Of a stretch of 52,387 nucleotides of DNA, positions 1-52,387 are shown one piece after another. Position numbers and translations under genes: made by a program. The DNA lies in the IMG/VR virus record IMGVR_UViG_3300021378_000034, positions 1 through 52,387 of that record. One strand, 5' to 3'. The notes under the pieces are model-generated. The model was not told the DNA's origin. It saw only the letters and a program-made list of their open reading frames with translations, and ran no database searches. How positions within the stretch are numbered: position 1 is the stretch's first letter; every line of letters begins with the position of its first letter. This DNA is from a virus (taxonomy: Duplodnaviria; Caudoviricetes).

Positions 1-741
1 GTCGGGATCGGGACGACTTCGCCTGCTGCTGGTTCTCAATTAACATTAAGGTCAAGTGCTTCGACAGGTATGACAATATTGTCAGCATCTAACACTGGAG
101 AATGTTTTATTAATTTTAGCGATAATGATGATGCTAATGTAGGCCAAATATTTTATGGGCACAGCCCAGATAGAATGGCATTTAGAGTAGGTGATGATAC
201 AAGAATGACAATATTAGGTTCTAGCGGGAACGTCGGAATCGGAGCAACTTCGCCACAAGCTAGATTAGAAGTAAATGGCGCTCTAATAGTAGGGCCCGCT
301 AATCGAGATTCTGGTGTTACATTATCAGAAGTAGGTAATGATGTAAGTTTAGGCAACGAAGGTGGTTCCATTGAAGTTAATGTACCTATACAAGGAACAA
401 CAACAAATGGTTGTACTTTAACTTTTACTTATGCAAAAGCAAGTTGGGCATCTTGGATATTAGATTATGAATTTGCAAGTACAGATGGGATGGTAAAAGG
501 TGTTGTGGGAGGATATAATAACGGTAGTACTGGTAACGGTAAAACACAAATGTTAGCAAATTTTTCAACGTCTGTTGCGGTTAGCAATGGCGGTGCAGGA
601 AATCAGCATGTTATAGTTACATTTACTTTTTCTAGCGGTATGGGTATTCATCCATTTGCTAGATTTAAATATTCGCAAGGTGGCGGCGATGGTACACCTA
701 GAGCAGATAGAGTATCAGTAGTATATACTGAAGGAAGTTAA
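1..741 (+). CDS. Tail fibre protein, C-terminal part (5'-truncated by window edge)
   Basis: Frame is open from base 1 (VGIGTTSPAAG...). Contains two (GN)VGIG(T/A)TSP fibre repeats and lies upstream of other fibre genes. Confidence 0.75.
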   Translation, partial: VGIGTTSPAAGSQLTLRSSASTGMTILSASNTGECFINFSDNDDANVGQIFYGHSPDRMAFRVGDDTRMTILGSSGNVGIGATSPQARLEVNGALIVGPANRDSGVTLSEVGNDVSLGNEGGSIEVNVPIQGTTTNGCTLTFTYAKASWASWILDYEFASTDGMVKGVVGGYNNGSTGNGKTQMLANFSTSVAVSNGGAGNQHVIVTFTFSSGMGIHPFARFKYSQGGGDGTPRADRVSVVYTEGS

Positions 742-762
742 AATAAATAAATAAATAAAATA

Positions 763-1095
763 ATGGCAAACACTTACAAATGGAGAATTAATGCGTTAGA
801 CGCAAAAATTTCCCACGATAGCAATGATAATGTTATCAACACAATTCACTGGGGATATTCCGCAGTAGACAACGACGATGCAACAAAAACAGCTTCATCT
901 ATAGGTACACACAGCGTTGTATACGATGCAGACAATTTCACTGCATATGCCAGCTTAGAAGAATCTGATATTGTAGCATGGTTAGAAGCTGGATTAGATG
1001 TTGCAGCTATGAAAGCTAGTTTAGATGCAAAAATTGCATTACTAAAAGCTCCAGTAGACATAACATTTTCAAATCCTTTCCCACCAGCAGAATAA
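763..1095 (+). CDS. Small tail-fibre-associated protein
   Basis: 110 aa directly after a fibre gene. Visibly paralogous to 5075-5416 (TYxWxI...V...H; NFTAxASxxExDxxxW). Confidence 0.65.
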   Translation: MANTYKWRINALDAKISHDSNDNVINTIHWGYSAVDNDDATKTASSIGTHSVVYDADNFTAYASLEESDIVAWLEAGLDVAAMKASLDAKIALLKAPVDITFSNPFPPAE

Positions 1096-1105
1096 AAATT
1101 AAATT

Positions 1106-4100
1106 ATGGCATTAACTAAAGTAACAGGTGATTTTATAAAAGCGGGTTCAATAACCCAGGGACACTTACATTCAAGTCACGGTATAACAACTTCTCATAT
1201 TACTGAAGGTGATAAACTGTTCTTTACTAACGCCAGAGTAGACTCAAGAGTTGGAAGTTTAAGTACATCTAATTTATCTGAGGGTACTAATCTATATTAT
1301 ACTGATGCAAGAGCTAGAGCAGCAATTAGTGCTACTGGTTCTTTAAGTTATAATAGCACAACAGGTGTTATGTCATTTACAATGCCTGCTCAGAACACAT
1401 CGAATATTACCGAAGGTAGTAATTTATATTACACTGATGCTAGAGCAGATGCTAGAGTTGCTTTAATTGTAGACTCAGCACCTGGAACTTTAAATACATT
1501 AAATGAATTAGCAGCTGCTTTAGGAGACGACGCAAACTTTAGTACAACAGTTACAAATAGTATTGCAACTAAATTACCACTTGCTGGTGGTACTTTAACT
1601 GGCGCATTGCAAGCACAACCTTGGTTGTTTAGAAGTATGGCAAACCAGACTGAATATCATGTTTTAGACAATGGATCTTCAAATGGCCCAAGTTGGAAAT
1701 TTAGATATGATGGCTCTACCGCTAACAGATATGTTGATTTTGGATATAAAGACGGTAATGGAACTTATACTAGTGGTTTAAAATTATATAATAATCAAAC
1801 AGTAAGCTGGAGAGGAACTGATATAGTAAATGCCAACGGCCAATGGACGGGCGGCATTGCAAGCTCAGGATACAATGATTCAAACTGGAACACAGCTTAC
1901 GGCTGGGGCAATCACGCTAGTGCTGGGTACTTTACTAATAGTGGTTCTTGGCTTGGTGATTTAGGAAGTAATGGATATACTCGTGAAAATGGGTTAACTA
2001 TGACTGGTGGTTCTGAATTTGTAGTTTTATCCAAAAGTGGTCAAGGATCTGTTCTGGTAGATGGTCATTATATGGCTTATGAAAGTAATAATGGATTCTT
2101 TGGTACTTTTAATTCAGCCTATGGTAACTTAACAGGTATAAGAGCTAGTGCTGCTAATACATTAAAAGTAATGCAGCTTGATGGTGGTAATGCTATTTTA
2201 TTAGTAACACAAGATGTAAGAGCACCATTATATTACGATTCAAATGATACTGTTTATTATGTAAACCCAGCAAGTAGAAGTAATTTTGGTGATTTAGATT
2301 TAAACTCAGGTGCAGTTTGGGATGCTACAACGCAAGGTACATCTAAAGGTTCTTTGCATATAGACCCTAATAGCGGTACTGATCACGCGGGTGGTGCTAT
2401 AACTTTTGGTGCTTCGGATCACAATAATGGTCAATCTTCGGATGCCGGTATATATGTAAGATCAGATGGTAGTTACGGTACTAGGATGTATTTATCTACA
2501 ACTGATAGTTACGCTGTAGGCTCTAAAACGACTATAAGGCTAGAAGCTGCAGGAGGGCTATATGTTGATAGGGGGAATTTTTATGCGCCTATACTCTATG
2601 ATTTAAATAATACTTCATACTTTTTAAACCCATCAGCATCTGGAGGGAATGCATTGAAAACTATAGGTGATTGGAGACAAACCACTGATGCTTGGTCAGG
2701 TGAAGTTGGGGGGAAAATGCAATATCATGGTGATCATTGGTATTTACAAGCTACCGGATATGTACATTTTAGAAACGTTTCAGGTAGTAATACTTTTTAT
2801 GTTGATAGTGGTGGTACTGGTTACATTGCTAATCTTTTGACTGCTGCTAATTCATTAAGAGCACCTATATTCTACGATTCAAATGATACAAATCATTATT
2901 TAGATCCGGCAGCAACAAGTGTTGTTAATACACTTAAGTTTAGCGGTTCTAGTAACAATGGTAGATTTGATGCAGATGAATGGGGTGTTAGGTTTAAAAC
3001 AGATGCTGGGTACATATTATTTGGTCCTGCGAATACTGGCCACGCTCACATTTATACTGATAGAAGTAACTTCTATTTTGATAAACAAATAATACTAAAC
3101 GGCGGTAGTACAATAAACACCGCTGATATAAGAGCAAGTATATTTTATGATATAAATAATACCGCTTATTATACAAACCCCAATAGCCAAAGCAGCTTAT
3201 GGGGCGTTGCAATTAGAGGTGATAATGGTGCAACATCAACAGACAACCAAATATTTTTCTGGGGTTCTGGAAATACAACAACTTCAGCAATAGGATTTAA
3301 AGCTAATGGAGGTAATTTTACAAACCCAACAGGAAATGGAGATGGTTACAATACCTACCTAACTATGGATACAGATGGTAGAGGTTGGGTGTTTAGAAGA
3401 GGTACTGGCAGTAATAATTTTACCTCAGCTTACACTGCGGGGTGGATATTAAATAATGGGGTATGGCAAGCAAATGCTAGTATGCGAGCACCTTATTTCT
3501 ACGATTCAGACGATACAAATTATTATGTAAATCCAGCAGGGGCAAGTGTAGTAGATAGACTTAATAGAGCAAATCATCATACCGGCCATTTTGAAGGGTC
3601 ATATAACAATATTGGAAATAACTCCGCTAAATCAAATCCTATTTATACAATTGGGAGCAGTTATAATCCAAATGCAACTAATTTGGGGAGTATGTATGGT
3701 ATTGGTTATGCACATCCTAATTTATGGGGAAGTGGTAAAACAAGTGATTGGGGTATGTATATTGCAAATAATGGTAGTATTGATGCAACTATTGGAGATG
3801 GGTCGGTCACAGCTTGGTTTGCAAATCAAGTACACGCTGCTGGTGATTTTAGAGCTCCAACATTTTATGATTTAGATAATACAGGTTATTATTTAAATCC
3901 TAACGGAAATAGTGTATTAAGTACAGCAAATTTTTCTACAGTTCAAATATCTGCCGGGTCAAGTTATAATGAAAACATAAGAATGTTCCCTGGTAGTAAT
4001 GGCTATTCATCATTAATATTAGGCGCAGTTGCAGGATCGTCAGGAACTGGCACTGGGCAATGGACTTTAGTTAGATATCCCACCGCAACGCATTCTAATA

Positions 4101-5029
4101 AATTTACTATAAGACACAATAGCACTGATCACGTTACGATAGCAACAGCAGGTCATGTAACAAATCATGTTGATACTAGATCACCTATATTTTATGATTC
4201 AGGTAATACAGGCTATTATGTGGATCCTGCATCGACTTCTAAATTTAATGATATATGGACTACTGATGGAGGTAACAATGGAACGGCACCAAGATGGGAT
4301 ACTTCTTTTTATGTAGCTCAATCTCAACATTATTATGCGCATACTAGCACTCAGACTATGTATATTGGTGAATCTAATACTATTAATATAAGATCAGTTG
4401 GTATAGCTAGCGGATCACTTAGGGCTCCAATATTCTATGATTCAAATAATACTGGTTATTATACACATCCTGATGGAACTAGCGTTATTAATGGTTTGAC
4501 TATGGCTGGTGCTTTACAAACTGCAGGAAGTCATACGGTGGGCTCAGGTGGAACGTCTAATATATACATGGGTGGAACCTCTGGTAGCTTTTTTAGATTC
4601 CACACTCATGGGGGTGCCACTTATTTTGATATGAATGCTGGTAATATAAACTGGAGACAAGGTTCAAGTACGAGATTTATATTTTATAGTACCACCGCAA
4701 ACATGACCGTTTACGGAACCGTGACTCAGCATTCAGATTTAAGAATTAAAGACAACGTGGTTGAAATACCTAATTGTATAGACAAAGTTAAGTCTATAAG
4801 GGGTATTTATTACAATAGAACAGATTTTAACACGGAACCAACTAAAATAGGTGTTGTAGCTCAAGAAGTGGAAGTAGAAATGCCAGAATTAGTTCATGAT
4901 GAAGAAACTTCAGGTATTAAATCAGTTTCTTATACAGAACTTACTGCGGTTTTAGTAAACGCAATAAAAGAACAACAAACAATTATAGATGACTTGAAGT
5001 CAAGACTTGAAACTTTAGAAAATCAGTAA
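1106..5029 (+). CDS. Long tail fibre with C-terminal intramolecular chaperone (peptidase S74-like)
   Basis: N-terminal TSNxxEGxNLYYTDARA repeats, the fibre motif APGTLNTLNELAAALGDD, eight RAPxFYDxxNTxYYxxP repeats, and C-terminal SDLRIKDNV...GVVAQEVE...VSY plus a coiled coil. Confidence 0.9.
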   Translation: MALTKVTGDFIKAGSITQGHLHSSHGITTSHITEGDKLFFTNARVDSRVGSLSTSNLSEGTNLYYTDARARAAISATGSLSYNSTTGVMSFTMPAQNTSNITEGSNLYYTDARADARVALIVDSAPGTLNTLNELAAALGDDANFSTTVTNSIATKLPLAGGTLTGALQAQPWLFRSMANQTEYHVLDNGSSNGPSWKFRYDGSTANRYVDFGYKDGNGTYTSGLKLYNNQTVSWRGTDIVNANGQWTGGIASSGYNDSNWNTAYGWGNHASAGYFTNSGSWLGDLGSNGYTRENGLTMTGGSEFVVLSKSGQGSVLVDGHYMAYESNNGFFGTFNSAYGNLTGIRASAANTLKVMQLDGGNAILLVTQDVRAPLYYDSNDTVYYVNPASRSNFGDLDLNSGAVWDATTQGTSKGSLHIDPNSGTDHAGGAITFGASDHNNGQSSDAGIYVRSDGSYGTRMYLSTTDSYAVGSKTTIRLEAAGGLYVDRGNFYAPILYDLNNTSYFLNPSASGGNALKTIGDWRQTTDAWSGEVGGKMQYHGDHWYLQATGYVHFRNVSGSNTFYVDSGGTGYIANLLTAANSLRAPIFYDSNDTNHYLDPAATSVVNTLKFSGSSNNGRFDADEWGVRFKTDAGYILFGPANTGHAHIYTDRSNFYFDKQIILNGGSTINTADIRASIFYDINNTAYYTNPNSQSSLWGVAIRGDNGATSTDNQIFFWGSGNTTTSAIGFKANGGNFTNPTGNGDGYNTYLTMDTDGRGWVFRRGTGSNNFTSAYTAGWILNNGVWQANASMRAPYFYDSDDTNYYVNPAGASVVDRLNRANHHTGHFEGSYNNIGNNSAKSNPIYTIGSSYNPNATNLGSMYGIGYAHPNLWGSGKTSDWGMYIANNGSIDATIGDGSVTAWFANQVHAAGDFRAPTFYDLDNTGYYLNPNGNSVLSTANFSTVQISAGSSYNENIRMFPGSNGYSSLILGAVAGSSGTGTGQWTLVRYPTATHSNKFTIRHNSTDHVTIATAGHVTNHVDTRSPIFYDSGNTGYYVDPASTSKFNDIWTTDGGNNGTAPRWDTSFYVAQSQHYYAHTSTQTMYIGESNTINIRSVGIASGSLRAPIFYDSNNTGYYTHPDGTSVINGLTMAGALQTAGSHTVGSGGTSNIYMGGTSGSFFRFHTHGGATYFDMNAGNINWRQGSSTRFIFYSTTANMTVYGTVTQHSDLRIKDNVVEIPNCIDKVKSIRGIYYNRTDFNTEPTKIGVVAQEVEVEMPELVHDEETSGIKSVSYTELTAVLVNAIKEQQTIIDDLKSRLETLENQ

Positions 5030-5074
5030 AACAAGTGATAATAAATTATAACACAAACAATTAAAAAATAAATT

Positions 5075-5416
5075 ATGGCAATTACTTACACATGGGCAAT
5101 CACGGCTATGAAAAAAGCACCCAGTCTCGACGGTTTGTCGGATGTGATTACACACGTAAATTTTAAATACGTGGGAACAGATAGTGAAAATGATTCCGAA
5201 GGCAATCCTTACACTGCAGAATTTTCAGGAGCGTGCCCTATTGGTGCGCCAGACTCTGAAAACTTTACCGCTTTGGCTAGCGTTACAGAAGCCGATGTTA
5301 TTTCCTGGGCTCAAGCTAATCACCCAGTTGATCACATGCAAGAAGTTATAACCAAAAATATTAGCGAACAAAAAATACCAAAAAACGAAGACGTCTCGGA
5401 AATGCCGTGGGCGTAA
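5075..5416 (+). CDS. Small tail-fibre-associated protein (paralog of 763-1095)
   Basis: Follows the fibre gene and shares motifs with 763-1095. Confidence 0.65.
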   Translation: MAITYTWAITAMKKAPSLDGLSDVITHVNFKYVGTDSENDSEGNPYTAEFSGACPIGAPDSENFTALASVTEADVISWAQANHPVDHMQEVITKNISEQKIPKNEDVSEMPWA

Positions 5417-5451
5417 ATTAAATTAAGTTAAATTAAAATTAGATTAAAATT

Positions 5452-5736
5452 ATGGAAAACCAAGAAAACAAAATTAGCCAAGAACAATTAGAAGAACTAC
5501 AAGGATTTGTAGGTAAGCTTAATCAAGCTGCTTCTCAAATTGGAAACCTAGAATTACAAAAACACCAGCTTAACCACGCTGCAGCAGAAGTTCAACAAGA
5601 CTTGAACAAGTTGCAAGCTAAGCTAGAGGAAAAGTACGGAAAAATTAAAATTGATATTCAAACTGGAAACTATGAACCTATTGAAGAAGAAGGTGGGGAA
5701 GAAATCGTAGGTCCAGAAGTATTAAAGAAAGCGTAG
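5452..5736 (+). CDS. Hypothetical coiled-coil protein
   Basis: Q/E/L-rich heptad pattern; tightly packed in the operon. Confidence 0.6.
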   Translation: MENQENKISQEQLEELQGFVGKLNQAASQIGNLELQKHQLNHAAAEVQQDLNKLQAKLEEKYGKIKIDIQTGNYEPIEEEGGEEIVGPEVLKKA

Positions 5737-5738
5737 TA

Positions 5739-5957
5739 ATGTCTTTGGTAAGAAAAATTAGTATAGGTAGAGACTATAAGAACGACGCTATGCATTATGC
5801 TGTAGGCCAAGAAGTATATGGTGGCCATACAATATGTGATATAGTAGAAGGTGATGATAAGTTCTCTATTTACATTAAAAAGAAAAACGAAGTATTACCG
5901 TGGAAAGATTTTAATAAAAACATGGCAATAGCTGTGGAGTATAATTTAGAATATTAA
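5739..5957 (+). CDS. Hypothetical protein
   Basis: 72-aa ORF, TAATG-coupled to the next gene. Confidence 0.6.
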   Translation: MSLVRKISIGRDYKNDAMHYAVGQEVYGGHTICDIVEGDDKFSIYIKKKNEVLPWKDFNKNMAIAVEYNLEY

Positions 5958-6550
5958 TGCAAAGTTTATTTGATTTTATTATAAAACCAAAAAACGAAAG
6001 ATACGATAACAAAAAATATATAGATGGTCAAGAGCTTTTAGTTAATACTGAAATCTCTGATCATCAATATGTTAGTCGTACTGGAATTGTTTTAAATGTA
6101 CCTAAGTCTGAAAAAACTGAATTACAAATTGGTGATGAAGTTATTCTACATCACAATGTGTTTAGAAGATGGTACAATCAATACGGTGTGGAAAAAAATT
6201 CACGTGGCTATTATAAAGATAATCTTTATTTTGTTAAGTCAGATCAAATATTTCTATACAAAAGAGATAACAAATGGAACGCACCCAAAGGCTTCTGTTT
6301 TGTTAAACCAATCAAATCTACTGATATATTAAATAACGAGAAAGAACAAGCCCTAAGGGGCATTATAAAGCATGTTGACAAGGACATTAGCAGTTTAATA
6401 GAGAAAGAAGATTTAGTTGGGTTTACACCTAGCAGCGAATACGAATTTATTGTAGACGGTGAAAGAATGTATAGGGTATTAACTAATTCAATATCTATTA
6501 AATATGAACGTCAAGGAAACGAAAAAGAATATAATCCAAGCTGGGCATGA
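5957..6550 (+). CDS. GroES-like co-chaperonin (two tandem GroES-like halves)
   Basis: Two halves of the pattern F(I/V)KP...G(I)(V/I)...(G/E)D(E/L)V..., resembling GroES strands; located beside the head genes. Confidence 0.55.
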   Translation: MQSLFDFIIKPKNERYDNKKYIDGQELLVNTEISDHQYVSRTGIVLNVPKSEKTELQIGDEVILHHNVFRRWYNQYGVEKNSRGYYKDNLYFVKSDQIFLYKRDNKWNAPKGFCFVKPIKSTDILNNEKEQALRGIIKHVDKDISSLIEKEDLVGFTPSSEYEFIVDGERMYRVLTNSISIKYERQGNEKEYNPSWA

Positions 6551-6779
6551 AGCAGTCAAAGAACTTATTAAAGTTGCTAAAGAACCTATTGTTGAAACTG
6601 ATGATGACATCTCAGCCGATAGACTCAAGAACGCTGCAGCCACTAAAAAGCTCGCAATATTCGATGCATTTGAGATACTAGGTAGAATCGAAGAAGAAAA
6701 CGATATACTTAATAACAAGCCTAAAAAAGAAACTGAAGCAGAAGTGTTTAGTGGGTTTGCAGAAAGAAGATCTAAATAA
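6504..6779 (+). CDS. Probable terminase small subunit
   Basis: Short helical protein immediately upstream of, and coupled to, TerL. Positional inference. Confidence 0.5.
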   Translation: MNVKETKKNIIQAGHEAVKELIKVAKEPIVETDDDISADRLKNAAATKKLAIFDAFEILGRIEEENDILNNKPKKETEAEVFSGFAERRSK

Positions 6780-8986
6780 TGTACAAGCAGAGTTTATATA
6801 AGGTTATAGACCCCATTAAAATAACCACTATTAAAAGATTAAATAAATCTAAAAAGTGGGAGTATGGATACAACGAAGAGCATGATGTTGTTGTTATATC
6901 AAAGACAGGACAAATAGGCGAAGTGTATAGCATACAGAATTTAAAAATAGCACTGCCAAAATCAAACAACGTTGATACTCAAAATGATCAGTGGACTCCA
7001 CACGAGTATCCTAAAGAGCTTAAAACAATCAAGAGTATATTTGATTGGAAAGATTATCCGGATGAATTTAAACAAAGATGGCATGCATATATTGATAAAG
7101 AATTTACTAAACGTGATGAAGGGCATTGGTTCAAGAGCAAAGGGGTTCCCACTTATATTACTGGCACTCATTATATGTACTTGCAGTGGACCAAGATTGA
7201 TGTTGGGAGACCAGACTTTCGAGAAGCCAATAGATTATTCTTTATTTATTGGGAAGCGTGTAAAGCAGATAGACGGTGTTATGGAATGTGCTATCTCAAG
7301 AATAGACGTTCAGGTTTTTCGTTTATGGCATCCTCAGAGACAGTTAACTTGGCTACCGTATCTTCCGATGCACGGTACGGAATACTGTCCAAATCTGGAG
7401 CCGATGCGAAGAAAATGTTCACAGATAAGGTGGTACCAATATCGATCAATTATCCATTCTTTTTCAGACCCATCCAGGACGGTATGGATCGCCCCAAGAC
7501 AGAACTCGCGTACAGAGTACCCGCTTCGAAATTTACACGTAAAAGATTCGAATCAAAAGATAGAGCCCAGGAAATCGCTGGATTGGACACCACTATCGAC
7601 TGGAAAAATACCGGGGACAATTCATATGATGGAGAGAAACTCGCACTTCTCGTCCATGATGAAGCCGGCAAATGGGAACGCCCGGAAAACATTCTCAATA
7701 ACTGGAGAGTCACAAAAACCACGCTTAGACTTGGTTCGAGAATAATAGGTAAGTGTATGATGGGGTCAACGAGTAATGCTCTTGACAAAGGAGGTGAGAA
7801 TTTTAAAAAATTATATAATAATTCAGATGTTACGAAACGGAATAAAAATGGACAGACTCGTTCGGGACTATATTCTTTGTTCATACCTATGGAATGGAAT
7901 TTCGAAGGATTCATCGATTCTTATGGAATACCTGTCTTTAACACACCGAAAGAGCCTGTTACCGACAACCAGGGAGATAATATCAACGTCGGGGTTATTG
8001 AACATTGGGAGAATGAAGTAGATGGTTTAAAAGGAGATCAAGACGGTTTAAATGAATTTTATAGACAGTTTCCACGTACAGAGGAACACGCATTTAGAGA
8101 TGAAGCTAAGAATAGTATATTTAACTTAGCTAAGATATATGAGCAAATTGACTTTAATGATGATATAACAACAGAAGCAAATGTAACAACAGGAAGCTTC
8201 TCTTGGCAAAATGGCATTAAAGATACCAAAGTGCAATTTACACCAAATCCAAATGGAAGATTTAAAATAAGTTGGGTACCGGGTATTACATTACAAAATA
8301 ACATCATTAATAAAAATGGTATTAAATATCCTGGTAACGAACATATGGGCGCTTTCGGTTGTGACAGTTATGATATATCAGGAACAACAGATGGCAAAGG
8401 ATCTAAAGGTGCATTGCACGGATTAACAAAATTTAGTATGGAGGATGCTCCTCCTAATAGATTTTTTTTAGAATATGTAGCTAGGCCACAAACAGCGGAA
8501 ATGTTTTTTGAAGATGTTTTAATGGCATTAGTGTTTTATAGCATGCCAATACTTGCGGAAAATAATAAACCAAGATTATTATATTACTTAAGAAGAAGAG
8601 GGTACAGGGGATATTCTATGAATAGGCCTGATAGATTGTGGAATAAATTATCTGTTACTGAAAAAGAAATTGGTGGCATACCAAATTCAAGTGAAGATAT
8701 AAGACAAGCTCACGCTGCAGCAATTGAAACATATATTAACAGCCACGTAGGTATTACACCTAACGGAGATTACGGAGATTTATATTTTAATGAAACATTA
8801 AACGATTGGGCTAAGTTTGATATAAATAAAAGAACCAAGTTTGATGCGGCAATTAGTTCAGGGCTAGCAATTATGGCTTGCAATAAAAATAAATACAGAC
8901 CGAGTGCAGAAAAACAAAAATCAAAAGTTAACATTAACTTTTCGAGATACGAAAACAAAGGAATTACATCAAAAATAATTAATTAA
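6779..8986 (+). CDS. terL: Terminase large subunit
   Basis: Walker A-like KNRRSGFS, Walker B LLVHDEAGKW, motif III MGST, and RNase H-like nuclease GCDSYD...ENN; lies upstream of the portal. Confidence 0.92.
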   Translation: MYKQSLYKVIDPIKITTIKRLNKSKKWEYGYNEEHDVVVISKTGQIGEVYSIQNLKIALPKSNNVDTQNDQWTPHEYPKELKTIKSIFDWKDYPDEFKQRWHAYIDKEFTKRDEGHWFKSKGVPTYITGTHYMYLQWTKIDVGRPDFREANRLFFIYWEACKADRRCYGMCYLKNRRSGFSFMASSETVNLATVSSDARYGILSKSGADAKKMFTDKVVPISINYPFFFRPIQDGMDRPKTELAYRVPASKFTRKRFESKDRAQEIAGLDTTIDWKNTGDNSYDGEKLALLVHDEAGKWERPENILNNWRVTKTTLRLGSRIIGKCMMGSTSNALDKGGENFKKLYNNSDVTKRNKNGQTRSGLYSLFIPMEWNFEGFIDSYGIPVFNTPKEPVTDNQGDNINVGVIEHWENEVDGLKGDQDGLNEFYRQFPRTEEHAFRDEAKNSIFNLAKIYEQIDFNDDITTEANVTTGSFSWQNGIKDTKVQFTPNPNGRFKISWVPGITLQNNIINKNGIKYPGNEHMGAFGCDSYDISGTTDGKGSKGALHGLTKFSMEDAPPNRFFLEYVARPQTAEMFFEDVLMALVFYSMPILAENNKPRLLYYLRRRGYRGYSMNRPDRLWNKLSVTEKEIGGIPNSSEDIRQAHAAAIETYINSHVGITPNGDYGDLYFNETLNDWAKFDINKRTKFDAAISSGLAIMACNKNKYRPSAEKQKSKVNINFSRYENKGITSKIIN
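7116..7745 (+). CDS. Candidate overprinted gene in the +1 frame of terL (lipoprotein-like N-terminus)
   Basis: Frame is stop-free from 6972 to 7742. From ATG 7116 it reads MKGIGSRAKGFPLILLALIICTCS, and it coincides with a visible local GC rise. Confidence 0.45.
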   Translation: MKGIGSRAKGFPLILLALIICTCSGPRLMLGDQTFEKPIDYSLFIGKRVKQIDGVMECAISRIDVQVFRLWHPQRQLTWLPYLPMHGTEYCPNLEPMRRKCSQIRWYQYRSIIHSFSDPSRTVWIAPRQNSRTEYPLRNLHVKDSNQKIEPRKSLDWTPLSTGKIPGTIHMMERNSHFSSMMKPANGNARKTFSITGESQKPRLDLVRE

Positions 8987-8987
8987 T

Positions 8988-11411
8988 ATGGCTGAGTCAG
9001 TTATAAAAAGTTACTTCCCAAGCCAAACAGCTAGCGATGATGAAAAATTAGGATTGGATTACGGTCTTAATGTTGCTAGAGCTATCCAAAATGAGTGGTT
9101 TAAAAAAGATAGAGGATCAAATAGATTTTTTGTTAATCAAAACAATTATCACAAGTTAAGATTATATGCTAGGGGAGAACAAAGCATACAAAAATACAAA
9201 GACGAATTATCTATTAACGGTGATTTATCTTATTTAAATTTAGATTGGAAGCCAGTACCAATAATTCCAAAGTTTGTAGATATTGTAGTAAACGGTATTG
9301 CAGAAAGAACTTATGATATAAAAGCACATTCACAAGATCAGAATGGTGTTAACAAGAGGACACAGTATATGGAAGGCATCCTTGCCGACATGAGAACTAA
9401 AGAATTTGGTAACTACGTTCAAGAACAGTTTGGCCTTAACGTATTTAATAATGATCCTGCTACGCTACCGGATAATGAAGATGAATTGCAATTGCATATG
9501 CAGCTTAATTACAAGCAAGCAGTTGAAATAGCGGAAGAACAAGCAATACAAACTATACTCAATCAAAATCAATACGAATTAATAAAGAAAAGATTCTTTT
9601 ATGATTTAACTGTTTTAGGTATTGGCTGTGTTAAAACATTGTTTACACCATCAGAAGGCATTGTAGTTGATTATGTGGATCCTGCTAATATAGTTTATTC
9701 TTATACTGAATCACCTTATTTTGACGACATATATTATGTAGGTGAAGTTAAAACAATAACTATAAGTGAATTAAAGAAACAATTCCCTAATTTAACTAAC
9801 GAAGAGTTAAAAGCAATAACAGAGCAAGGTAATCAGGATTATAGTATTTACAATAAATACAACAGCCAACAACAAAATCAAGATAATAATTCAGTTCAAG
9901 TTATGTACTTTAATTATAAAACCTACATGAATGAGGTTTATAAAGTTAAAGAAGTATCAACAGGTGCTGAAAAAATTATTAAGAAAACAGATGCGTTTAA
10001 TCCTCCAATGGATAACAATTTAAGATTTGAAAGAATTGCTAAAAACATAGAGGTATTATACGAAGGTGTATTTGTTCCAGGTTCTAATAAATTATTAAAA
10101 TGGGAACTTGCGGATAACATGCTCCGTGAAAAGAGCGATGTTAATAAAGTTAAACTTAATTATTCTATTGTAGCGCCTAGAATGTATAATGGTAAAATTG
10201 AATCTTTAGTAAGTAGAGTTACAGGCTTTGCTGATATGATTCAATTAACACATTTAAAAATACAACAAGTATTATCAAGAATGGTTCCTGACGGTGTTTA
10301 TTTAGACGCTGATGGATTAGCTGAAATTGATTTAGGTAACGGTACAAACTACAATCCTCAAGAGGCATTGAATATGTTTTTCCAAACAGGATCGGTAATT
10401 GGTAGATCATTTACGTCTGAGGGCGATATGAACCCTGGTAAAATACCTATACAAGAAATAAGCAATAATGGCGGCGCTAATAAATTAGCCCAACTAATCA
10501 GTACATATAATTATTATATGCAAATGGTTAGAGACGCTACTGGTTTAAATGAAGCTAGAGACGGAAGCACACCTGATAAACACGCTTTAGTGGGTGTTCA
10601 AAAACTTGCTGCTGCAAATTCAAACACAGCAACAAGACACATATTGCAAAGTGGTTTATTTTTAACAGCTGAACTTGCAGAAAAAATATCATTAAGAATA
10701 TCAGACGTTATAGAATACTCGCCGACAAGAGATGCATTTATACAAAGTATTGGTGCTCATAATGTGGCTACATTGGAAGAAATGTCAGAATTACATTTAT
10801 ATGATTTTGGTATATACTTAGAATTAGCGCCAGACGAAGAAGAAAAACAATTACTTGAAAACAATATTCAAGTTGCAATTGCACAAAATAACATAGAGCT
10901 TGAAGATGCTATTGATATTAGAGAAATTAAAAATACTAAATTAGCAAATCAAGTACTTAAATTAAGAAGAAAGAAAAAGCTTGAAAGAGATCAGAAAGTA
11001 CAGCAGCAAAATATACAAGCTCAATCCCAAGCAAATGCACAAGCTCAACAAGTTGCTGCTCAAGCAGAAGTACAAAAACAACAGGCTTTAACACAAAGTC
11101 AAATACAATTAGCGCAAGCTAAATCACAATTTGAAATGCAAAGAATGCAAGGTGAAGTTGAAATGAAAAAACAACTTATGCAATTAGAATTTCAAATGAA
11201 TATGCAAATTCAGCAAATGCAAACACAGGCTAAGGACGCTGAAATGAATGCTAAAGAAGACAGAAAAGACGATCGAACAAAAATACAAGCTAGTCAACAA
11301 AGCGAGCTCATAGAGCAGCGAAACAGTAAAACACCCCCTAAAAAATTCGAATCCAGTGGAAACGATATATTAAGCGGTGATTTTGGCTTAGGTGCGTTTG
11401 AACCTAAGTAA
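8988..11411 (+). CDS. Portal protein
   Basis: 807 aa between TerL and scaffold/MCP, with a TGLNEARDG motif and a Q-rich C-terminal coiled coil typical of P22-like portal barrels. Confidence 0.88.
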   Translation: MAESVIKSYFPSQTASDDEKLGLDYGLNVARAIQNEWFKKDRGSNRFFVNQNNYHKLRLYARGEQSIQKYKDELSINGDLSYLNLDWKPVPIIPKFVDIVVNGIAERTYDIKAHSQDQNGVNKRTQYMEGILADMRTKEFGNYVQEQFGLNVFNNDPATLPDNEDELQLHMQLNYKQAVEIAEEQAIQTILNQNQYELIKKRFFYDLTVLGIGCVKTLFTPSEGIVVDYVDPANIVYSYTESPYFDDIYYVGEVKTITISELKKQFPNLTNEELKAITEQGNQDYSIYNKYNSQQQNQDNNSVQVMYFNYKTYMNEVYKVKEVSTGAEKIIKKTDAFNPPMDNNLRFERIAKNIEVLYEGVFVPGSNKLLKWELADNMLREKSDVNKVKLNYSIVAPRMYNGKIESLVSRVTGFADMIQLTHLKIQQVLSRMVPDGVYLDADGLAEIDLGNGTNYNPQEALNMFFQTGSVIGRSFTSEGDMNPGKIPIQEISNNGGANKLAQLISTYNYYMQMVRDATGLNEARDGSTPDKHALVGVQKLAAANSNTATRHILQSGLFLTAELAEKISLRISDVIEYSPTRDAFIQSIGAHNVATLEEMSELHLYDFGIYLELAPDEEEKQLLENNIQVAIAQNNIELEDAIDIREIKNTKLANQVLKLRRKKKLERDQKVQQQNIQAQSQANAQAQQVAAQAEVQKQQALTQSQIQLAQAKSQFEMQRMQGEVEMKKQLMQLEFQMNMQIQQMQTQAKDAEMNAKEDRKDDRTKIQASQQSELIEQRNSKTPPKKFESSGNDILSGDFGLGAFEPK

Positions 11412-11442
11412 TATATAATGTATAATCATATAATATTTTATC

Positions 11443-12633
11443 ATGGCAAAAGAAATGAAAGCTAAAGCCGTAGAGACCGAAGAGTTATCTACTGCTGAAA
11501 AAGAACAAAAAGTACAAGAAAACGCTGGCGTCAAAATTGAAGACGGTGTTTACAAGGTGGATTTATCAAAACCACCAACAACAGAAGTTGAACCAGAACC
11601 AGAAGCGGTTGTAGAAGAACCAGCGGAGGAGGTAAAAGAAGAACCGGTATTAGAAGAAAGCACTGAAGAACCAGAGCAAGAAACTGAAGAGGTTGAAGAA
11701 ACAGTATTAGAAGAAGTAACAGAAGAACCTGAAGCTGAGAAGCAGGAAGAAGAAATTGTTGAACCCGAGGTTAAAAAAGAGGAAACAATAGAAGAAGAAA
11801 AAATAGATTATCCAGAAAACATTACAGAGCTGGTTAAGTTTATGAATGAAACAGGTGGGTCTTTGGAAGATTACGTGAAATTAAATAAAGACTACACAGG
11901 TTATGAGGACATGTCTTTGCTACGAGAATATTACGAAAAGGCGAAACCACATTTAACATCTGATGAAATAAGTTTTTTAATTGAAGACAAATTTTCATTT
12001 GATGAAGAAATTGATGAACCTAAAGATATAAAAAGAAAAAAATTAGCATTTAAAGAAGAGGTTGCTGATGCAAAAAAGCAATTAGAAAGTCAAAAAGCTA
12101 ATTATTATAAAGAAATTAAAGCTGGATCTAAGCTAACGCAAGATCAGCAAAAAGCGGTAGACTTTTTTAACAGATATAATAAAGAGTCTGAAGAATCGCA
12201 AAAAATAACACAGCACCAAAGAGCTGTATTTAACAATAAGACTGACAGTCTTTTTAACAATCAATTCAAAGGTTTTGAATATAAGGTTGGTGACAAGAAG
12301 TACAGATTTAATGTTAAGAATGTGAATGAGATTAAAAAATCCCAAAGCGATATTTCAAATTTTACTAAGAAGTTCTTAAACAAAAATAATGAAATGAGCG
12401 ATGCAAGTGGTTATCATAAATCTTTATTTACAGCAATGAATGCTGACGCAATTGCAAATCATTTTTATGAACAAGGCAAGACTGATGCTATTAAAGAATC
12501 AGTTAAGTCTGCTAAGAATATCAATATGGATCCGAGGTCGGGCCATAAAAATATTGAACCTAGCGGAATAAAAGCGAGAGTAGTTGGCGGTCTAGATTCA
12601 AAAAACCTTAAATTAAAACTTAAAAATTATTAA
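11443..12633 (+). CDS. Capsid scaffolding protein
   Basis: Very acidic E/P-rich N-half and helical C-half; lies between portal and MCP. Confidence 0.7.
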   Translation: MAKEMKAKAVETEELSTAEKEQKVQENAGVKIEDGVYKVDLSKPPTTEVEPEPEAVVEEPAEEVKEEPVLEESTEEPEQETEEVEETVLEEVTEEPEAEKQEEEIVEPEVKKEETIEEEKIDYPENITELVKFMNETGGSLEDYVKLNKDYTGYEDMSLLREYYEKAKPHLTSDEISFLIEDKFSFDEEIDEPKDIKRKKLAFKEEVADAKKQLESQKANYYKEIKAGSKLTQDQQKAVDFFNRYNKESEESQKITQHQRAVFNNKTDSLFNNQFKGFEYKVGDKKYRFNVKNVNEIKKSQSDISNFTKKFLNKNNEMSDASGYHKSLFTAMNADAIANHFYEQGKTDAIKESVKSAKNINMDPRSGHKNIEPSGIKARVVGGLDSKNLKLKLKNY

Positions 12634-12636
12634 AAA

Positions 12637-14067
12637 ATGGCAACAAACGTTTCATTTGCTGGCCCAGCGGCTGGCAGTATAATTAGCCCAAGTGCACAAA
12701 AACAAACACTTGCATCTAATTATTTAAATTTCCACGGTTCAGGTGGAGCAAATTGGTCACAACAATATTTACCTGAATTGTACGAACAAGAAGTAGAAAG
12801 ATATGGAAATAGAACTATATCTTCTTTCTTAAGAATGGTAAGTGCAGAAATGCCTATGGCTTCTGATCAAGTTATTTGGTCTGAGCAAGGTAGATTACAC
12901 TTATCTTATAATGCACAAATCAACCCTGTTACAGGTGTGATTGACGCTATCACAGGTATTGACTCTGGAACTACAGAAGCACACGCAGTAAGAAAAGGTG
13001 CAACAGTAGTAGCAGTAGTTAACAATGTAGTATTTAAAGCATATGTATCAGCCGGTATTGAAGCTGCAACTGACACATTAACTATTAAACCTTATGGTGC
13101 TGCAAACGTAGATGATTTAGCTGGTATCGCAGCAACTGACGATCAGGTTATTAAATTCTTTGTTTATGGTTCTGAATATGGGAAAGGATCTGCAAGCATG
13201 ACTGATGCTGTTGAACCAACCTTCAAGTCTTTCACTAATAAGCCACTTATTATTAAAGATCACTATGAAGTTAATGGTTCTGACACAGCTCAGATCGGAT
13301 GGGTAGAAGTATCTGGAGAGTCTGGACAAAATGGATTCTTATGGTATTTAAAAGCAGAAGGTGATACAAGAGTAAGATATGAAGATTACTTAGAAATGGT
13401 AATGATTGAAGCAGAGAAAAAAGATGGTGGAGACGCTATCGTTCCTGATGGATCTGAAGGATTATTTTCAGCTATCTCTTCAAGAGGTATCGTAGCAAGT
13501 AATCAATTTGACTCAGCTACACCAGCTGCTGATAAACTTCCTGAATTTGACTTATTATTAAAAGAATTAGACAAACAAGGATCAATTGAAGAGAACATGT
13601 TATTCTTAGATAGAGATGCAAATCTTTACTTCGATGATATGCTAGCAGGATTAAACCCGAATATTTCAGGTGGTTTATCATTTGGAGTTTTTGAAAACTC
13701 TCAAGATATGGCACTTAATTTAGGTTTCTCTGGATTTAGAAGAGGTTCTTATGACTTCTACAAAACTGACTGGAAATATCTTAATGATAAATCTACAAGA
13801 GGTTTAATAGGAGGTATAAGCGGACTTTTAGTTCCAGCTGGTACATCTTCAGTGTATGACCAACAATTAGGTAAAAATGTTAGAAGACCTTTCTTACACG
13901 TAAGATATAGAGCTTCTGAGACTGATGACAGAAGAATGAAATCTTGGATTACTGGTTCAGTAGGCGGTGCGCAGACGACTGGTGATGACAAAATGGAAGT
14001 TCATTACTTATCAGAAAGATGTTTAGTAGCACAAGCAACGAATAATTTTGTGTTATTTAACTCTTAA
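12637..14067 (+). CDS. Major capsid protein
   Basis: 476 aa after the scaffold and followed by a strong hairpin; size and position are typical. Confidence 0.85.
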   Translation: MATNVSFAGPAAGSIISPSAQKQTLASNYLNFHGSGGANWSQQYLPELYEQEVERYGNRTISSFLRMVSAEMPMASDQVIWSEQGRLHLSYNAQINPVTGVIDAITGIDSGTTEAHAVRKGATVVAVVNNVVFKAYVSAGIEAATDTLTIKPYGAANVDDLAGIAATDDQVIKFFVYGSEYGKGSASMTDAVEPTFKSFTNKPLIIKDHYEVNGSDTAQIGWVEVSGESGQNGFLWYLKAEGDTRVRYEDYLEMVMIEAEKKDGGDAIVPDGSEGLFSAISSRGIVASNQFDSATPAADKLPEFDLLLKELDKQGSIEENMLFLDRDANLYFDDMLAGLNPNISGGLSFGVFENSQDMALNLGFSGFRRGSYDFYKTDWKYLNDKSTRGLIGGISGLLVPAGTSSVYDQQLGKNVRRPFLHVRYRASETDDRRMKSWITGSVGGAQTTGDDKMEVHYLSERCLVAQATNNFVLFNS

Positions 14068-14075
14068 TACTTAAC

Positions 14076-14116
14076 GTAATTTTTACCCTCGTTGTTCTGA
14101 CGGGGGTAATCATTAC
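14076..14116 (+). terminator. Hairpin after MCP (terminator or mRNA-stabilising stem)
   Basis: ttaccctcgt/acgggggtaa 10-bp stem extended by gtaat/attac; U-tract is weak. Confidence 0.6.
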
Positions 14117-14143
14117 TCTATTAATTTTTTATTATATTATATC

Positions 14144-14932
14144 ATGGCAAAACAAGAAAAAGTAGCGGTAGCAGAACCGCAAGTAAAAGAAGTATTAACT
14201 TCTAAAGCCCCTAAATGGGAAATAAAAGATAGAATTTATGAGCTTAACTCTCAGAAAACACCTATCGTATTCATATTAAAAAGCAGAGGAGTGCTTTGGT
14301 TTGACGAAAAACTAGGGTATGAAAGAGAGATTAAATACTGCGAAAATCAAAAAACAGTATTTTTAGATGAAATGAAAGGTCCAGAAAGATTAAGTCACAT
14401 TATATTTAGAGATGGAAGGCTTTTTGTACCAAAAGAAAAAGTAACTTTACAAAAGTTTCTTTCACAATATCACCCTGAAAATGGCACAACATTTTCGGAA
14501 TTTAATCCGGTTCAAATAGCGGAAGATGATATTAGCTATCTTGAAACTGAAATAGAAGCTTTAAATTTAGCTCAACAAATTGATATTGATCAAACAGAAG
14601 CAATACTTAGAACAGAGTTAGGAAATAAGGTATCTACCATGACTTCTAAGGAGCTTAAAAGAGATTTGTTATTATTTGCTAGGAGAAATCCAGAGTTATT
14701 CTTAGAATTAGTTAAGGATGAAAATATACAAATTAGAAATGTTGGAATAAAATCAGTTGAAATGGGTATTGTTAAACTTTCAAGTGATCAAAGAACATTT
14801 AAATGGGCATCGAATGACAGGAAACTTATAACAGTTCCATTTGACGAAAATCCATATTCAGCTTTAGCGTCGTACTTTAAAACCGATGAAGGTATTGAAG
14901 TGTATCAAACTATTGAAAAGAAATTAAAGTAA
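14144..14932 (+). CDS. Hypothetical phage protein (structural region)
   Basis: 262-aa intact ORF between MCP and the tail genes. Confidence 0.7.
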   Translation: MAKQEKVAVAEPQVKEVLTSKAPKWEIKDRIYELNSQKTPIVFILKSRGVLWFDEKLGYEREIKYCENQKTVFLDEMKGPERLSHIIFRDGRLFVPKEKVTLQKFLSQYHPENGTTFSEFNPVQIAEDDISYLETEIEALNLAQQIDIDQTEAILRTELGNKVSTMTSKELKRDLLLFARRNPELFLELVKDENIQIRNVGIKSVEMGIVKLSSDQRTFKWASNDRKLITVPFDENPYSALASYFKTDEGIEVYQTIEKKLK

Positions 14933-14935
14933 GCA

Positions 14936-14978
14936 ATTGTAGGTAAGGGCCTACTATTGTGGGCCTTTAACCTATAAT
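14936..14978 (+). terminator. Long intergenic hairpin
   Basis: attgtaggt-aagggcctac-tatt-gtgggccttt-a-acctataat forms about 19 bp including G:U pairs. Confidence 0.55.
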
Positions 14979-14987
14979 AAAAATAAA

Positions 14988-15680
14988 ATGAGTGTAAACA
15001 TAAATACTGTATACCAAGCAGTGTTAGCTGTGACTAACAAAGAACAACGAGGTTATATAACGCCTCAGGAATTTAATTATCTTGCAAATCAAGCTCAATT
15101 AGACATATTTGAGCAATATTTTTATGATATAAATCAATTCGGTAGACTTCCTGGCAACAGTACAGAATATTCTGATATGGTAGACATATTGAATGAAAAA
15201 ATAAGTTTATTTGAAAAAACTTCACAAGCCATAACTGGCGGAATAACTTTACCTAGCGATCTATATAGACTAGGCAGTGTTATATTTAATAACGCTGAAG
15301 CATCACAAGTTAAACAAAAAGATTGGATATATATAAAATCCACTCCTTTAAATCAACCAACAAACGATTTTCCTATTTTCATTAAAGATGAAAGTGGAGT
15401 TAAAATTTACGGCAAAGACGCAAGCGGCAATGTAGAACAAAAAACATCAGGTGTTACTTGCAACTACATAAAACAACCTGCAGTTGTATCTTGGGCTTAT
15501 AATTCTGTAACAGGAACTTACGATGCTAGCAATTCAATTAACTTCGAATTGCATCCCTCTGAAGAAACCGAGCTTATAATTAAAATATTAGGTTTAGCTG
15601 GTATAATACTTAAAGATAATTCTTTATATGGTATTGCTAGCGGCGAAGACGTAAAGAACACTCAACAAGAAAAATCATAA
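14988..15680 (+). CDS. Head-tail adaptor / tail ring protein
   Basis: NKEQRGYITPQEFN N-terminus and TLPSDLY motif; podovirus adaptor position. Confidence 0.65.
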   Translation: MSVNINTVYQAVLAVTNKEQRGYITPQEFNYLANQAQLDIFEQYFYDINQFGRLPGNSTEYSDMVDILNEKISLFEKTSQAITGGITLPSDLYRLGSVIFNNAEASQVKQKDWIYIKSTPLNQPTNDFPIFIKDESGVKIYGKDASGNVEQKTSGVTCNYIKQPAVVSWAYNSVTGTYDASNSINFELHPSEETELIIKILGLAGIILKDNSLYGIASGEDVKNTQQEKS

Positions 15681-15683
15681 TAA

Positions 15684-16550
15684 ATGGGGCTACTTAATCA
15701 AACACAACAACAATATCACGAAGGCGGAGATTTCGGAGGCTATCAATTTATAACGCTAAAAGACATTATAAACAACTTTATGTTGTCTTATGTTGGTGAA
15801 GATAAAATTATAGCTAAAATTAAAAGAACTAATGTAGCTTTCTATGCGCAAAGAGCATTGCAAGAGCTTAGCTACGATACCCTAAAATCTGAAAAATCTA
15901 GAGAAATAGACATACCACCTACATTAGTAATGGCGTTACCACAAGATTACGTGAATTATGTGAAAGTAAGTTGGGTTGATGTGAATGGTGCGGAGCATGT
16001 TTTAATTCCCGCATCACAAACAAGTAATCCAGAGGCTATTATACAGGATGACCAATACAACTTTACATTTGATTCGGATGGTAACTTATTAAAAGCGAAT
16101 GAATCTGAAACATGGAAAAAGTTTAAAGGCCAAAATACAGGATCTGATGCTGTTAATGATTTTTATTTAACAGAAACATTAGACGGTAAAAGATATGGAT
16201 CTAGCCCTGAAAATATGAATTCAAATGGATCTTTTTATATTGATCCTATAAAATCAAGAATACACTTTTCTGGCAACTTAACAGATAAAACTGTAACTTT
16301 AAAATACATAACAGATGGCTTAGCCACTGATGCTGAAATGAAAATACATAAACTAGCTGAAGAAGCAATGTATAAATGTATAGCATATTATATTTTAGAA
16401 ACTAAAATAAACACCCCCGAGTATCTAGTAATGAGATACAGAAAAGATAAATTTGCTTCAGTCAGAAAAGCAAAATTAAGGTTATCAAACATTAAACTTA
16501 GTGAACTCTCACAAGCTTTAAGAGGTAAATCCAAACAGATAAAACACTAG
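15684..16550 (+). CDS. Tail ring / tubular protein
   Basis: ALPQDYVNYVKV motif resembles the preceding ring protein; position. Confidence 0.6.
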   Translation: MGLLNQTQQQYHEGGDFGGYQFITLKDIINNFMLSYVGEDKIIAKIKRTNVAFYAQRALQELSYDTLKSEKSREIDIPPTLVMALPQDYVNYVKVSWVDVNGAEHVLIPASQTSNPEAIIQDDQYNFTFDSDGNLLKANESETWKKFKGQNTGSDAVNDFYLTETLDGKRYGSSPENMNSNGSFYIDPIKSRIHFSGNLTDKTVTLKYITDGLATDAEMKIHKLAEEAMYKCIAYYILETKINTPEYLVMRYRKDKFASVRKAKLRLSNIKLSELSQALRGKSKQIKH

Positions 16551-16553
16551 AAT

Positions 16554-19500
16554 ATGCCTGAAATTAAAAACGCTTTCCTCAAGGGCAAAATGAATAAAGA
16601 CCTTGATGAAAGATTAGTTCCTAATGGTGAATATAGAGATGCATTAAACGTGGACGTCGATTACTCAAGTAATAGTGACGTAGGCGCATTAAAAAACATT
16701 AAGGGTAATGCTATTATAGATTCTATAAATTTAGATTCAGCGGTATGTATTGGTAGTGTGGCGGACACGGAAAACAATAGAATATATTGGCTAATAACTT
16801 CCGCGTCTAAAGATATTATAGCAGAATATAACCAAGCCTCAGGATCAGTGTCAGCTGTTATTGTTGATACAGGGTCTGTATTAAACTTCAATAGTTCAAA
16901 TTTAATTACAGGTATAAATATATTAGACGGAACGTTATATTTTACTGATGATTTAAATGAGCCTAAGCAAATTGACGTAGCATACTGGAAAACACAAACT
17001 ACTGATTTTAATACAGGGACAACGGGTTTATCAGAAGAAAGAATTACAGTAATTAAAAAATCTCCTTTGCAAGCTCCTGCTTTAATTATGAGCAGCTCTA
17101 CAAAAGGCGGCGCAGGAACAATTGGAGGTAACGCTATAACTATTAATTTAGATTTATCTAAAACAAGTTCAGGTGCTATTCTTGAGGATTCTAGAGATTC
17201 TGGGTTTCTTATATCGGGTACTTTTTCAGCGGCCCCAAACTACGCTGCAGGAGAAATAATCGTATTAAAGCACGATTTTACAGAAACAGCATCTGGAAAT
17301 ATTATAAAAATTGAAGCAAGAATATTGTTGCCGGACAACTATACTTCTAGCGCAACAACTTTTTCAAATGCTGAAATTTTAACAATAAGTGAAACTGTAC
17401 CGGGTTCTACCGTACAATTCACAGCATTATTAGAGGAGGACGATCCTTTGTTTGAACTAAAATTTCCTTTATTTTCATACAGATACAAATACACAAACGG
17501 GCAATACAGTTGCCTTGCACCATTTTCAAAAGCAGCATTTTTGCCAGACCCAACTAAATTAGGCGATAATTTTGAATACGATTCAAAAAATGGTTATAAT
17601 TTAGCAATGACTAACAACGTAAGAAGTCTTACTGTTGCTAATTTAAATCATAATATAAGTTCAGATGTTACAGAAATTGATGTATTATATAAAGATTCTG
17701 TAAGTGCGAATGTATACATAGTAGAAACACTCAAGGGCGGTTCGTTGCCCACAACTTTTGAAATTAAAAATGAACAAATATTTAAAACAGTTGAGGCAAA
17801 TCAATTGTTAAGATTATTTGATAGTGTACCTAAAAAAGCAAAATCTCAAGAAATATCTGCTAATAGAATTATATATGCTAATTACACGCATCAATTTAAT
17901 TTACCAACTGCAAACCCTATTTTTAATATTAAAATAAAAAACAGATATAATTCAAGTAATACTCAATTATTATCTTTAAAGTCTAATAGAACTTATCAGA
18001 TTGGAGTAGTATATATGGACGCTTACGGCAGACAAACGCCGGTTCTTACAGATAAATCAGGAATCGTGAATGTTCCTTTTAGCCAAGCCAAAAACAATAC
18101 TCAATTTGAAATAAAACTAACTGGCAGTTTGCCAAGCGGTTTTACTAATTATAAATATTTTGTTAAAGAAATTTCCTCTACAACATACAATTTATGTGTT
18201 GATAGTTTTTATCAAGACGACGAAGGAGCGGTTTACATATCATTTCCTTCATCTGAAATAAACAAAGTTAAAGAAGATGACATTCTTTTATTAAAGAAAA
18301 AAGCAGGAAATAATATAAGTGAGGACGAAACTAAGTTTAAAGTATTAGATAAATTAACAACAGTTCCTAAGTTTTTAGCATATCCCTTAAGACCTGTTTA
18401 TACTCCTACGTACTTTCATTTTGGTAGACAATTTGATTTAGACAGCCCAGGATTTAACTTAGCCCCAACAACACAAGCCGAAAAAGACCTGTACAATGGG
18501 CAAACATCTTTGTCAAACACGTATGTGGGCGGTAGGGCTTGGTTTATGGAGCCGGGCGCAACACCTGTATCGAATCACAACACAGTTATTATAAGAAGCA
18601 TGCATAACATCGGTGATACCCAAATTGGTAATGCTGATGCTACTTATGGTAATAACGAAACTGGCGTTTCTAGTCAAGCAATGGATCAAATAATACCCGG
18701 TAAAAAGCTACGCTTTACCGCGGGTGACGCTAAAACAAAAGTTTATACTGTTGAAACAGTGCAATCTGGAACAAGTGGCCATGATGATGTAGAAGTGACA
18801 TTTGAGGAAGAATTTGGCGATGATGTTTTAGTGCTTTACGATAACAGTGAATATGCATCTGATCCTTTATATGACCCTTCTATAAAAACAGGTGTTAGTA
18901 TAGAGACTGTTGATTTTAAAGATGAATCTGGTAAAGCTGAATTTGACGGAAAGTTTTTTATAAAATTGCAAGCACAAAATAATTTATTAAATGAATTGGT
19001 TGATACTACTAATACGGATAATTTGCATGCTATTGGTACTATAAGTTTTGATGGTAAAGACGACGGAGGAGGAGCTAATCATCATAGACAACTACACACA
19101 AGATATGGCGGTAAAGCAGGTTATGACTCCTCAACAACATCCGGTCAAGCATTATCCCCATTTTTAGGAGGGTGGAATGACACATTTAATACGTTTTCTC
19201 CTCAACCAGTATTATCGGAGGGTTATCATTTTGCTTTAGAATCAGAAAAAGAATGGCAACACGGTCTTAGTAATTATGGCACAATTCCTTTTATTGAAGG
19301 GTTAAAAGAAGGTAATTATATAAGATTTAGCGGTTATAATCGTTTAAACTCTAGCGTAGGCAGATGGTTTGACCCAAAATATTATAAAATTGAAAAGATA
19401 TTTAAAAGCAATTGGACAGGAAGTCAAGCAGCTAAATTGTTTTTTATAAAGTTGACAGAGCCTTTAGATTACGATATAACTTTTAAAAGTGAATCAAGTG

Positions 19501-21068
19501 ATCCTAGTGGTAGGGGCTACACCTATGCTACTGTTTATGATTTTGACGCCGGAAAAAGCATTAATATAATTAATCCGCCAATATTTGAGGTAGAGCCTAA
19601 AGATGACGTAGACATTGATTTATATTATGAAACTCAAGAAATATTTGACGCTTCTAATTACGGCAATGCCAATACTTTAGAATATCATAACTGCTATAGT
19701 TTTAAAAACGGGGTTGAATCTTTTGTAATAAGAGACGATTACAATTCGCCCGCACTTGGCAAAGGCGTTCGCGTTTCTACTGTATTTGAAGACAACTATC
19801 AAGAGGAAAATGTTAAAAACGGCTTAATATATTCTCAAATATATAATGGAAAAACATCTATAAACAGATTAAATCAGTTTATAATAGCAGATAAAATAAC
19901 TAAAGACTTAAATCCTGAATATGGCAGCATACAAAAGTTATACGGCAGGGACACTGATTTATTAGCTTTTTGCGAGGATAAAATTATTAAAATTTTAGCT
20001 AATAAAGACGCTATATTCAATGCAGATGGCAATCCTCAATTAATTGCAAGCAATAGAGTACTCGGTCAAGCTATTATACCAGCTACATTTGGCTCATACG
20101 GCATCTCTAAGAACCCTGAAAGTTTTGTAGAGTTTACTTATAGATCTTACTTTGTAGATAAGGCTAGAGGCTGTGTATTGAGACTATCAGCAGACGGTAT
20201 AACTGAAGTTTCAAACTACGGAATGAAAGATTACTTTAGAGATAATCTTTCTGCACAAACCGGAGATATACATGGTACTTATGATTCTACAAAAAGTCAA
20301 TATAATTTAAGTTTGCCCACATCTGTGAACGCAACACTTTCGTTTTCAGAAAGTATAAACGGATGGGTAAGCAGAAAAAGCTTTATACCAGAAGGTGGTT
20401 TAAGTTTAAATAATAAGTATTATACTTTTAATCAAGGGCATTTATATGAGCATCATAACGGTGCTACAAATACTTTTTATGGAACTAAAACTGATTCGGA
20501 AGTTACTTTCTTATTAAACGAAGCACCTGCTAATGTTAAAAACTTTAGAACATTAAATTACGAAGGAGATGCAGGCTGGTATTGTGATTCTATAATAACA
20601 AACAAACAAGATGGTCAAATATCAACGTTTATTGAAAAAGAAGGCAAATACTTTAATTACATATCGGGTATTGAAGAAAACGAAAATACTATAGATACAA
20701 AAGCCTTTAACGTACAAGGGATAGGTTATTTAACTTCACAAACACTATCTGGTTCTAACAGAATACTTAGTTTTAATTTTGAATTAAATAAAGAAATACA
20801 ATTAAACGACAAGCTTTACTATGTAGATTCCTCCAGTGTGAAACAAGATTTAGGCAGTATAACCGCAATAGATAAAATAAATAAAACAGTAACAGTAGTA
20901 AATGGGAATGGTGTTCCACAAAGTAACGCGTACATGTTCTTCGCTAAAAATGCTAAATTTAATACTTCTGGCGTTTTAGGTTATTATGCTACCGTAAAAA
21001 TGAAAAACAATTCAACTACACCAAAAGAGCTTTACTCTGTTGGTTCTGAAATTAGTATAAGTAGTTAA
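16554..21068 (+). CDS. Tail nozzle / stabilisation protein (P22 gp10-like)
   Basis: 1504-aa beta-rich protein starting GKMNKDLDERLVPNGEYRDALN, with a propeller-like YGISKNPES...YFVD region. Confidence 0.75.
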   Translation: MPEIKNAFLKGKMNKDLDERLVPNGEYRDALNVDVDYSSNSDVGALKNIKGNAIIDSINLDSAVCIGSVADTENNRIYWLITSASKDIIAEYNQASGSVSAVIVDTGSVLNFNSSNLITGINILDGTLYFTDDLNEPKQIDVAYWKTQTTDFNTGTTGLSEERITVIKKSPLQAPALIMSSSTKGGAGTIGGNAITINLDLSKTSSGAILEDSRDSGFLISGTFSAAPNYAAGEIIVLKHDFTETASGNIIKIEARILLPDNYTSSATTFSNAEILTISETVPGSTVQFTALLEEDDPLFELKFPLFSYRYKYTNGQYSCLAPFSKAAFLPDPTKLGDNFEYDSKNGYNLAMTNNVRSLTVANLNHNISSDVTEIDVLYKDSVSANVYIVETLKGGSLPTTFEIKNEQIFKTVEANQLLRLFDSVPKKAKSQEISANRIIYANYTHQFNLPTANPIFNIKIKNRYNSSNTQLLSLKSNRTYQIGVVYMDAYGRQTPVLTDKSGIVNVPFSQAKNNTQFEIKLTGSLPSGFTNYKYFVKEISSTTYNLCVDSFYQDDEGAVYISFPSSEINKVKEDDILLLKKKAGNNISEDETKFKVLDKLTTVPKFLAYPLRPVYTPTYFHFGRQFDLDSPGFNLAPTTQAEKDLYNGQTSLSNTYVGGRAWFMEPGATPVSNHNTVIIRSMHNIGDTQIGNADATYGNNETGVSSQAMDQIIPGKKLRFTAGDAKTKVYTVETVQSGTSGHDDVEVTFEEEFGDDVLVLYDNSEYASDPLYDPSIKTGVSIETVDFKDESGKAEFDGKFFIKLQAQNNLLNELVDTTNTDNLHAIGTISFDGKDDGGGANHHRQLHTRYGGKAGYDSSTTSGQALSPFLGGWNDTFNTFSPQPVLSEGYHFALESEKEWQHGLSNYGTIPFIEGLKEGNYIRFSGYNRLNSSVGRWFDPKYYKIEKIFKSNWTGSQAAKLFFIKLTEPLDYDITFKSESSDPSGRGYTYATVYDFDAGKSINIINPPIFEVEPKDDVDIDLYYETQEIFDASNYGNANTLEYHNCYSFKNGVESFVIRDDYNSPALGKGVRVSTVFEDNYQEENVKNGLIYSQIYNGKTSINRLNQFIIADKITKDLNPEYGSIQKLYGRDTDLLAFCEDKIIKILANKDAIFNADGNPQLIASNRVLGQAIIPATFGSYGISKNPESFVEFTYRSYFVDKARGCVLRLSADGITEVSNYGMKDYFRDNLSAQTGDIHGTYDSTKSQYNLSLPTSVNATLSFSESINGWVSRKSFIPEGGLSLNNKYYTFNQGHLYEHHNGATNTFYGTKTDSEVTFLLNEAPANVKNFRTLNYEGDAGWYCDSIITNKQDGQISTFIEKEGKYFNYISGIEENENTIDTKAFNVQGIGYLTSQTLSGSNRILSFNFELNKEIQLNDKLYYVDSSSVKQDLGSITAIDKINKTVTVVNGNGVPQSNAYMFFAKNAKFNTSGVLGYYATVKMKNNSTTPKELYSVGSEISISS

Positions 21069-21102
21069 CGTGTAATTATAAATATAACAAAAACAATATA
21101 AT

Positions 21103-21762
21103 ATGGATCCAACATTAGCAGCAGCAGCAGTAAAAGGCGCTGGCCAAGCGGTCGGCGGGGCGGTTAAAGCCATAGGCTCATTATTTGGCGGAGGTGCAAG
21201 AAGAAGAGAACAAAGAAGAGCGAAAGCAGAGCTCGGCCAAATGAAAGAAAAATACAACCAATTAGATACTTCAAATCCTTATGCTAACATAACAAACCCT
21301 TACCAAAATTTAACGGTAAATACTCAAGCTGCTGATTTTGCAGCACAACAAACTTCGCAAAATTCAGCTAATATAATGAGTGGTTTAGCTGCTGCCGCTG
21401 GGGGTAGCGGAATTGCTGCATTAGCGCAATCAATGGCAAACAGTCAAGCACAACAAACACAACAAGCATCTGCTAGTATTGCTCAGCAAGAATCTAAAAA
21501 TCAGATCATGGCTGCTCAAGGTGAAAATCAAAGACAAATAGCTGTGGCAAAAGGCGAAGAGAAATCAAGACAAATGGAAGCTGACAAAGTAAGTACGCAG
21601 TTGGGTATGGCACAATCAAGATTAACTGCTGCAAACGAAGCTAGAGCCGCTGCAAAATCTGATTTAGTTGGTGGGCTTGGCGAAATGGCTGGTGGCGGTG
21701 CAGCCGCTTATTCAGCCACGGATAGTGGTCAATCTATGCTTAAAAACCTGATTCCCGAGTAA
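21103..21762 (+). CDS. Internal virion (ejection) protein
   Basis: A/G/Q-rich with glycine-zipper-like hydrophobic ends; follows the tail genes. Confidence 0.65.
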   Translation: MDPTLAAAAVKGAGQAVGGAVKAIGSLFGGGARRREQRRAKAELGQMKEKYNQLDTSNPYANITNPYQNLTVNTQAADFAAQQTSQNSANIMSGLAAAAGGSGIAALAQSMANSQAQQTQQASASIAQQESKNQIMAAQGENQRQIAVAKGEEKSRQMEADKVSTQLGMAQSRLTAANEARAAAKSDLVGGLGEMAGGGAAAYSATDSGQSMLKNLIPE

Positions 21763-21776
21763 ACAACATTAGTAAT

Positions 21777-22946
21777 ATGGCAACAAAAAAATCACAATCA
21801 CAATCAATAAACGCTCAATTAATAAAAGGAGCATATACATCAGCCAGGTCTGGAGGTTATCAAAAGTCAAATTTTAATTTAGATTTTAGTGGTATTGAAA
21901 AAGCTTTAAATGCACGGGCGGCAATAGTTGAGCAGCAAAAAGCAAAAATGGAAGAAGCATTAGACTTTCATCCAGCCCTTGGTAAAGTTGGTAAACAAGA
22001 TCAGGGTCCTTTGTTAAACTATTTTGGTGATGTTAAAAATCAAATTGCTGATAAAACTAGTCAAATGGAAGGTGCTGACCAAGAAACTAGAATTAAACTG
22101 CAAGGTGAAATAGCTAGATTAAAACAAACAGCAGTTACAGCAAATGAAACATTAACACAACGCGCTCAAATTTCTGAGGATTTTGCAAACAGCATTCCAG
22201 ATATAAGCGCTTCGATGGATCCTTACAGAATGGAGCAACTTAATAAGTTGCATGTTGAGAAAGATTACACCCCTATAATACAAGATGGAGAAATAGCTTA
22301 CCAATTACCAGACGGAAGTGTGTTAACAAATAAAGAGGCTAATGATTTTAAATTAAAAGCTTACGATCAGCAAAAAGCTATTACTGAATTATCTGAAAAT
22401 TTTTTTAAAGATGGTTTTCAAAATAAACCGCTGGGTCCAGATACATTAAATGCAACAACTCAAAGTTTAATGAAAAGCCTAGACAAAGATGCAATAGAAT
22501 CTTTAAAAACTGACAAATTACTTGGAGATCAAGATTTAATTATTGATGAAAAAGAGGAAATTGATGCTATTAATTTGAAATATGGCACAAGTTATAAGGT
22601 GGGAGACGAATTACCAGAAGAGCATGAGAAATACGGGGTTGCAAATAATATAGTTGGACATTTAAAAAATGTTCACGCAAAAGGTATGAGTGACTATCAA
22701 GCTCAGCAAAATCCAAATACTACGGGAAGTATACCTATAGACGGCACCCTTCCTTATATTGATACCAGAAATATGGGAGCTTACATATGGTACGAAGAAT
22801 TTGGAGCTTATGGGCCGGGTATAAAAAATCCAGCGGGAGGATTCCCTTTGAAAGATGAAAGTTTAAAGAAAGATGATAAATCATTAGTTAAAGATGCTCA
22901 AGCATTAAATAGCATGGCAGTTGGGACATCTGCGCCATTCAAATAA
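21777..22946 (+). CDS. Probable internal virion (ejection) protein
   Basis: Helical 389-aa protein between two probable ejection genes. Confidence 0.55.
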   Translation: MATKKSQSQSINAQLIKGAYTSARSGGYQKSNFNLDFSGIEKALNARAAIVEQQKAKMEEALDFHPALGKVGKQDQGPLLNYFGDVKNQIADKTSQMEGADQETRIKLQGEIARLKQTAVTANETLTQRAQISEDFANSIPDISASMDPYRMEQLNKLHVEKDYTPIIQDGEIAYQLPDGSVLTNKEANDFKLKAYDQQKAITELSENFFKDGFQNKPLGPDTLNATTQSLMKSLDKDAIESLKTDKLLGDQDLIIDEKEEIDAINLKYGTSYKVGDELPEEHEKYGVANNIVGHLKNVHAKGMSDYQAQQNPNTTGSIPIDGTLPYIDTRNMGAYIWYEEFGAYGPGIKNPAGGFPLKDESLKKDDKSLVKDAQALNSMAVGTSAPFK

Positions 22947-22952
22947 AATTTT

Positions 22953-25900
22953 ATGACTGATCCAAAATTAAAAGATCAATTACTGGAATTACAAAACCAA
23001 GTGGGTGCGCTAAACCCTATCGATAATTCTCAAGAAGCTATATTGCTCAGAAGACAATTAAAGAAAGTTGAAGCGCAAATTTTAGCATCGGAAACAACTG
23101 AAACTCAAGAATTAGAAGAGGTGGTGGTTACTGGTGAAGCGTCTAAGCAAGTTAAAAAAGCTTTAAAAGGCGCAGAAGACTTTAAGGCTATACCTGAAAA
23201 TACAACTGCAGAATCTGAAAAAACTAATATTGCTTTAAAAGAATTTAACTTAAAAAATATAGGGGGTTCACTGCAGCCACAGCTAAGCTACACGGATGCT
23301 GAAGGTAAGATTAAAGAAGGAAGGGAGCAATACTTTCCTGTAAAAAAAGATGCTCAGGGGAATGAATTAAGCTGGAGAGGCAAACCGATGAGAAGCGGCA
23401 AAGCTGAATTCAAAAACGATTATGATACAGATTTAAAACTTGCTTTTGGAAGTGAAGAAAAAGCAAATAGATGGAAAGGAATGGTTGCTGCCGCTAAAGC
23501 TGACGGCGTAACTTTAAATGAAGATAATATTGATGCTTATTTTGATTTAACTAAAGTTTCTGAAGAAACAAAAAATCAAGTTGTTTCAGAAGCTAAAAGA
23601 AAAAAGTCTGAAGTATTTTTAAGAGACTTTGATCCTAAGCAAAGAAATATAATAAAAAGAGAAACGCTACAGGGTAGAAATTTAAAATCAGAAGAAAAAG
23701 ATTTAACTAATCAGTACAATGTTTTTAAAAAAGACTACAACGTTTTTACAGAAACAAAAAACGTATTAGATAGCGACATTAAAAATTACAATAAAGAAAG
23801 AGAGCTACTTGAAAATAAAATTAAAAACTTTTCAATAAGCGACAACCCTACCGTAAAAGAAATCCAAACCAGAGCAGCTTTAAATCAAGAAATTAAAGAT
23901 TTTGAATCAAAAGATATATATAGCGAATTAAATAAAAGATGGGAAAATCTTAATGGTCAAAGAGCGGCTATTAATGAAAGACTTCAATTGTTAAACGATA
24001 AATCTACCGAACTCGGAGATTTAAATACTATGTCTACTGCTCTATCCAAATCTTATGAACTAGGCGATAGGTTTGGTTTAGCTATGGAAGAAGCTTTTTT
24101 AGGTGCGCCCGCTATGTTAGGTGGCTCTATACTAAAAGGTGTAGGAGATATAGGATTATTTTTTACAATGAAAGAAGGTTATTCTAAGGAAGCTTTTCAA
24201 GAGCATGCTACTAACACTAAATGGTATAGGGATTTAATAGGTGCAAAAACAGCGGCTGTAGATTACAACCAAAGGTTAGGAAATATAAGAAAAAATACAT
24301 TGCCTGAAAGATTAAAAACAGGTGAAGGAAAAGGAAGTGATTATTGGGGTGAAATGCTAATGGATAATTCGCCTTCTATTTTAACAGCCTTTGGAACTAT
24401 GGGTTATACTGGTTTAGCAACAGCTGGAGCTTCTGGAATAGCTAGGGCTACAGCAGTAAAGCAAGCAACCAACTTAGCAACGGGCGCTTTTTTTACTATG
24501 GAAGCTGGTGGGCAAATGTCTGCTTTAGAAATTGCACAAAGAGACGCTCCTAAAATTATAGCTAGCTTAGAAAATGAACTTAAGACAGCGAAAGGATCAA
24601 CACAAAAGAATGAAATTTTAAAACAAATAGAAGATCAAAAAAACTTGAAGAATCTTTCTCAATGGCAAAAATCCTTAAACAGTGTAGCTTACGGAGGTAT
24701 AGCATCGCTTGCAGAAAGATTTGGTACATTAAAATTTGTTAATGACTTTAATAAATATTCTAAAGCCATAGGAAGAACAAAGTTTGAAAGATTTGTTAGT
24801 CCTTCTGTAGCAAGAGTTGTTAGCAAAGGGCTTGGTGCTACAAAGGGTGTAGGGATTGGTGCTGGTATTGAGCTTATAGAAGAGGGCCCAATAACTCAGG
24901 TTGGACATAATTTTAGCGATATAGTTTTACTTAACCAAAACAAAAGCTTAATAGAAGGTATTGACAAAGAATTTGTTAAAAGCACTCTAGCTACATCTTT
25001 AGCAATTTCAGGGCCTAGCTTTAGTCAAAATTTATACTCGGCATTTGCAAATGAAGTTAAACTAAGAAGCGAAGCAAAAGAAGAGGGTAGGTTTAGAGAT
25101 GAACTTTTGTCAGTTGAAAAAGCTATGCAAGGCCTTGATAAAAGAACAAAACCTTACAAAGATCTTTGGAATAAGAAACAGCAAATAATAGCTGGAGCCG
25201 CCGCTTTGAATACTGATATAGTGTTAAAAGTAGAAAGAATGGAGGCTAAAGATATTGAAACTGTTTTTAACAATGGCGCAAGAATAAGAGAATTAATAGC
25301 TGAGGGGAAAGAATTAGGGGGTGATTTAAATATAGATGACTATACTAAATCTAGATCTGAGGACATTCAAAAAGAAGCCCAAACTTTATTTGATGCTAAT
25401 CAAAAAATACTAAACAAAGAGCAAGACGCTTTTGAAAAAATGTTTAAAGATGCTCCCAATAAAGTTGAATCTATAATAAACAAAACTAGATTTGAAAATG
25501 CTAAATCTTTAGTTAGGAACATGAAAGGCATTGATTTAATTGAAATAAATGATCCACAAAATCTAGAGGCTTTTATTAAAGAAAGTAATTTTTCGCCAAA
25601 ACAAGAAAAAAATGTAAAAGATGCTTTTAATAACGCTTCTGCTATAAATATTAATAACAAAGTTGTTGTGTTTAATACTAACGCCGATTTAGTTTTTCAA
25701 GCAGTGTCCGGGGTTGAGGCTAAAATAGCCTCTGTTTCAGTGCTTCATGAGGTTGGACATATACAAACTAGAAAAGCTGGTATTATTAAAGATAACAAAT
25801 TGGCTAAAGAAGGATCTAAGTTAGTTGAAAATATCATGTCTGACGTTAAAAATCGTTTAGCCGCTGGTAAACTATCTAAAGAAAATTATAAAATTTTTGA

Positions 25901-28900
25901 AGATAGAATGCAGCGATATAAAGAATTAAACGATGGGGAAGTCGATGCAGATGAATTGTTGCAATTAGTTGGAGATTTTCAATTTTTAAATATATTGCCA
26001 AGAAGTTCTTTTGCTGAAATACATAATGCAAAAACATTTATTAATTTATTATTAAAAAAATTTAATGGGGATAATGCATCTTTCTTTGGCGTTGAAACAG
26101 CCAGTGATGCTTATAACTTTGTAACCAGTTGGCAACAAAAAGCTATCGCACAAGAAACTACAGGTGCAGAAGAAGATGAAGAAATAAAAACTGTAAAATC
26201 TTCTATATCTTTATCTGAAGTAGACAGAAAAAGAAATATGGCCGCTCTTAATGAAATAAAAACAACTGAAGAGTTTTTATCAAGAAAAGGACAAAACACT
26301 GTTGCGGAAGGCCTTATGGGTATGGCAGCAGTCCAGGCTAATAAATTGACAGCGGATCAAGACACTAGAGAAGAATTAGCATCCGATATTGTTGCAAGAA
26401 CATTACAAGATATTTCTAAAAATGTTTATAAACCACAAAACGATCAAAGTAAATTATCGGGCTTTTTAAATCAAAGGGTTGGATTTGCATTGCAAAAAAT
26501 ACAAGTTGCAGACTACAAATTACCACCAGATCAAAGAAAGTATTTTGCAAAAACTACAGCGGCTCAGATAGAAGATTTTAAAACAACACTTAAAGATGAG
26601 GGCACACCTAGTGTTCAACCAAAGGTTGTTGAGTTTAAAAAAATAAAAGATAGCAAAATCTTTTCGCCAAGTGTTGTAACTAGTATTGAGAATAAATTAA
26701 TTCAAACAGTAAAAGTATTAAAGTCTAAATTTGATAGTAAAACAACTATAAATAAAAGTGTTAAACCTGTTATATCTGAAATTAAAAAAGAAATGGGTAA
26801 ACAAGCAGATATTGATATAAAGCAAGCATCTGGCACAATGGCTACGGGTCTTAAGAAAAACTTTTTAAAATCTAAAAAAGCTACGCTAGAAAACGCGCCT
26901 ACTACTTGGCTTGCCACGTCAATGCCCTTTGCAATTCAAAAATCTGTGGGTGGTGTGTTTACAGATCAAAACATAAAAGACCCAACAACCGGAAAAATTA
27001 TTGGAAAAGTATTTAAACCAAATTATGTTAGTAATTGGCAAGGTAAAAAAATTGATAGAGTTAAAACATCTACTGATGCGGCTGGCAATACTTCTGGAAA
27101 TCAATTTATAAGAAGAATGCCCAACGTAAATGAAAAAGTATCTAATGAGCAATTTATGTCTTATTTGCTTCCTGATGGTAAAAAACTAAAAGCTGGCCGA
27201 AAAGAATCTTGGTCTAAAATGATGGGCGAAGAAATTGCTTTTGAAATATTTGATGAAAAATTAAACGACCCAAATAGTGAATTGACGAAAGCGTTTGAAA
27301 AAAATCAAAAAGCATTGAGTGTTACTTTAGCGGATAATTATGTGGAGGTAATTCAAAAAGATATTGAAAGAGGCACGGTTAAAAGATCTATTGGGCCAAA
27401 ATTTATAGAGGGAACAAAGTATTTATTTAAGCAAGCACAAAAACACGGGGTTGAAGAAATTATAGATAGTAAGGGTAATTCTTTAATAGACTATCCCGAT
27501 GGTCGAGCTATAGATAAAGAAGCTGCCCAATATGTTAGGCAAGTTTTTGATAAAGGTTTAATACAGGATTTTAAAATATTAGCTTTTTTACAATCAATAA
27601 AATTTTCATCAAAAATTCCAAACAACATTAAAAATAAAGTTACAGGTGCATTAACTAAAAAAAGTGACAAAAATTTATTAGATGATTTTGCAAAAGATAT
27701 GCGCACCGTTGCTAACTTATTGGGTTCTGATGTTACCGATGTAATTAATTTTGATGGACTTGGATTTTTTAATAGATTATTAGACTCTGCCGAAACAAAA
27801 AAAGATGAAAAAGGAAATATAATACCGGGGGCTAAGGGTGATTATTTTGATTTTCTTAATAAAACTAAAAAAAATCAACCAAAAAGTTTAGACTTGCCAA
27901 GCAATTTAGATTTATCACTTGTAAGCCCCATAAATTCTAAGTTTGGTATAATGGCAAAAGTTGCTAGAATTTTAGAATCAAACACTAAGGCTGAAGAAAA
28001 ATTAAAAAAATACGAAAAATTAATTGGTGAAATTGACGCTGCTAATTTACATAATAAAATATTAGCGAAGCATATAATAAGTAAACTTGTTGATGCTGTT
28101 AAAACAAAAAAAATAAAGCCGGAGTCTTTGATATACATGTTACAGGCACAGACTAACGCCACTAAAGGACTGCGATCTCTCACTGGTTTTAAATATATAA
28201 CATTTAAAGATGGCCCGCAAGGTAATCAAAAAGGCGAACATTTAGCTGACAACGCTGGAACTATGTTTGAAATAGCCGAGCTTGCTTTTGTAGAAAGTAA
28301 TGAAGCAAAAACAAGTAATGCAATAGATGATATTCTTGAATTTCACGATCAATGGTTAGAGAATAGAGATTTATTAGATGTAATAGATATTTTTGGTAAA
28401 AACAATCCTTTTAAAGATTTAAGAATGATGCTCTTAACAGAAAATCAACTTAGAGATGTTTATACTCACGACGGAAAACTTGCTATTGAATTAATTGCCG
28501 AAAGAGAAGAGGCTATTAAGATTAAAGTTAGAGCACAAAAAAAATTAGCTGCTAAGCCTAAAAAAGAATCAGTTGTAAAATCTTCTATTGCGCCTGATTT
28601 AAGTAAAGGTTTAAATGAAATGATAGCTAGACAAAAGGGTGTTAAACCAGAAGCTGTATATTCTAAGGTTGTAGCAAGAAAAAAAGGCGTTAACAAGGGC
28701 AGATATAAATTCTTTTTACCTTCTACCGCTGAGGATTTTAGAGGATTAACACAATACACTTTTGCTGGTAAAGGAAAGCAAGGAGAAGCTGATCAAAAGT
28801 TTTTTGAAGATAATTTAGTTAAGCCTTATTTAAAAGGTATATCAGCTATGGAATCTCAAAGGCAAGCTTTAAAAAATGATTACAGGGGTTTACTTAAATC

Positions 28901-30782
28901 ATTTCCAAATGTTAAAAAAATATTAAATAAAGAAATTGCAGAGACTGGGTTTACAAACGATCAGGCCATAAGGGTTTACTTATATAATAAATCTGGGTTT
29001 GAGGTTCCTGGTATATCTAAAAGAGATTTAAATTCTTTACTTTCAGCTGTAAATAATTCTCCAGATCTTAAAGGATTTGCAGACACATTGCAAACAATAT
29101 CTCAAAAAGATGCTTGGGTTGAGCCATCTGAGTTTTGGGATGTAGGAAGTGTTTTAAAAGATCTTAATGAGCTTTCAGAAAACGTTAGTAGAAAAGACTA
29201 TCTTGAAGAATTTATAACGAATGTGGATCAAATTTTTAGCCCTGATAATTTAAATAAAGTTGAAGCGCTGTATGGCTCAAGACATAGAGAAGCGCTTGAG
29301 GATATTGTAAGAAGAATGAAAAGCGGAAGCAATAGACCTGGCAATCCTGATAGATTAACTGGGGCTTGGCTTGATTGGGTTAATAATTCTGTTGGTACTA
29401 TAATGTTCTTTAACAGAAGATCAGCCTTATTACAGATGTTGTCGTTTACTAACTTTGTAAATTGGTCTGATAATAATCCATTAATGGCTGCAAAAGCATT
29501 TGCAAATCAACCAGCCTACTGGAAAGCATGGGCAAAAATATTTAACTCTGATAAATTAAAGCAAAGAAGAGGAGGTTTAAAATCTGATGTTCAAGAGCAA
29601 GAGATAGCTAACCAAGCTAAGAATGCTAAAGATAAATACAGCGCGGCGGTTTCTTATTTATTAAAAATTGGTTTTACACCAACACAAATAGCGGATAGTA
29701 TGGCTATTGCAACTGGGGGCGCTACATTCTTAATAAATAGAACAAACACTTATATTAAACAGGGTATGTCAAAAGCGGACGCTGAAGCAAAAGCGTTTGA
29801 AGACTTTAGTGCAATATCAGACGAGACACAGCAGTCTGGGGACCCTATGCTAATATCTAAGCAACAATCAAGTCATCTTGGTAGATTAATATTAGCATTC
29901 CAAAACACACCCATGCAGTACACTAGATTAATGAAAAAAGCTGCACAAGATTTAATTAATAGAAGAGGTGATCCTAAAACAAACGTTAGCAAAATAATTT
30001 ACTATGGATTTGTGCAGAATTTAATATTCTCTACATTACAAAATGCATTGTTTGCTTTATTACCTGAGTTTGATCCAGACGATGAAGACGAAGAAAAATT
30101 CCAAAAAGTTATAAATACAAAACAAGAAAGAATTTTGAATAGTATGGTTGACACTATATTGAGGGGTAGTGGATTAGCTGGCGCCGTAGTATCAACATTA
30201 AAAAATACTATTAATGAATATTATAGACAAGAAAAGAAAGGCTCATTTATGGCGGATCATACGTACACCCTTTTACAATTAGCTAATGTGTCCCCTCCAA
30301 TAGGTTCAAAGCTTAGAAAAGTTTATGGAGCAATACAAACTAAGAATTTTGATAAAGATGTTATTAGCGCAAGAGGGGCCGCTCTTGATAGCCCCGCTTA
30401 TGAAATTATTGGTAATTTATTATCAGCTGGCTTAAATATTCCGCTCGATAGAGCTGTTGCAGAAATTAGGGGTATTACAGAAGCATTAGATGATAGGAAT
30501 ACTGCTTACCAAAGATTAGCTTTAGGTTTAGGCTGGAGAACTTGGGATGTAAATGCTAAGAATGAAGAGCACGAATTAATCAAGACTACCGCTAAAAAGA
30601 AAAGAAAAGAAGAGAGTAAAGTTAAAGCAGCTGAAACAAGAAAAGAAAATAAAAGATTAAAAACTGAAATTTTAGTTAAATTAAGCAAAGAAAACCAAAA
30701 AGAATATAAAAAATATTTAGGGCTATCTACTAAAGAAAAGAATGCTTTTATAAGAGAAGAAATAAAAAAACTTAAAAAATAA
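22953..30782 (+). CDS. Giant internal virion / polyvalent protein with zincin metallopeptidase motif
   Basis: 2609 aa with coiled coils, A/G-rich membrane-like segments, HEVGH at 25746-25760, and a helical C-terminal region. Confidence 0.7.
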   Translation: MTDPKLKDQLLELQNQVGALNPIDNSQEAILLRRQLKKVEAQILASETTETQELEEVVVTGEASKQVKKALKGAEDFKAIPENTTAESEKTNIALKEFNLKNIGGSLQPQLSYTDAEGKIKEGREQYFPVKKDAQGNELSWRGKPMRSGKAEFKNDYDTDLKLAFGSEEKANRWKGMVAAAKADGVTLNEDNIDAYFDLTKVSEETKNQVVSEAKRKKSEVFLRDFDPKQRNIIKRETLQGRNLKSEEKDLTNQYNVFKKDYNVFTETKNVLDSDIKNYNKERELLENKIKNFSISDNPTVKEIQTRAALNQEIKDFESKDIYSELNKRWENLNGQRAAINERLQLLNDKSTELGDLNTMSTALSKSYELGDRFGLAMEEAFLGAPAMLGGSILKGVGDIGLFFTMKEGYSKEAFQEHATNTKWYRDLIGAKTAAVDYNQRLGNIRKNTLPERLKTGEGKGSDYWGEMLMDNSPSILTAFGTMGYTGLATAGASGIARATAVKQATNLATGAFFTMEAGGQMSALEIAQRDAPKIIASLENELKTAKGSTQKNEILKQIEDQKNLKNLSQWQKSLNSVAYGGIASLAERFGTLKFVNDFNKYSKAIGRTKFERFVSPSVARVVSKGLGATKGVGIGAGIELIEEGPITQVGHNFSDIVLLNQNKSLIEGIDKEFVKSTLATSLAISGPSFSQNLYSAFANEVKLRSEAKEEGRFRDELLSVEKAMQGLDKRTKPYKDLWNKKQQIIAGAAALNTDIVLKVERMEAKDIETVFNNGARIRELIAEGKELGGDLNIDDYTKSRSEDIQKEAQTLFDANQKILNKEQDAFEKMFKDAPNKVESIINKTRFENAKSLVRNMKGIDLIEINDPQNLEAFIKESNFSPKQEKNVKDAFNNASAININNKVVVFNTNADLVFQAVSGVEAKIASVSVLHEVGHIQTRKAGIIKDNKLAKEGSKLVENIMSDVKNRLAAGKLSKENYKIFEDRMQRYKELNDGEVDADELLQLVGDFQFLNILPRSSFAEIHNAKTFINLLLKKFNGDNASFFGVETASDAYNFVTSWQQKAIAQETTGAEEDEEIKTVKSSISLSEVDRKRNMAALNEIKTTEEFLSRKGQNTVAEGLMGMAAVQANKLTADQDTREELASDIVARTLQDISKNVYKPQNDQSKLSGFLNQRVGFALQKIQVADYKLPPDQRKYFAKTTAAQIEDFKTTLKDEGTPSVQPKVVEFKKIKDSKIFSPSVVTSIENKLIQTVKVLKSKFDSKTTINKSVKPVISEIKKEMGKQADIDIKQASGTMATGLKKNFLKSKKATLENAPTTWLATSMPFAIQKSVGGVFTDQNIKDPTTGKIIGKVFKPNYVSNWQGKKIDRVKTSTDAAGNTSGNQFIRRMPNVNEKVSNEQFMSYLLPDGKKLKAGRKESWSKMMGEEIAFEIFDEKLNDPNSELTKAFEKNQKALSVTLADNYVEVIQKDIERGTVKRSIGPKFIEGTKYLFKQAQKHGVEEIIDSKGNSLIDYPDGRAIDKEAAQYVRQVFDKGLIQDFKILAFLQSIKFSSKIPNNIKNKVTGALTKKSDKNLLDDFAKDMRTVANLLGSDVTDVINFDGLGFFNRLLDSAETKKDEKGNIIPGAKGDYFDFLNKTKKNQPKSLDLPSNLDLSLVSPINSKFGIMAKVARILESNTKAEEKLKKYEKLIGEIDAANLHNKILAKHIISKLVDAVKTKKIKPESLIYMLQAQTNATKGLRSLTGFKYITFKDGPQGNQKGEHLADNAGTMFEIAELAFVESNEAKTSNAIDDILEFHDQWLENRDLLDVIDIFGKNNPFKDLRMMLLTENQLRDVYTHDGKLAIELIAEREEAIKIKVRAQKKLAAKPKKESVVKSSIAPDLSKGLNEMIARQKGVKPEAVYSKVVARKKGVNKGRYKFFLPSTAEDFRGLTQYTFAGKGKQGEADQKFFEDNLVKPYLKGISAMESQRQALKNDYRGLLKSFPNVKKILNKEIAETGFTNDQAIRVYLYNKSGFEVPGISKRDLNSLLSAVNNSPDLKGFADTLQTISQKDAWVEPSEFWDVGSVLKDLNELSENVSRKDYLEEFITNVDQIFSPDNLNKVEALYGSRHREALEDIVRRMKSGSNRPGNPDRLTGAWLDWVNNSVGTIMFFNRRSALLQMLSFTNFVNWSDNNPLMAAKAFANQPAYWKAWAKIFNSDKLKQRRGGLKSDVQEQEIANQAKNAKDKYSAAVSYLLKIGFTPTQIADSMAIATGGATFLINRTNTYIKQGMSKADAEAKAFEDFSAISDETQQSGDPMLISKQQSSHLGRLILAFQNTPMQYTRLMKKAAQDLINRRGDPKTNVSKIIYYGFVQNLIFSTLQNALFALLPEFDPDDEDEEKFQKVINTKQERILNSMVDTILRGSGLAGAVVSTLKNTINEYYRQEKKGSFMADHTYTLLQLANVSPPIGSKLRKVYGAIQTKNFDKDVISARGAALDSPAYEIIGNLLSAGLNIPLDRAVAEIRGITEALDDRNTAYQRLALGLGWRTWDVNAKNEEHELIKTTAKKKRKEESKVKAAETRKENKRLKTEILVKLSKENQKEYKKYLGLSTKEKNAFIREEIKKLKK

Positions 30783-30788
30783 ATAATT

Positions 30789-30920
30789 ATGCCAAAAGAT
30801 GCGTGTTACAAAAAAGTTAAAGCAAGGTACAAAGTATTTCCCTCCGCTTACGCAAGTGGAGCTATAGCAAAGTGTAGAAAAAAAGGCGCTAGCAATTGGG
30901 GAAATAAAAGTAAAAAGTAA
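30789..30920 (+). CDS. Small basic protein (not in ORF track)
   Basis: Translates to MPKDACYKKVKARYKVFPSAYASGAIAKCRKKGASNWGNKSKK; TAATG-coupled to the next gene. Confidence 0.7.
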   Translation: MPKDACYKKVKARYKVFPSAYASGAIAKCRKKGASNWGNKSKK

Positions 30921-31195
30921 TGGCTGTAAGAAAAACAAAGAAGGGTGCTTCGCTAAAGCGCTGGTTTAAAGAAAAGTGGGTTGATGTAAGAACCGGTAAA
31001 GCTTGTGGCCGTAAAAAAGGCGATGGCAGAGGCGTACCTTACTGCAGACCAAGCAAAAGAGTATCAAGCAAAACACCAAAAACATCCAGCGAAATGTCTT
31101 CATCCGAAAAGGCTAAAAAAATCAGAGAAAAGAAAAGCTTAGGACAACCAAAAGGAAAACCAAGAAGGGTCAAATCAGTTAAAAGAAAAAAATAA
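30920..31195 (+). CDS. Small highly basic protein
   Basis: K/R-rich, with LKRWFKEKWVDV...CRPSKRVSSKTPKT; coupled on both sides. Confidence 0.7.
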   Translation: MAVRKTKKGASLKRWFKEKWVDVRTGKACGRKKGDGRGVPYCRPSKRVSSKTPKTSSEMSSSEKAKKIREKKSLGQPKGKPRRVKSVKRKK

Positions 31196-31359
31196 TGAAT
31201 ACTCAAGATTTAAAAGTATTGATGTTAAATACATCGGCATTTACACTATCAATGACTTCAGTTGAAGATATACTTAAGATAGTTTTACTATTGGTTTCAA
31301 TAGGATTCACAGTTCAAAGATGGTATGAAGTACGTAAAAGGAATAAAGACAATAAGTAG
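31195..31359 (+). CDS. Putative holin-like small membrane protein (not in ORF track)
   Basis: 54 aa with one to two hydrophobic segments (ILKIVLLLVSIGFTV) and a basic tail RKRNKDNK; TAATG-coupled. Confidence 0.55.
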   Translation: MNTQDLKVLMLNTSAFTLSMTSVEDILKIVLLLVSIGFTVQRWYEVRKRNKDNK

Positions 31360-31789
31360 TTTGCTATTTTGCATTGTGATATCTGCACAAGATATTAAAA
31401 TAGACAATATAAAAAACTCAATTCAAACAGGTCCGTTGGTTAACAACAGGGATGTTGGTTTTGGGTTAAAAAACATTTTAGAAGAATTAGTTCAAGACTT
31501 GGATTATAATTTAAATGACAAGGCTGTTGATGCTTTGACTGTTGAATTACTTTATTTTGACGTAAAAAGAACACAATCAAATATTGCGTTGTATAGCAAA
31601 TCGTCAAGTCAAACAGAAATTATTGCATTAGCAAAATACAAAAAGAAAAAAGTAAAAGTAAAAGGCACAGCAAAAGACATTACAACTTCTTTAATTCTAT
31701 TAAATGAGCAAGGACAGTTCACACAAAACAGTGTGAGCGTTGCATTAAAAAAACTTTCAGAAAACATTATTAAGAAATTAAAACTATGA
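31325..31789 (+). CDS. Secreted protein, short CsgG/TolB-N-like fold
   Basis: Signal peptide (...LLFCIVISA/Q); C-half resembles 34001-34720. Confidence 0.5.
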   Translation: MKYVKGIKTISSLLFCIVISAQDIKIDNIKNSIQTGPLVNNRDVGFGLKNILEELVQDLDYNLNDKAVDALTVELLYFDVKRTQSNIALYSKSSSQTEIIALAKYKKKKVKVKGTAKDITTSLILLNEQGQFTQNSVSVALKKLSENIIKKLKL

Positions 31790-33408
31790 AAAAACTATTG
31801 TTTTTATTATTACCATTATTCTGTTTAGCGCAAGATTTAAAACTTGATCACAGTTATACTAACGCTGAGGATTTTAAAGTAGGGGATACTATAACAATAA
31901 AGTTCAATACAATACAGGTAACGAATAATGCTGATCCTAACTTGTATATGTTTGATTACGAGTACAATAATAAATTGTTACAAAAAATTACACATCGGTT
32001 TAAAGTTGCGGATAACGAAGCTAACACGAACGCACAAACCTCATTAACGCATTGGGATGGTTTTAAGTTTAAAATTTTAAGTACTTACGATGAAGATAAT
32101 CTTTCTGCGCAATATTTACATGGTTGGCAAAACCGAACACAAGTACAAGGAGACACCAATTCTTATCCTACGGATAATGACTGGTCTGTTGAAAGAATAA
32201 CCATCCAAGACGGTGTTGGAATTACATATAACAATACATTAGTTGAAGTTGATTTTAAAATTAAAGATAAAATAAATACAAATTACAGTAATTATAATAA
32301 TGTAACGCATCTTAACTGGATGAAGGCACATGACAATTCTAATAACACAGCCTATGATGTTGATGCAATGCAACAAAAAATTACTTTAGCTGGTGTTGAA
32401 GGTGGTGACGCCGGGAGTGTCACTATAAATTTAAAAACAGAAAACGATAAACCAACGCATTATAAATATAACATATTAAGTAATAATAGTAGTGTAGCGA
32501 GTGGTAATTTTGACGCTAATTCACAGGCTATAGTTACAGGTTTAGAAAACGACGTTAAATATACTATTGATATAACAGTCGATAATGATGCTGCTAGCGA
32601 TTGGTTAGATGATGTTGTAACTGTTACGGATGTTTTTTTAGTATTTAAAGAAGCTATTAAAGCTGGCAGTAGTCCAGGTGGGCAAGCTAATACTTTTACA
32701 CATAGTATACAATTTTTATTAGGCGAAGTTAATAACAGCGGAAATGTAGATTTTGATGACTCTTACATCTTGCTGAGTCATATAATGAATGAAAACGTTA
32801 GTGAATGGTTTACAAGCTCTACAAACGGAGCTAAAAATGTTTGGGGCGAAAAAAATCAATATGGGTATTCCACAAATGATTATTACTTTGGACAAAGAAA
32901 AGATTTTACTCCTACTGATTCTAATAAGGTTTTTGATTTTGGTCATGGACTTATTGGAGATGTAGATTTTTCACATTCATTTGAACCAATAGTACAAAGC
33001 GAGAACAGTGGTGTCGCAAGAGGTGTTGTTCAGAATTCATCTGAAAATTTAAATTTAGATATTTCCACAAGTTTAGTTAACGATAAAGTTGAATTAGTAG
33101 TTGAGCTCGAAAAAGAAGATTTAGCGGGCATGCAATTTGTAATTCAATTTGACGATGCTTTATTAGAATTTGAAGAAGTTCAATTTGATACCGGCAACTT
33201 ATTAACTAATTTTGCAACAGAGCGAAACAATAAATTATATTTTGGTAGTCTAAGTGTTGAGAACCAAGAAAATATAAAACCTGGTAAACCGTATAAGATT
33301 ATATTTAATCCTAAACAAACAATAACTAATACATCCGGTTTAATTTATTTTCAAACCACAGACGCTGTAACAGAAGAAGGAACTAAAGTAATTTTAAAAA
33401 TACAATAA
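31786..33408 (+). CDS. Secreted cohesin/dockerin-like beta-sandwich protein
   Basis: Signal peptide MKKLLFLLLPLFCLA/Q. Cohesin-like N- and C-terminal domains (VGDTITIKF...YEYNNKLL; LAGMQFVIQFDDALLEF) and dockerin-like loops (VTVTD; GEVNNSGNVDFDD). Confidence 0.55.
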   Translation: MKKLLFLLLPLFCLAQDLKLDHSYTNAEDFKVGDTITIKFNTIQVTNNADPNLYMFDYEYNNKLLQKITHRFKVADNEANTNAQTSLTHWDGFKFKILSTYDEDNLSAQYLHGWQNRTQVQGDTNSYPTDNDWSVERITIQDGVGITYNNTLVEVDFKIKDKINTNYSNYNNVTHLNWMKAHDNSNNTAYDVDAMQQKITLAGVEGGDAGSVTINLKTENDKPTHYKYNILSNNSSVASGNFDANSQAIVTGLENDVKYTIDITVDNDAASDWLDDVVTVTDVFLVFKEAIKAGSSPGGQANTFTHSIQFLLGEVNNSGNVDFDDSYILLSHIMNENVSEWFTSSTNGAKNVWGEKNQYGYSTNDYYFGQRKDFTPTDSNKVFDFGHGLIGDVDFSHSFEPIVQSENSGVARGVVQNSSENLNLDISTSLVNDKVELVVELEKEDLAGMQFVIQFDDALLEFEEVQFDTGNLLTNFATERNNKLYFGSLSVENQENIKPGKPYKIIFNPKQTITNTSGLIYFQTTDAVTEEGTKVILKIQ

Positions 33409-33767
33409 TGAAAAAACTATTTATACTATTATTATTTATAAGCTGTTCAGAAACTGTATATATTGAAAGACCTGTACAAGAAGTACCAGAATCTTTATTT
33501 ATGCAAGAGACTATAGGGCTTAAATTAGAAAGTTATATAGTGCAAGACAAGGTCAGAATAAACACAAAGTTACCATCAGATGGTAAATACAGAATTAAGA
33601 TATTAGATTTTTCAAATAAAATAATAAACCAAGAAATAATAACCGGAAGAGAGGGTGATAATATATTAAACATATACGTTAACTCACTGCCCGTAAGTTC
33701 TTATACAGTTGAATTGTATACTAATACAAATAGCTTTATAGGTAGACAAACATTTTCAATGAAATAA
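33408..33767 (+). CDS. Lipoprotein with Ig-like domain resembling a T9SS C-terminal domain
   Basis: MKKLFILLLFIS/C lipobox; IKILDFSNKII...GDNILNIYVNSLPVSSYTVEL pattern. Confidence 0.55.
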   Translation: MKKLFILLLFISCSETVYIERPVQEVPESLFMQETIGLKLESYIVQDKVRINTKLPSDGKYRIKILDFSNKIINQEIITGREGDNILNIYVNSLPVSSYTVELYTNTNSFIGRQTFSMK

Positions 33768-33768
33768 T

Positions 33769-33999
33769 ATGAAAGAATTAAAGAACCAAATAATAACAGC
33801 AATAGGATTAATTATAACTGCTGGGGCGGCTTTAATCATAGCTAATATGGAGGCTATATTTAGTCCTGAAGATGATTCACCACCGCCAATAATGGAGCAA
33901 ACAATAACAATACCACCAAGTATTGTAAAGGATACTTTGGTTATAACTAAAACAGTTGTACAAAAACCAAAGAAAGAAGAAAGAGAAATAGATTGGTAA
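33769..33999 (+). CDS. Small single-pass membrane protein
   Basis: N-terminal TM segment IITAIGLIITAGAALIIA and a Pro-rich linker. Confidence 0.6.
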   Translation: MKELKNQIITAIGLIITAGAALIIANMEAIFSPEDDSPPPIMEQTITIPPSIVKDTLVITKTVVQKPKKEEREIDW

Positions 34000-34000
34000 C

Positions 34001-34720
34001 ATGAAAAAATTTATACTATGTGCGATATTTGTATCGGCTGTGGCTTCTGCTCATAGCCAAGTAATTGGAAAAACAACCACCGAAGATTATGTCGGCAGCT
34101 TTGAATCAAGAGAATCTATATGGAGTGTACCAGAATATAATGGCGACCCTGTATCTGTAGCCTTGCTTAACATTGGTGTTACTGAGGAAATATTAAATCA
34201 GTATCCTGAATTAGGTGATTATAGAGTTGGATTAGGTTTAACTAATATAACTGTAGCGTTCTTAGATGAAACGTTTCGTTTTGAATTTGTAGAAACAAGA
34301 GACGAAATAAAAGATAGAATGATTAAGCAATTTAAAGCAAGCGAAAAAGGTTTCACTGCTAATGTTATTAACCCTATAGGTAAAATAGTATTGGCTAAAT
34401 ACTTTTGTTATATTGAGGTATACGATTTTAGTATATCGGAAGATGAAACTATTAATTTAAAAGATGGTATTAAAAATAAACTTGTAACACGATTAGGTTT
34501 GCAAGTTAAGCTTGTTGATTCAGAGTCTGGATTATATATGACGGGATCTGGTTTAGGTAAAGCTACAACGACAAGAGAATTAACTTTACTCAACAATGAA
34601 AATTTGGAAGATGTAAAATTTAACCAATCATCAATTGGAACATCGACTAAAAAAGCTTTAGAAACTGCGGTTGCTAAAGTGGTTAAACGAATGATAAGAA
34701 AAAAGATATTTGATCATTAA
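34001..34720 (+). CDS. CsgG-like secreted protein
   Basis: Signal peptide. The pattern L..T.RFEFVE...IEVYDF...RLGLQVKLVDSESG...GSG.G.A...KKALETAV resembles the CsgG/TolB-N family. Confidence 0.65.
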   Translation: MKKFILCAIFVSAVASAHSQVIGKTTTEDYVGSFESRESIWSVPEYNGDPVSVALLNIGVTEEILNQYPELGDYRVGLGLTNITVAFLDETFRFEFVETRDEIKDRMIKQFKASEKGFTANVINPIGKIVLAKYFCYIEVYDFSISEDETINLKDGIKNKLVTRLGLQVKLVDSESGLYMTGSGLGKATTTRELTLLNNENLEDVKFNQSSIGTSTKKALETAVAKVVKRMIRKKIFDH

Positions 34721-36204
34721 TGAAAAAAATAATAATATTATTATTATTTTCCTCAAGTATATATTCTCAAACATTAGTACAAGCATTTGCAGATCGATGC
34801 ACTGGAGAGATTAAAACAGTTTCTATAAAGATGGAAGGATACACTACGGTATCTTTTTATAATAGAACAAAAACTTTTACTGCTAATGATTTTTACAGCG
34901 GTACATTAAGAACTTGGATGGAGCAAACGTATGCTTGGTGGTACGCGCTCTCAGCTTGCTCAACAGCACAAACTACACAAACTACAACACAAACATCCAC
35001 TTCAAATAGCAATAGTGGATCTGATTCTGGTGGTGGAGATTCCGGTGGAGATTCCGGTGGTGATACCGGTGGTGATACCGGTGGTGATACTGGTGGAGAC
35101 TCTGGTGGAGACTCTGGTGGAGATTCAGATGGTGGTGGTGGTGACGACGGAGGAGGTGATTCAGATGACGGCGGAGGTGATAGCGATGATGGAGGCGGTG
35201 ATAGTGATGATGATGGTGGAGGTGATAGTGATGACGATGGTGGAGGTGATAGTGATGACGATGGTGGTGGAGATGATGATGACGGTGGTGATGATTCTGA
35301 TGATTCTGATGATTCTGATGATTCTGATGATTCAGAAGAGGAAAAAGAAGAAGAGCAAGAGGAAGAAGAAAAAGAAGAGGAGAAAGAAGAGGAGAAAGAA
35401 GAGGAAGAGGAAGAAGAGGAGGAGTCTGAAGAAGAGTCTGAGGAGGAAGAGGAGGAAGAAGAAGAGAAAGAAAAGAAAAAGAAAAACACAAACCCAATAA
35501 TAATATCAGCCAACGTCATGCGTATGTCTGGATTAGACGGTGCTGCAAATCAAGTAATTGGCTTAGGCTTTGCACAATCATCTATGAACGGGGAATTTAA
35601 TTATTCCGCTAATATGATGATATGGGACAACTTAAAACAGTTTAGTTTAAGTGGATCTAGAGGTCATACATTTCATAGATACGATAAAAAAGTACCTGTA
35701 ATAATTAGAGAAGATGGTAAAGATTATGTGTTTGGTCATTATTATGATAAAGGTAGTATTGCCAACGTACAAACATTATCCGCTGGATTAATGTATATGT
35801 ATGGTGTTTATAATGCTTCTTTTGGTATTAGTAATGTATATATTGGACAAAAAGAAAATAAATGGAAAGGATTTGTAGGAGGTGTATCTGCTTCAGCAAA
35901 TGTATTATATAGCCAAGGCGATTGGAATGTAATGCCTGCATTTGTATTTTTTGGTACTAAGCCATTCCCTTTTAAACGTTTTACTGTATCACCTATGTTA
36001 GCTACCGCTTTAACACCAGTGAGTTACAGTACATTGGATAATGGTTTTGTTTTTAATGAGCATGCATTATTTGTAGGAGGTGCAAACTTTGATTTCGCTA
36101 TAACTAAAACATTTAGAATGAATTTAGGTTTTAATGTAGCTAAAAGCACAGATGCATTTCCATTAACATATTCAATAACAATTGGCGGTAAATTTAAATT
36201 ATAA
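34720..36204 (+). CDS. Outer-membrane beta-barrel protein with long G/D/S- and E-rich linker
   Basis: Signal peptide, small Cys-pair N-domain, about 150-aa acidic low-complexity linker, then amphipathic strands ending YSITIGGKFKL. Confidence 0.6.
   Translation: MKKIIILLLFSSSIYSQTLVQAFADRCTGEIKTVSIKMEGYTTVSFYNRTKTFTANDFYSGTLRTWMEQTYAWWYALSACSTAQTTQTTTQTSTSNSNSGSDSGGGDSGGDSGGDTGGDTGGDTGGDSGGDSGGDSDGGGGDDGGGDSDDGGGDSDDGGGDSDDDGGGDSDDDGGGDSDDDGGGDDDDGGDDSDDSDDSDDSDDSEEEKEEEQEEEEKEEEKEEEKEEEEEEEEESEEESEEEEEEEEEKEKKKKNTNPIIISANVMRMSGLDGAANQVIGLGFAQSSMNGEFNYSANMMIWDNLKQFSLSGSRGHTFHRYDKKVPVIIREDGKDYVFGHYYDKGSIANVQTLSAGLMYMYGVYNASFGISNVYIGQKENKWKGFVGGVSASANVLYSQGDWNVMPAFVFFGTKPFPFKRFTVSPMLATALTPVSYSTLDNGFVFNEHALFVGGANFDFAITKTFRMNLGFNVAKSTDAFPLTYSITIGGKFKL
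35032..35472 (+). repeat. Coding tandem repeats
   Basis: 8 x 12-nt ggtgg(a/t)ga(t/c)(t/a)cn (35032-35127), GGGDSDD(D) units, 5 x gatgattc(t/a) (35290-35334), then a GAA/GAG-rich tract. Confidence 0.95.
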
Positions 36205-36206
36205 AA

Positions 36207-36665
36207 ATGATTAGTGAACACATTAGTAAAAAAGAAGCAACATTCAGCGCGACAGCAACAAGAAAAGGAATAGATAATATACCAGGCGAATACGAGCTAC
36301 AAAATATGGAACTCATTGCTGAAAAAGTATTTGAACCATTAAGAAAAGCTGTAAATGGCCCAATAAAAATTAATTCATTTTTTCGCTCAGAAGAATTGAA
36401 TAAAGCAATTGGAGGAAGCAGTCGATCGCAACATTGCCAAGGGCGCGCAATGGATTTAGATGACGTGTATGGGTATATGTCTAATAAAGATATGTACAAT
36501 TATATAAAAAATAATTTAGATTTTGATCAAATGATTTGGGAATTTGGCACAGAAGATAACCCTGATTGGGTTCACGTTAGTTATGTAGATGTTGATTCAA
36601 ATAGGCGGCGTTGTTTGCAAGCTTATAAAGATGAAAACAATAAAACTTGTTATAAAGAAATATAA
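36207..36665 (+). CDS. Endolysin, peptidase M15 family
   Basis: Zn-peptidase motifs INSFFRS...SQHCQGRAMD...WVHVSY. Confidence 0.88.
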   Translation: MISEHISKKEATFSATATRKGIDNIPGEYELQNMELIAEKVFEPLRKAVNGPIKINSFFRSEELNKAIGGSSRSQHCQGRAMDLDDVYGYMSNKDMYNYIKNNLDFDQMIWEFGTEDNPDWVHVSYVDVDSNRRRCLQAYKDENNKTCYKEI

Positions 36666-36691
36666 AAAAAGGGGCCTTAAAAAAGCCCCTT
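36664..36691 (-). terminator. Rho-independent terminator at the convergence of the two arms
   Basis: Minus strand reads GGGGC-loop-GCCCC followed by T7; may be bidirectional. Confidence 0.7.
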
Positions 36692-36746
36692 AATTATTTG
36701 GATCCCACCAACCACTCATTTCCTCACGCGCGCTTCTTCCAAATTT

Positions 36747-38468
36747 TTATCCGTCACAAGCTAAACAATTTTCATCCATTGCAGCTTCTGCAATATCACC
36801 TCTAAGAACAGATTCTGTTCTCATATAATATAAGGTTTTAATACCTTTCTTCCACGCTTCATAATGAACCTTATTAATCCACTTGGGTTCTGCAATACTT
36901 GGAAACGCTAAATTTAAACTAACAGATTGATCTATATACTGTTGTCTTATTCCAGCTTGATTAACTAATTCTAATTGATTAAGTTCTTTAAATGTTTTGA
37001 AAACTTCTTTAGCAGGTGTTTCCCATTTACCTACCGTAATATTATTAAGTTCTTTAACACCTTGAACTGAACCTCCATCTTTTAATATTTTATTCCAAAC
37101 CTTTTCATTATTAATTTTATGCTTTTTTAACAGCTTTAATAATGTAGGGTTCTTGCGAATGAAAGTACCCTTAGCACTTTGCTCCGTAAATACATTAGCG
37201 GCCCAGGGTTCGATACCGGGAGAAACATTGCCACTAAGTTTACTATTGCTAACAGTAGGAGCAATGGCACGGAGATGAGTATTCCTAAAACCTGAACCCC
37301 TACACCATAGAGGTTCACCAAATTCTTCTGCAAGTGCCATTGAAGCTCTCTCACTTTCAATTTTAATTTGTGAAAATATTTTTCTTGTTTCATATTGTGA
37401 TAATAATCCTTCAAACGGTAAACCTTGATCTTGTAAATAAGTATGCCAGCCAAGCACCCCTAATCCTAAAGCTCTACCTTTTTCAGCAGATCTTACAGAA
37501 TTATGAAAGCCAACTTTACCTTTAGATTTTTGTATAAATTCTTCTAACACGCCATCTAAAAACCATATACTATCGTATATTAGATTAGTGTTTTTCCACT
37601 CATCGTATTTGGCTAAATTCAACGATGATAAACAACAAACAAACGAATGTGATTCATCTGTGTGTAATGTTATTTCACTACATATGTTTGTCATATGTAC
37701 TTTTAACCCGTGCTTTCTGTATTGCTCTGGGTTATTTTTATTTGTATTGCCCTTAAATAAGATATAAGGCTCTCCAGTTGCTTTACGCTTTTGAAGTAGC
37801 TTTCCCCACTTCTTTCTAGCTTTAGCATCTCCACTTTCAACTCTTCGCATGAACTTGTCGCCGACCACAGCGCACTGGTGGAGGTTGAGCGATTGACGAT
37901 TAACGTCTCCTTTAGGTTCTCTAATCTCAAGCCATTCTTCAAAGTCGGGATGTTCAATATTGATGTTAACTGAAGCAGCTCCTCGTCTGACAGACCCTTG
38001 ATTAGTGGCCAGTATTGTCGAATCGTATATCTTACAAAAAGGGACAACTCCATCACTTGTTCCATTTCCCTTAATTTTGTCGCCAGCGGGTCTGATTTGA
38101 TTTATGCCAATGCCAACTCCACCGCCGTGCTTAGCGAGTAGCATCATCTCTAAATTTTTATTTCCAATGTCATATATTGAATCTGCCACATCCATGCCAA
38201 AGCATGATATTGGCAAACCCCTGTCTGAGCCAGTATTAGATAGCACAGGAGAAGCCAAACATAGCCAACCATTCCATATATATTCAAAAAATGTTTTAGC
38301 TAGTTCTGGGCGTCCTAAACGCTTCGCTACTGTTTCGCATACACGATTGTAGGCATCTTTTGGTGATTCGTCTTTAATTAAATATCCACCACCAATAGTT
38401 TTTTTATAAACATCAGTTTCACCCCAGGCAGGATAATCAATTCCTTTTTTCCAGTTATTGTTCCACAT
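36747..38468 (-). CDS. nrdA: Class I ribonucleotide reductase alpha subunit (compact, no ATP cone)
   Basis: PISCF, KHGGGVG, TNICSEI, IAPTVS, DQSVSLN, KTLYY and C-terminal CLACDG. Confidence 0.95.
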   Translation of the reverse strand: MWNNNWKKGIDYPAWGETDVYKKTIGGGYLIKDESPKDAYNRVCETVAKRLGRPELAKTFFEYIWNGWLCLASPVLSNTGSDRGLPISCFGMDVADSIYDIGNKNLEMMLLAKHGGGVGIGINQIRPAGDKIKGNGTSDGVVPFCKIYDSTILATNQGSVRRGAASVNINIEHPDFEEWLEIREPKGDVNRQSLNLHQCAVVGDKFMRRVESGDAKARKKWGKLLQKRKATGEPYILFKGNTNKNNPEQYRKHGLKVHMTNICSEITLHTDESHSFVCCLSSLNLAKYDEWKNTNLIYDSIWFLDGVLEEFIQKSKGKVGFHNSVRSAEKGRALGLGVLGWHTYLQDQGLPFEGLLSQYETRKIFSQIKIESERASMALAEEFGEPLWCRGSGFRNTHLRAIAPTVSNSKLSGNVSPGIEPWAANVFTEQSAKGTFIRKNPTLLKLLKKHKINNEKVWNKILKDGGSVQGVKELNNITVGKWETPAKEVFKTFKELNQLELVNQAGIRQQYIDQSVSLNLAFPSIAEPKWINKVHYEAWKKGIKTLYYMRTESVLRGDIAEAAMDENCLACDG

Positions 38469-38661
38469 CTCTTTTTTCTAATTCTTTAAGTTCTTCAACA
38501 AGCTTATCCCATTCCTCTTGCCCAATATGTAATTGAAAAGAAGTAAGGGTGCCCTGAGCTAACATTTTAACAGCATCTAAATCTTTTAATGCTCTTGTTA
38601 AAGCACCACCCAAAACTTCAACTTGTTCTTGTAATTGTTTTATATTTTTTTGTACTCCCAT
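38455..38661 (-). CDS. Hypothetical helical protein
   Basis: ORF between nrdB and nrdA. Confidence 0.6.
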   Translation of the reverse strand: MGVQKNIKQLQEQVEVLGGALTRALKDLDAVKMLAQGTLTSFQLHIGQEEWDKLVEELKELEKRDVEQ

Positions 38662-38673
38662 AATTTTTAATTT

Positions 38674-39651
38674 TTACCAAACGTCTTCAAAATCTTCGCC
38701 TTCATTTGCTTTACTATAGTCAGTCGGCCTAATAGCGAAGAAATCAGTGTGAGTGTGACCCCCAGTAAGATGGTCGAACCAAGCCATTTTGTCAATTGAC
38801 TTTTGGTCATATTCGAATTTAAATTTTCCTTCTGCTTTATAGCCCAATTCTTTAATTTTATCACTTGTTCGTTTTTTAATAAAATGTTTAAGGTCATATT
38901 CTGTTATTCCTTCAATATCACCCATTTCAAATAACTTGCTTATGTAAGTCATTTCCGCATTGTGCATAGTTAATGCTGCGTCGTAAATGTGTTCTTTGCA
39001 TTCTTCTTTTAAACCAGGAATTTGCGAACACATATGTCTAAATAATTGGCATCCCATTTTAGAATGCAATGATTCATCTCTAACTGACCACTTCATTTGT
39101 TGGCCAACACCTTTTAATAAGTTACGCATTTGAAAACTGTATAGCACAGCGAATGCGGAATATAAACTAACGCCTTCTGCAAAAGCAGAAAATGTAGCTA
39201 ATGATTTACCTATACCTACAGGATCATTACCGTCATAAGCAACTAAGTTATCAAACCTAGCGGCCGTTGCAGGTTCATGTAAGAATGCTTCATAATCCTC
39301 TAAGCCTAATGTTTCATTTAAGTAACTATAAGCTACTGCGTGAATTGTTTCTTGTGAACCAAACATCATAGCCATTTGTTGTATTTCGTGCTTAGGAAAC
39401 CAGCCAACAACTTTTTGTGTCCAGTAATCTGATACAGCACATTCAGTTTGGGCAAAGCCTAATAATATATTGCCAACTAAGTTTTTTTCTTTGTCATTTA
39501 GTTTTTCGTTCCAATCTTTTAAATCACCTGACATAGGTATTTCAGTATGTAACCAAAATGCTTGCGCTTGCTTTAACCAACCTTCTGTATAATATTCAGG
39601 ATATTCAAAAGGCTTGTAAGGGATTCTTTCTGTAAATAAGGGTGCTTTCAT
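38674..39651 (-). CDS. nrdB: Class I ribonucleotide reductase beta subunit
   Basis: ETIHAVAY, EGVSLYSAF, RDESLH metal-ligand motifs and DFF C-terminus. Confidence 0.95.
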   Translation of the reverse strand: MKAPLFTERIPYKPFEYPEYYTEGWLKQAQAFWLHTEIPMSGDLKDWNEKLNDKEKNLVGNILLGFAQTECAVSDYWTQKVVGWFPKHEIQQMAMMFGSQETIHAVAYSYLNETLGLEDYEAFLHEPATAARFDNLVAYDGNDPVGIGKSLATFSAFAEGVSLYSAFAVLYSFQMRNLLKGVGQQMKWSVRDESLHSKMGCQLFRHMCSQIPGLKEECKEHIYDAALTMHNAEMTYISKLFEMGDIEGITEYDLKHFIKKRTSDKIKELGYKAEGKFKFEYDQKSIDKMAWFDHLTGGHTHTDFFAIRPTDYSKANEGEDFEDVW

Positions 39652-39652
39652 A

Positions 39653-39799
39653 TTAATGTTCTATTTCAATTGCAATATCTACAAAAGGTAGATAAAGTAC
39701 GTGTTGTGTGTGCGTTGGTCCTTCGTAGGTTCTGGCCCCGAATAATATTCCGGGGTAAGTTCCTAAAGCCATAGACCATTTGCTTTGTTTTTTATCCAT
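39653..39799 (-). CDS. Small hypothetical protein (not in ORF track)
   Basis: 48 aa MDKKQSKWSMALGTYPGILFG...; fills the gap and abuts nrdB. Confidence 0.55.
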   Translation of the reverse strand: MDKKQSKWSMALGTYPGILFGARTYEGPTHTQHVLYLPFVDIAIEIEH

Positions 39800-39965
39800 A
39801 ACATTTAACGTTATATTGTTCATGTATCATTATAAGATCTTTCCATTTTAAATGTCCTCTTTTATTCACAGTCCATTTAATGTACGTGTCTATTTTACGT
39901 TCTTTATATTTCCTTCTAGCTAAATGCTTTCCGGAGACTTTATTAGTTCTATTACCTGATCGCAT
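39792..39965 (-). CDS. Small basic hypothetical protein (not in ORF track)
   Basis: 57 aa MRSGNR...QYNVKCYG, overlapping both neighbours. Confidence 0.45.
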   Translation of the reverse strand: MRSGNRTNKVSGKHLARRKYKERKIDTYIKWTVNKRGHLKWKDLIMIHEQYNVKCYG

Positions 39966-40375
39966 TCTTTTTGATTTTGTGGTTTATATAAAGTGTAACC
40001 AGGAAACTGTTTAGTCATTAGATGTTTAAACAACTTCCATCGTATAGGGAAAGATTCATTTGGTCTGCCTTTTGTTTCTATTATAAAATTTTCGCCAATA
40101 AAATCTGGTGTATATTTAATCGGTAGTATTCTTTTACAGCCTCTATTTTTAAATATACCTTTGCTGTTAGCTTGTCTTTCATATACTTTGTTTTCAAAAT
40201 GAAAACCATTAATTAAAACAAAAGTTTCACCTTCGTATTTGGTTCTTATATTAGCAACTTTAAGAGCTTTATACATATATTTTTCTAAACCAGAAGCGAA
40301 GTGGATCCCGTCATAAATAACTTTCTTAGCTACAACAGGACCTCTTTTTCTTTTATATACTCTTTTCTTTCTCAT
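39920..40375 (-). CDS. Endonuclease I-like Holliday junction resolvase
   Basis: FASGLE...YE...YTPDF...IIETKG (PD-(D/E)xK, T7 gp3-like). Start set at MRKKR. Confidence 0.8.
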   Translation of the reverse strand: MRKKRVYKRKRGPVVAKKVIYDGIHFASGLEKYMYKALKVANIRTKYEGETFVLINGFHFENKVYERQANSKGIFKNRGCKRILPIKYTPDFIGENFIIETKGRPNESFPIRWKLFKHLMTKQFPGYTLYKPQNQKECDQVIELIKSPESI

Positions 40376-40571
40376 ATGTTTCTTTAGCTTTTTGTAAATA
40401 CAAAACAGCATCCATAAGTTCTTCTTGTAAATGATTTAGCCAATCGACTACTTTAGAAGGATCGTCTTCAAGTGTAATGCCATATTTTTCATAGCCTACA
40501 TCTGATCGCTGTTTAAATTTGTCTACGACTCGTTCAACAACAGGGTCTCTAAATTTACATTTACAGCTCAT
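40353..40571 (-). CDS. Small all-alpha NTP-pyrophosphatase-like protein
   Basis: GYEKYG...WLNHLQEELMDAVLY, with an EExxD motif. Confidence 0.55.
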   Translation of the reverse strand: MSCKCKFRDPVVERVVDKFKQRSDVGYEKYGITLEDDPSKVVDWLNHLQEELMDAVLYLQKAKETYEKEKSI

Positions 40572-41337
40572 CTTTCACAAATGTTCCGTTAATCATTTTA
40601 CCAGTTCTTTTGCTGATAACATTGTAAGCCGCTTTAATGCAAGCTTCAATTTTAACACCTCTTATGTGTGCTAAATTAGTTAATACAACTACAATATCAC
40701 CAATAGCATCTATAACTTCTAACTGATCATTTTTTAATAATGCTTTAGCTAACTCACCAGCTTCTTCTTGAAGCTTAACATATTGAGTATTTTGATCACC
40801 TTTTTCATATAAGCCTCTTACTTTGGCCCATGTTCTAATATTATCAAATACTTGTGAGTCATCGTCTGTATTTACTTCAAGTGATTCTAAGCTGTTATGT
40901 TTACAATAAAATTCCCATAGAGCTTTATTATATACATAGCTTCTATCACTATTAAACATAGACGTATGGCTATTAGACGCAATCCATTGAGCTGTTTCAA
41001 CATCTAATAATATTTTGCCAAAGTCTGTTTTCCACACCATTCCTAAACCGTCCATTAATCTACCTTTCAGTTTATTAACTGGAACAGGAAATGTTGTTGT
41101 TTGTTCTGTTACGTTTACTTTCATTTTAAATAAATTTTTATAAGGTTTAATATCTACTTTATAGCCATAAGACGTTTGAAGTTCTAGCTCTCTCTTTGAT
41201 ATATAATCTATATCATCAGACTGATCTAAAACTTCGTATTCATTAGGCTTATAACCCTGCGTTTGCGTAACTCTCTTATTAAGATTACGTGTAACGCCGA
41301 TTTTTTTACCCGGAATGTGATATAAATAATACATCAT
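40561..41337 (-). CDS. MazG-like pyrophosphohydrolase with GIY-YIG-like N-terminal extension
   Basis: C-terminal KLQEEAGEL...DAIGD; N-terminal YYLYHI..KKIGVT.NL.KR. Confidence 0.75.
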   Translation of the reverse strand: MMYYLYHIPGKKIGVTRNLNKRVTQTQGYKPNEYEVLDQSDDIDYISKRELELQTSYGYKVDIKPYKNLFKMKVNVTEQTTTFPVPVNKLKGRLMDGLGMVWKTDFGKILLDVETAQWIASNSHTSMFNSDRSYVYNKALWEFYCKHNSLESLEVNTDDDSQVFDNIRTWAKVRGLYEKGDQNTQYVKLQEEAGELAKALLKNDQLEVIDAIGDIVVVLTNLAHIRGVKIEACIKAAYNVISKRTGKMINGTFVKDEL

Positions 41338-42182
41338 TTGCCAACATTTAATTTTGCTGGTATTGCAGGCAGCGGGTTATAATTAGATATGGTTATTAAT
41401 TCTTTACTCGGTATATACAATTCATTATCAATTATATCAATACCTCTTTGCAAATCTAAGTCAGGCAAATCGTTTGTTTCTTTTCTATAAGCATAACAAT
41501 TTGCTGCATCAATATGATTTTTATATATATGGCAATCACCTAATTGCGCTATTAGTTTACCAGGAGTGTAATCTGTTTCTTTACATAGTAGCTCCAACAA
41601 TAAACCGTACATAGCTATGTCATAAGGCAATCCTAAAAATACATCAGCAGATCTTTGCATCCACATTAAATCCATTTTACCATTGTTGATATAAACTTGA
41701 AAAGCATAATGACAAGGAGGTAAGGCCATGTCTTTTAATTGGCCAACATTCCATGCATTAACCATCAATCTTCTTGAGCTTGGGTTTTCTTTTATGTTTT
41801 TAACTAAGTTAAATAATTGATCTTCATAAATTGTATAATAACCATTAATTACTTTCCAGTTACGCCATTGCGCACCGTAGACAGGGCCTAACGTTCCGTC
41901 TGTTCTGCCTGATCTTTTATAATCAGCATCCCAATAAGTTACATTATTATCCTGTAAGTATTTCATATCTGTTTTGCCGTGTAAAATCCAAAGCAATTCA
42001 GTCCTTGCGGAATTGAAATACATTCTCTTATTTGTTAATAAAGGAAAGCCTAAAGACATGTCATGAACAAGTTGTCTACCAAATACAGATTTAGTTCCAA
42101 CACCTGTTCTATCGTCTTTATCAACGCCTGATCCTAATATACCAGACACTAATCCTCTATATTCATTTTCTATATTTATCAT
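41334..42182 (-). CDS. thyA: Thymidylate synthase
   Basis: DRTGVGT, LGPVYG.QWR, MALPPCH, QRSADVFLGLP and HIY.NH. Start set at MINIE. Confidence 0.95.
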   Translation of the reverse strand: MINIENEYRGLVSGILGSGVDKDDRTGVGTKSVFGRQLVHDMSLGFPLLTNKRMYFNSARTELLWILHGKTDMKYLQDNNVTYWDADYKRSGRTDGTLGPVYGAQWRNWKVINGYYTIYEDQLFNLVKNIKENPSSRRLMVNAWNVGQLKDMALPPCHYAFQVYINNGKMDLMWMQRSADVFLGLPYDIAMYGLLLELLCKETDYTPGKLIAQLGDCHIYKNHIDAANCYAYRKETNDLPDLDLQRGIDIIDNELYIPSKELITISNYNPLPAIPAKLNVGK

Positions 42183-42438
42183 AATAATATTTACACATTC
42201 TATAATATTCTGGCCATAATGTTTCTTTATCGTATACGTGTGGAGCAAAGTTACACTTCTCTCCTTTTTTATACGGACCTAAGTTTATACATATTTTCCA
42301 TTGGCCATCTAATGGCATAGCCCAGGGTGATATTCTTATATTGTTTCTTGTACAATATAATTTCCAATCTTGTTCTTCTGGGGTTGGCATATACGGCGGA
42401 AGATAATTTGGTTTTCTTCTTTTGTATAAACTTTTCAT
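42163..42438 (-). CDS. Hypothetical protein
   Basis: Overlap-coupled ORF between primase-helicase and thyA. Confidence 0.55.
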   Translation of the reverse strand: MKSLYKRRKPNYLPPYMPTPEEQDWKLYCTRNNIRISPWAMPLDGQWKICINLGPYKKGEKCNFAPHVYDKETLWPEYYRMCKYYYDKYRK

Positions 42439-44162
42439 AAATCCCAGGGCATAGGTTCATTTTCGTGTATAGCAAGTTGATGTGGTATAAAACAAACTGA
42501 TCTTGGTTCCCAAGTAAAATGAGCTTCAGCTCCATTCTCTCCAAGGTTTTGAAACTTAACTTTTAAAACTTTAGCTTTAACAGTTTTGTTTTCATAATCT
42601 CTGTGAACTAATATACCGTGGTAAGATGCATCATACCATTCGCCTCCTCCTTTAATATTATACATAGTTGGTTCTTCAATCTTACCATTACTATCTTTAT
42701 ACATTTTAGTTGGATGCGCTACTATAAACACTAATACGTCGTACTTTTTTGCAAATATTTCAATCTTAGTTAAGTATTCCATAGTATACCTATTAACATC
42801 TTCAGTCTTGCAATCGACGTCTCTGACTTTATTAAATGGGTCTATAACCAAACATTTAATACCTTTACGCTTAACTAGCTCAGCACCTTTTCTTAATACT
42901 GATTCTAAAGTATAGCGTTCCATATCGATAAAGTAAAAGTTATCATTAACGTGTTCCGCTACTTGATTCCATTTATCGCTACCAATATCTGTTTTCTTTG
43001 GCATGTCTTGCCAAACTTTTCTCATTAACTTATGAGCATGTAAATAAGTAGGAGCGTTCTCAGGAGATGCAAATGCTGTTTTCCATTGGTACTTCTGATT
43101 ATAACCTACTACCATCTGATCAACGAAATCTGACTTTCCGCTACTAGGTATCCCAGTAACAGTGATAAACTGACCAGTATAAGTACTAAAAATATCGTCA
43201 AAATTAGGTAAACCAATTTGATACCCACGTTTGAAACCATTTCGTACAAAGTCTGTAATTTCATCTTCTATATCTTTTAAAGTTGTTACATTTTCTAATG
43301 GAACCGGTCTTGCTCCTTCAATACGTTTAATTAATTTCTCTTTACCGTATTTTATTAGATATTCATTTGCGTCTTTACAATCTTCAAATGTAGCTATGTA
43401 ACAAACTTCTGCTCCGAGTCTTCTTATAAATTCTTGTTGTAGTGCCTGACCTGGTTCGTCATTATCTACGGCTAGTATTACTCTTTCTTTATTTTCAAAG
43501 TAATCTATGCAGTTATCCAAATAATCTAAGTTATTTGAATTAAGTGTTGCTCCGTTAGGAACTGATATTGCATTTTTAATTCCAGCTTCATGAAGCGCTA
43601 ATACATCTATTTCGCCTTCTGTTATTACACAATCGTCATAACCAACTATACTGTTAATGTTATAAAATATCTTCTCAGCACCTTTATATAATTTGAAATT
43701 CTTTCTGCCGTCTCTATATTTAACATTAATAAGTTCGTCACCCATAATGTAATTAAACTGAATTGTATTCTCGGACTTGCCGGTCTGAGGCATAAATTCT
43801 TTACCTTCTGTAACATTTAAGTCATCTAAAGTTTTTTGAGATATACCTCTTGTTTTAAACCATTCGTATACTTTAGAGCCTAATTGCTTAGGATCAACAA
43901 CATTTAACGCATCGGGCCTGACATAATCTTTTAAGGCAGACCCTTTACGTTCGTAAGTATGTAATTGAAATGATGAATCACAATGATGACAAGTACCCAA
44001 TCCTCTTTCCCAATCGTAAGAAGCACACTTCTGTTTTCTATTCTCAGGTTTTCTATCAGACGAACACAGGGGACAAATCCCCTGTGCTTTACCAACATCT
44101 AAATTGTGTTGGTTAAACTGGTCGATTAAAAAACCATTAATCTCCGTGTTGTTTACTTGCAT
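42435..44162 (-). CDS. Primase-helicase (T7 gp4/Twinkle-like)
   Basis: Zn finger CPLC...CHHC, TOPRIM ITEGEID...DNDEPG, Walker A GIPSSGKS, VIDP and VAHP. Confidence 0.93.
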   Translation of the reverse strand: MQVNNTEINGFLIDQFNQHNLDVGKAQGICPLCSSDRKPENRKQKCASYDWERGLGTCHHCDSSFQLHTYERKGSALKDYVRPDALNVVDPKQLGSKVYEWFKTRGISQKTLDDLNVTEGKEFMPQTGKSENTIQFNYIMGDELINVKYRDGRKNFKLYKGAEKIFYNINSIVGYDDCVITEGEIDVLALHEAGIKNAISVPNGATLNSNNLDYLDNCIDYFENKERVILAVDNDEPGQALQQEFIRRLGAEVCYIATFEDCKDANEYLIKYGKEKLIKRIEGARPVPLENVTTLKDIEDEITDFVRNGFKRGYQIGLPNFDDIFSTYTGQFITVTGIPSSGKSDFVDQMVVGYNQKYQWKTAFASPENAPTYLHAHKLMRKVWQDMPKKTDIGSDKWNQVAEHVNDNFYFIDMERYTLESVLRKGAELVKRKGIKCLVIDPFNKVRDVDCKTEDVNRYTMEYLTKIEIFAKKYDVLVFIVAHPTKMYKDSNGKIEEPTMYNIKGGGEWYDASYHGILVHRDYENKTVKAKVLKVKFQNLGENGAEAHFTWEPRSVCFIPHQLAIHENEPMPWDL

Positions 44163-44173
44163 TAATTAACTAT

Positions 44174-44482
44174 TTAAAATGGTAAATCATCTGCTGGTGC
44201 CGGAGCAGCTACAGCTTGTGCTGGTTGGTCTGATCTTGGTGCAGCGCCAACATTATCTCCATTTGTCCAAACTACTTGAACATTACCTAAATAAACTTTA
44301 GGATTTTTAGCTTCTCTTTCCTCTTTGGATTGAGCAACTACAACCGGTCCTTGATTACCAAACTGATCTACTTCGTCATTTATTGTAATCGTAATAGGTA
44401 AATATTTACCCTTCTTACCAACAATGATCTTGTCCTTTGGTATCTCGTTAAGGTTGATACTTGTTTTAATTATACTAGCCAT
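44174..44482 (-). CDS. Probable single-stranded DNA-binding protein
   Basis: Small beta-rich protein with a flexible tail ending DDLPF; lies in the replication module. Confidence 0.7.
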   Translation of the reverse strand: MASIIKTSINLNEIPKDKIIVGKKGKYLPITITINDEVDQFGNQGPVVVAQSKEEREAKNPKVYLGNVQVVWTNGDNVGAAPRSDQPAQAVAAPAPADDLPF

Positions 44483-44483
44483 A

Positions 44484-44702
44484 TTATACTGCTGTTTGAA
44501 ATAAGTTATTGAACATAGTTCTTAGCTCAGTAGTTCCTACTGTAGCTCCCGTAGCTTGTAATCTACGTCTGAAGTTATCAGCTTTTTTGCTATACGCATG
44601 CAATCCATCATTAGATGTTTTGTTAGCGTAAAACTCCGTTGTTGGAAATGTCATTCCAGTCATTGCACATAATTTAGTTGTTGCTTTTTTTCTTCTTGCC
44701 AT
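44484..44702 (-). CDS. Hypothetical protein
   Basis: 72-aa basic ORF in the operon. Confidence 0.55.
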   Translation of the reverse strand: MARRKKATTKLCAMTGMTFPTTEFYANKTSNDGLHAYSKKADNFRRRLQATGATVGTTELRTMFNNLFQTAV

Positions 44703-44714
44703 AATATAAGGGTT

Positions 44715-45446
44715 TTAAAGGGTTAAATTCATAAAGTATTGTGAAGGTTCAAATCCTTCGGTTTTAAAAAATAAGTCGTAAGCCTCAGTGGCTCTTTTAA
44801 CTTTAGCTTCACCTGACTTATAAAAATCTGGTGAACAATCAATAACTGCGATTTGATGAGTGTTCTTATCCATTACCATGAATACAAATTCGTAGCCAAA
44901 CAATTTACTGTAAATATATGCTTGACTATCGTAATTGTAACGGTAAGCGGAACGCCTGAAAGCGTTTATGTCGGACGTGGTTTTCAGGTCAATGATTAAC
45001 TGATCATCATGGTTTATGATGTCAGCTTTTCCTTTCCACATATTACCTTCAAGCTCCACTATACCTGGCTTCTCATACTCAACATCAATGCCACGAACTA
45101 ATCCGCGACATATATCGTTCTTCATTAATTTCTCGGTCATCAATTCTATCTTGTCAACTTCGTGTTGTAATAAACACAATTCGCCGTTAGATATTTCTTT
45201 GTAATGTTTTGTATTTCTTGTACTGCTCTCAACTATCTTAAACTTCTTAAGCTTATCCGGTTCGAGTATTGCAGTATGGAAATATCCACCTACAAGAAAT
45301 GCTGATGACATTTTTGATTGCTGTCCTAAAGCTAAAGGATTAGTAAGCAAAGTAGATATGTCACTGTTACTTAAGTATTGTTTACCAAACTTGCCGTAAT
45401 AATGTTCATCTTCTTTTAACTTTTCTAATACCTTTTCTTTGTTCAT
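44715..45446 (-). CDS. PD-(D/E)xK exonuclease (RecE/ExoVIII-like)
   Basis: LSNSDI, G..FH.AILEP, KGKAD, IIDLKTT and Y.Y..QA..Y. Confidence 0.85.
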   Translation of the reverse strand: MNKEKVLEKLKEDEHYYGKFGKQYLSNSDISTLLTNPLALGQQSKMSSAFLVGGYFHTAILEPDKLKKFKIVESSTRNTKHYKEISNGELCLLQHEVDKIELMTEKLMKNDICRGLVRGIDVEYEKPGIVELEGNMWKGKADIINHDDQLIIDLKTTSDINAFRRSAYRYNYDSQAYIYSKLFGYEFVFMVMDKNTHQIAVIDCSPDFYKSGEAKVKRATEAYDLFFKTEGFEPSQYFMNLTL

Positions 45447-46022
45447 TTACAGGGTTGTTAATTCAATTAATTCTTTTTTAATGTTAGGAGTTAAATTATA
45501 CTTGGCTTCGATCACTGCCATTTTACCACCTGCTCTAATATAGTCTAAAGCTTTTTGAAATTTAGCGTCTTGATTAGACTTTATTTCAGCTTTGTTTGCG
45601 ACTGGTTTAGGCTTTGCAATGGTTGTTTTACCGTGATCATTTGATGCATCACTATCTTGTGTATCATCTATAAGTAACAAGTTGCCAAGTGCATACTTCT
45701 TACCATAACTCGAAGCGGACCCAAACTTTTGTGGAGTTTGCATACCCTTCTGATTTAAGTCTACACCAACTAATGCTGTAGCTTTTATTTCCATACCTTT
45801 TTCATCTTGAATAACAGCTGTGCTTTCAAGTATAGGCATAGGTTCAGTTGAGATTAATTTTTCTTTAATCCTTACCGATACTCCTAACTCTAAGAGATAG
45901 GGTTTAATTGCTTCGAGAATGTCTTCGGCTGATCTGAAGTTGTATTTGCCGAATGAGTTAAATCTACTTTTCTTCGATTTAAATTTTGTCTGAATGGTTG
46001 ACAGTTTTTGGTTTAGGGTCAT
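45447..46022 (-). CDS. ERF-family single-strand annealing protein
   Basis: GKYNFRSAEDIL and the GSASSYGKKYAL..L..I.D..D.D signature. Confidence 0.88.
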   Translation of the reverse strand: MTLNQKLSTIQTKFKSKKSRFNSFGKYNFRSAEDILEAIKPYLLELGVSVRIKEKLISTEPMPILESTAVIQDEKGMEIKATALVGVDLNQKGMQTPQKFGSASSYGKKYALGNLLLIDDTQDSDASNDHGKTTIAKPKPVANKAEIKSNQDAKFQKALDYIRAGGKMAVIEAKYNLTPNIKKELIELTTL

Positions 46023-46075
46023 ACTAATATTATTACATGTTAATTGTTAAACTTAAGTTCTCTATTTACCGTAAC

Positions 46076-46840
46076 CTACAGGTAATCAAGCACTTGCGAG
46101 CTATCTACGTTATCGATTAAGGTTTGTATAGCATCACGTTTTATTTGTGAAATTCTTACATGAGCGGTACTCACGCTGATTCCAACTTGTGAAGCTATAT
46201 CATTTGCTGAATGCTTATCACAATCTAAACCGTAACTTAACCTCAATACATTATATTGTCTTTCATCTAAATGCGTTCGCATTAGACCTAGCAAATAAGT
46301 ATTTAATAAAGCTATGTTATATGGTTCAGACTTATCTATAACTTGATAAGCCATATTTTCATCATCATTAAGGCTTGCATCAATTGAGGAGAACACAGAA
46401 TTAAAAAACATTGCAACTAACTTTTCATCTTTTGGATTCTTACGTATTTCATTTAGTTTATGCTCTGGTATTCTTATCTCACCTCTATTCATATCAACAG
46501 CGCGTCTTATTGCACCCTTAATTCGTTTAGATAAAAATGATTTTAATGTTTTTTCTTGGTCTTCTGATTTAAGTAACAGCTCTCTATCTAATTTATTTAC
46601 TGCCGCTATTAAAGCATAATTACCGTCTTGTATAAGATCGAGTATAGACAGTATGCCAGAAGCTTGATTTGTTGTTGATTGTTTTCTCGCTATGTTTTCA
46701 ACTAGCGGTAAAAAGTTTATTATTAGCTCATCATTAGTTAATTTAGTATAGTCACCGTCAATTGGTTTATTAACTTCTTCAATTGCTTCTTCAACTTCTT
46801 CTTTATATTTTAAATATATTGGTATATTATATTTTTTCAT
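46076..46840 (-). CDS. Phage sigma-70-family factor
   Basis: Region 2 LPLVENIAR...DLIQDG...RIKGAI...IRIP; region 4 LDERQ..VL.L.YGL...RISQI...A. Confidence 0.88.
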   Translation of the reverse strand: MKKYNIPIYLKYKEEVEEAIEEVNKPIDGDYTKLTNDELIINFLPLVENIARKQSTTNQASGILSILDLIQDGNYALIAAVNKLDRELLLKSEDQEKTLKSFLSKRIKGAIRRAVDMNRGEIRIPEHKLNEIRKNPKDEKLVAMFFNSVFSSIDASLNDDENMAYQVIDKSEPYNIALLNTYLLGLMRTHLDERQYNVLRLSYGLDCDKHSANDIASQVGISVSTAHVRISQIKRDAIQTLIDNVDSSQVLDYL

Positions 46841-47475
46841 AGTTCATTATTAAGTAGTTCTTTTTCTGTTTTCAATTGATTGCCCATATTTCTGTGTATT
46901 GTTCTTGTTGTACAACCTAATAACTTGGCTAATTTACTTATTGTTATTTTTTGTTTCTCATGGTTTAGGTCAAGCATGCATTGGTATATATCGTCTTCCG
47001 AAACTTTTTTACCCTTGCCTATTAACGTACCCACAATACTCAACTTTTGCGACAATGTTAACCCCGTGCCGTGTTTGAATATTACTTTACGTATTCTATT
47101 ACGAGGAGGTGTATCACCGATGCTAAGTACTTCATTAATCATATTGTCAAGTATTTTTTGCTTCATAAAAAATGTAACAAAACCGTTTTCTTTGTTTGCA
47201 ATAAAATTAAATATAGATCGCATATCATCATCAAGCGAAACGTCATCACCTTCGATGCCATCTGCATTTAAATAGTATAAAACTAAAAAATGCCACTTTA
47301 AAGATTTATATGTGGTTATCTTTGCTTTACTGCGAAATAGATTGTAGCATTGGAACGTACCTTCCGCGTAGTAATCATATAGATCAGTTGACTCGGTAGG
47401 CACATCAGTAATAGGATTGCGATAATATATCACTCTCTTATTATCTAGCCAATTTAATTTTCTATCTTGTGACAT
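46837..47475 (-). CDS. Hypothetical protein with C-terminal HTH
   Basis: ITISKLAKLLGCTTRTIHR. Confidence 0.65.
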   Translation of the reverse strand: MSQDRKLNWLDNKRVIYYRNPITDVPTESTDLYDYYAEGTFQCYNLFRSKAKITTYKSLKWHFLVLYYLNADGIEGDDVSLDDDMRSIFNFIANKENGFVTFFMKQKILDNMINEVLSIGDTPPRNRIRKVIFKHGTGLTLSQKLSIVGTLIGKGKKVSEDDIYQCMLDLNHEKQKITISKLAKLLGCTTRTIHRNMGNQLKTEKELLNNEL

Positions 47476-47598
47476 TAGCTTGCTACTAATTATTATTTAT
47501 TAGCTTTCGTCGCTCTTCTCGGCTTTTGAAATTTCTTAATTTTTGTTGCAATGTTAAAAACATTTGCATTCACTAAATGCTTTGCATTTTTTGTTGTT

Positions 47599-47949
47599 TT
47601 ACTCATTTAATTCAATTTTAATGTTAGTCCATTTTCCCATAGTGCCGACATTTACAAGGAAATCAATACGTTTAGTAAAACGTTTATTCATTCTGTCTTG
47701 TACAGTCCAGTCACCATCAAATTCTCTGCTTATGCCTTCTATGCAGACGCTAGCTCCAAACGTGTAACCCAACTTTTCAAGGTCTCTTGAAACTGCAATC
47801 CAGCGATGCCCAGCAGGGTTATCAGGATTAATTTGTTTCATGGAGGCAGTGACGAATGGAGTGCTGTCTGTCTGTTCAGGTACTGCGTGGTAAACCGTAG
47901 CGGTAACCCACGTCTTCAGGAATAGTGTTAAAAGTATAAGGTGTTTCAT
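47599..47949 (-). CDS. Secreted 3D/RlpA-like (double-psi beta-barrel) protein
   Basis: Hydrophobic N-terminus; ATVY...TAS...IAVSRDL...VQDRM...RIDF. Confidence 0.7.
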   Translation of the reverse strand: MKHLILLTLFLKTWVTATVYHAVPEQTDSTPFVTASMKQINPDNPAGHRWIAVSRDLEKLGYTFGASVCIEGISREFDGDWTVQDRMNKRFTKRIDFLVNVGTMGKWTNIKIELNE

Positions 47950-48385
47950 TTTTATTTACTATTTTTGCTTTTTCAATAATGTAATACGTCCAATACCCGT
48001 GTATAGCATTTGACCGTTTAAACTCGTCAGGCATACACTGAGGTGGTTCGTTAAATTCACCAGCCGGTATGTTAGGCGGATATTTAGATAACGCTTCTTT
48101 GCATTTAGTTATTGTTAGATGTTTTTTATTATAACGTGCGGTATATTCCTCACCTAAACCTAGCATGTGATTATATAACCATCTGTACTGGTTTTTGTTT
48201 TCACGACACCAAATACTTGATGGATGATTTAGGTGTGCAGTTTTATAAGGCACGTCTTCATTGCCATAGTATCTATGGGCCGTACAAAGCATTTGGGCTG
48301 ACTCTAAGATCATTTTAACTTTATGCTTATCATAAACATAGCTTGCCGCTTTATAAGGGTTCTTATGTAAATAAAATATATTCAT
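47876..48385 (-). CDS. Pyrimidine-dimer DNA glycosylase-like protein
   Basis: MNIFYL...DKH.VKMILESAQML...YK..H.NHPS.IW pattern. Confidence 0.65.
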   Translation of the reverse strand: MNIFYLHKNPYKAASYVYDKHKVKMILESAQMLCTAHRYYGNEDVPYKTAHLNHPSSIWCRENKNQYRWLYNHMLGLGEEYTARYNKKHLTITKCKEALSKYPPNIPAGEFNEPPQCMPDEFKRSNAIHGYWTYYIIEKAKIVNKNETPYTFNTIPEDVGYRYGLPRST

Positions 48386-48548
48386 AAATTTTTGAATAAA
48401 GTTCTTACTGCGAAAGCAAGAAAGATAATTAATATAATTATAATACTATTCATATTTTTTATTGTTTAATCGGTTATAATGTTGATCTAGTAATAGATTG
48501 GCAACTTCTATACTTATCATATTGTCGTTATACAATTGCCATACTAAC

Positions 48549-48662
48549 TTATTCATAGTTATATATTTCTTCTAGTTCACACATTAACATTTCATCTATT
48601 TCTTCTATAGAATATCTATAAAAGTTTGGGTGTGTGTACGCTTTAGTCCAAGGATTATTCAT
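48549..48662 (-). CDS. Small hypothetical protein
   Basis: 37 aa from MNNPW, overlapping the ligase stop. Confidence 0.35.
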   Translation of the reverse strand: MNNPWTKAYTHPNFYRYSIEEIDEMLMCELEEIYNYE

Positions 48663-49503
48663 AATTTCTAATAGTTTTAAATAGTGGATGTCTGTAACTA
48701 CCGGCTTGAGTACGTTCGAAGTAAGTGAAAGTAGCTCGCTGACCGATATAGTCATGAATGTTGTTTAGTATATTAGCTAAGTCTTTGTAGTTGTAGCCTT
48801 TACCGGGAGGGCAACCAAATTTGTTACCGTCATCGTCCATCATTAAGAACTTACCGAGGGTGCCTTCGCGTTTACCTTTACCAATTTCATAACCTACAAT
48901 AGTGGCTTCGGTGTCACTAAAGTCTTTAAACTTTTGTAAGTTGTAAGAACGTTTTTGTTCGTAAGGTTTATCTAGTCTCAATATGGAGCCTTCGTAACCA
49001 TTATTCAAATTGTATTGGTGTATGATGTTAGCAGCGTCTTTAGATAAAGCGTGTTTAGTTTCAACATATTTAACACAGTAAGAATACATATCACTCGTAA
49101 CAAGTTGATTCATTCTGTAACCGTATGGTTGATTCATTACGGTTTCTATGTAGTCATAGCAATGAAATTGTATCATTTTACTAGCCTCTGATCTGTCTGA
49201 GGCCGTTGGTTTTTGTTTTCTGACTAAGGATATGATTTTTTCGAAATCATCTTTTAGATCGTGGTTGTATAATTCACCGTCAAGTACAACATCAGGTTGT
49301 TGCGTAAAGAAATAGTGCAACGAGTTTGTAATGTGGGCTATGTTAAAAAATTGTTTACCTGTACGGGAGTGTGCTACAACTTCGTTGTTGTCATCGAGTT
49401 GTATAACACAACGTACGCCGTCAAGCTTAGGTTGTATAAATACATTCTCGGACCAGTCGACAGGTTTTTTGTCTACTTTGTATGCGAGCATTGGTTTTAT
49501 CAT
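48655..49503 (-). CDS. ATP-dependent DNA ligase
   Basis: QPKLDGVR (KxDG), LDGELY, YEGSILR and K.K motifs. Confidence 0.92.
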   Translation of the reverse strand: MIKPMLAYKVDKKPVDWSENVFIQPKLDGVRCVIQLDDNNEVVAHSRTGKQFFNIAHITNSLHYFFTQQPDVVLDGELYNHDLKDDFEKIISLVRKQKPTASDRSEASKMIQFHCYDYIETVMNQPYGYRMNQLVTSDMYSYCVKYVETKHALSKDAANIIHQYNLNNGYEGSILRLDKPYEQKRSYNLQKFKDFSDTEATIVGYEIGKGKREGTLGKFLMMDDDGNKFGCPPGKGYNYKDLANILNNIHDYIGQRATFTYFERTQAGSYRHPLFKTIRNYE

Positions 49504-49757
49504 AATTCTTTTTTAATTTTTTCTATTCTTTTTTGTATGAGTGCTGCTTGTTCGTATTCTTCGTTAGCCTCATATTCTTTCATTACACCAGTTAAACTTT
49601 CTATTTCTTCAAGTAATAAATCGTTTGTACTATAGTGTTTAGAGTCCTGTTGTCGTACGACGTCAAGCCCGTAAGTTGCCGTTTCAGGATTTATAAATTC
49701 ATTATATAAATCGGTGCGTATTCGGCGGTATAGCATTTTGTATTCTTCGTCTGTCAT
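49500..49757 (-). CDS. Hypothetical protein with UVR-like C-terminal helical hairpin
   Basis: M..YEANEEYEQAALIQKRI. Confidence 0.55.
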   Translation of the reverse strand: MTDEEYKMLYRRIRTDLYNEFINPETATYGLDVVRQQDSKHYSTNDLLLEEIESLTGVMKEYEANEEYEQAALIQKRIEKIKKEL

Positions 49758-49764
49758 ATATTGT

Positions 49765-49788
49765 TATTATACGTTTGTGTTCGTGTTT
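49765..49788 (-). promoter_or_regulatory. Repeated early promoter-like motif, copy 1
   Basis: AAACACGA-N8-GTATAATA, 7 nt before the ATG at 49757. Confidence 0.7.
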
Positions 49789-50158
49789 AGTCTGTGCTAT
49801 TTTCAATTTTATCTTGCACTTCAATGTACAGTTCATGAAGCATATCGTCTACATATAATTCATCGTAAATTTCTTCATCAATAAATATATCAAGACCGTC
49901 TTTAATACAACCTATAATTTCATCGGCCATACCTGTAGCATAATAGTATACGTTTTCAGGGTTAAAGCCGTAGTCATCATTAGCGTGTGCCCAATATACA
50001 TTATAAGAGTCTGCAGTGTATACAGATTCAAATATGTAGTCGCAAGTATTAGTACCCATATAATCAGTTGTGATTGTAGAGTTGTAATAGTCTAATATCC
50101 AAGTCTTTGCTTCATCAGGTGTAACGTCGTACACATCTTCTTTATATATCTTTTCCAT
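49787..50158 (-). CDS. Acidic hypothetical early protein
   Basis: 123 aa, strongly D/E/Y-rich. Confidence 0.65.
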   Translation of the reverse strand: MEKIYKEDVYDVTPDEAKTWILDYYNSTITTDYMGTNTCDYIFESVYTADSYNVYWAHANDDYGFNPENVYYYATGMADEIIGCIKDGLDIFIDEEIYDELYVDDMLHELYIEVQDKIENSTD

Positions 50159-50159
50159 A

Positions 50160-50408
50160 TTAATCTAGTAATACCATGTAGGCTTTAGGGTTATTTGTTC
50201 TGAACCACGTTAAACCGTCTTGCCAGTTTTTGATGGTAGAATCATTTAAATTTGTTGAGGGCATCATTGCACACCCCATAACAAAGTCGTACATACTTAA
50301 TTCTAAGTTGTTAAGTTCGTAGCTTTCGCCAGAGAATGGATTTGTTACACTATCGCCTTGATTGTATACGGTTCCATTAAACCATTTAGGTAATTTATTT
50401 TCTTTCAT
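50160..50408 (-). CDS. Hypothetical early protein
   Basis: Tightly packed ORF. Confidence 0.65.
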   Translation of the reverse strand: MKENKLPKWFNGTVYNQGDSVTNPFSGESYELNNLELSMYDFVMGCAMMPSTNLNDSTIKNWQDGLTWFRTNNPKAYMVLLD

Positions 50409-50409
50409 A

Positions 50410-50889
50410 TTACGTTGTTAAATATTGTTCTTTACAAAATTTTTCTTGTTTCCATTGCGTGTATCCCATACCGGGTTCGCTGTATTTTTTAATTAAACTA
50501 TCAGGACTACCTACAAATATATTTTTATTTGTGTAATTATCCCAACAACTTATCCATACATCAGGTTTACCAACCCATATTATCCATGTGTATTGGTGCT
50601 CAATTGATTCAACACTAGGATATAGGTATTGACTGTTGTAGTGAAAGTCGTAAACTAAATGACTTGCAATTCTAGAACCATCACCAAACTGAGTGAAGCC
50701 TTGGTCTTTTTGCATATAGTTTACCCAGTTAGCTAATTCTACACCACGCCATGAAGGGTAACCGTCATGATGCATGTACATGTTTACATAGCTATCGTCG
50801 TTTACTTTTTTGGGTTCGACCGCAAAGCCTTGCTCAAATTGTTTCGCCGCTGACCGATTTACGATCATTGTAAGGTTTCTTGTGCTCAT
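50410..50889 (-). CDS. Hypothetical early protein
   Basis: MSTR...Y.HHDGYP..G..L pattern, recalled from small phage proteins. Confidence 0.65.
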   Translation of the reverse strand: MSTRNLTMIVNRSAAKQFEQGFAVEPKKVNDDSYVNMYMHHDGYPSWRGVELANWVNYMQKDQGFTQFGDGSRIASHLVYDFHYNSQYLYPSVESIEHQYTWIIWVGKPDVWISCWDNYTNKNIFVGSPDSLIKKYSEPGMGYTQWKQEKFCKEQYLTT

Positions 50890-51085
50890 TTAATATTAAT
50901 TTTAGTATATATTCGTATAATTCTTTTTCACGCTTCATGCTTTTAAGAACAGATTTGTGTAGATCAATAGGTATAAACCTAGTTGCAGTACCGTCATCTA
51001 TTTCTTTTTGTTTATCTGATACTTCCCACTCAAGGGCAAATATTTTTGCGCAGATTTTATCGTGTGCTCGTTCGTTTAACGTCAT
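50834..51085 (-). CDS. Hypothetical early protein
   Basis: Coupled ORF. Confidence 0.55.
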   Translation of the reverse strand: MTLNERAHDKICAKIFALEWEVSDKQKEIDDGTATRFIPIDLHKSVLKSMKREKELYEYILKLILNEHKKPYNDRKSVSGETI

Positions 51086-51309
51086 TATTTTTTGATAATG
51101 TTATCGCCGTATAGCACGGAATCAAGTGATCTGTCATAGAAGTCTGCCCAAGTTTGCAGTTGCCTGACGTCGTCAATAGTTAATTGATACCACGCTGTGT
51201 GACTCATTAATCTGTATTTTAGTTGTTTAGCGGAACCGTATTGTTTCGCATTTGCATTAAGATTTTTTTTCAATTCAGGAAATAATCTTTGATAAAGTGA
51301 TTTGTTCAT
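51085..51309 (-). CDS. Hypothetical early protein
   Basis: First ORF after promoter motif copy 2. Confidence 0.6.
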   Translation of the reverse strand: MNKSLYQRLFPELKKNLNANAKQYGSAKQLKYRLMSHTAWYQLTIDDVRQLQTWADFYDRSLDSVLYGDNIIKK

Positions 51310-51326
51310 AGTTTATTAATTTATTA

Positions 51327-51350
51327 TATTATACAATTAGATTCGTGTTT
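51327..51350 (-). promoter_or_regulatory. Repeated early promoter-like motif, copy 2
   Basis: AAACACGA-N8-GTATAATA. Confidence 0.7.
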
Positions 51351-51358
51351 GTTTTGTG

Positions 51359-51514
51359 CTAAACCATTTCTTCAATTACACCGATTAACTCGCTGATTAT
51401 CAATACTATAGTTGCCGCTATTATGTTGAAAGGTATTAGCATATACCCGCCAATTCTTACTGTACTCTTCAGAATTGACACATAAAAATGTTTCGTTGCA
51501 TTCGGATATTTCAT
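51359..51514 (-). CDS. Small membrane protein (not in ORF track)
   Basis: 51 aa MKYPNATKHFYVSILKSTVRIGGYMLIPFNIIAATIVLIISELIGVIEEMV. Confidence 0.6.
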   Translation of the reverse strand: MKYPNATKHFYVSILKSTVRIGGYMLIPFNIIAATIVLIISELIGVIEEMV

Positions 51515-51517
51515 TAG

Positions 51518-51589
<72 letters not shown>

Positions 51590-51594
51590 TTAAG

Positions 51595-51662
51595 TGGTGA
51601 CCAACCTGTGAGCAATGTCGTAAGCTTCTCACGGTGAATGCAACGTGTGACTAATTTCACCA
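51595..51662 (-). ncRNA. Candidate small structured RNA
   Basis: TGGTGA/TCACCA closing stem and inner ACC-GTGAG/CTCAC-A-GGT; fills the gap between two tRNA-like genes. Confidence 0.35.
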
Positions 51663-51670
51663 GTCTGTAG

Positions 51671-51749
51671 TGGACGTGGCAGGATTCGAACCTGCGTTCA
51701 AGTTAGTGTGGCTTTCGCCTCCTATTTCTTGTCTTACCATTTCACGCCC
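51671..51749 (-). ncRNA. Mini tmRNA-like RNA (tRNA-like domain only)
   Basis: GGGCGUG/CACGUCC-A acceptor with G3:U70, stemless D-loop AAAUGGUAAGA, CAAG/CUUG helix, AAC linker and perfect T-arm GCAGG-UUCGAAU-CCUGC. Confidence 0.75.
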
Positions 51750-51753
51750 TTAT

Positions 51754-51902
51754 GAGAGGCACCAGTTGTGGACAGGTAGTTAACTAGTATTGTCATTTAT
51801 CCACACTTTCTGTTTCGTACTGGTACAGTAGAACGCCATTTTTACTTGCCATTACACTATTGTACCGATCTACCTAACGTGACCTGTATGCCGCCGCCTC
51901 TC
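51754..51902 (-). ncRNA. Candidate 149-nt structured RNA
   Basis: GAGAGGCG/UGCCUCUC closing stem with inner GGUACA/UGUACC and UGUGGAUA/UGUCCACA hairpins. Confidence 0.5.
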
Positions 51903-51920
51903 TGCCAGCTATTCACTTAT

Positions 51921-51983
51921 GTGTGTGTAATACACTTCCGTACGTTCACATATGTCCGTCGACAGTCGACACCACATACACAC
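51921..51983 (-). ncRNA. Candidate small structured RNA
   Basis: GUGUGU/ACACAC ends with an inner UAUGU..GUCG/CGAC..ACAUA hairpin. Confidence 0.3.
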
Positions 51984-52011
51984 CTAATTAAGCTACTCGT
52001 CTTGCTACTTT

Positions 52012-52200
52012 TTACTTTCTACGCCAAGATCTGTGAACTCTGTCACTTAATTCTTGACTTACTATTTGTACTTCTAGTACTTGTTTGTTTGCAATAATAG
52101 GAATATAACTATATTGCTTTGTTTCGCTACAGTTTACACAGGTTGAATAACCTAGTGCTAGTCTGCCTGCTGGAATTTTATTGTTACATTTACATTTCAT
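52012..52200 (-). CDS. DksA/TraR-type C4 zinc-finger-like small protein
   Basis: CKC...IPAGRLALG...CVNC. Start set at MKCKC, downstream of the promoter motif. Confidence 0.6.
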   Translation of the reverse strand: MKCKCNNKIPAGRLALGYSTCVNCSETKQYSYIPIIANKQVLEVQIVSQELSDRVHRSWRRK

Positions 52201-52205
52201 ATTAT

Positions 52206-52229
52206 TATTATCCATTAATAATCGTATTT
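52206..52229 (-). promoter_or_regulatory. Repeated early promoter-like motif, copy 3
   Basis: AAATACGA-N8-GGATAATA, 5 nt before the ATG at 52200. Confidence 0.65.
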
Positions 52230-52333
52230 AGTTTGTAATTGTAACGTCTAAACCACTCAATTTCTATACGTTCAGCGTCTTGCCTAGTAATTTTAAGTAG
52301 TTTAACGTGCTTATGTCTCCTTTTAGTCTTCAT
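52208..52333 (-). CDS. Possible small basic protein
   Basis: 41-aa ORF MKTKRRHKH...; overlaps promoter copy 3. Confidence 0.35.
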   Translation of the reverse strand: MKTKRRHKHVKLLKITRQDAERIEIEWFRRYNYKLNTIING

Positions 52334-52387
52334 AATTATCTAAACCTGTATGTAATTTTTCTATTGTAGCACACATTATCATGTGCA

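What the first reader, a model, noticed from the sequence alone, without database searches (positions are those of the whole stretch)
6972..8021. Probable overprinted gene inside the terminase ATPase domain
Seen: the +1 frame is stop-free for 257 codons (6972-7745) and reopens at 7776-8021. Elsewhere in this AT-rich genome, NTA codons close that frame quickly. Over about 7120-8000, terL visibly switches to C/G-ending codons (ctc, gtc, atc). From ATG 7116, near where the shift begins, the product starts MKGIGSRAKG-FPLILLALII-CTCS (basic, hydrophobic, Cys), continues with a W/Y/P-rich middle and ends in a polar tail. Known: lysis lipoproteins such as Rz1 are overprinted, and no spanin is evident in this window. 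Inference: a 209-aa hidden lipoprotein. Caveat: +1 frames of T-ending codons are hydrophobic by default.
Basis: partly seen in the sequence, partly recalled or inferred. Interest (0 to 1): 0.75.

Follow-up and report, generated by a model that had tools for sequence, protein, structure and literature searches.

The report
Hidden gene inside phage terminase gene
A second gene of about 210 codons lies one base out of step inside the DNA-packaging (terminase) gene of an uncultured marine phage; selection keeps it open in many diverged relatives, and it probably makes a membrane-targeted protein with a floppy, positively charged tail whose job is unknown.

Summary
The +1 frame of terL (6779-8986) has no stop for 264 codons, the top outlier of 64 gene-by-frame tests in the window. 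It is not just a GC-rich patch. 49 of 82 terL sequences sampled through terL keep an ATG-started +1 ORF of at least 140 codons, although synonymous sites are near saturation. Stop-making NTA codons are absent only where they would close the frame. GC3 rises only as far as each lineage's ORF runs. The strongest synonymous constraint in terL (7139-7265) lies on the ORF's hydrophobic leader and CTCSG motif, and only in ORF-bearing lineages. A lineage with 65-67% terL identity has the same ORF with a canonical lipobox. AlphaFold2 gives only an N-terminal helix and a low-confidence, basic tail. The window's own leader fails the strict lipobox. The spanin reading is unsupported: the ORF lies far from the endolysin, and a lipoprotein/TM gene pair sits near it. 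The gene was lost repeatedly, so it is probably accessory. Translation is unproven. This scan has already found the same ORF family on other DNA.

The parts
6779..8986 (+). terL, terminase large subunit (735 aa), the host gene; the portal gene follows at 8988-11411
   Evidence: PHROG 6681, E 6e-165; portal PHROG 6547, E 2.7e-151. No Pfam hit. 87 GenBank phage records match it, best 62.9% identity, mostly Flavobacterium and Cellulophaga phages.
6951..7745 (+). Stop-free +1 frame, 264 codons plus the stop at 7743-7745. In-frame ATGs at 6984, 7062, 7083 and 7116.
   Evidence: In relatives the frame usually opens only after a stop at the column of 7091, so the conserved gene begins at about 7083-7116.
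7116..7745 (+). Embedded gene as read from ATG 7116: 209 aa, or 220 aa from ATG 7083. Which start is used is not known.
   Evidence: Most relatives start at the columns of 7094 (23), 7061 (12) or 7082 (8). An ATG-started ORF of at least 140 codons is present in 49 of 82 sequences.
7116..7190 (+). Export or anchor leader: basic n-region MKGIGSRAKG (7116-7145), hydrophobic core FPLILLALII (7146-7175), and CTCSG (7176-7190)
   Evidence: KD19 hydropathy 1.93, above stop-free shuffles (P 0.022). terL wobble bases are fixed here in ORF-bearing lineages only: T in 43-47 of 48 at 7148-7166; C in 46/48 at 7178; G in 47/48 at 7181; G in 43/48 at 7184. In the closed clade the last three are 6/24, 5/24 and 8/24. 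AlphaFold2 places its only helices here.
7139..7265 (+). Peak of synonymous-site conservation in terL that is specific to ORF-bearing lineages
   Evidence: Normalised excess codon identity is 0.27-0.42 in 48 ORF-bearing sequences, against -0.09 to 0.15 in 24 closed-clade sequences. It is the highest stretch in the gene for the ORF-bearing set.
7191..7742 (+). Basic, hydrophilic tail of 184 aa, modelled with low confidence
   Evidence: pI 10.0, net charge +12, GRAVY -0.73. pLDDT is below 50 almost throughout. In 46 full-length ORFs the tail has GRAVY -0.84 and a maximum KD19 of 0.58. The same frame in 33 lineages without the ORF has +0.24 and 1.66. There is little site-specific synonymous constraint.
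7776..8021 (+). Second +1 ORF (81 aa): not part of the gene, a chance ORF
   Evidence: Free of stops in 3 of 82 sequences; most have 3-5 stops.
7450..7914 (-). Antisense ORF (154 aa): a chance by-product of the GC-richer patch
   Evidence: At most 1 stop in 3 of 82 sequences; most have 3-6 stops. No PHROG or Pfam hit.

Best explanation
A real protein-coding gene of about 210 codons is overprinted in the +1 frame on the ATPase domain of terL, from before Walker A to just past Walker B. I infer that it is translated from the late terL mRNA by internal initiation at an ATG around 7083-7116. Its product has a positively charged N-terminus, one hydrophobic helix that ends in Cys-Thr-Cys-Ser-Gly, and a basic, hydrophilic tail of about 185 residues that is probably disordered. 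This is the build of a protein exported across, or tethered to, the cytoplasmic membrane with its tail in the periplasm. It is a lipoprotein in the sister lineage with a canonical lipobox; in this window it is either a lipoprotein or a signal-anchored protein. Selection acts on three things: keeping the frame open, the exact sequence of the leader, and the polar, basic make-up of the tail. To serve them, terL has been recoded at its wobble positions, which produces the visible GC-rich patch. The gene is older than the sampled radiation, since it is present at 65-67% terL identity, and it has been lost repeatedly. I therefore take it to be an accessory envelope function at the late stage of infection. 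My best guess is masking of the envelope or receptor (superinfection exclusion, or protection of progeny from debris), or else a lysis accessory. Shown: the ORF, its conservation, the selection signatures and the leader features. Inferred: translation, export, topology and role.
For: (1) Length beyond chance: local shuffle P(0 stops)=0.001; 264 codons against a null maximum of 158 in 300 shuffles, first of 64 tests. (2) Conservation: in the sample drawn through terL (80 IMG/VR loci plus MW202828), 49 of 82 sequences including the window have an ATG ORF of at least 140 codons, and 21 have at least 200. Among 20 fully open sequences, codon identity at conserved residues is 0.546 in the region and 0.576 downstream, close to the codon-usage expectation. 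The open frames are therefore not simply inherited. (3) Context-specific stop avoidance: in all 20, NTA codons are 0 of 15-21 before A/G-starting codons but 5-10 of 13-17 before C/T-starting codons. Shuffles expect 3.6-6.6 stops, and P(0) is at most 0.002 in each. (4) GC3 follows the ORF: 0.43-0.55 inside against 0.22-0.33 downstream in open sequences and about 0.2-0.3 in closed ones. In 20 of 21 truncated forms GC3 falls after that lineage's own stop. (5) Site-specific constraint on the leader and CTCSG only where the ORF exists. (6) The leader is more hydrophobic than stop-free shuffles in 23 of 23 sequences, P<0.05 in 17; the tail is recoded to be hydrophilic. (7) Internal controls: the neighbouring +1 ORF and the antisense ORF are closed in nearly all relatives. 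(8) A second lineage (18 loci, terL 65-67% identical) has a 230-236-codon +1 ORF at the same place, with GC3 0.45-0.49 against 0.19-0.22 and P(0) at most 0.001. All 18 leaders match a PS51257-like lipobox. (9) A tree built on terL flanks puts full-length ORFs in the basal lineages and shows several separate losses.
Against: There is no evidence of translation. RNA-labelled libraries hold near-identical contigs over the region, but these are contigs, may include DNA, and cannot be told apart from terL mRNA. The middle and tail of the ORF show no site-specific synonymous constraint beyond the flanks, and raw synonymous identity is not raised over the whole ORF. The gene is missing or truncated in many relatives: 33 of 112 scored sequences have under 90 codons, including the 85%-identical L118 and L119. 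It is therefore dispensable. AlphaFold2 finds no fold (mean pLDDT 42 and 39), and Pfam and PHROGs find nothing, as would also be true of a non-gene. The window's leader fails the strict lipobox. No ORF-specific promoter was found: TAnnTTTG at the column of 7034 occurs in 21 of 73 ORF-bearing and 21 of 33 ORF-lacking sequences. Bacteroidota use little Shine-Dalgarno pairing (recalled), so no initiation signal can be scored.
Confidence: 0.75

Rival explanations
1. There is no gene. The segment is a higher-GC patch of terL, acquired by recombination or selected for an mRNA, DNA or translation-speed reason, and GC-ending codons leave the +1 frame open by chance.
For: GC3 is raised exactly where the frame is open. 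An antisense ORF of 154 aa also opens in the patch. The tail shows no site-specific synonymous constraint. No fold or family was found.
Against: Shuffles that keep the local codon composition still expect 3.6-6.6 stops (P(0) at most 0.002). NTA codons are frequent in the patch but never occur before A/G-starting codons. Low-GC3 relatives such as L068 (GC3 0.26 inside its ORF) and L001 (0.33) still keep 155-161-codon ORFs. In 20 of 21 truncated forms GC3 falls after that lineage's own stop. GC at codon positions 1 and 2 and terL amino-acid identity are unremarkable in the patch, which argues against a foreign insert. The antisense ORF and the second +1 ORF are not conserved.
Confidence: 0.05
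2. The gene is real and is an o-spanin (Rz1-like outer-membrane lipoprotein) that completes lysis.
For: It is an embedded +1-frame gene with a leader that ends in Cys, like Rz1 in Rz and T7 18.7 in 18.5 (T7 annotation). A sister lineage has a canonical lipobox. PHROGs names no spanin in the window's lysis region.
Against: The host gene is terL, not an i-spanin, and the endolysin lies 28 kb away. The part after the leader is 184 aa with 8.2% Pro; o-spanins are much shorter (recalled). There is no C-terminal TM segment that would suit a u-spanin. A lipoprotein gene and a single-TM, Pro-rich gene lie next to each other 2.4 kb upstream of the endolysin. The gene has been lost in many lineages. Relatives of the window's lysis-region lipoprotein occur with the hidden ORF (window, L122, L124, L125) and without it (L118-L121), so the 'either one or the other' pattern does not hold for this lipoprotein.
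Confidence: 0.1
3. The +1 frame is reached by programmed ribosomal frameshifting from terL and yields a fusion of the terL N-terminus with the alternative-frame tail, rather than a separate protein.
For: Both frames are open. Public protein sets contain chimeras that switch between the two frames (P0033/34, P0051, P0066, P0032, P0052, P0068, P0116).
Against: Most relatives have a +1 stop at the column of 7091 followed directly by ATG, so any shift site would have to lie inside the leader. The strongest selection falls on a basic-then-hydrophobic segment that makes sense only at an N-terminus. The chimeras join at different places, and one switches frame several times, as assembly or sequencing indels would. 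No slippery site was sought.
Confidence: 0.03
4. The conserved 7139-7265 stretch is a nucleic-acid element, such as a packaging signal, an internal promoter or an RNA structure, and the long ORF is secondary to it.
For: Nucleotide conservation is high there. Contigs of many related phages pile up at 7110-7231 in four RNA-labelled libraries.
Against: This does not explain stop avoidance and polar recoding over a further 480 nt. The fixed wobble bases translate into a coherent run of Leu followed by Thr-Cys-Ser. A second conserved stretch at 7859-7913 is shared by lineages with and without the ORF, whereas 7139-7265 is specific to ORF bearers. No fold or covariation test of this stretch was run.
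Confidence: 0.05

Closest known systems
Lambda Rz1 within Rz, and T7 gene 18.7 within 18.5 (embedded o-spanin lipoprotein genes)
   Same: A gene lies wholly inside another phage gene on the same strand and out of frame. The product has a leader that ends in Cys and works in the envelope. The T7 layout was seen in NC_001604; the lambda case is recalled.
   Different: Here the host gene is the terminase ATPase, not the partner i-spanin. The product is about 210 aa, not about 60-85. Its tail is basic and Ser/Thr/Arg-rich. The window's lipobox is not canonical. The gene is not in the lysis region.
T7 genes 19.2 and 19.3 inside gene 19 (terminase large subunit)
   Same: These are +1-frame ORFs annotated inside a podophage terL: 38016-38273 and 38553-38726 within 37370-39130 (I worked out the frame from those coordinates).
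   Different: They have 85 and 57 codons, are annotated 'hypothetical', and no evidence of conservation or function was seen here. My one literature search on them failed on a term-length error and was not repeated. They are not related in sequence, and T7 did not appear among the terL matches.
phiX174 lysis gene E within gene D (recalled)
   Same: An overprinted +1 gene inside an essential morphogenesis gene. The product is an N-terminal transmembrane helix followed by a basic tail. It is thought to have arisen de novo.
   Different: E has 91 aa and belongs to a tiny ssDNA phage that has no endolysin. This phage has an endolysin and a 52-kb genome, so saving space is not an obvious driver.
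Embedded out-of-frame genes of mycobacteriophage Patience (PMC4324244)
   Same: Peptides were detected by mass spectrometry from ORFs wholly inside larger phage genes (gene 91 and gene 20). I read passages of the abstract, a results section and a supplementary figure legend.
   Different: The host genes differ (a DNA polymerase III alpha subunit and a MuF-like gene). One of those ORFs is stated not to be conserved in relatives. Here the situation is reversed: strong conservation and no proteomics. The supplementary figures could not be opened.
Phage lipoproteins that mask receptors, such as T5 Llp and Cor of phi80/HK022 (recalled)
   Same: Small exported or lipid-anchored accessory proteins of lytic or temperate phages. 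They are dispensable in the laboratory and patchily distributed, as this gene's repeated loss would suit.
   Different: There is no sequence or structural similarity to test, those genes stand alone, and the role here is only a guess.

Membership tests
Overprinted (embedded, out-of-frame) protein-coding gene | The alternative-frame ORF is longer than synonymous-codon shuffles of the host gene allow | tested here: met
   P(0 stops)=0.001 with a local shuffle. 264 codons against a null maximum of 158 in 300 shuffles, first of 64 tests.
Overprinted (embedded, out-of-frame) protein-coding gene | The open frame is kept in relatives whose synonymous sites have diverged | tested here: met
   49 of 82 sequences have at least 140 codons. 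The ORF is also present at 65-67% terL identity. Codon identity is near the chance level. The control ORFs are not kept.
Overprinted (embedded, out-of-frame) protein-coding gene | Reduced synonymous variation of the host gene across the overlap | tested here: inconclusive
   There is a clear peak over the leader, 7139-7265 (0.27-0.42 against -0.09 to 0.15 in lineages without the ORF). The middle and tail show no excess.
Overprinted (embedded, out-of-frame) protein-coding gene | The product is translated | not testable with these tools
   Only contigs from RNA-labelled libraries were available. No cultured phage in the GenBank collection carries the ORF.
Bacterial lipoprotein (signal peptidase II substrate) | A basic n-region followed by a hydrophobic h-region near the N-terminus | tested here: met
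   MKGIGSRAKG followed by FPLILLALII. KD19 is 1.93, above shuffles. The wobble positions of the h-region are fixed in ORF bearers.
Bacterial lipoprotein (signal peptidase II substrate) | A lipobox with G/A/S at position -1 before the Cys (PROSITE PS51257-type pattern, written from memory) | tested here: not met
   The window has I before Cys21 and T before Cys23. 18 of 73 ORFs of at least 140 codons match, all of them in the sister lineage. With T allowed at -1, 66 of 73 match, the window included. At both positions before a Cys the terL frame allows only I or T; T is chosen before the second Cys in 46 of 48.
Bacterial lipoprotein (signal peptidase II substrate) | Lipid modification and globomycin-sensitive processing | not testable with these tools
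   This needs an experiment. SignalP was not available.
o-spanin (Rz1-like) | The gene is embedded in, overlaps or adjoins an i-spanin gene in the lysis cassette | tested here: not met
   It is embedded in terL. The endolysin is at 36207-36665.
o-spanin (Rz1-like) | A short, Pro-rich mature lipoprotein (sizes recalled) | tested here: not met
   184 residues follow the leader, with 8.2% Pro and a net charge of +12.
u-spanin (T1 gp11-like) | A lipoprotein signal plus a C-terminal transmembrane segment (recalled) | tested here: not met
   The tail's maximum KD19 is 0.58 across 46 full-length ORFs. No helix is predicted after residue 34.

The most novel reading that the evidence does not exclude
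A gene born de novo inside the most conserved domain of the packaging ATPase has persisted since before terL diverged by a third of its residues. It has acquired a working lipoprotein or export signal, in two different registers in two lineages. Being read from the terL message, it ties an envelope function to the moment of DNA packaging; that function could be receptor masking, superinfection exclusion or control of lysis timing. If so, it would be one of the longest and best-conserved overprinted genes in a tailed dsDNA phage, and evidence that standard gene callers miss a layer of phage-host interaction genes.
Probability: 0.25. Interest if true: 0.8.

Novelty: new variant of a known kind. 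Interest (0 to 1): 0.68.

Why it matters
Annotation pipelines forbid genes nested in other genes, so this family is unnamed. A profile search finds 152 representatives of 50%-identity clusters, and the only source name seen for any of them was 'hypothetical protein'. The case shows that an essential, highly conserved motor domain can carry a second gene about 630 nt long. It also shows the cost, which is wholesale recoding of terL wobble positions. The system is natural and well replicated, with dozens of lineages that have the gene and several independent losses. That makes it suitable for studying how overprinted genes are born, constrained and lost. In practice the GC3 island in terL is a simple marker of the gene. 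terL trees and codon-usage analyses of these marine Flavobacteriia-type phages should allow for it. If the product acts on the envelope, it is a new candidate for phage-host interaction in an abundant marine group.

Tried and rejected
Family searches gave nothing for the ORF, the second +1 ORF or the antisense ORF in Pfam and PHROGs. The sister-lineage ORF also has no PHROG.

AlphaFold2 was run twice, with alignments of 36 and 58 sequences. Mean pLDDT was 42.1 and 38.7, so no fold search was run.

The ESM Atlas gave a best score of 0.86, below the 0.9 lead threshold. A 'Lipoprotein family' cluster scored 0.84 and BamE 0.82. I treat these as leads only.

tblastn of the ORF against GenBank phages found only MW202828.1 (30.5% identity over 76% of the query). 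That is residual similarity from the terL frame, and its +1 frame has 10 stops in 7116-7722.

Sequencing runs: 20 of 24 listed rows hold part of the stretch, and 6 are RNA-labelled. I laid four RNA-labelled runs from three studies. Contigs cover most of 6500-8150 at 90-99% identity. Because these are contigs, they show neither transcription, strand, starts nor translation. Four single-contig joints of low depth were ignored.

Internal promoter: the recalled Bacteroidota -7 motif TAnnTTTG stands at 7036-7043. At that column it occurs in 21 of 73 ORF-bearing and 21 of 33 ORF-lacking sequences, so it is not tied to the ORF.

Complementarity with a lysis-cassette lipoprotein, a lead from e1-6096271: relatives of the window's lipoprotein were found in 11 contigs. 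terL was found in 8 of the 10 contigs searched. L117 was not searched, and L123 is partial and was not scored. The ORF is intact in L122, L124 and L125, and absent or truncated in L118-L121. The same lipoprotein gave no match in 5 long ORF-lacking and 5 long ORF-bearing contigs, which shows nothing either way.

Literature: three full-text searches listed no paper on a gene nested in a terminase gene. PMC11564622 was opened for the word 'embedded' and proved irrelevant.

I considered and rejected an intein, an intron or a split terL, because the terL frame is continuous and matches PHROG 6681 in one stretch. I considered and rejected another genetic code, because no stop lies in the terL frame.

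Rows dropped: the class comparisons used 48 ORF-bearing and 24 closed sequences out of 82. Ten intermediate or duplicate rows were left out: L009, L012, L030, L059, L066, L067, L069, L073, L078 and L081. Loci L082-L105 were fetched with the ORF product as query, so they are biased towards ORF bearers. They are excluded from the 49-of-82 figure but included in the count of 112 scored sequences.


Full report
WHAT IS THERE. The window is a whole virus record of 52,387 bases. The gene at 6779-8986 encodes a 735-aa protein that matches PHROG 6681, terminase large subunit, over residues 23-732 (E 6e-165). The portal gene follows at 8988. Pfam has no model for it. By tblastn, 87 GenBank phage records match it, nearly all from Flavobacterium, Cellulophaga, Tenacibaculum and Maribacter phages at about 44% identity. 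The best is an uncultured podophage, MW202828.1, at 62.9%. The +1 frame of terL is free of stops from 6951 to 7742 (264 codons). The gene's other 29 +1 stops all lie outside that stretch, and the +2 frame has 97. GC rises to 0.40-0.47 over 7075-7749, and terL GC3 is 0.45 there against 0.24 downstream.

IS IT MORE THAN CHANCE IN THIS GENOME? Shuffling synonymous codons only within 7116-7722, which keeps the local GC-rich codon set, still gives 3.96 stops on average and no stops in 0.1% of shuffles. Against whole-gene shuffles the run of 264 codons exceeds all 300 (mean 75, maximum 158). It ranks first among 64 gene-by-frame tests on the 32 window genes of at least 150 aa.

RELATIVES. I added MW202828.1, aligned all terL proteins, threaded the codons back and read the +1 frame column by column.

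- 19 of the 81 relatives have no +1 stop in the columns of 7116-7722. All 19 have GC3 of 0.43-0.55 there, against 0.22-0.33 downstream.
- Counting ATG-started ORFs that span the column of 7300, 49 of 82 sequences (window included) have at least 140 codons, 21 have at least 200, and 54 have at least 100. 21 of the 82 have no ATG-started ORF across that column.
- The shorter forms end at recurrent places, the columns of 7532-7694.
- Two controls behave as non-genes should. The neighbouring +1 ORF (7776-8021) is stop-free in 3 of 82, and the antisense ORF (7450-7914) has at most one stop in 3 of 82.

THE OPEN FRAME IS NOT SIMPLY INHERITED. Among the 20 fully open sequences, the fraction of identical codons at conserved residues is 0.546 in the region and 0.576 downstream. 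That is only slightly above what pooled codon usage predicts. Synonymous sites have therefore turned over many times while the frame stayed open.

THE SIGNATURE OF SELECTION IS CONTEXT-SPECIFIC. In every one of the 20 sequences, Leu, Ile and Val codons ending in A make up 5-10 of the 13-17 such codons that precede a C/T-starting codon. They make up 0 of the 15-21 that precede an A/G-starting codon, where they would create TAA or TAG in the +1 frame. Local shuffles expect 3.6-6.6 stops, and P(0) is at most 0.002 in each. A plain GC-rich patch cannot produce this. In addition, in 20 of 21 truncated forms GC3 falls after that lineage's own stop. Some low-GC3 relatives still keep 155-161-codon ORFs.

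WHERE SELECTION SEES SEQUENCE. I computed a Synplot-like profile: codon identity at conserved residues, normalised to local codon usage, in 12-codon windows.

- In 48 ORF-bearing sequences the highest stretch in all of terL is 7139-7265 (0.27-0.42). In 24 sequences of the clade without the ORF the same stretch scores -0.09 to 0.15 (coarser bins).
- Site by site, terL wobble bases at 7148-7166 are T in 43-47 of 48 ORF bearers, which gives a run of Leu in the +1 frame. They are mixed and mostly A-rich in the closed clade.
- Tyr at 7178 uses TAC in 46/48 against 6/24 (+1 Thr rather than Ile).
- Leu at 7181 uses a G-ending codon in 47/48 against 5/24 (+1 Cys rather than Tyr or Phe).
- Gln at 7184 uses CAG in 43/48 against 8/24 (+1 Ser rather than Asn).
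- Gly at 7205 ends in G in 37/48 against 1/24 (all).

The conserved +1 peptide is therefore a leucine-rich core followed by C-T-C-S-G-(P)-(R/K)-L-(M/T)-L-G. The first Cys is imposed by terL (Met followed by Tyr), whereas the second Cys is selected. The middle and tail of the ORF show no such site-specific constraint.

THE PRODUCT. From ATG 7116 the window encodes MKGIGSRAKG-FPLILLALII-CTCSG followed by 184 residues with pI 10.0, net charge +12 and GRAVY -0.73. ATGs at 7062 and 7083 are also in frame. Relatives mostly start at the columns of 7094, 7061 or 7082, often straight after a +1 stop.

The leader's 19-residue hydropathy (1.7-2.7) exceeds the null mean in 23 of 23 sequences, with P<0.05 in 17 of 23; for the window P is 0.022. 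The tail shows the opposite trend. In 46 full-length ORFs it has GRAVY -0.84 and no hydrophobic segment (maximum KD19 0.58). The same frame in 33 lineages without the ORF has +0.24 and 1.66. Ser, Thr, Pro, Arg and Gly are up, and Leu, Val, Ile and Lys are down.

The protein thus has one hydrophobic segment at its N-terminus and a polar, basic remainder. AlphaFold2 with 36 and then 58 aligned sequences predicts only N-terminal helices (residues 3-34; then 2-14 and 22-34). pLDDT is below 50 almost everywhere else. I read this as a disordered tail, which is common in overprinted proteins. That generalisation is recalled; one search listed preprint 10.1101/229690 on the subject, of which I saw only the listing.

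A SECOND LINEAGE AND THE LIPOPROTEIN QUESTION. A word-based protein search with a relative's ORF returned 33 database proteins. A profile search over 1.84 billion cluster representatives returned 152 proteins with E at most 0.001, and 82 with E at most 1e-30. Gene callers have therefore often called this ORF, and the only source name seen was 'hypothetical protein'.

One divergent hit led to 18 IMG/VR loci whose terL is only 65-67% identical to the window's. All 18 carry a 230-236-codon ORF in the +1 frame at the same place. In the seven checked, GC3 is 0.45-0.49 inside against 0.19-0.22 outside, and shuffle P(0) is at most 0.001. Their leaders read MRKILKSST..LIIVLMVTGSC or ..LITGMLVIGSC, and all 18 match a PS51257-type lipobox. 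That pattern is written from memory. The CTCSG position reads YTSTG in these sequences.

Overall, 18 of 73 ORFs of at least 140 codons pass the strict pattern, and the window's does not. With Thr allowed at position -1, 66 of 73 pass. At both positions before a Cys the terL frame permits only Ile or Thr, and selection takes Thr before the second Cys. For this window, then, 'lipoprotein' is possible but unproven; a signal-anchored or SPase I-cleaved protein fits as well.

AGE AND LOSS. FastTree trees on the terL flanks, rooted on MW202828.1, place full-length ORFs in the basal lineages: the sister lineage, and L124/L125 at 72% identity. They show one large clade without the ORF, plus scattered losses in L071/L073, L080, L003, L019, L118/L119 and L120/L121. 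Of 112 scored sequences, 46 have at least 200 codons, 27 have 140-199, 6 have 90-139 and 33 have fewer than 90. This count includes the ORF-ascertained loci L082-L105. L118 and L119, at 85% terL identity to the window, have lost the ORF, while L122 at the same identity keeps it. The gene is old, selected where present and dispensable, which is the profile of an accessory gene.

NOT A SPANIN ON PRESENT EVIDENCE. The endolysin is at 36207-36665 (PHROG 894, E 2.6e-29). A gene for a canonical lipoprotein (33408-33767, MKKLFILLLFISC-SE...) lies 2.4 kb upstream of it. Next to that is a 76-aa gene with one N-terminal TM helix and a Pro-rich stretch (33769-33999). These are at least as good spanin candidates as the hidden gene, though PHROGs names neither.

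For this window's lipoprotein that does not hold. It occurs together with the intact hidden ORF in the window, L122, L124 and L125, and with a lost or truncated ORF in L118-L121.

WHAT IS KNOWN. Nested out-of-frame genes are classical in phages: Rz1 in Rz and phiX174 E in D (both recalled). T7 itself has the annotated pair 18.7 in 18.5, and two 'hypothetical' +1 ORFs, 19.2 and 19.3, inside its terL gene 19. Peptides from embedded out-of-frame genes were reported for mycobacteriophage Patience (PMC4324244, passages read). Three full-text searches listed nothing on a conserved gene nested in a terminase gene. No GenBank phage record carries this ORF. This scan has met the same ORF family on other genomes and reached similar conclusions (e1-6071460, e1-5854045, e1-5359376, e1-6096271). 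I re-derived the evidence here independently of those notes.

VERDICT. The hidden gene is very probably real (about 0.85). It probably encodes an exported or membrane-tethered protein with a disordered basic tail (about 0.7). It may be a lipoprotein in this genome (about 0.35). It is unlikely to be a spanin (about 0.1). Translation and function remain to be shown. It is a new family and an unusually long, old and well-replicated example of a known phenomenon.

Noticed in passing
window 37706-38101 (-), inside gene 36747-38468 (-): The ribonucleotide reductase large-subunit gene (Pfam PF02867, E 1.7e-93) has a +1-frame stop-free run of 132 codons. This exceeds all 300 synonymous shuffles (null mean 57, maximum 104). 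Host-gene GC3 is 0.37 inside the run against 0.26 for the whole gene. Relatives were not examined here.
   Followed up: partly
window 38676-38903 (-), inside gene 38674-39651 (-): The RNR small-subunit gene (PF00268, E 8.5e-54) has a +1 run of about 76 codons at its 3' end, above all 300 shuffles (null maximum 58). The run contains a hydrophobic stretch. Relatives were not examined.
   Followed up: no
window 7859-7913 (+): A second peak of synonymous-site conservation in terL (0.29-0.43) is shared by lineages with and without the hidden ORF. It coincides with a pile-up of related contigs at 7842-7902. It is unrelated to the ORF and its cause is unknown.
   Followed up: no
window 33408-33999 (+): Two adjacent genes lie 2.4 kb upstream of the endolysin. 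One encodes a 119-aa lipoprotein (leader MKKLFILLLFISC; weak DUF3244 hit below the Pfam cut-off). The other encodes a 76-aa protein with one N-terminal TM helix and a Pro-rich stretch. They are a possible spanin-like pair. PHROGs has no family for either.
   Followed up: partly
database proteins P0032-P0034, P0051, P0052, P0066, P0068, P0116: Public protein sets contain chimeras that switch between the terL frame and the hidden frame, in both directions and at different points. One switches several times, and P0033/P0034 skip a stretch that includes Walker A. These are probably indels in assemblies, which give long ORFs because both frames are open.
   Followed up: partly
window 7036-7043 (+): A match to the recalled Bacteroidota -7 promoter motif TAnnTTTG lies about 40-75 nt upstream of the candidate start codons. 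At that column it is as common in lineages without the ORF (21 of 33) as with it (21 of 73).
   Followed up: yes

What the first reader, a model, noticed from the sequence alone, without database searches (positions are those of the whole stretch)
51671..51749. 79-nt mini-tmRNA: an alanine-type tRNA-like domain with no mRNA-like domain
Seen: the minus strand reads GGGCGUG AAAUGGUAAGA CAAG AAA UAG GA GGC GAAA GCC ACA CUA A CUUG AAC GCAGG UUCGAAU CCUGC CACGUCC A. It has a 7-bp acceptor stem with G3:U70 and A73, an 11-nt stemless D-loop, a short helix, a 3-nt linker and a perfect T-arm. It has no D-stem and no 7-nt anticodon loop. Known: G3:U70/A73 is the AlaRS identity element, and a stemless D-loop ending GAC plus helix 2a and a short linker is the SmpB-binding architecture of the tmRNA TLD. 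Here the usual roughly 300-nt pseudoknot/tag region is replaced by a GAAA-capped hairpin, in non-permuted order. Inference: a clean, folded, TLD-only RNA. It could sequester SmpB and block tagging of phage proteins, act at stalled ribosomes without adding a degradation tag, or decoy tmRNA/tRNA-cleaving defence nucleases. TLD-only tmRNAs are known to me from some mitochondria, not from phages.
Basis: partly seen in the sequence, partly recalled or inferred. Interest (0 to 1): 0.9.

Follow-up and report, generated by a model that had tools for sequence, protein, structure and literature searches.

The report
Phage tag-less mini-tmRNA gene
This marine phage carries a real 79-base gene for only the alanine-accepting, tRNA-like end of the bacterial ribosome-rescue RNA (tmRNA); one such RNA was already described in mycobacteriophage DS6A, so this is a new member of a known but little-studied kind that probably interferes with the host's rescue-and-tagging system.

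Summary
ARAGORN does not call it. Rfam's tmRNA model aligns both ends at 33.4 bits, below its 47-bit cut-off.

It is not an isolated oddity. A covariance model finds 49 matches in the window plus 81 related viral loci. They lie on the coding strand, and 45 of 48 lie 3-690 nt downstream of a homologous zinc-finger ORF. There are three acceptor types. Pair 4:69 changes between C:G, A:U and G:C, while G3:U70 and A73 stay. One type scores 63.9 bits on Rfam tmRNA and has the D-loop of Bacteroidota tmRNA.

No relative has a credible tag frame, a tRNA-Ala anticodon loop, an integrase or SmpB.

Mycobacteriophage DS6A has an 80-nt 'TLD only' tmRNA (PMC4131195; located). This scan has also reported the kind on other phage DNA. 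Function is inferred, not shown.

The parts
51671..51749 (-). 79-nt TLD-only tmRNA-like RNA gene, ending at discriminator A73. The CCA tail is not encoded; the next bases are CUA.
   Evidence: Sequence; fold; Rfam tmRNA 33.4 bits; model R1 67.1 bits.
51743..51749 (-). Acceptor stem, 5' strand GGGCGUG (G3 at 51747).
   Evidence: Pairs 1-7 with 66-72 are all standard pairs. In A1, pair 3:70 is G:U in 37 of 38 family sequences, while 4:69 is A:U 16, C:G 16, G:C 6.
51732..51742 (-). Stemless 11-nt D-loop AAAUGGUAAGA. A8 and the GG pair are near-invariant in the family.
   Evidence: A8, G12, G13 in at least 90% of 38 sequences.
51699..51731 (-). Helix 2 (CAAG/CUUG) enclosing the interior module AAAUAGGAG-GC-GAAA-GC-CACACUAA.
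   Evidence: The same module occurs in 7 distinct TLD contexts and 4 free-standing contexts.
51696..51698 (-). 3-nt linker AAC before the T-arm.
   Evidence: a 3-nt linker is the modal value among the 42 distinct members.
51679..51695 (-). T-arm GCAGG-UUCGAAU-CCUGC.
   Evidence: Three of the 5 stem pairs change on both sides across the family.
51671..51678 (-). Acceptor stem 3' strand CACGUCC (U70 at 51674) plus discriminator A73 (51671).
   Evidence: The trailer after A73 is CUA in 33 of 37 distinct family members, CAA in 4 and CCA in 0.
51752..52005 (-). Context: two structured, ORF-free RNA modules directly upstream, between the zinc-finger ORF and the TLD.
   Evidence: Contigs of four RNA libraries lie on 51756-52001 with 0-1 differences. 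Two have an end at 51756-51760, just 5' of the TLD. No Rfam match.
51517..51589 (-). Context: tRNA-Met (CAU) 81 nt downstream on the same strand, also with A73 followed by CUA.
52012..52215 (-). Context: 67-aa cysteine-rich (CxC...CxxC) ORF that heads the cassette.
   Evidence: Homologs lie 3-690 nt upstream of the TLD in 45 of 48 family hits. No Pfam family.

Best explanation
The element is a functional phage gene for a tag-less mini-tmRNA. It is an RNA descended from the tRNA-like domain of (Bacteroidota-type) tmRNA that has lost all pseudoknots and the tag reading frame.

Shown here:
- It folds as a TLD.
- It belongs to a conserved, positionally orthologous family in related marine phages.
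- The alanine identity set (G3:U70, A73, G1:C72, G2:C71) is kept while neighbouring pairs covary.

Inferred mechanism:
- It is transcribed with the upstream zinc-finger gene and the neighbouring small RNAs.
- RNase P cuts it at its 5' end, its 3' end is trimmed, and host enzymes add CCA.
- Host AlaRS charges it with alanine, and it binds host SmpB (and EF-Tu).
- Having no resume codon, it cannot tag proteins.
- Its most likely effect is to compete with host tmRNA for SmpB and for stalled ribosomes. That would damp ssrA tagging and the associated mRNA and protein decay during infection.
- A less likely effect is tag-less rescue that donates a single alanine.
For: Anatomy and statistics:
- Searches give the sequence and fold.
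- The Rfam tmRNA model aligns both TLD halves: 33.4 bits, E 1.7e-11 and E 1.9e-13 per record.
- The published DS6A 'TLD only' tmRNA scores 43.2 bits, also below the 47-bit cut-off. It has the same layout.

Family:
- R1 finds 49 matches at E <= 0.001 in 1.13 Mb, made up of the window plus 81 loci (80 chosen through the neighbouring ligase gene, one through the RNA's own 5' half). All matches in loci are on the + strand, as is the ligase.
- A homolog of the zinc-finger ORF lies 3-690 nt upstream in 45 of 48 hits, for all three acceptor types.
- In A1 (38 sequences), 3:70 is G:U in 37 and A:U in 1. Pair 4:69 is A:U 16, C:G 16, G:C 6. Three T-stem pairs change on both sides. A73 is invariant.
- The one A3:U70 copy (L027 5703-5782) is followed 3 nt later by a second, G3:U70 copy.
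- Type C (G001 59053-59133, 78 nt) scores 63.9 bits on RF00023, above the cut-off.
- Its D-loop GACCUGGUUUUGAC is the one found in ARAGORN-confirmed tmRNAs of 34 genomes, all titled as Bacteroidota taxa.
- The unconstrained MFE reproduces acceptor plus T-arm in 37 of 42 distinct members. Helix 2 of at least 3 bp is present in 40 of 42, although the interior sequences are unrelated.

[quoted passage not shown] 2009). PMC11915505 says the DS6A form inhibits endogenous tmRNA in E. coli (passages read).

The phage encodes no SmpB of its own: 0 of 5 records, 3 of them at least 95% complete.
Against: - No direct evidence of expression of the 79-nt RNA. RNA-library contigs give almost no cover over 51658-51751. 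They are contigs, so this is not evidence of absence.
- Alanylation, SmpB binding and any effect on tagging are untested.
- The window's score on Rfam tmRNA is below the cut-off, and type B (L029) gives no RF00023 match at all.
- The same phage group holds other tRNA-like frames without alanine identity: 25 of 70 non-canonical frames.
- The interior modules also occur outside TLDs. So the tRNA-like frame could serve processing or stability rather than trans-translation.
- A1 was chosen by a script that required full pairing, so its '100% paired' figure is by construction. A2 is fitted to the model.
- I could not read Mao et al. 2009 itself.
Confidence: 0.6

Rival explanations
1. tRNA-like processing and stability scaffold. 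The acceptor/T-arm frame mainly recruits RNase P, 3' trimming enzymes and the CCA-adding enzyme. These cut a polycistronic precursor into stable small RNAs, as with MALAT1-mascRNA or laboratory 'tRNA scaffolds'. The interior hairpin module or the upstream RNA is the real payload.
For: - The TLD sits in a tightly packed ORF-free cassette with no minus-strand terminator-like site.
- RNA-library contigs cover 51756-52001, and two have an end 7-11 nt 5' of the TLD. One contig of run X17 continues from the upstream module into the 5' half of a type-B TLD.
- Twenty-five of 70 non-canonical tRNA-like frames in these loci lack G3:U70/A73. They include a recurring UAGCUAG/CUAGUUA-C family and 41-nt minihelices.
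- Interior modules recur in several frames and also free-standing.
Against: - RNase P and the 3' processing enzymes do not need G3:U70 or A73 (established knowledge). Yet the wobble pair is kept in 37 of 38 sequences while its neighbour 4:69 takes three forms.
- Type C passes Rfam's tmRNA cut-off and has the Bacteroidota tmRNA D-loop.
- This role is compatible with, and does not exclude, a trans-acting TLD.
Confidence: 0.2
2. Decoy or sponge. The RNA mimics tmRNA or tRNA to absorb a host defence nuclease that cuts tRNA or tmRNA, or to bind RNase R. This would resemble the t(m)RNA fragments of the AcrIIIA1 anti-CRISPR complex.
For: The shape is tRNA/tmRNA-like. PMC11662646 (passages read) reports t(m)RNA fragments that co-purify with a phage anti-CRISPR protein and bind RNase R.
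Against: - There is no anticodon loop, which is the usual target of anticodon nucleases.
- No partner protein was identified; neighbouring ORFs have no Pfam family.
- A decoy would not obviously need alanine identity.
Confidence: 0.1
3. Non-functional remnant: a decaying tmRNA pseudogene, or an attachment-site copy of the host ssrA 3' end.
For: Phages often integrate at tmRNA genes (PMC10865867 passages). One relative (L015 5746-5834) is a broken chimera of a TLD 5' half and a tRNA 3' half.
Against: - Both halves are present and pair perfectly.
- Stems are kept through compensatory changes in dozens of relatives.
- No tyrosine integrase in 0 of 5 records.
- The 3' half differs from the Bacteroidota tmRNA 3' ends that I recovered.
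Confidence: 0.03
4. A decoding tRNA-Ala that has lost its D-stem, as an earlier follow-up of this scan concluded for a different 70-nt phage RNA.
For: Two of the 80 loci listed for the pattern scan (of at least 119 matching stretches) are 69-nt RNAs that ARAGORN calls tRNA-Ala(tgc).
Against: The window's hairpin ends in a GAAA tetraloop. None of the 42 distinct family members has a 7-nt loop of the form N-U-[U/C/G]GC-R-N. ARAGORN calls no tRNA here.
Confidence: 0.01

Closest known systems
'TLD only' (CDS-less) tmRNA of Mycobacterium phage DS6A (Mao et al. 2009, as cited in PMC4131195 and PMC11915505; JN698994.1 28478-28560)
   Same: - Phage-encoded.
- 80 nt against 79 nt.
- 7-bp acceptor stem with G3:U70 and A73.
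- Stemless D-loop with UGG, helix 2 closing a short hairpin, a short linker and a T-arm.
- No tag frame or pseudoknots.
- No encoded CCA; the trailer is CUA in both.
- Both score below the Rfam tmRNA cut-off (43.2 and 33.4 bits).
   Different: - Unrelated phage and host: a temperate actinophage with an integrase, against an integrase-less marine phage whose relatives point to Bacteroidota.
- Only 32.3 bits on my family model.
- The D-loop is 11 nt, not 14, and the linker is AAC, not GCAC.
- The window's RNA sits in a cassette of small RNAs and belongs to a family with three acceptor types and swapped interiors.
Bacterial one-piece tmRNA (Rfam RF00023), in particular Bacteroidota tmRNA
   Same: Acceptor stem with G3:U70/A73, stemless D-loop, helix 2a and T-arm. 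The sister type C has the Bacteroidota D-loop GACCUGGUUUUGAC and scores 63.9 bits.
   Different: Lacks the whole core of about 300 nt (pseudoknots, resume codon, tag frame, helix 5). It therefore cannot template a tag. CCA is not encoded.
Organellar CDS-less tmRNAs (jakobid and oomycete mitochondria, Rfam RF02544; Mallomonadaceae plastids of ~65 bp)
   Same: A tRNA-like domain without a tag frame. These are thought still to act with SmpB (PMC11915505 section 12 passage).
   Different: No match to RF02544 in the window or in 4 relatives at the TLD position. Those are organellar genes with an imported SmpB, not a virus acting on a host that has its own full tmRNA.
Alanine minihelix / acceptor-T-arm substrates of AlaRS (recalled from the biochemical literature, not from a call)
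   Same: Acceptor plus T-arm with G3:U70 and A73 is the part of tRNA-Ala that AlaRS needs. The 47-nt relative L031 4065-4111 is little more than that.
   Different: Those are laboratory constructs. Here it is a natural, conserved gene with a D-loop surrogate and helix 2.

Membership tests
tmRNA tRNA-like domain (Rfam RF00023 ends) | Significant match of both TLD halves to the curated covariance model, at or above the gathering score. | tested here: inconclusive
   Window 33.4 bits against a cut-off of 47, E 1.7e-11; it is the best family of the tRNA clan. Sister type C scores 63.9 bits (met), type B gives no match, and the published DS6A TLD scores 43.2 bits.
tmRNA tRNA-like domain | 7-bp acceptor stem with G3:U70 and discriminator A73 (alanine identity). 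| tested here: met
   Kept in 37 of 38 family sequences while 4:69 varies.
tmRNA tRNA-like domain | No D-stem, a D-loop with a GG pair, helix 2a in place of the anticodon stem, and a canonical T-arm. | tested here: met
   (helix 2 of at least 3 bp in 40 of 42; D-loop mostly 10-12 nt).
tmRNA (full, functional in tagging) | mRNA-like region with a resume codon and a tag reading frame ending in a stop, flanked by pseudoknots. | tested here: not met
   Only 23 nt replace the 314-position core. The 175-185-nt relatives carry an inserted hairpin module. ARAGORN's tag ERTEVYYIC* for L057 is not kept in L085, which has a 10-nt deletion there.
TLD-only (CDS-less) tmRNA, DS6A type | A stand-alone TLD of about 65-85 nt with alanine identity and no tag frame, encoded as a gene rather than being a fragment of a longer tmRNA. 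| tested here: met
   There is no longer tmRNA anywhere in the record.
TLD-only tmRNA | Aminoacylation with alanine; binding of SmpB; inhibition of, or participation in, trans-translation. | not testable with these tools
   Needs biochemistry. Only literature statements on a DS6A-like molecule are available.
Canonical tRNA (RF00005) / D-armless tRNA-Ala | Anticodon stem with a 7-nt loop carrying an anticodon. | tested here: not met
   GAAA tetraloop. Not called by ARAGORN. 0 of 42 members have an Ala-type loop.
Mitochondrial tmRNA (RF02544) | Match to the mt-tmRNA covariance model. | tested here: not met
   No match in G000. Two weak matches elsewhere in relatives (15.4 and 13.7 bits against a cut-off of 65).

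The most novel reading that the evidence does not exclude
The alanine-type TLD is a natural 'tRNA scaffold': a conserved, processable, possibly SmpB- or ribosome-targeted chassis whose interior hairpin is a swappable cargo. The same interior modules occur in TLDs of different acceptor types, in other tRNA-like frames and as free-standing hairpins. One relative even has a second module nested in the tip of the first. On this reading, these phages shuffle small functional RNA modules between frames. The TLD would deliver or stabilise them, rather than acting only as an SmpB sponge.
Probability: 0.2. Interest if true: 0.75.

Novelty: new member of a known kind. Interest (0 to 1): 0.45.

Why it matters
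Trans-translation is the main bacterial ribosome-rescue and quality-control pathway. How phages deal with it is barely studied.

In the library I searched, the only described phage TLD-only tmRNA is that of DS6A (searches; PMC4131195 and PMC11915505).

This locus shows that the same solution exists in an unrelated, abundant group of marine phages that probably infect Bacteroidota. Selection on alanine identity is visible there. A narrow sequence pattern alone finds at least 119 viral contigs carrying such RNAs, and standard annotation misses them: ARAGORN called 78 of the 80 listed as nothing.

The family gives a ready comparative data set for asking three questions: which TLD nucleotides matter without the mRNA part, whether phages block or exploit ribosome rescue, and why the interior is so freely exchanged.

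Tried and rejected
Searches and tests that led nowhere or ruled something out:
- Megablast of window 40000-52387 against GenBank phages found nothing.
- blastn with the element found only T-arm matches to tRNAs, including 'tRNA-OTHER' and 'tRNA-TERM' features of N4-like phages. These proved to be ordinary or intron-bearing tRNA-likes unrelated to the TLD.
- The Rfam mt-tmRNA model gave no match at the TLD.
- A phage-encoded SmpB was not found in 5 records. A tyrosine integrase was not found in 5 records.
- Pfam on 8 neighbouring ORFs gave only a sub-threshold UVR motif. The 'DksA/TraR-like' label for the zinc-finger ORF is therefore unverified.
- Cellulophaga phage phi10:1 is the closest isolate by primase (44% identity). 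R1 finds only its two tRNAs, so it has no TLD.
- I looked for a conserved tag-like reading frame in the upstream module and in the 185-nt variants by eye. The frames are not conserved between relatives, so I rejected a 'two-piece tmRNA' reading.

Expression:
- RNA-library contigs leave 51611-51751 almost uncovered. They are contigs of short-read assemblies and cannot show small structured RNAs, so I draw no conclusion.
- The depth figures are not used to rank expression.

Limits:
- Mao et al. 2009 could not be opened. What I say about it rests on how two later papers cite it.
- Supplementary files were not consulted.

Full report
**1. What is there**

The window is an IMG/VR virus record of 52,387 bp, estimated 81% complete. 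It has tail-fibre, primase-helicase, ribonucleotide reductase and ATP-dependent ligase genes. It has no close relative among GenBank phages.

ViennaRNA's unconstrained minimum-energy fold is the proposed one:
- a 7-bp acceptor stem with G3:U70, then A73;
- 11 unpaired bases;
- a 4-bp helix and an inner GAAA-capped hairpin;
- an AAC linker;
- a 5-bp T-stem with loop UUCGAAU.

The energy is -26.8 kcal/mol, z = -3.46, and 1 of 200 shuffles folds as well.

ARAGORN finds only the neighbouring tRNA-Met. Nothing at this place reaches an Rfam gathering score. With permissive thresholds the best model of the tRNA clan is tmRNA RF00023 at 33.4 bits (cut-off 47, E 1.7e-11). Both ends align, and the 314-position core is replaced by 23 nt.

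**2. It has many relatives**

*Collecting them.* Using the ligase 2.2 kb downstream as a handle, I fetched 80 related viral loci with 52-96% ligase identity. An exact search with the element's 5' half found two more stretches.

A script that asks for a T-arm plus a 7-bp acceptor starting with GG found the element in most of these loci. So did a covariance model, R1, built from 38 distinct sequences. R1 gives 49 matches at E <= 0.001 in the window plus 81 loci, 1.13 Mb in all. Every match in a locus is on the ligase strand.

*Same genomic slot.* In 45 of 48 hits a homolog of the window's 67-aa cysteine-rich ORF lies 3-690 nt upstream. The other three loci are cut off at that side. The elements are therefore positional orthologs.

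*Three acceptor types.*
- Type A: GGGCGUG/CACGUCC (the window's type).
- Type B: GGGAGUG/CACUUCC.
- Type C: GGGGGUG/CACCUCC.

*Covariation in A1.*
- Pair 4:69 is A:U 16, C:G 16, G:C 6.
- Three T-stem pairs change on both sides.
- Pair 3:70 is G:U in 37 of 38, and A73 is invariant.
- The covariation score exceeds all 500 shuffles and all slid controls.

Caveat: A1 was pre-filtered for complete pairing, so '100% paired' is by construction. The G:U at 3:70 was not imposed.

*The model-fitted set A2 (42 distinct sequences).* Pair 3:70 is G:U in 39 and A:U in 3. Two of those three are mis-set 5' ends: in L057 the true start is GGGCGUG at 5725, and in L075 it is GGGCAUA near 3576. The one real exception, L027 5703-5782, is followed 3 nt later by a second copy with G3:U70.

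*Folding each member.*
- The unconstrained fold equals the acceptor-plus-T-arm fold in 37 of 42.
- A closing helix 2 of at least 3 bp is present in 40 of 42, although the interiors are unrelated in sequence.

*Lengths.* They run from 47 nt (L031) through 69-103 nt to 175-185 nt (L084, L085, L057).

**3. Is it tmRNA-derived?**

Type C (78 nt) scores 63.9 bits on RF00023, above the curated cut-off. The window scores 33.4 bits, the 47-nt form 24.8 bits, and type B nothing.

Type C's D-loop is GACCUGGUUUUGAC. I scanned species-representative genomes with a loose pattern of that loop. Of those 80, 34 contain an ARAGORN tmRNA starting at the match. All 34 records are titled as Bacteroidota taxa (Bacteroidales, Flavobacteriales, Lutibacter, Cryomorphaceae and others), with tags such as GENNYALAA.

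The closest isolate by primase is a Cellulophaga phage at 44% identity. Together these results point to Bacteroidota hosts and to a TLD taken from their tmRNA.

Types A and B are more diverged. They share the slot, the architecture and even interior modules with each other.

**4. Alternatives tested**

- *Full tmRNA or a decaying one.* No relative has pseudoknots or a credible tag. ARAGORN's tag for L057 (ERTEVYYIC*) falls in an inserted hairpin module and is not kept in L085, which has a 10-nt deletion there. In the window a similar hairpin lies upstream, at about 51910-51990.
- *Decoding tRNA-Ala without a D-stem.* An earlier follow-up of this scan reached that conclusion for another RNA. 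Here the loop is GAAA, and 0 of 42 members have an Ala-type 7-nt loop.
- *Attachment site.* There is no integrase in 5 records, 3 of them at least 95% complete. Both halves of the stem are present.
- *The phage's own SmpB.* None in 5 records.

**5. Precedent**

PMC4131195 lists 'Mycobacterium phage DS6A (TLD only)'. It states that a similar molecule, chargeable or not, strongly inhibits tmRNA, perhaps by titrating SmpB, citing Mao et al. 2009 (passages).

PMC11915505 repeats this and adds CDS-less plastid forms of about 65 bp (passages).

I located the DS6A RNA at JN698994.1 28478-28560, where it scores 43.2 bits on RF00023. It is 80 nt long with G3:U70, A73, a stemless D-loop, helix 2, a small hairpin, a T-arm and a CUA trailer. 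It is an architectural twin of the window's RNA, but scores only 32.3 bits on R1.

Full-text searches for other descriptions of phage TLD-only tmRNAs returned only these two papers.

This scan has reported the same kind on other phage DNA many times, including two follow-ups on this marine phage group. My results agree with them.

**6. Spread**

Of the 80 loci listed, ARAGORN nothing and 2 a D-armless tRNA-Ala. Many carry the classic UUCGAC...GGAC marks of tmRNA, and some encode CCA.

In the ligase-linked family none encodes CCA. The trailer is CUA in 33 of 37 distinct members and CAA in 4. The neighbouring tRNA-Met also has A73 followed by CUA. This fits shared 3' maturation plus CCA addition, which is an inference.

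**7. Context and expression**

The TLD is the third unit of an ORF-free cassette on the minus strand:
- the zinc-finger ORF (52215-52012);
- two structured modules (about 52005-51752);
- the TLD;
- an 81-nt spacer;
- tRNA-Met (51589-51517).

No minus-strand terminator-like site was found in 51200-52387.

Contigs from four RNA libraries of four studies lie on 51756-52001 with 0-1 differences, and two have an end at 51756-51760. One contig of run X17 runs from the upstream module into letters that are the reverse complement of a type-B TLD 5' half. One contig of run X16 runs into a tRNA-Met 5' half instead. These are variants from relatives.

This is compatible with co-transcription and RNase P cleavage at the TLD's 5' end, but contigs cannot prove ends. 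The TLD itself has almost no cover, which says nothing either way.

**8. A complication that feeds the rival and the novel reading**

The same loci contain 25 other non-canonical tRNA-like frames without alanine identity, out of 70 found by a generic script; some may be chance. They include a recurring family of about 100-119 nt with acceptor UAGCUAG/CUAGUUA-C, and 41-nt acceptor-plus-T-arm minihelices.

The interior modules move between frames:
- The window's module GAAAUAGGAG...CACACUAAC occurs in 7 distinct TLD contexts of types A and B, and in 4 free-standing contexts.
- A second module, AACCRCGGCGWAAGCAAAGGU, occurs in 5 TLD contexts of types A and B and in 2 other contexts.

So the frame and the cargo evolve separately.

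**9. Verdict**

The element is a genuine, conserved gene for a TLD-only, tmRNA-derived RNA. It is a new member of the kind first described in phage DS6A, so it is not categorically new.

The most likely mechanism is inferred:
- maturation like a tRNA;
- alanylation through G3:U70/A73;
- binding of host SmpB;
- competition with host tmRNA, so that tagging is damped or replaced by tag-less rescue.

A processing or scaffold role is the main rival, and it may coexist with the first.

I put interest at 0.45. The kind is known, but its breadth, the visible selection on alanine identity and the swappable interior are not in print as far as my searches show.

Noticed in passing
window 51752-52005 (-): Two structured, ORF-free RNA modules lie directly upstream of the TLD: a long hairpin at about 51910-52000, and a domain at about 51752-51907 closed by GAGAGGC...GCCUCUC. 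Nearly identical contigs from four RNA libraries lie on them. There is no Rfam match, and the function is unknown.
   Followed up: partly
L084 4285-4469, L057 5725-5909, L085 150-324: In three relatives the GAAA tetraloop of the same TLD is replaced by an insert of 104-114 nt. The insert resembles the hairpin that lies upstream of the TLD in the window, so modules nest in each other's tips. ARAGORN then miscalls L057 as a tmRNA with the tag ERTEVYYIC*.
   Followed up: partly
L025 2768-2808, L028 3917-3957, L042 about 2034-2074, L016 about 1650-1693, L075 3576-3616: Conserved 41-nt minihelices (a 7-bp acceptor, a 9-nt connector with GG, and a T-arm) occur elsewhere in related phages. Most have A3:U70, not alanine identity.
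   Followed up: no
L005 5977-6089, L021 6089-6198, L045 6135-6235, L009 6084-6202: A second family of tRNA-like frames of 100-119 nt, with acceptor UAGCUAG/CUAGUUA, discriminator C and T-arm UGAGG/CCUCA. It occurs in the same cassette in relatives, several of which lack the Ala-type TLD.
   Followed up: no
window 51517-51589 (-): By eye, the phage tRNA-Met(CAU) has three G:C pairs at the base of the anticodon stem and a weak U1:A72 pair. These are initiator-like features. It too lacks an encoded CCA (A73 followed by CUA).
   Followed up: no
L001 435-537 (Escherichia phage UE-S5b, PP301341.1): Upstream of this N4-like coliphage's tRNA genes, a stretch matches Rfam tmRNA_permuted at 32.7 bits (cut-off 47). 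It contains a tag-like frame reading ANDDVVLMAA-stop, so it may be a phage tmRNA-like coding piece.
   Followed up: no
L152 and L157 (69-nt stretches found by the pattern): These are 69-nt RNAs that ARAGORN calls tRNA-Ala(tgc) despite the lack of a D-stem. They are the D-armless phage tRNA-Ala that an earlier follow-up of this scan described.
   Followed up: no
L015 5746-5834: A chimera of a type-B TLD 5' half with the 3' half of a tRNA-Met-like gene, with a broken T-stem. It is probably a recombination product that is decaying.
   Followed up: no
window 44735-44767 (+); L056 and L057 at about 12585-12790 (-): A conserved hairpin GAAGG-UUCAAAU-CCUUC followed by a U-rich run mimics a T-arm. It looks like an intrinsic terminator on the strand opposite the replication genes.
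   Followed up: no
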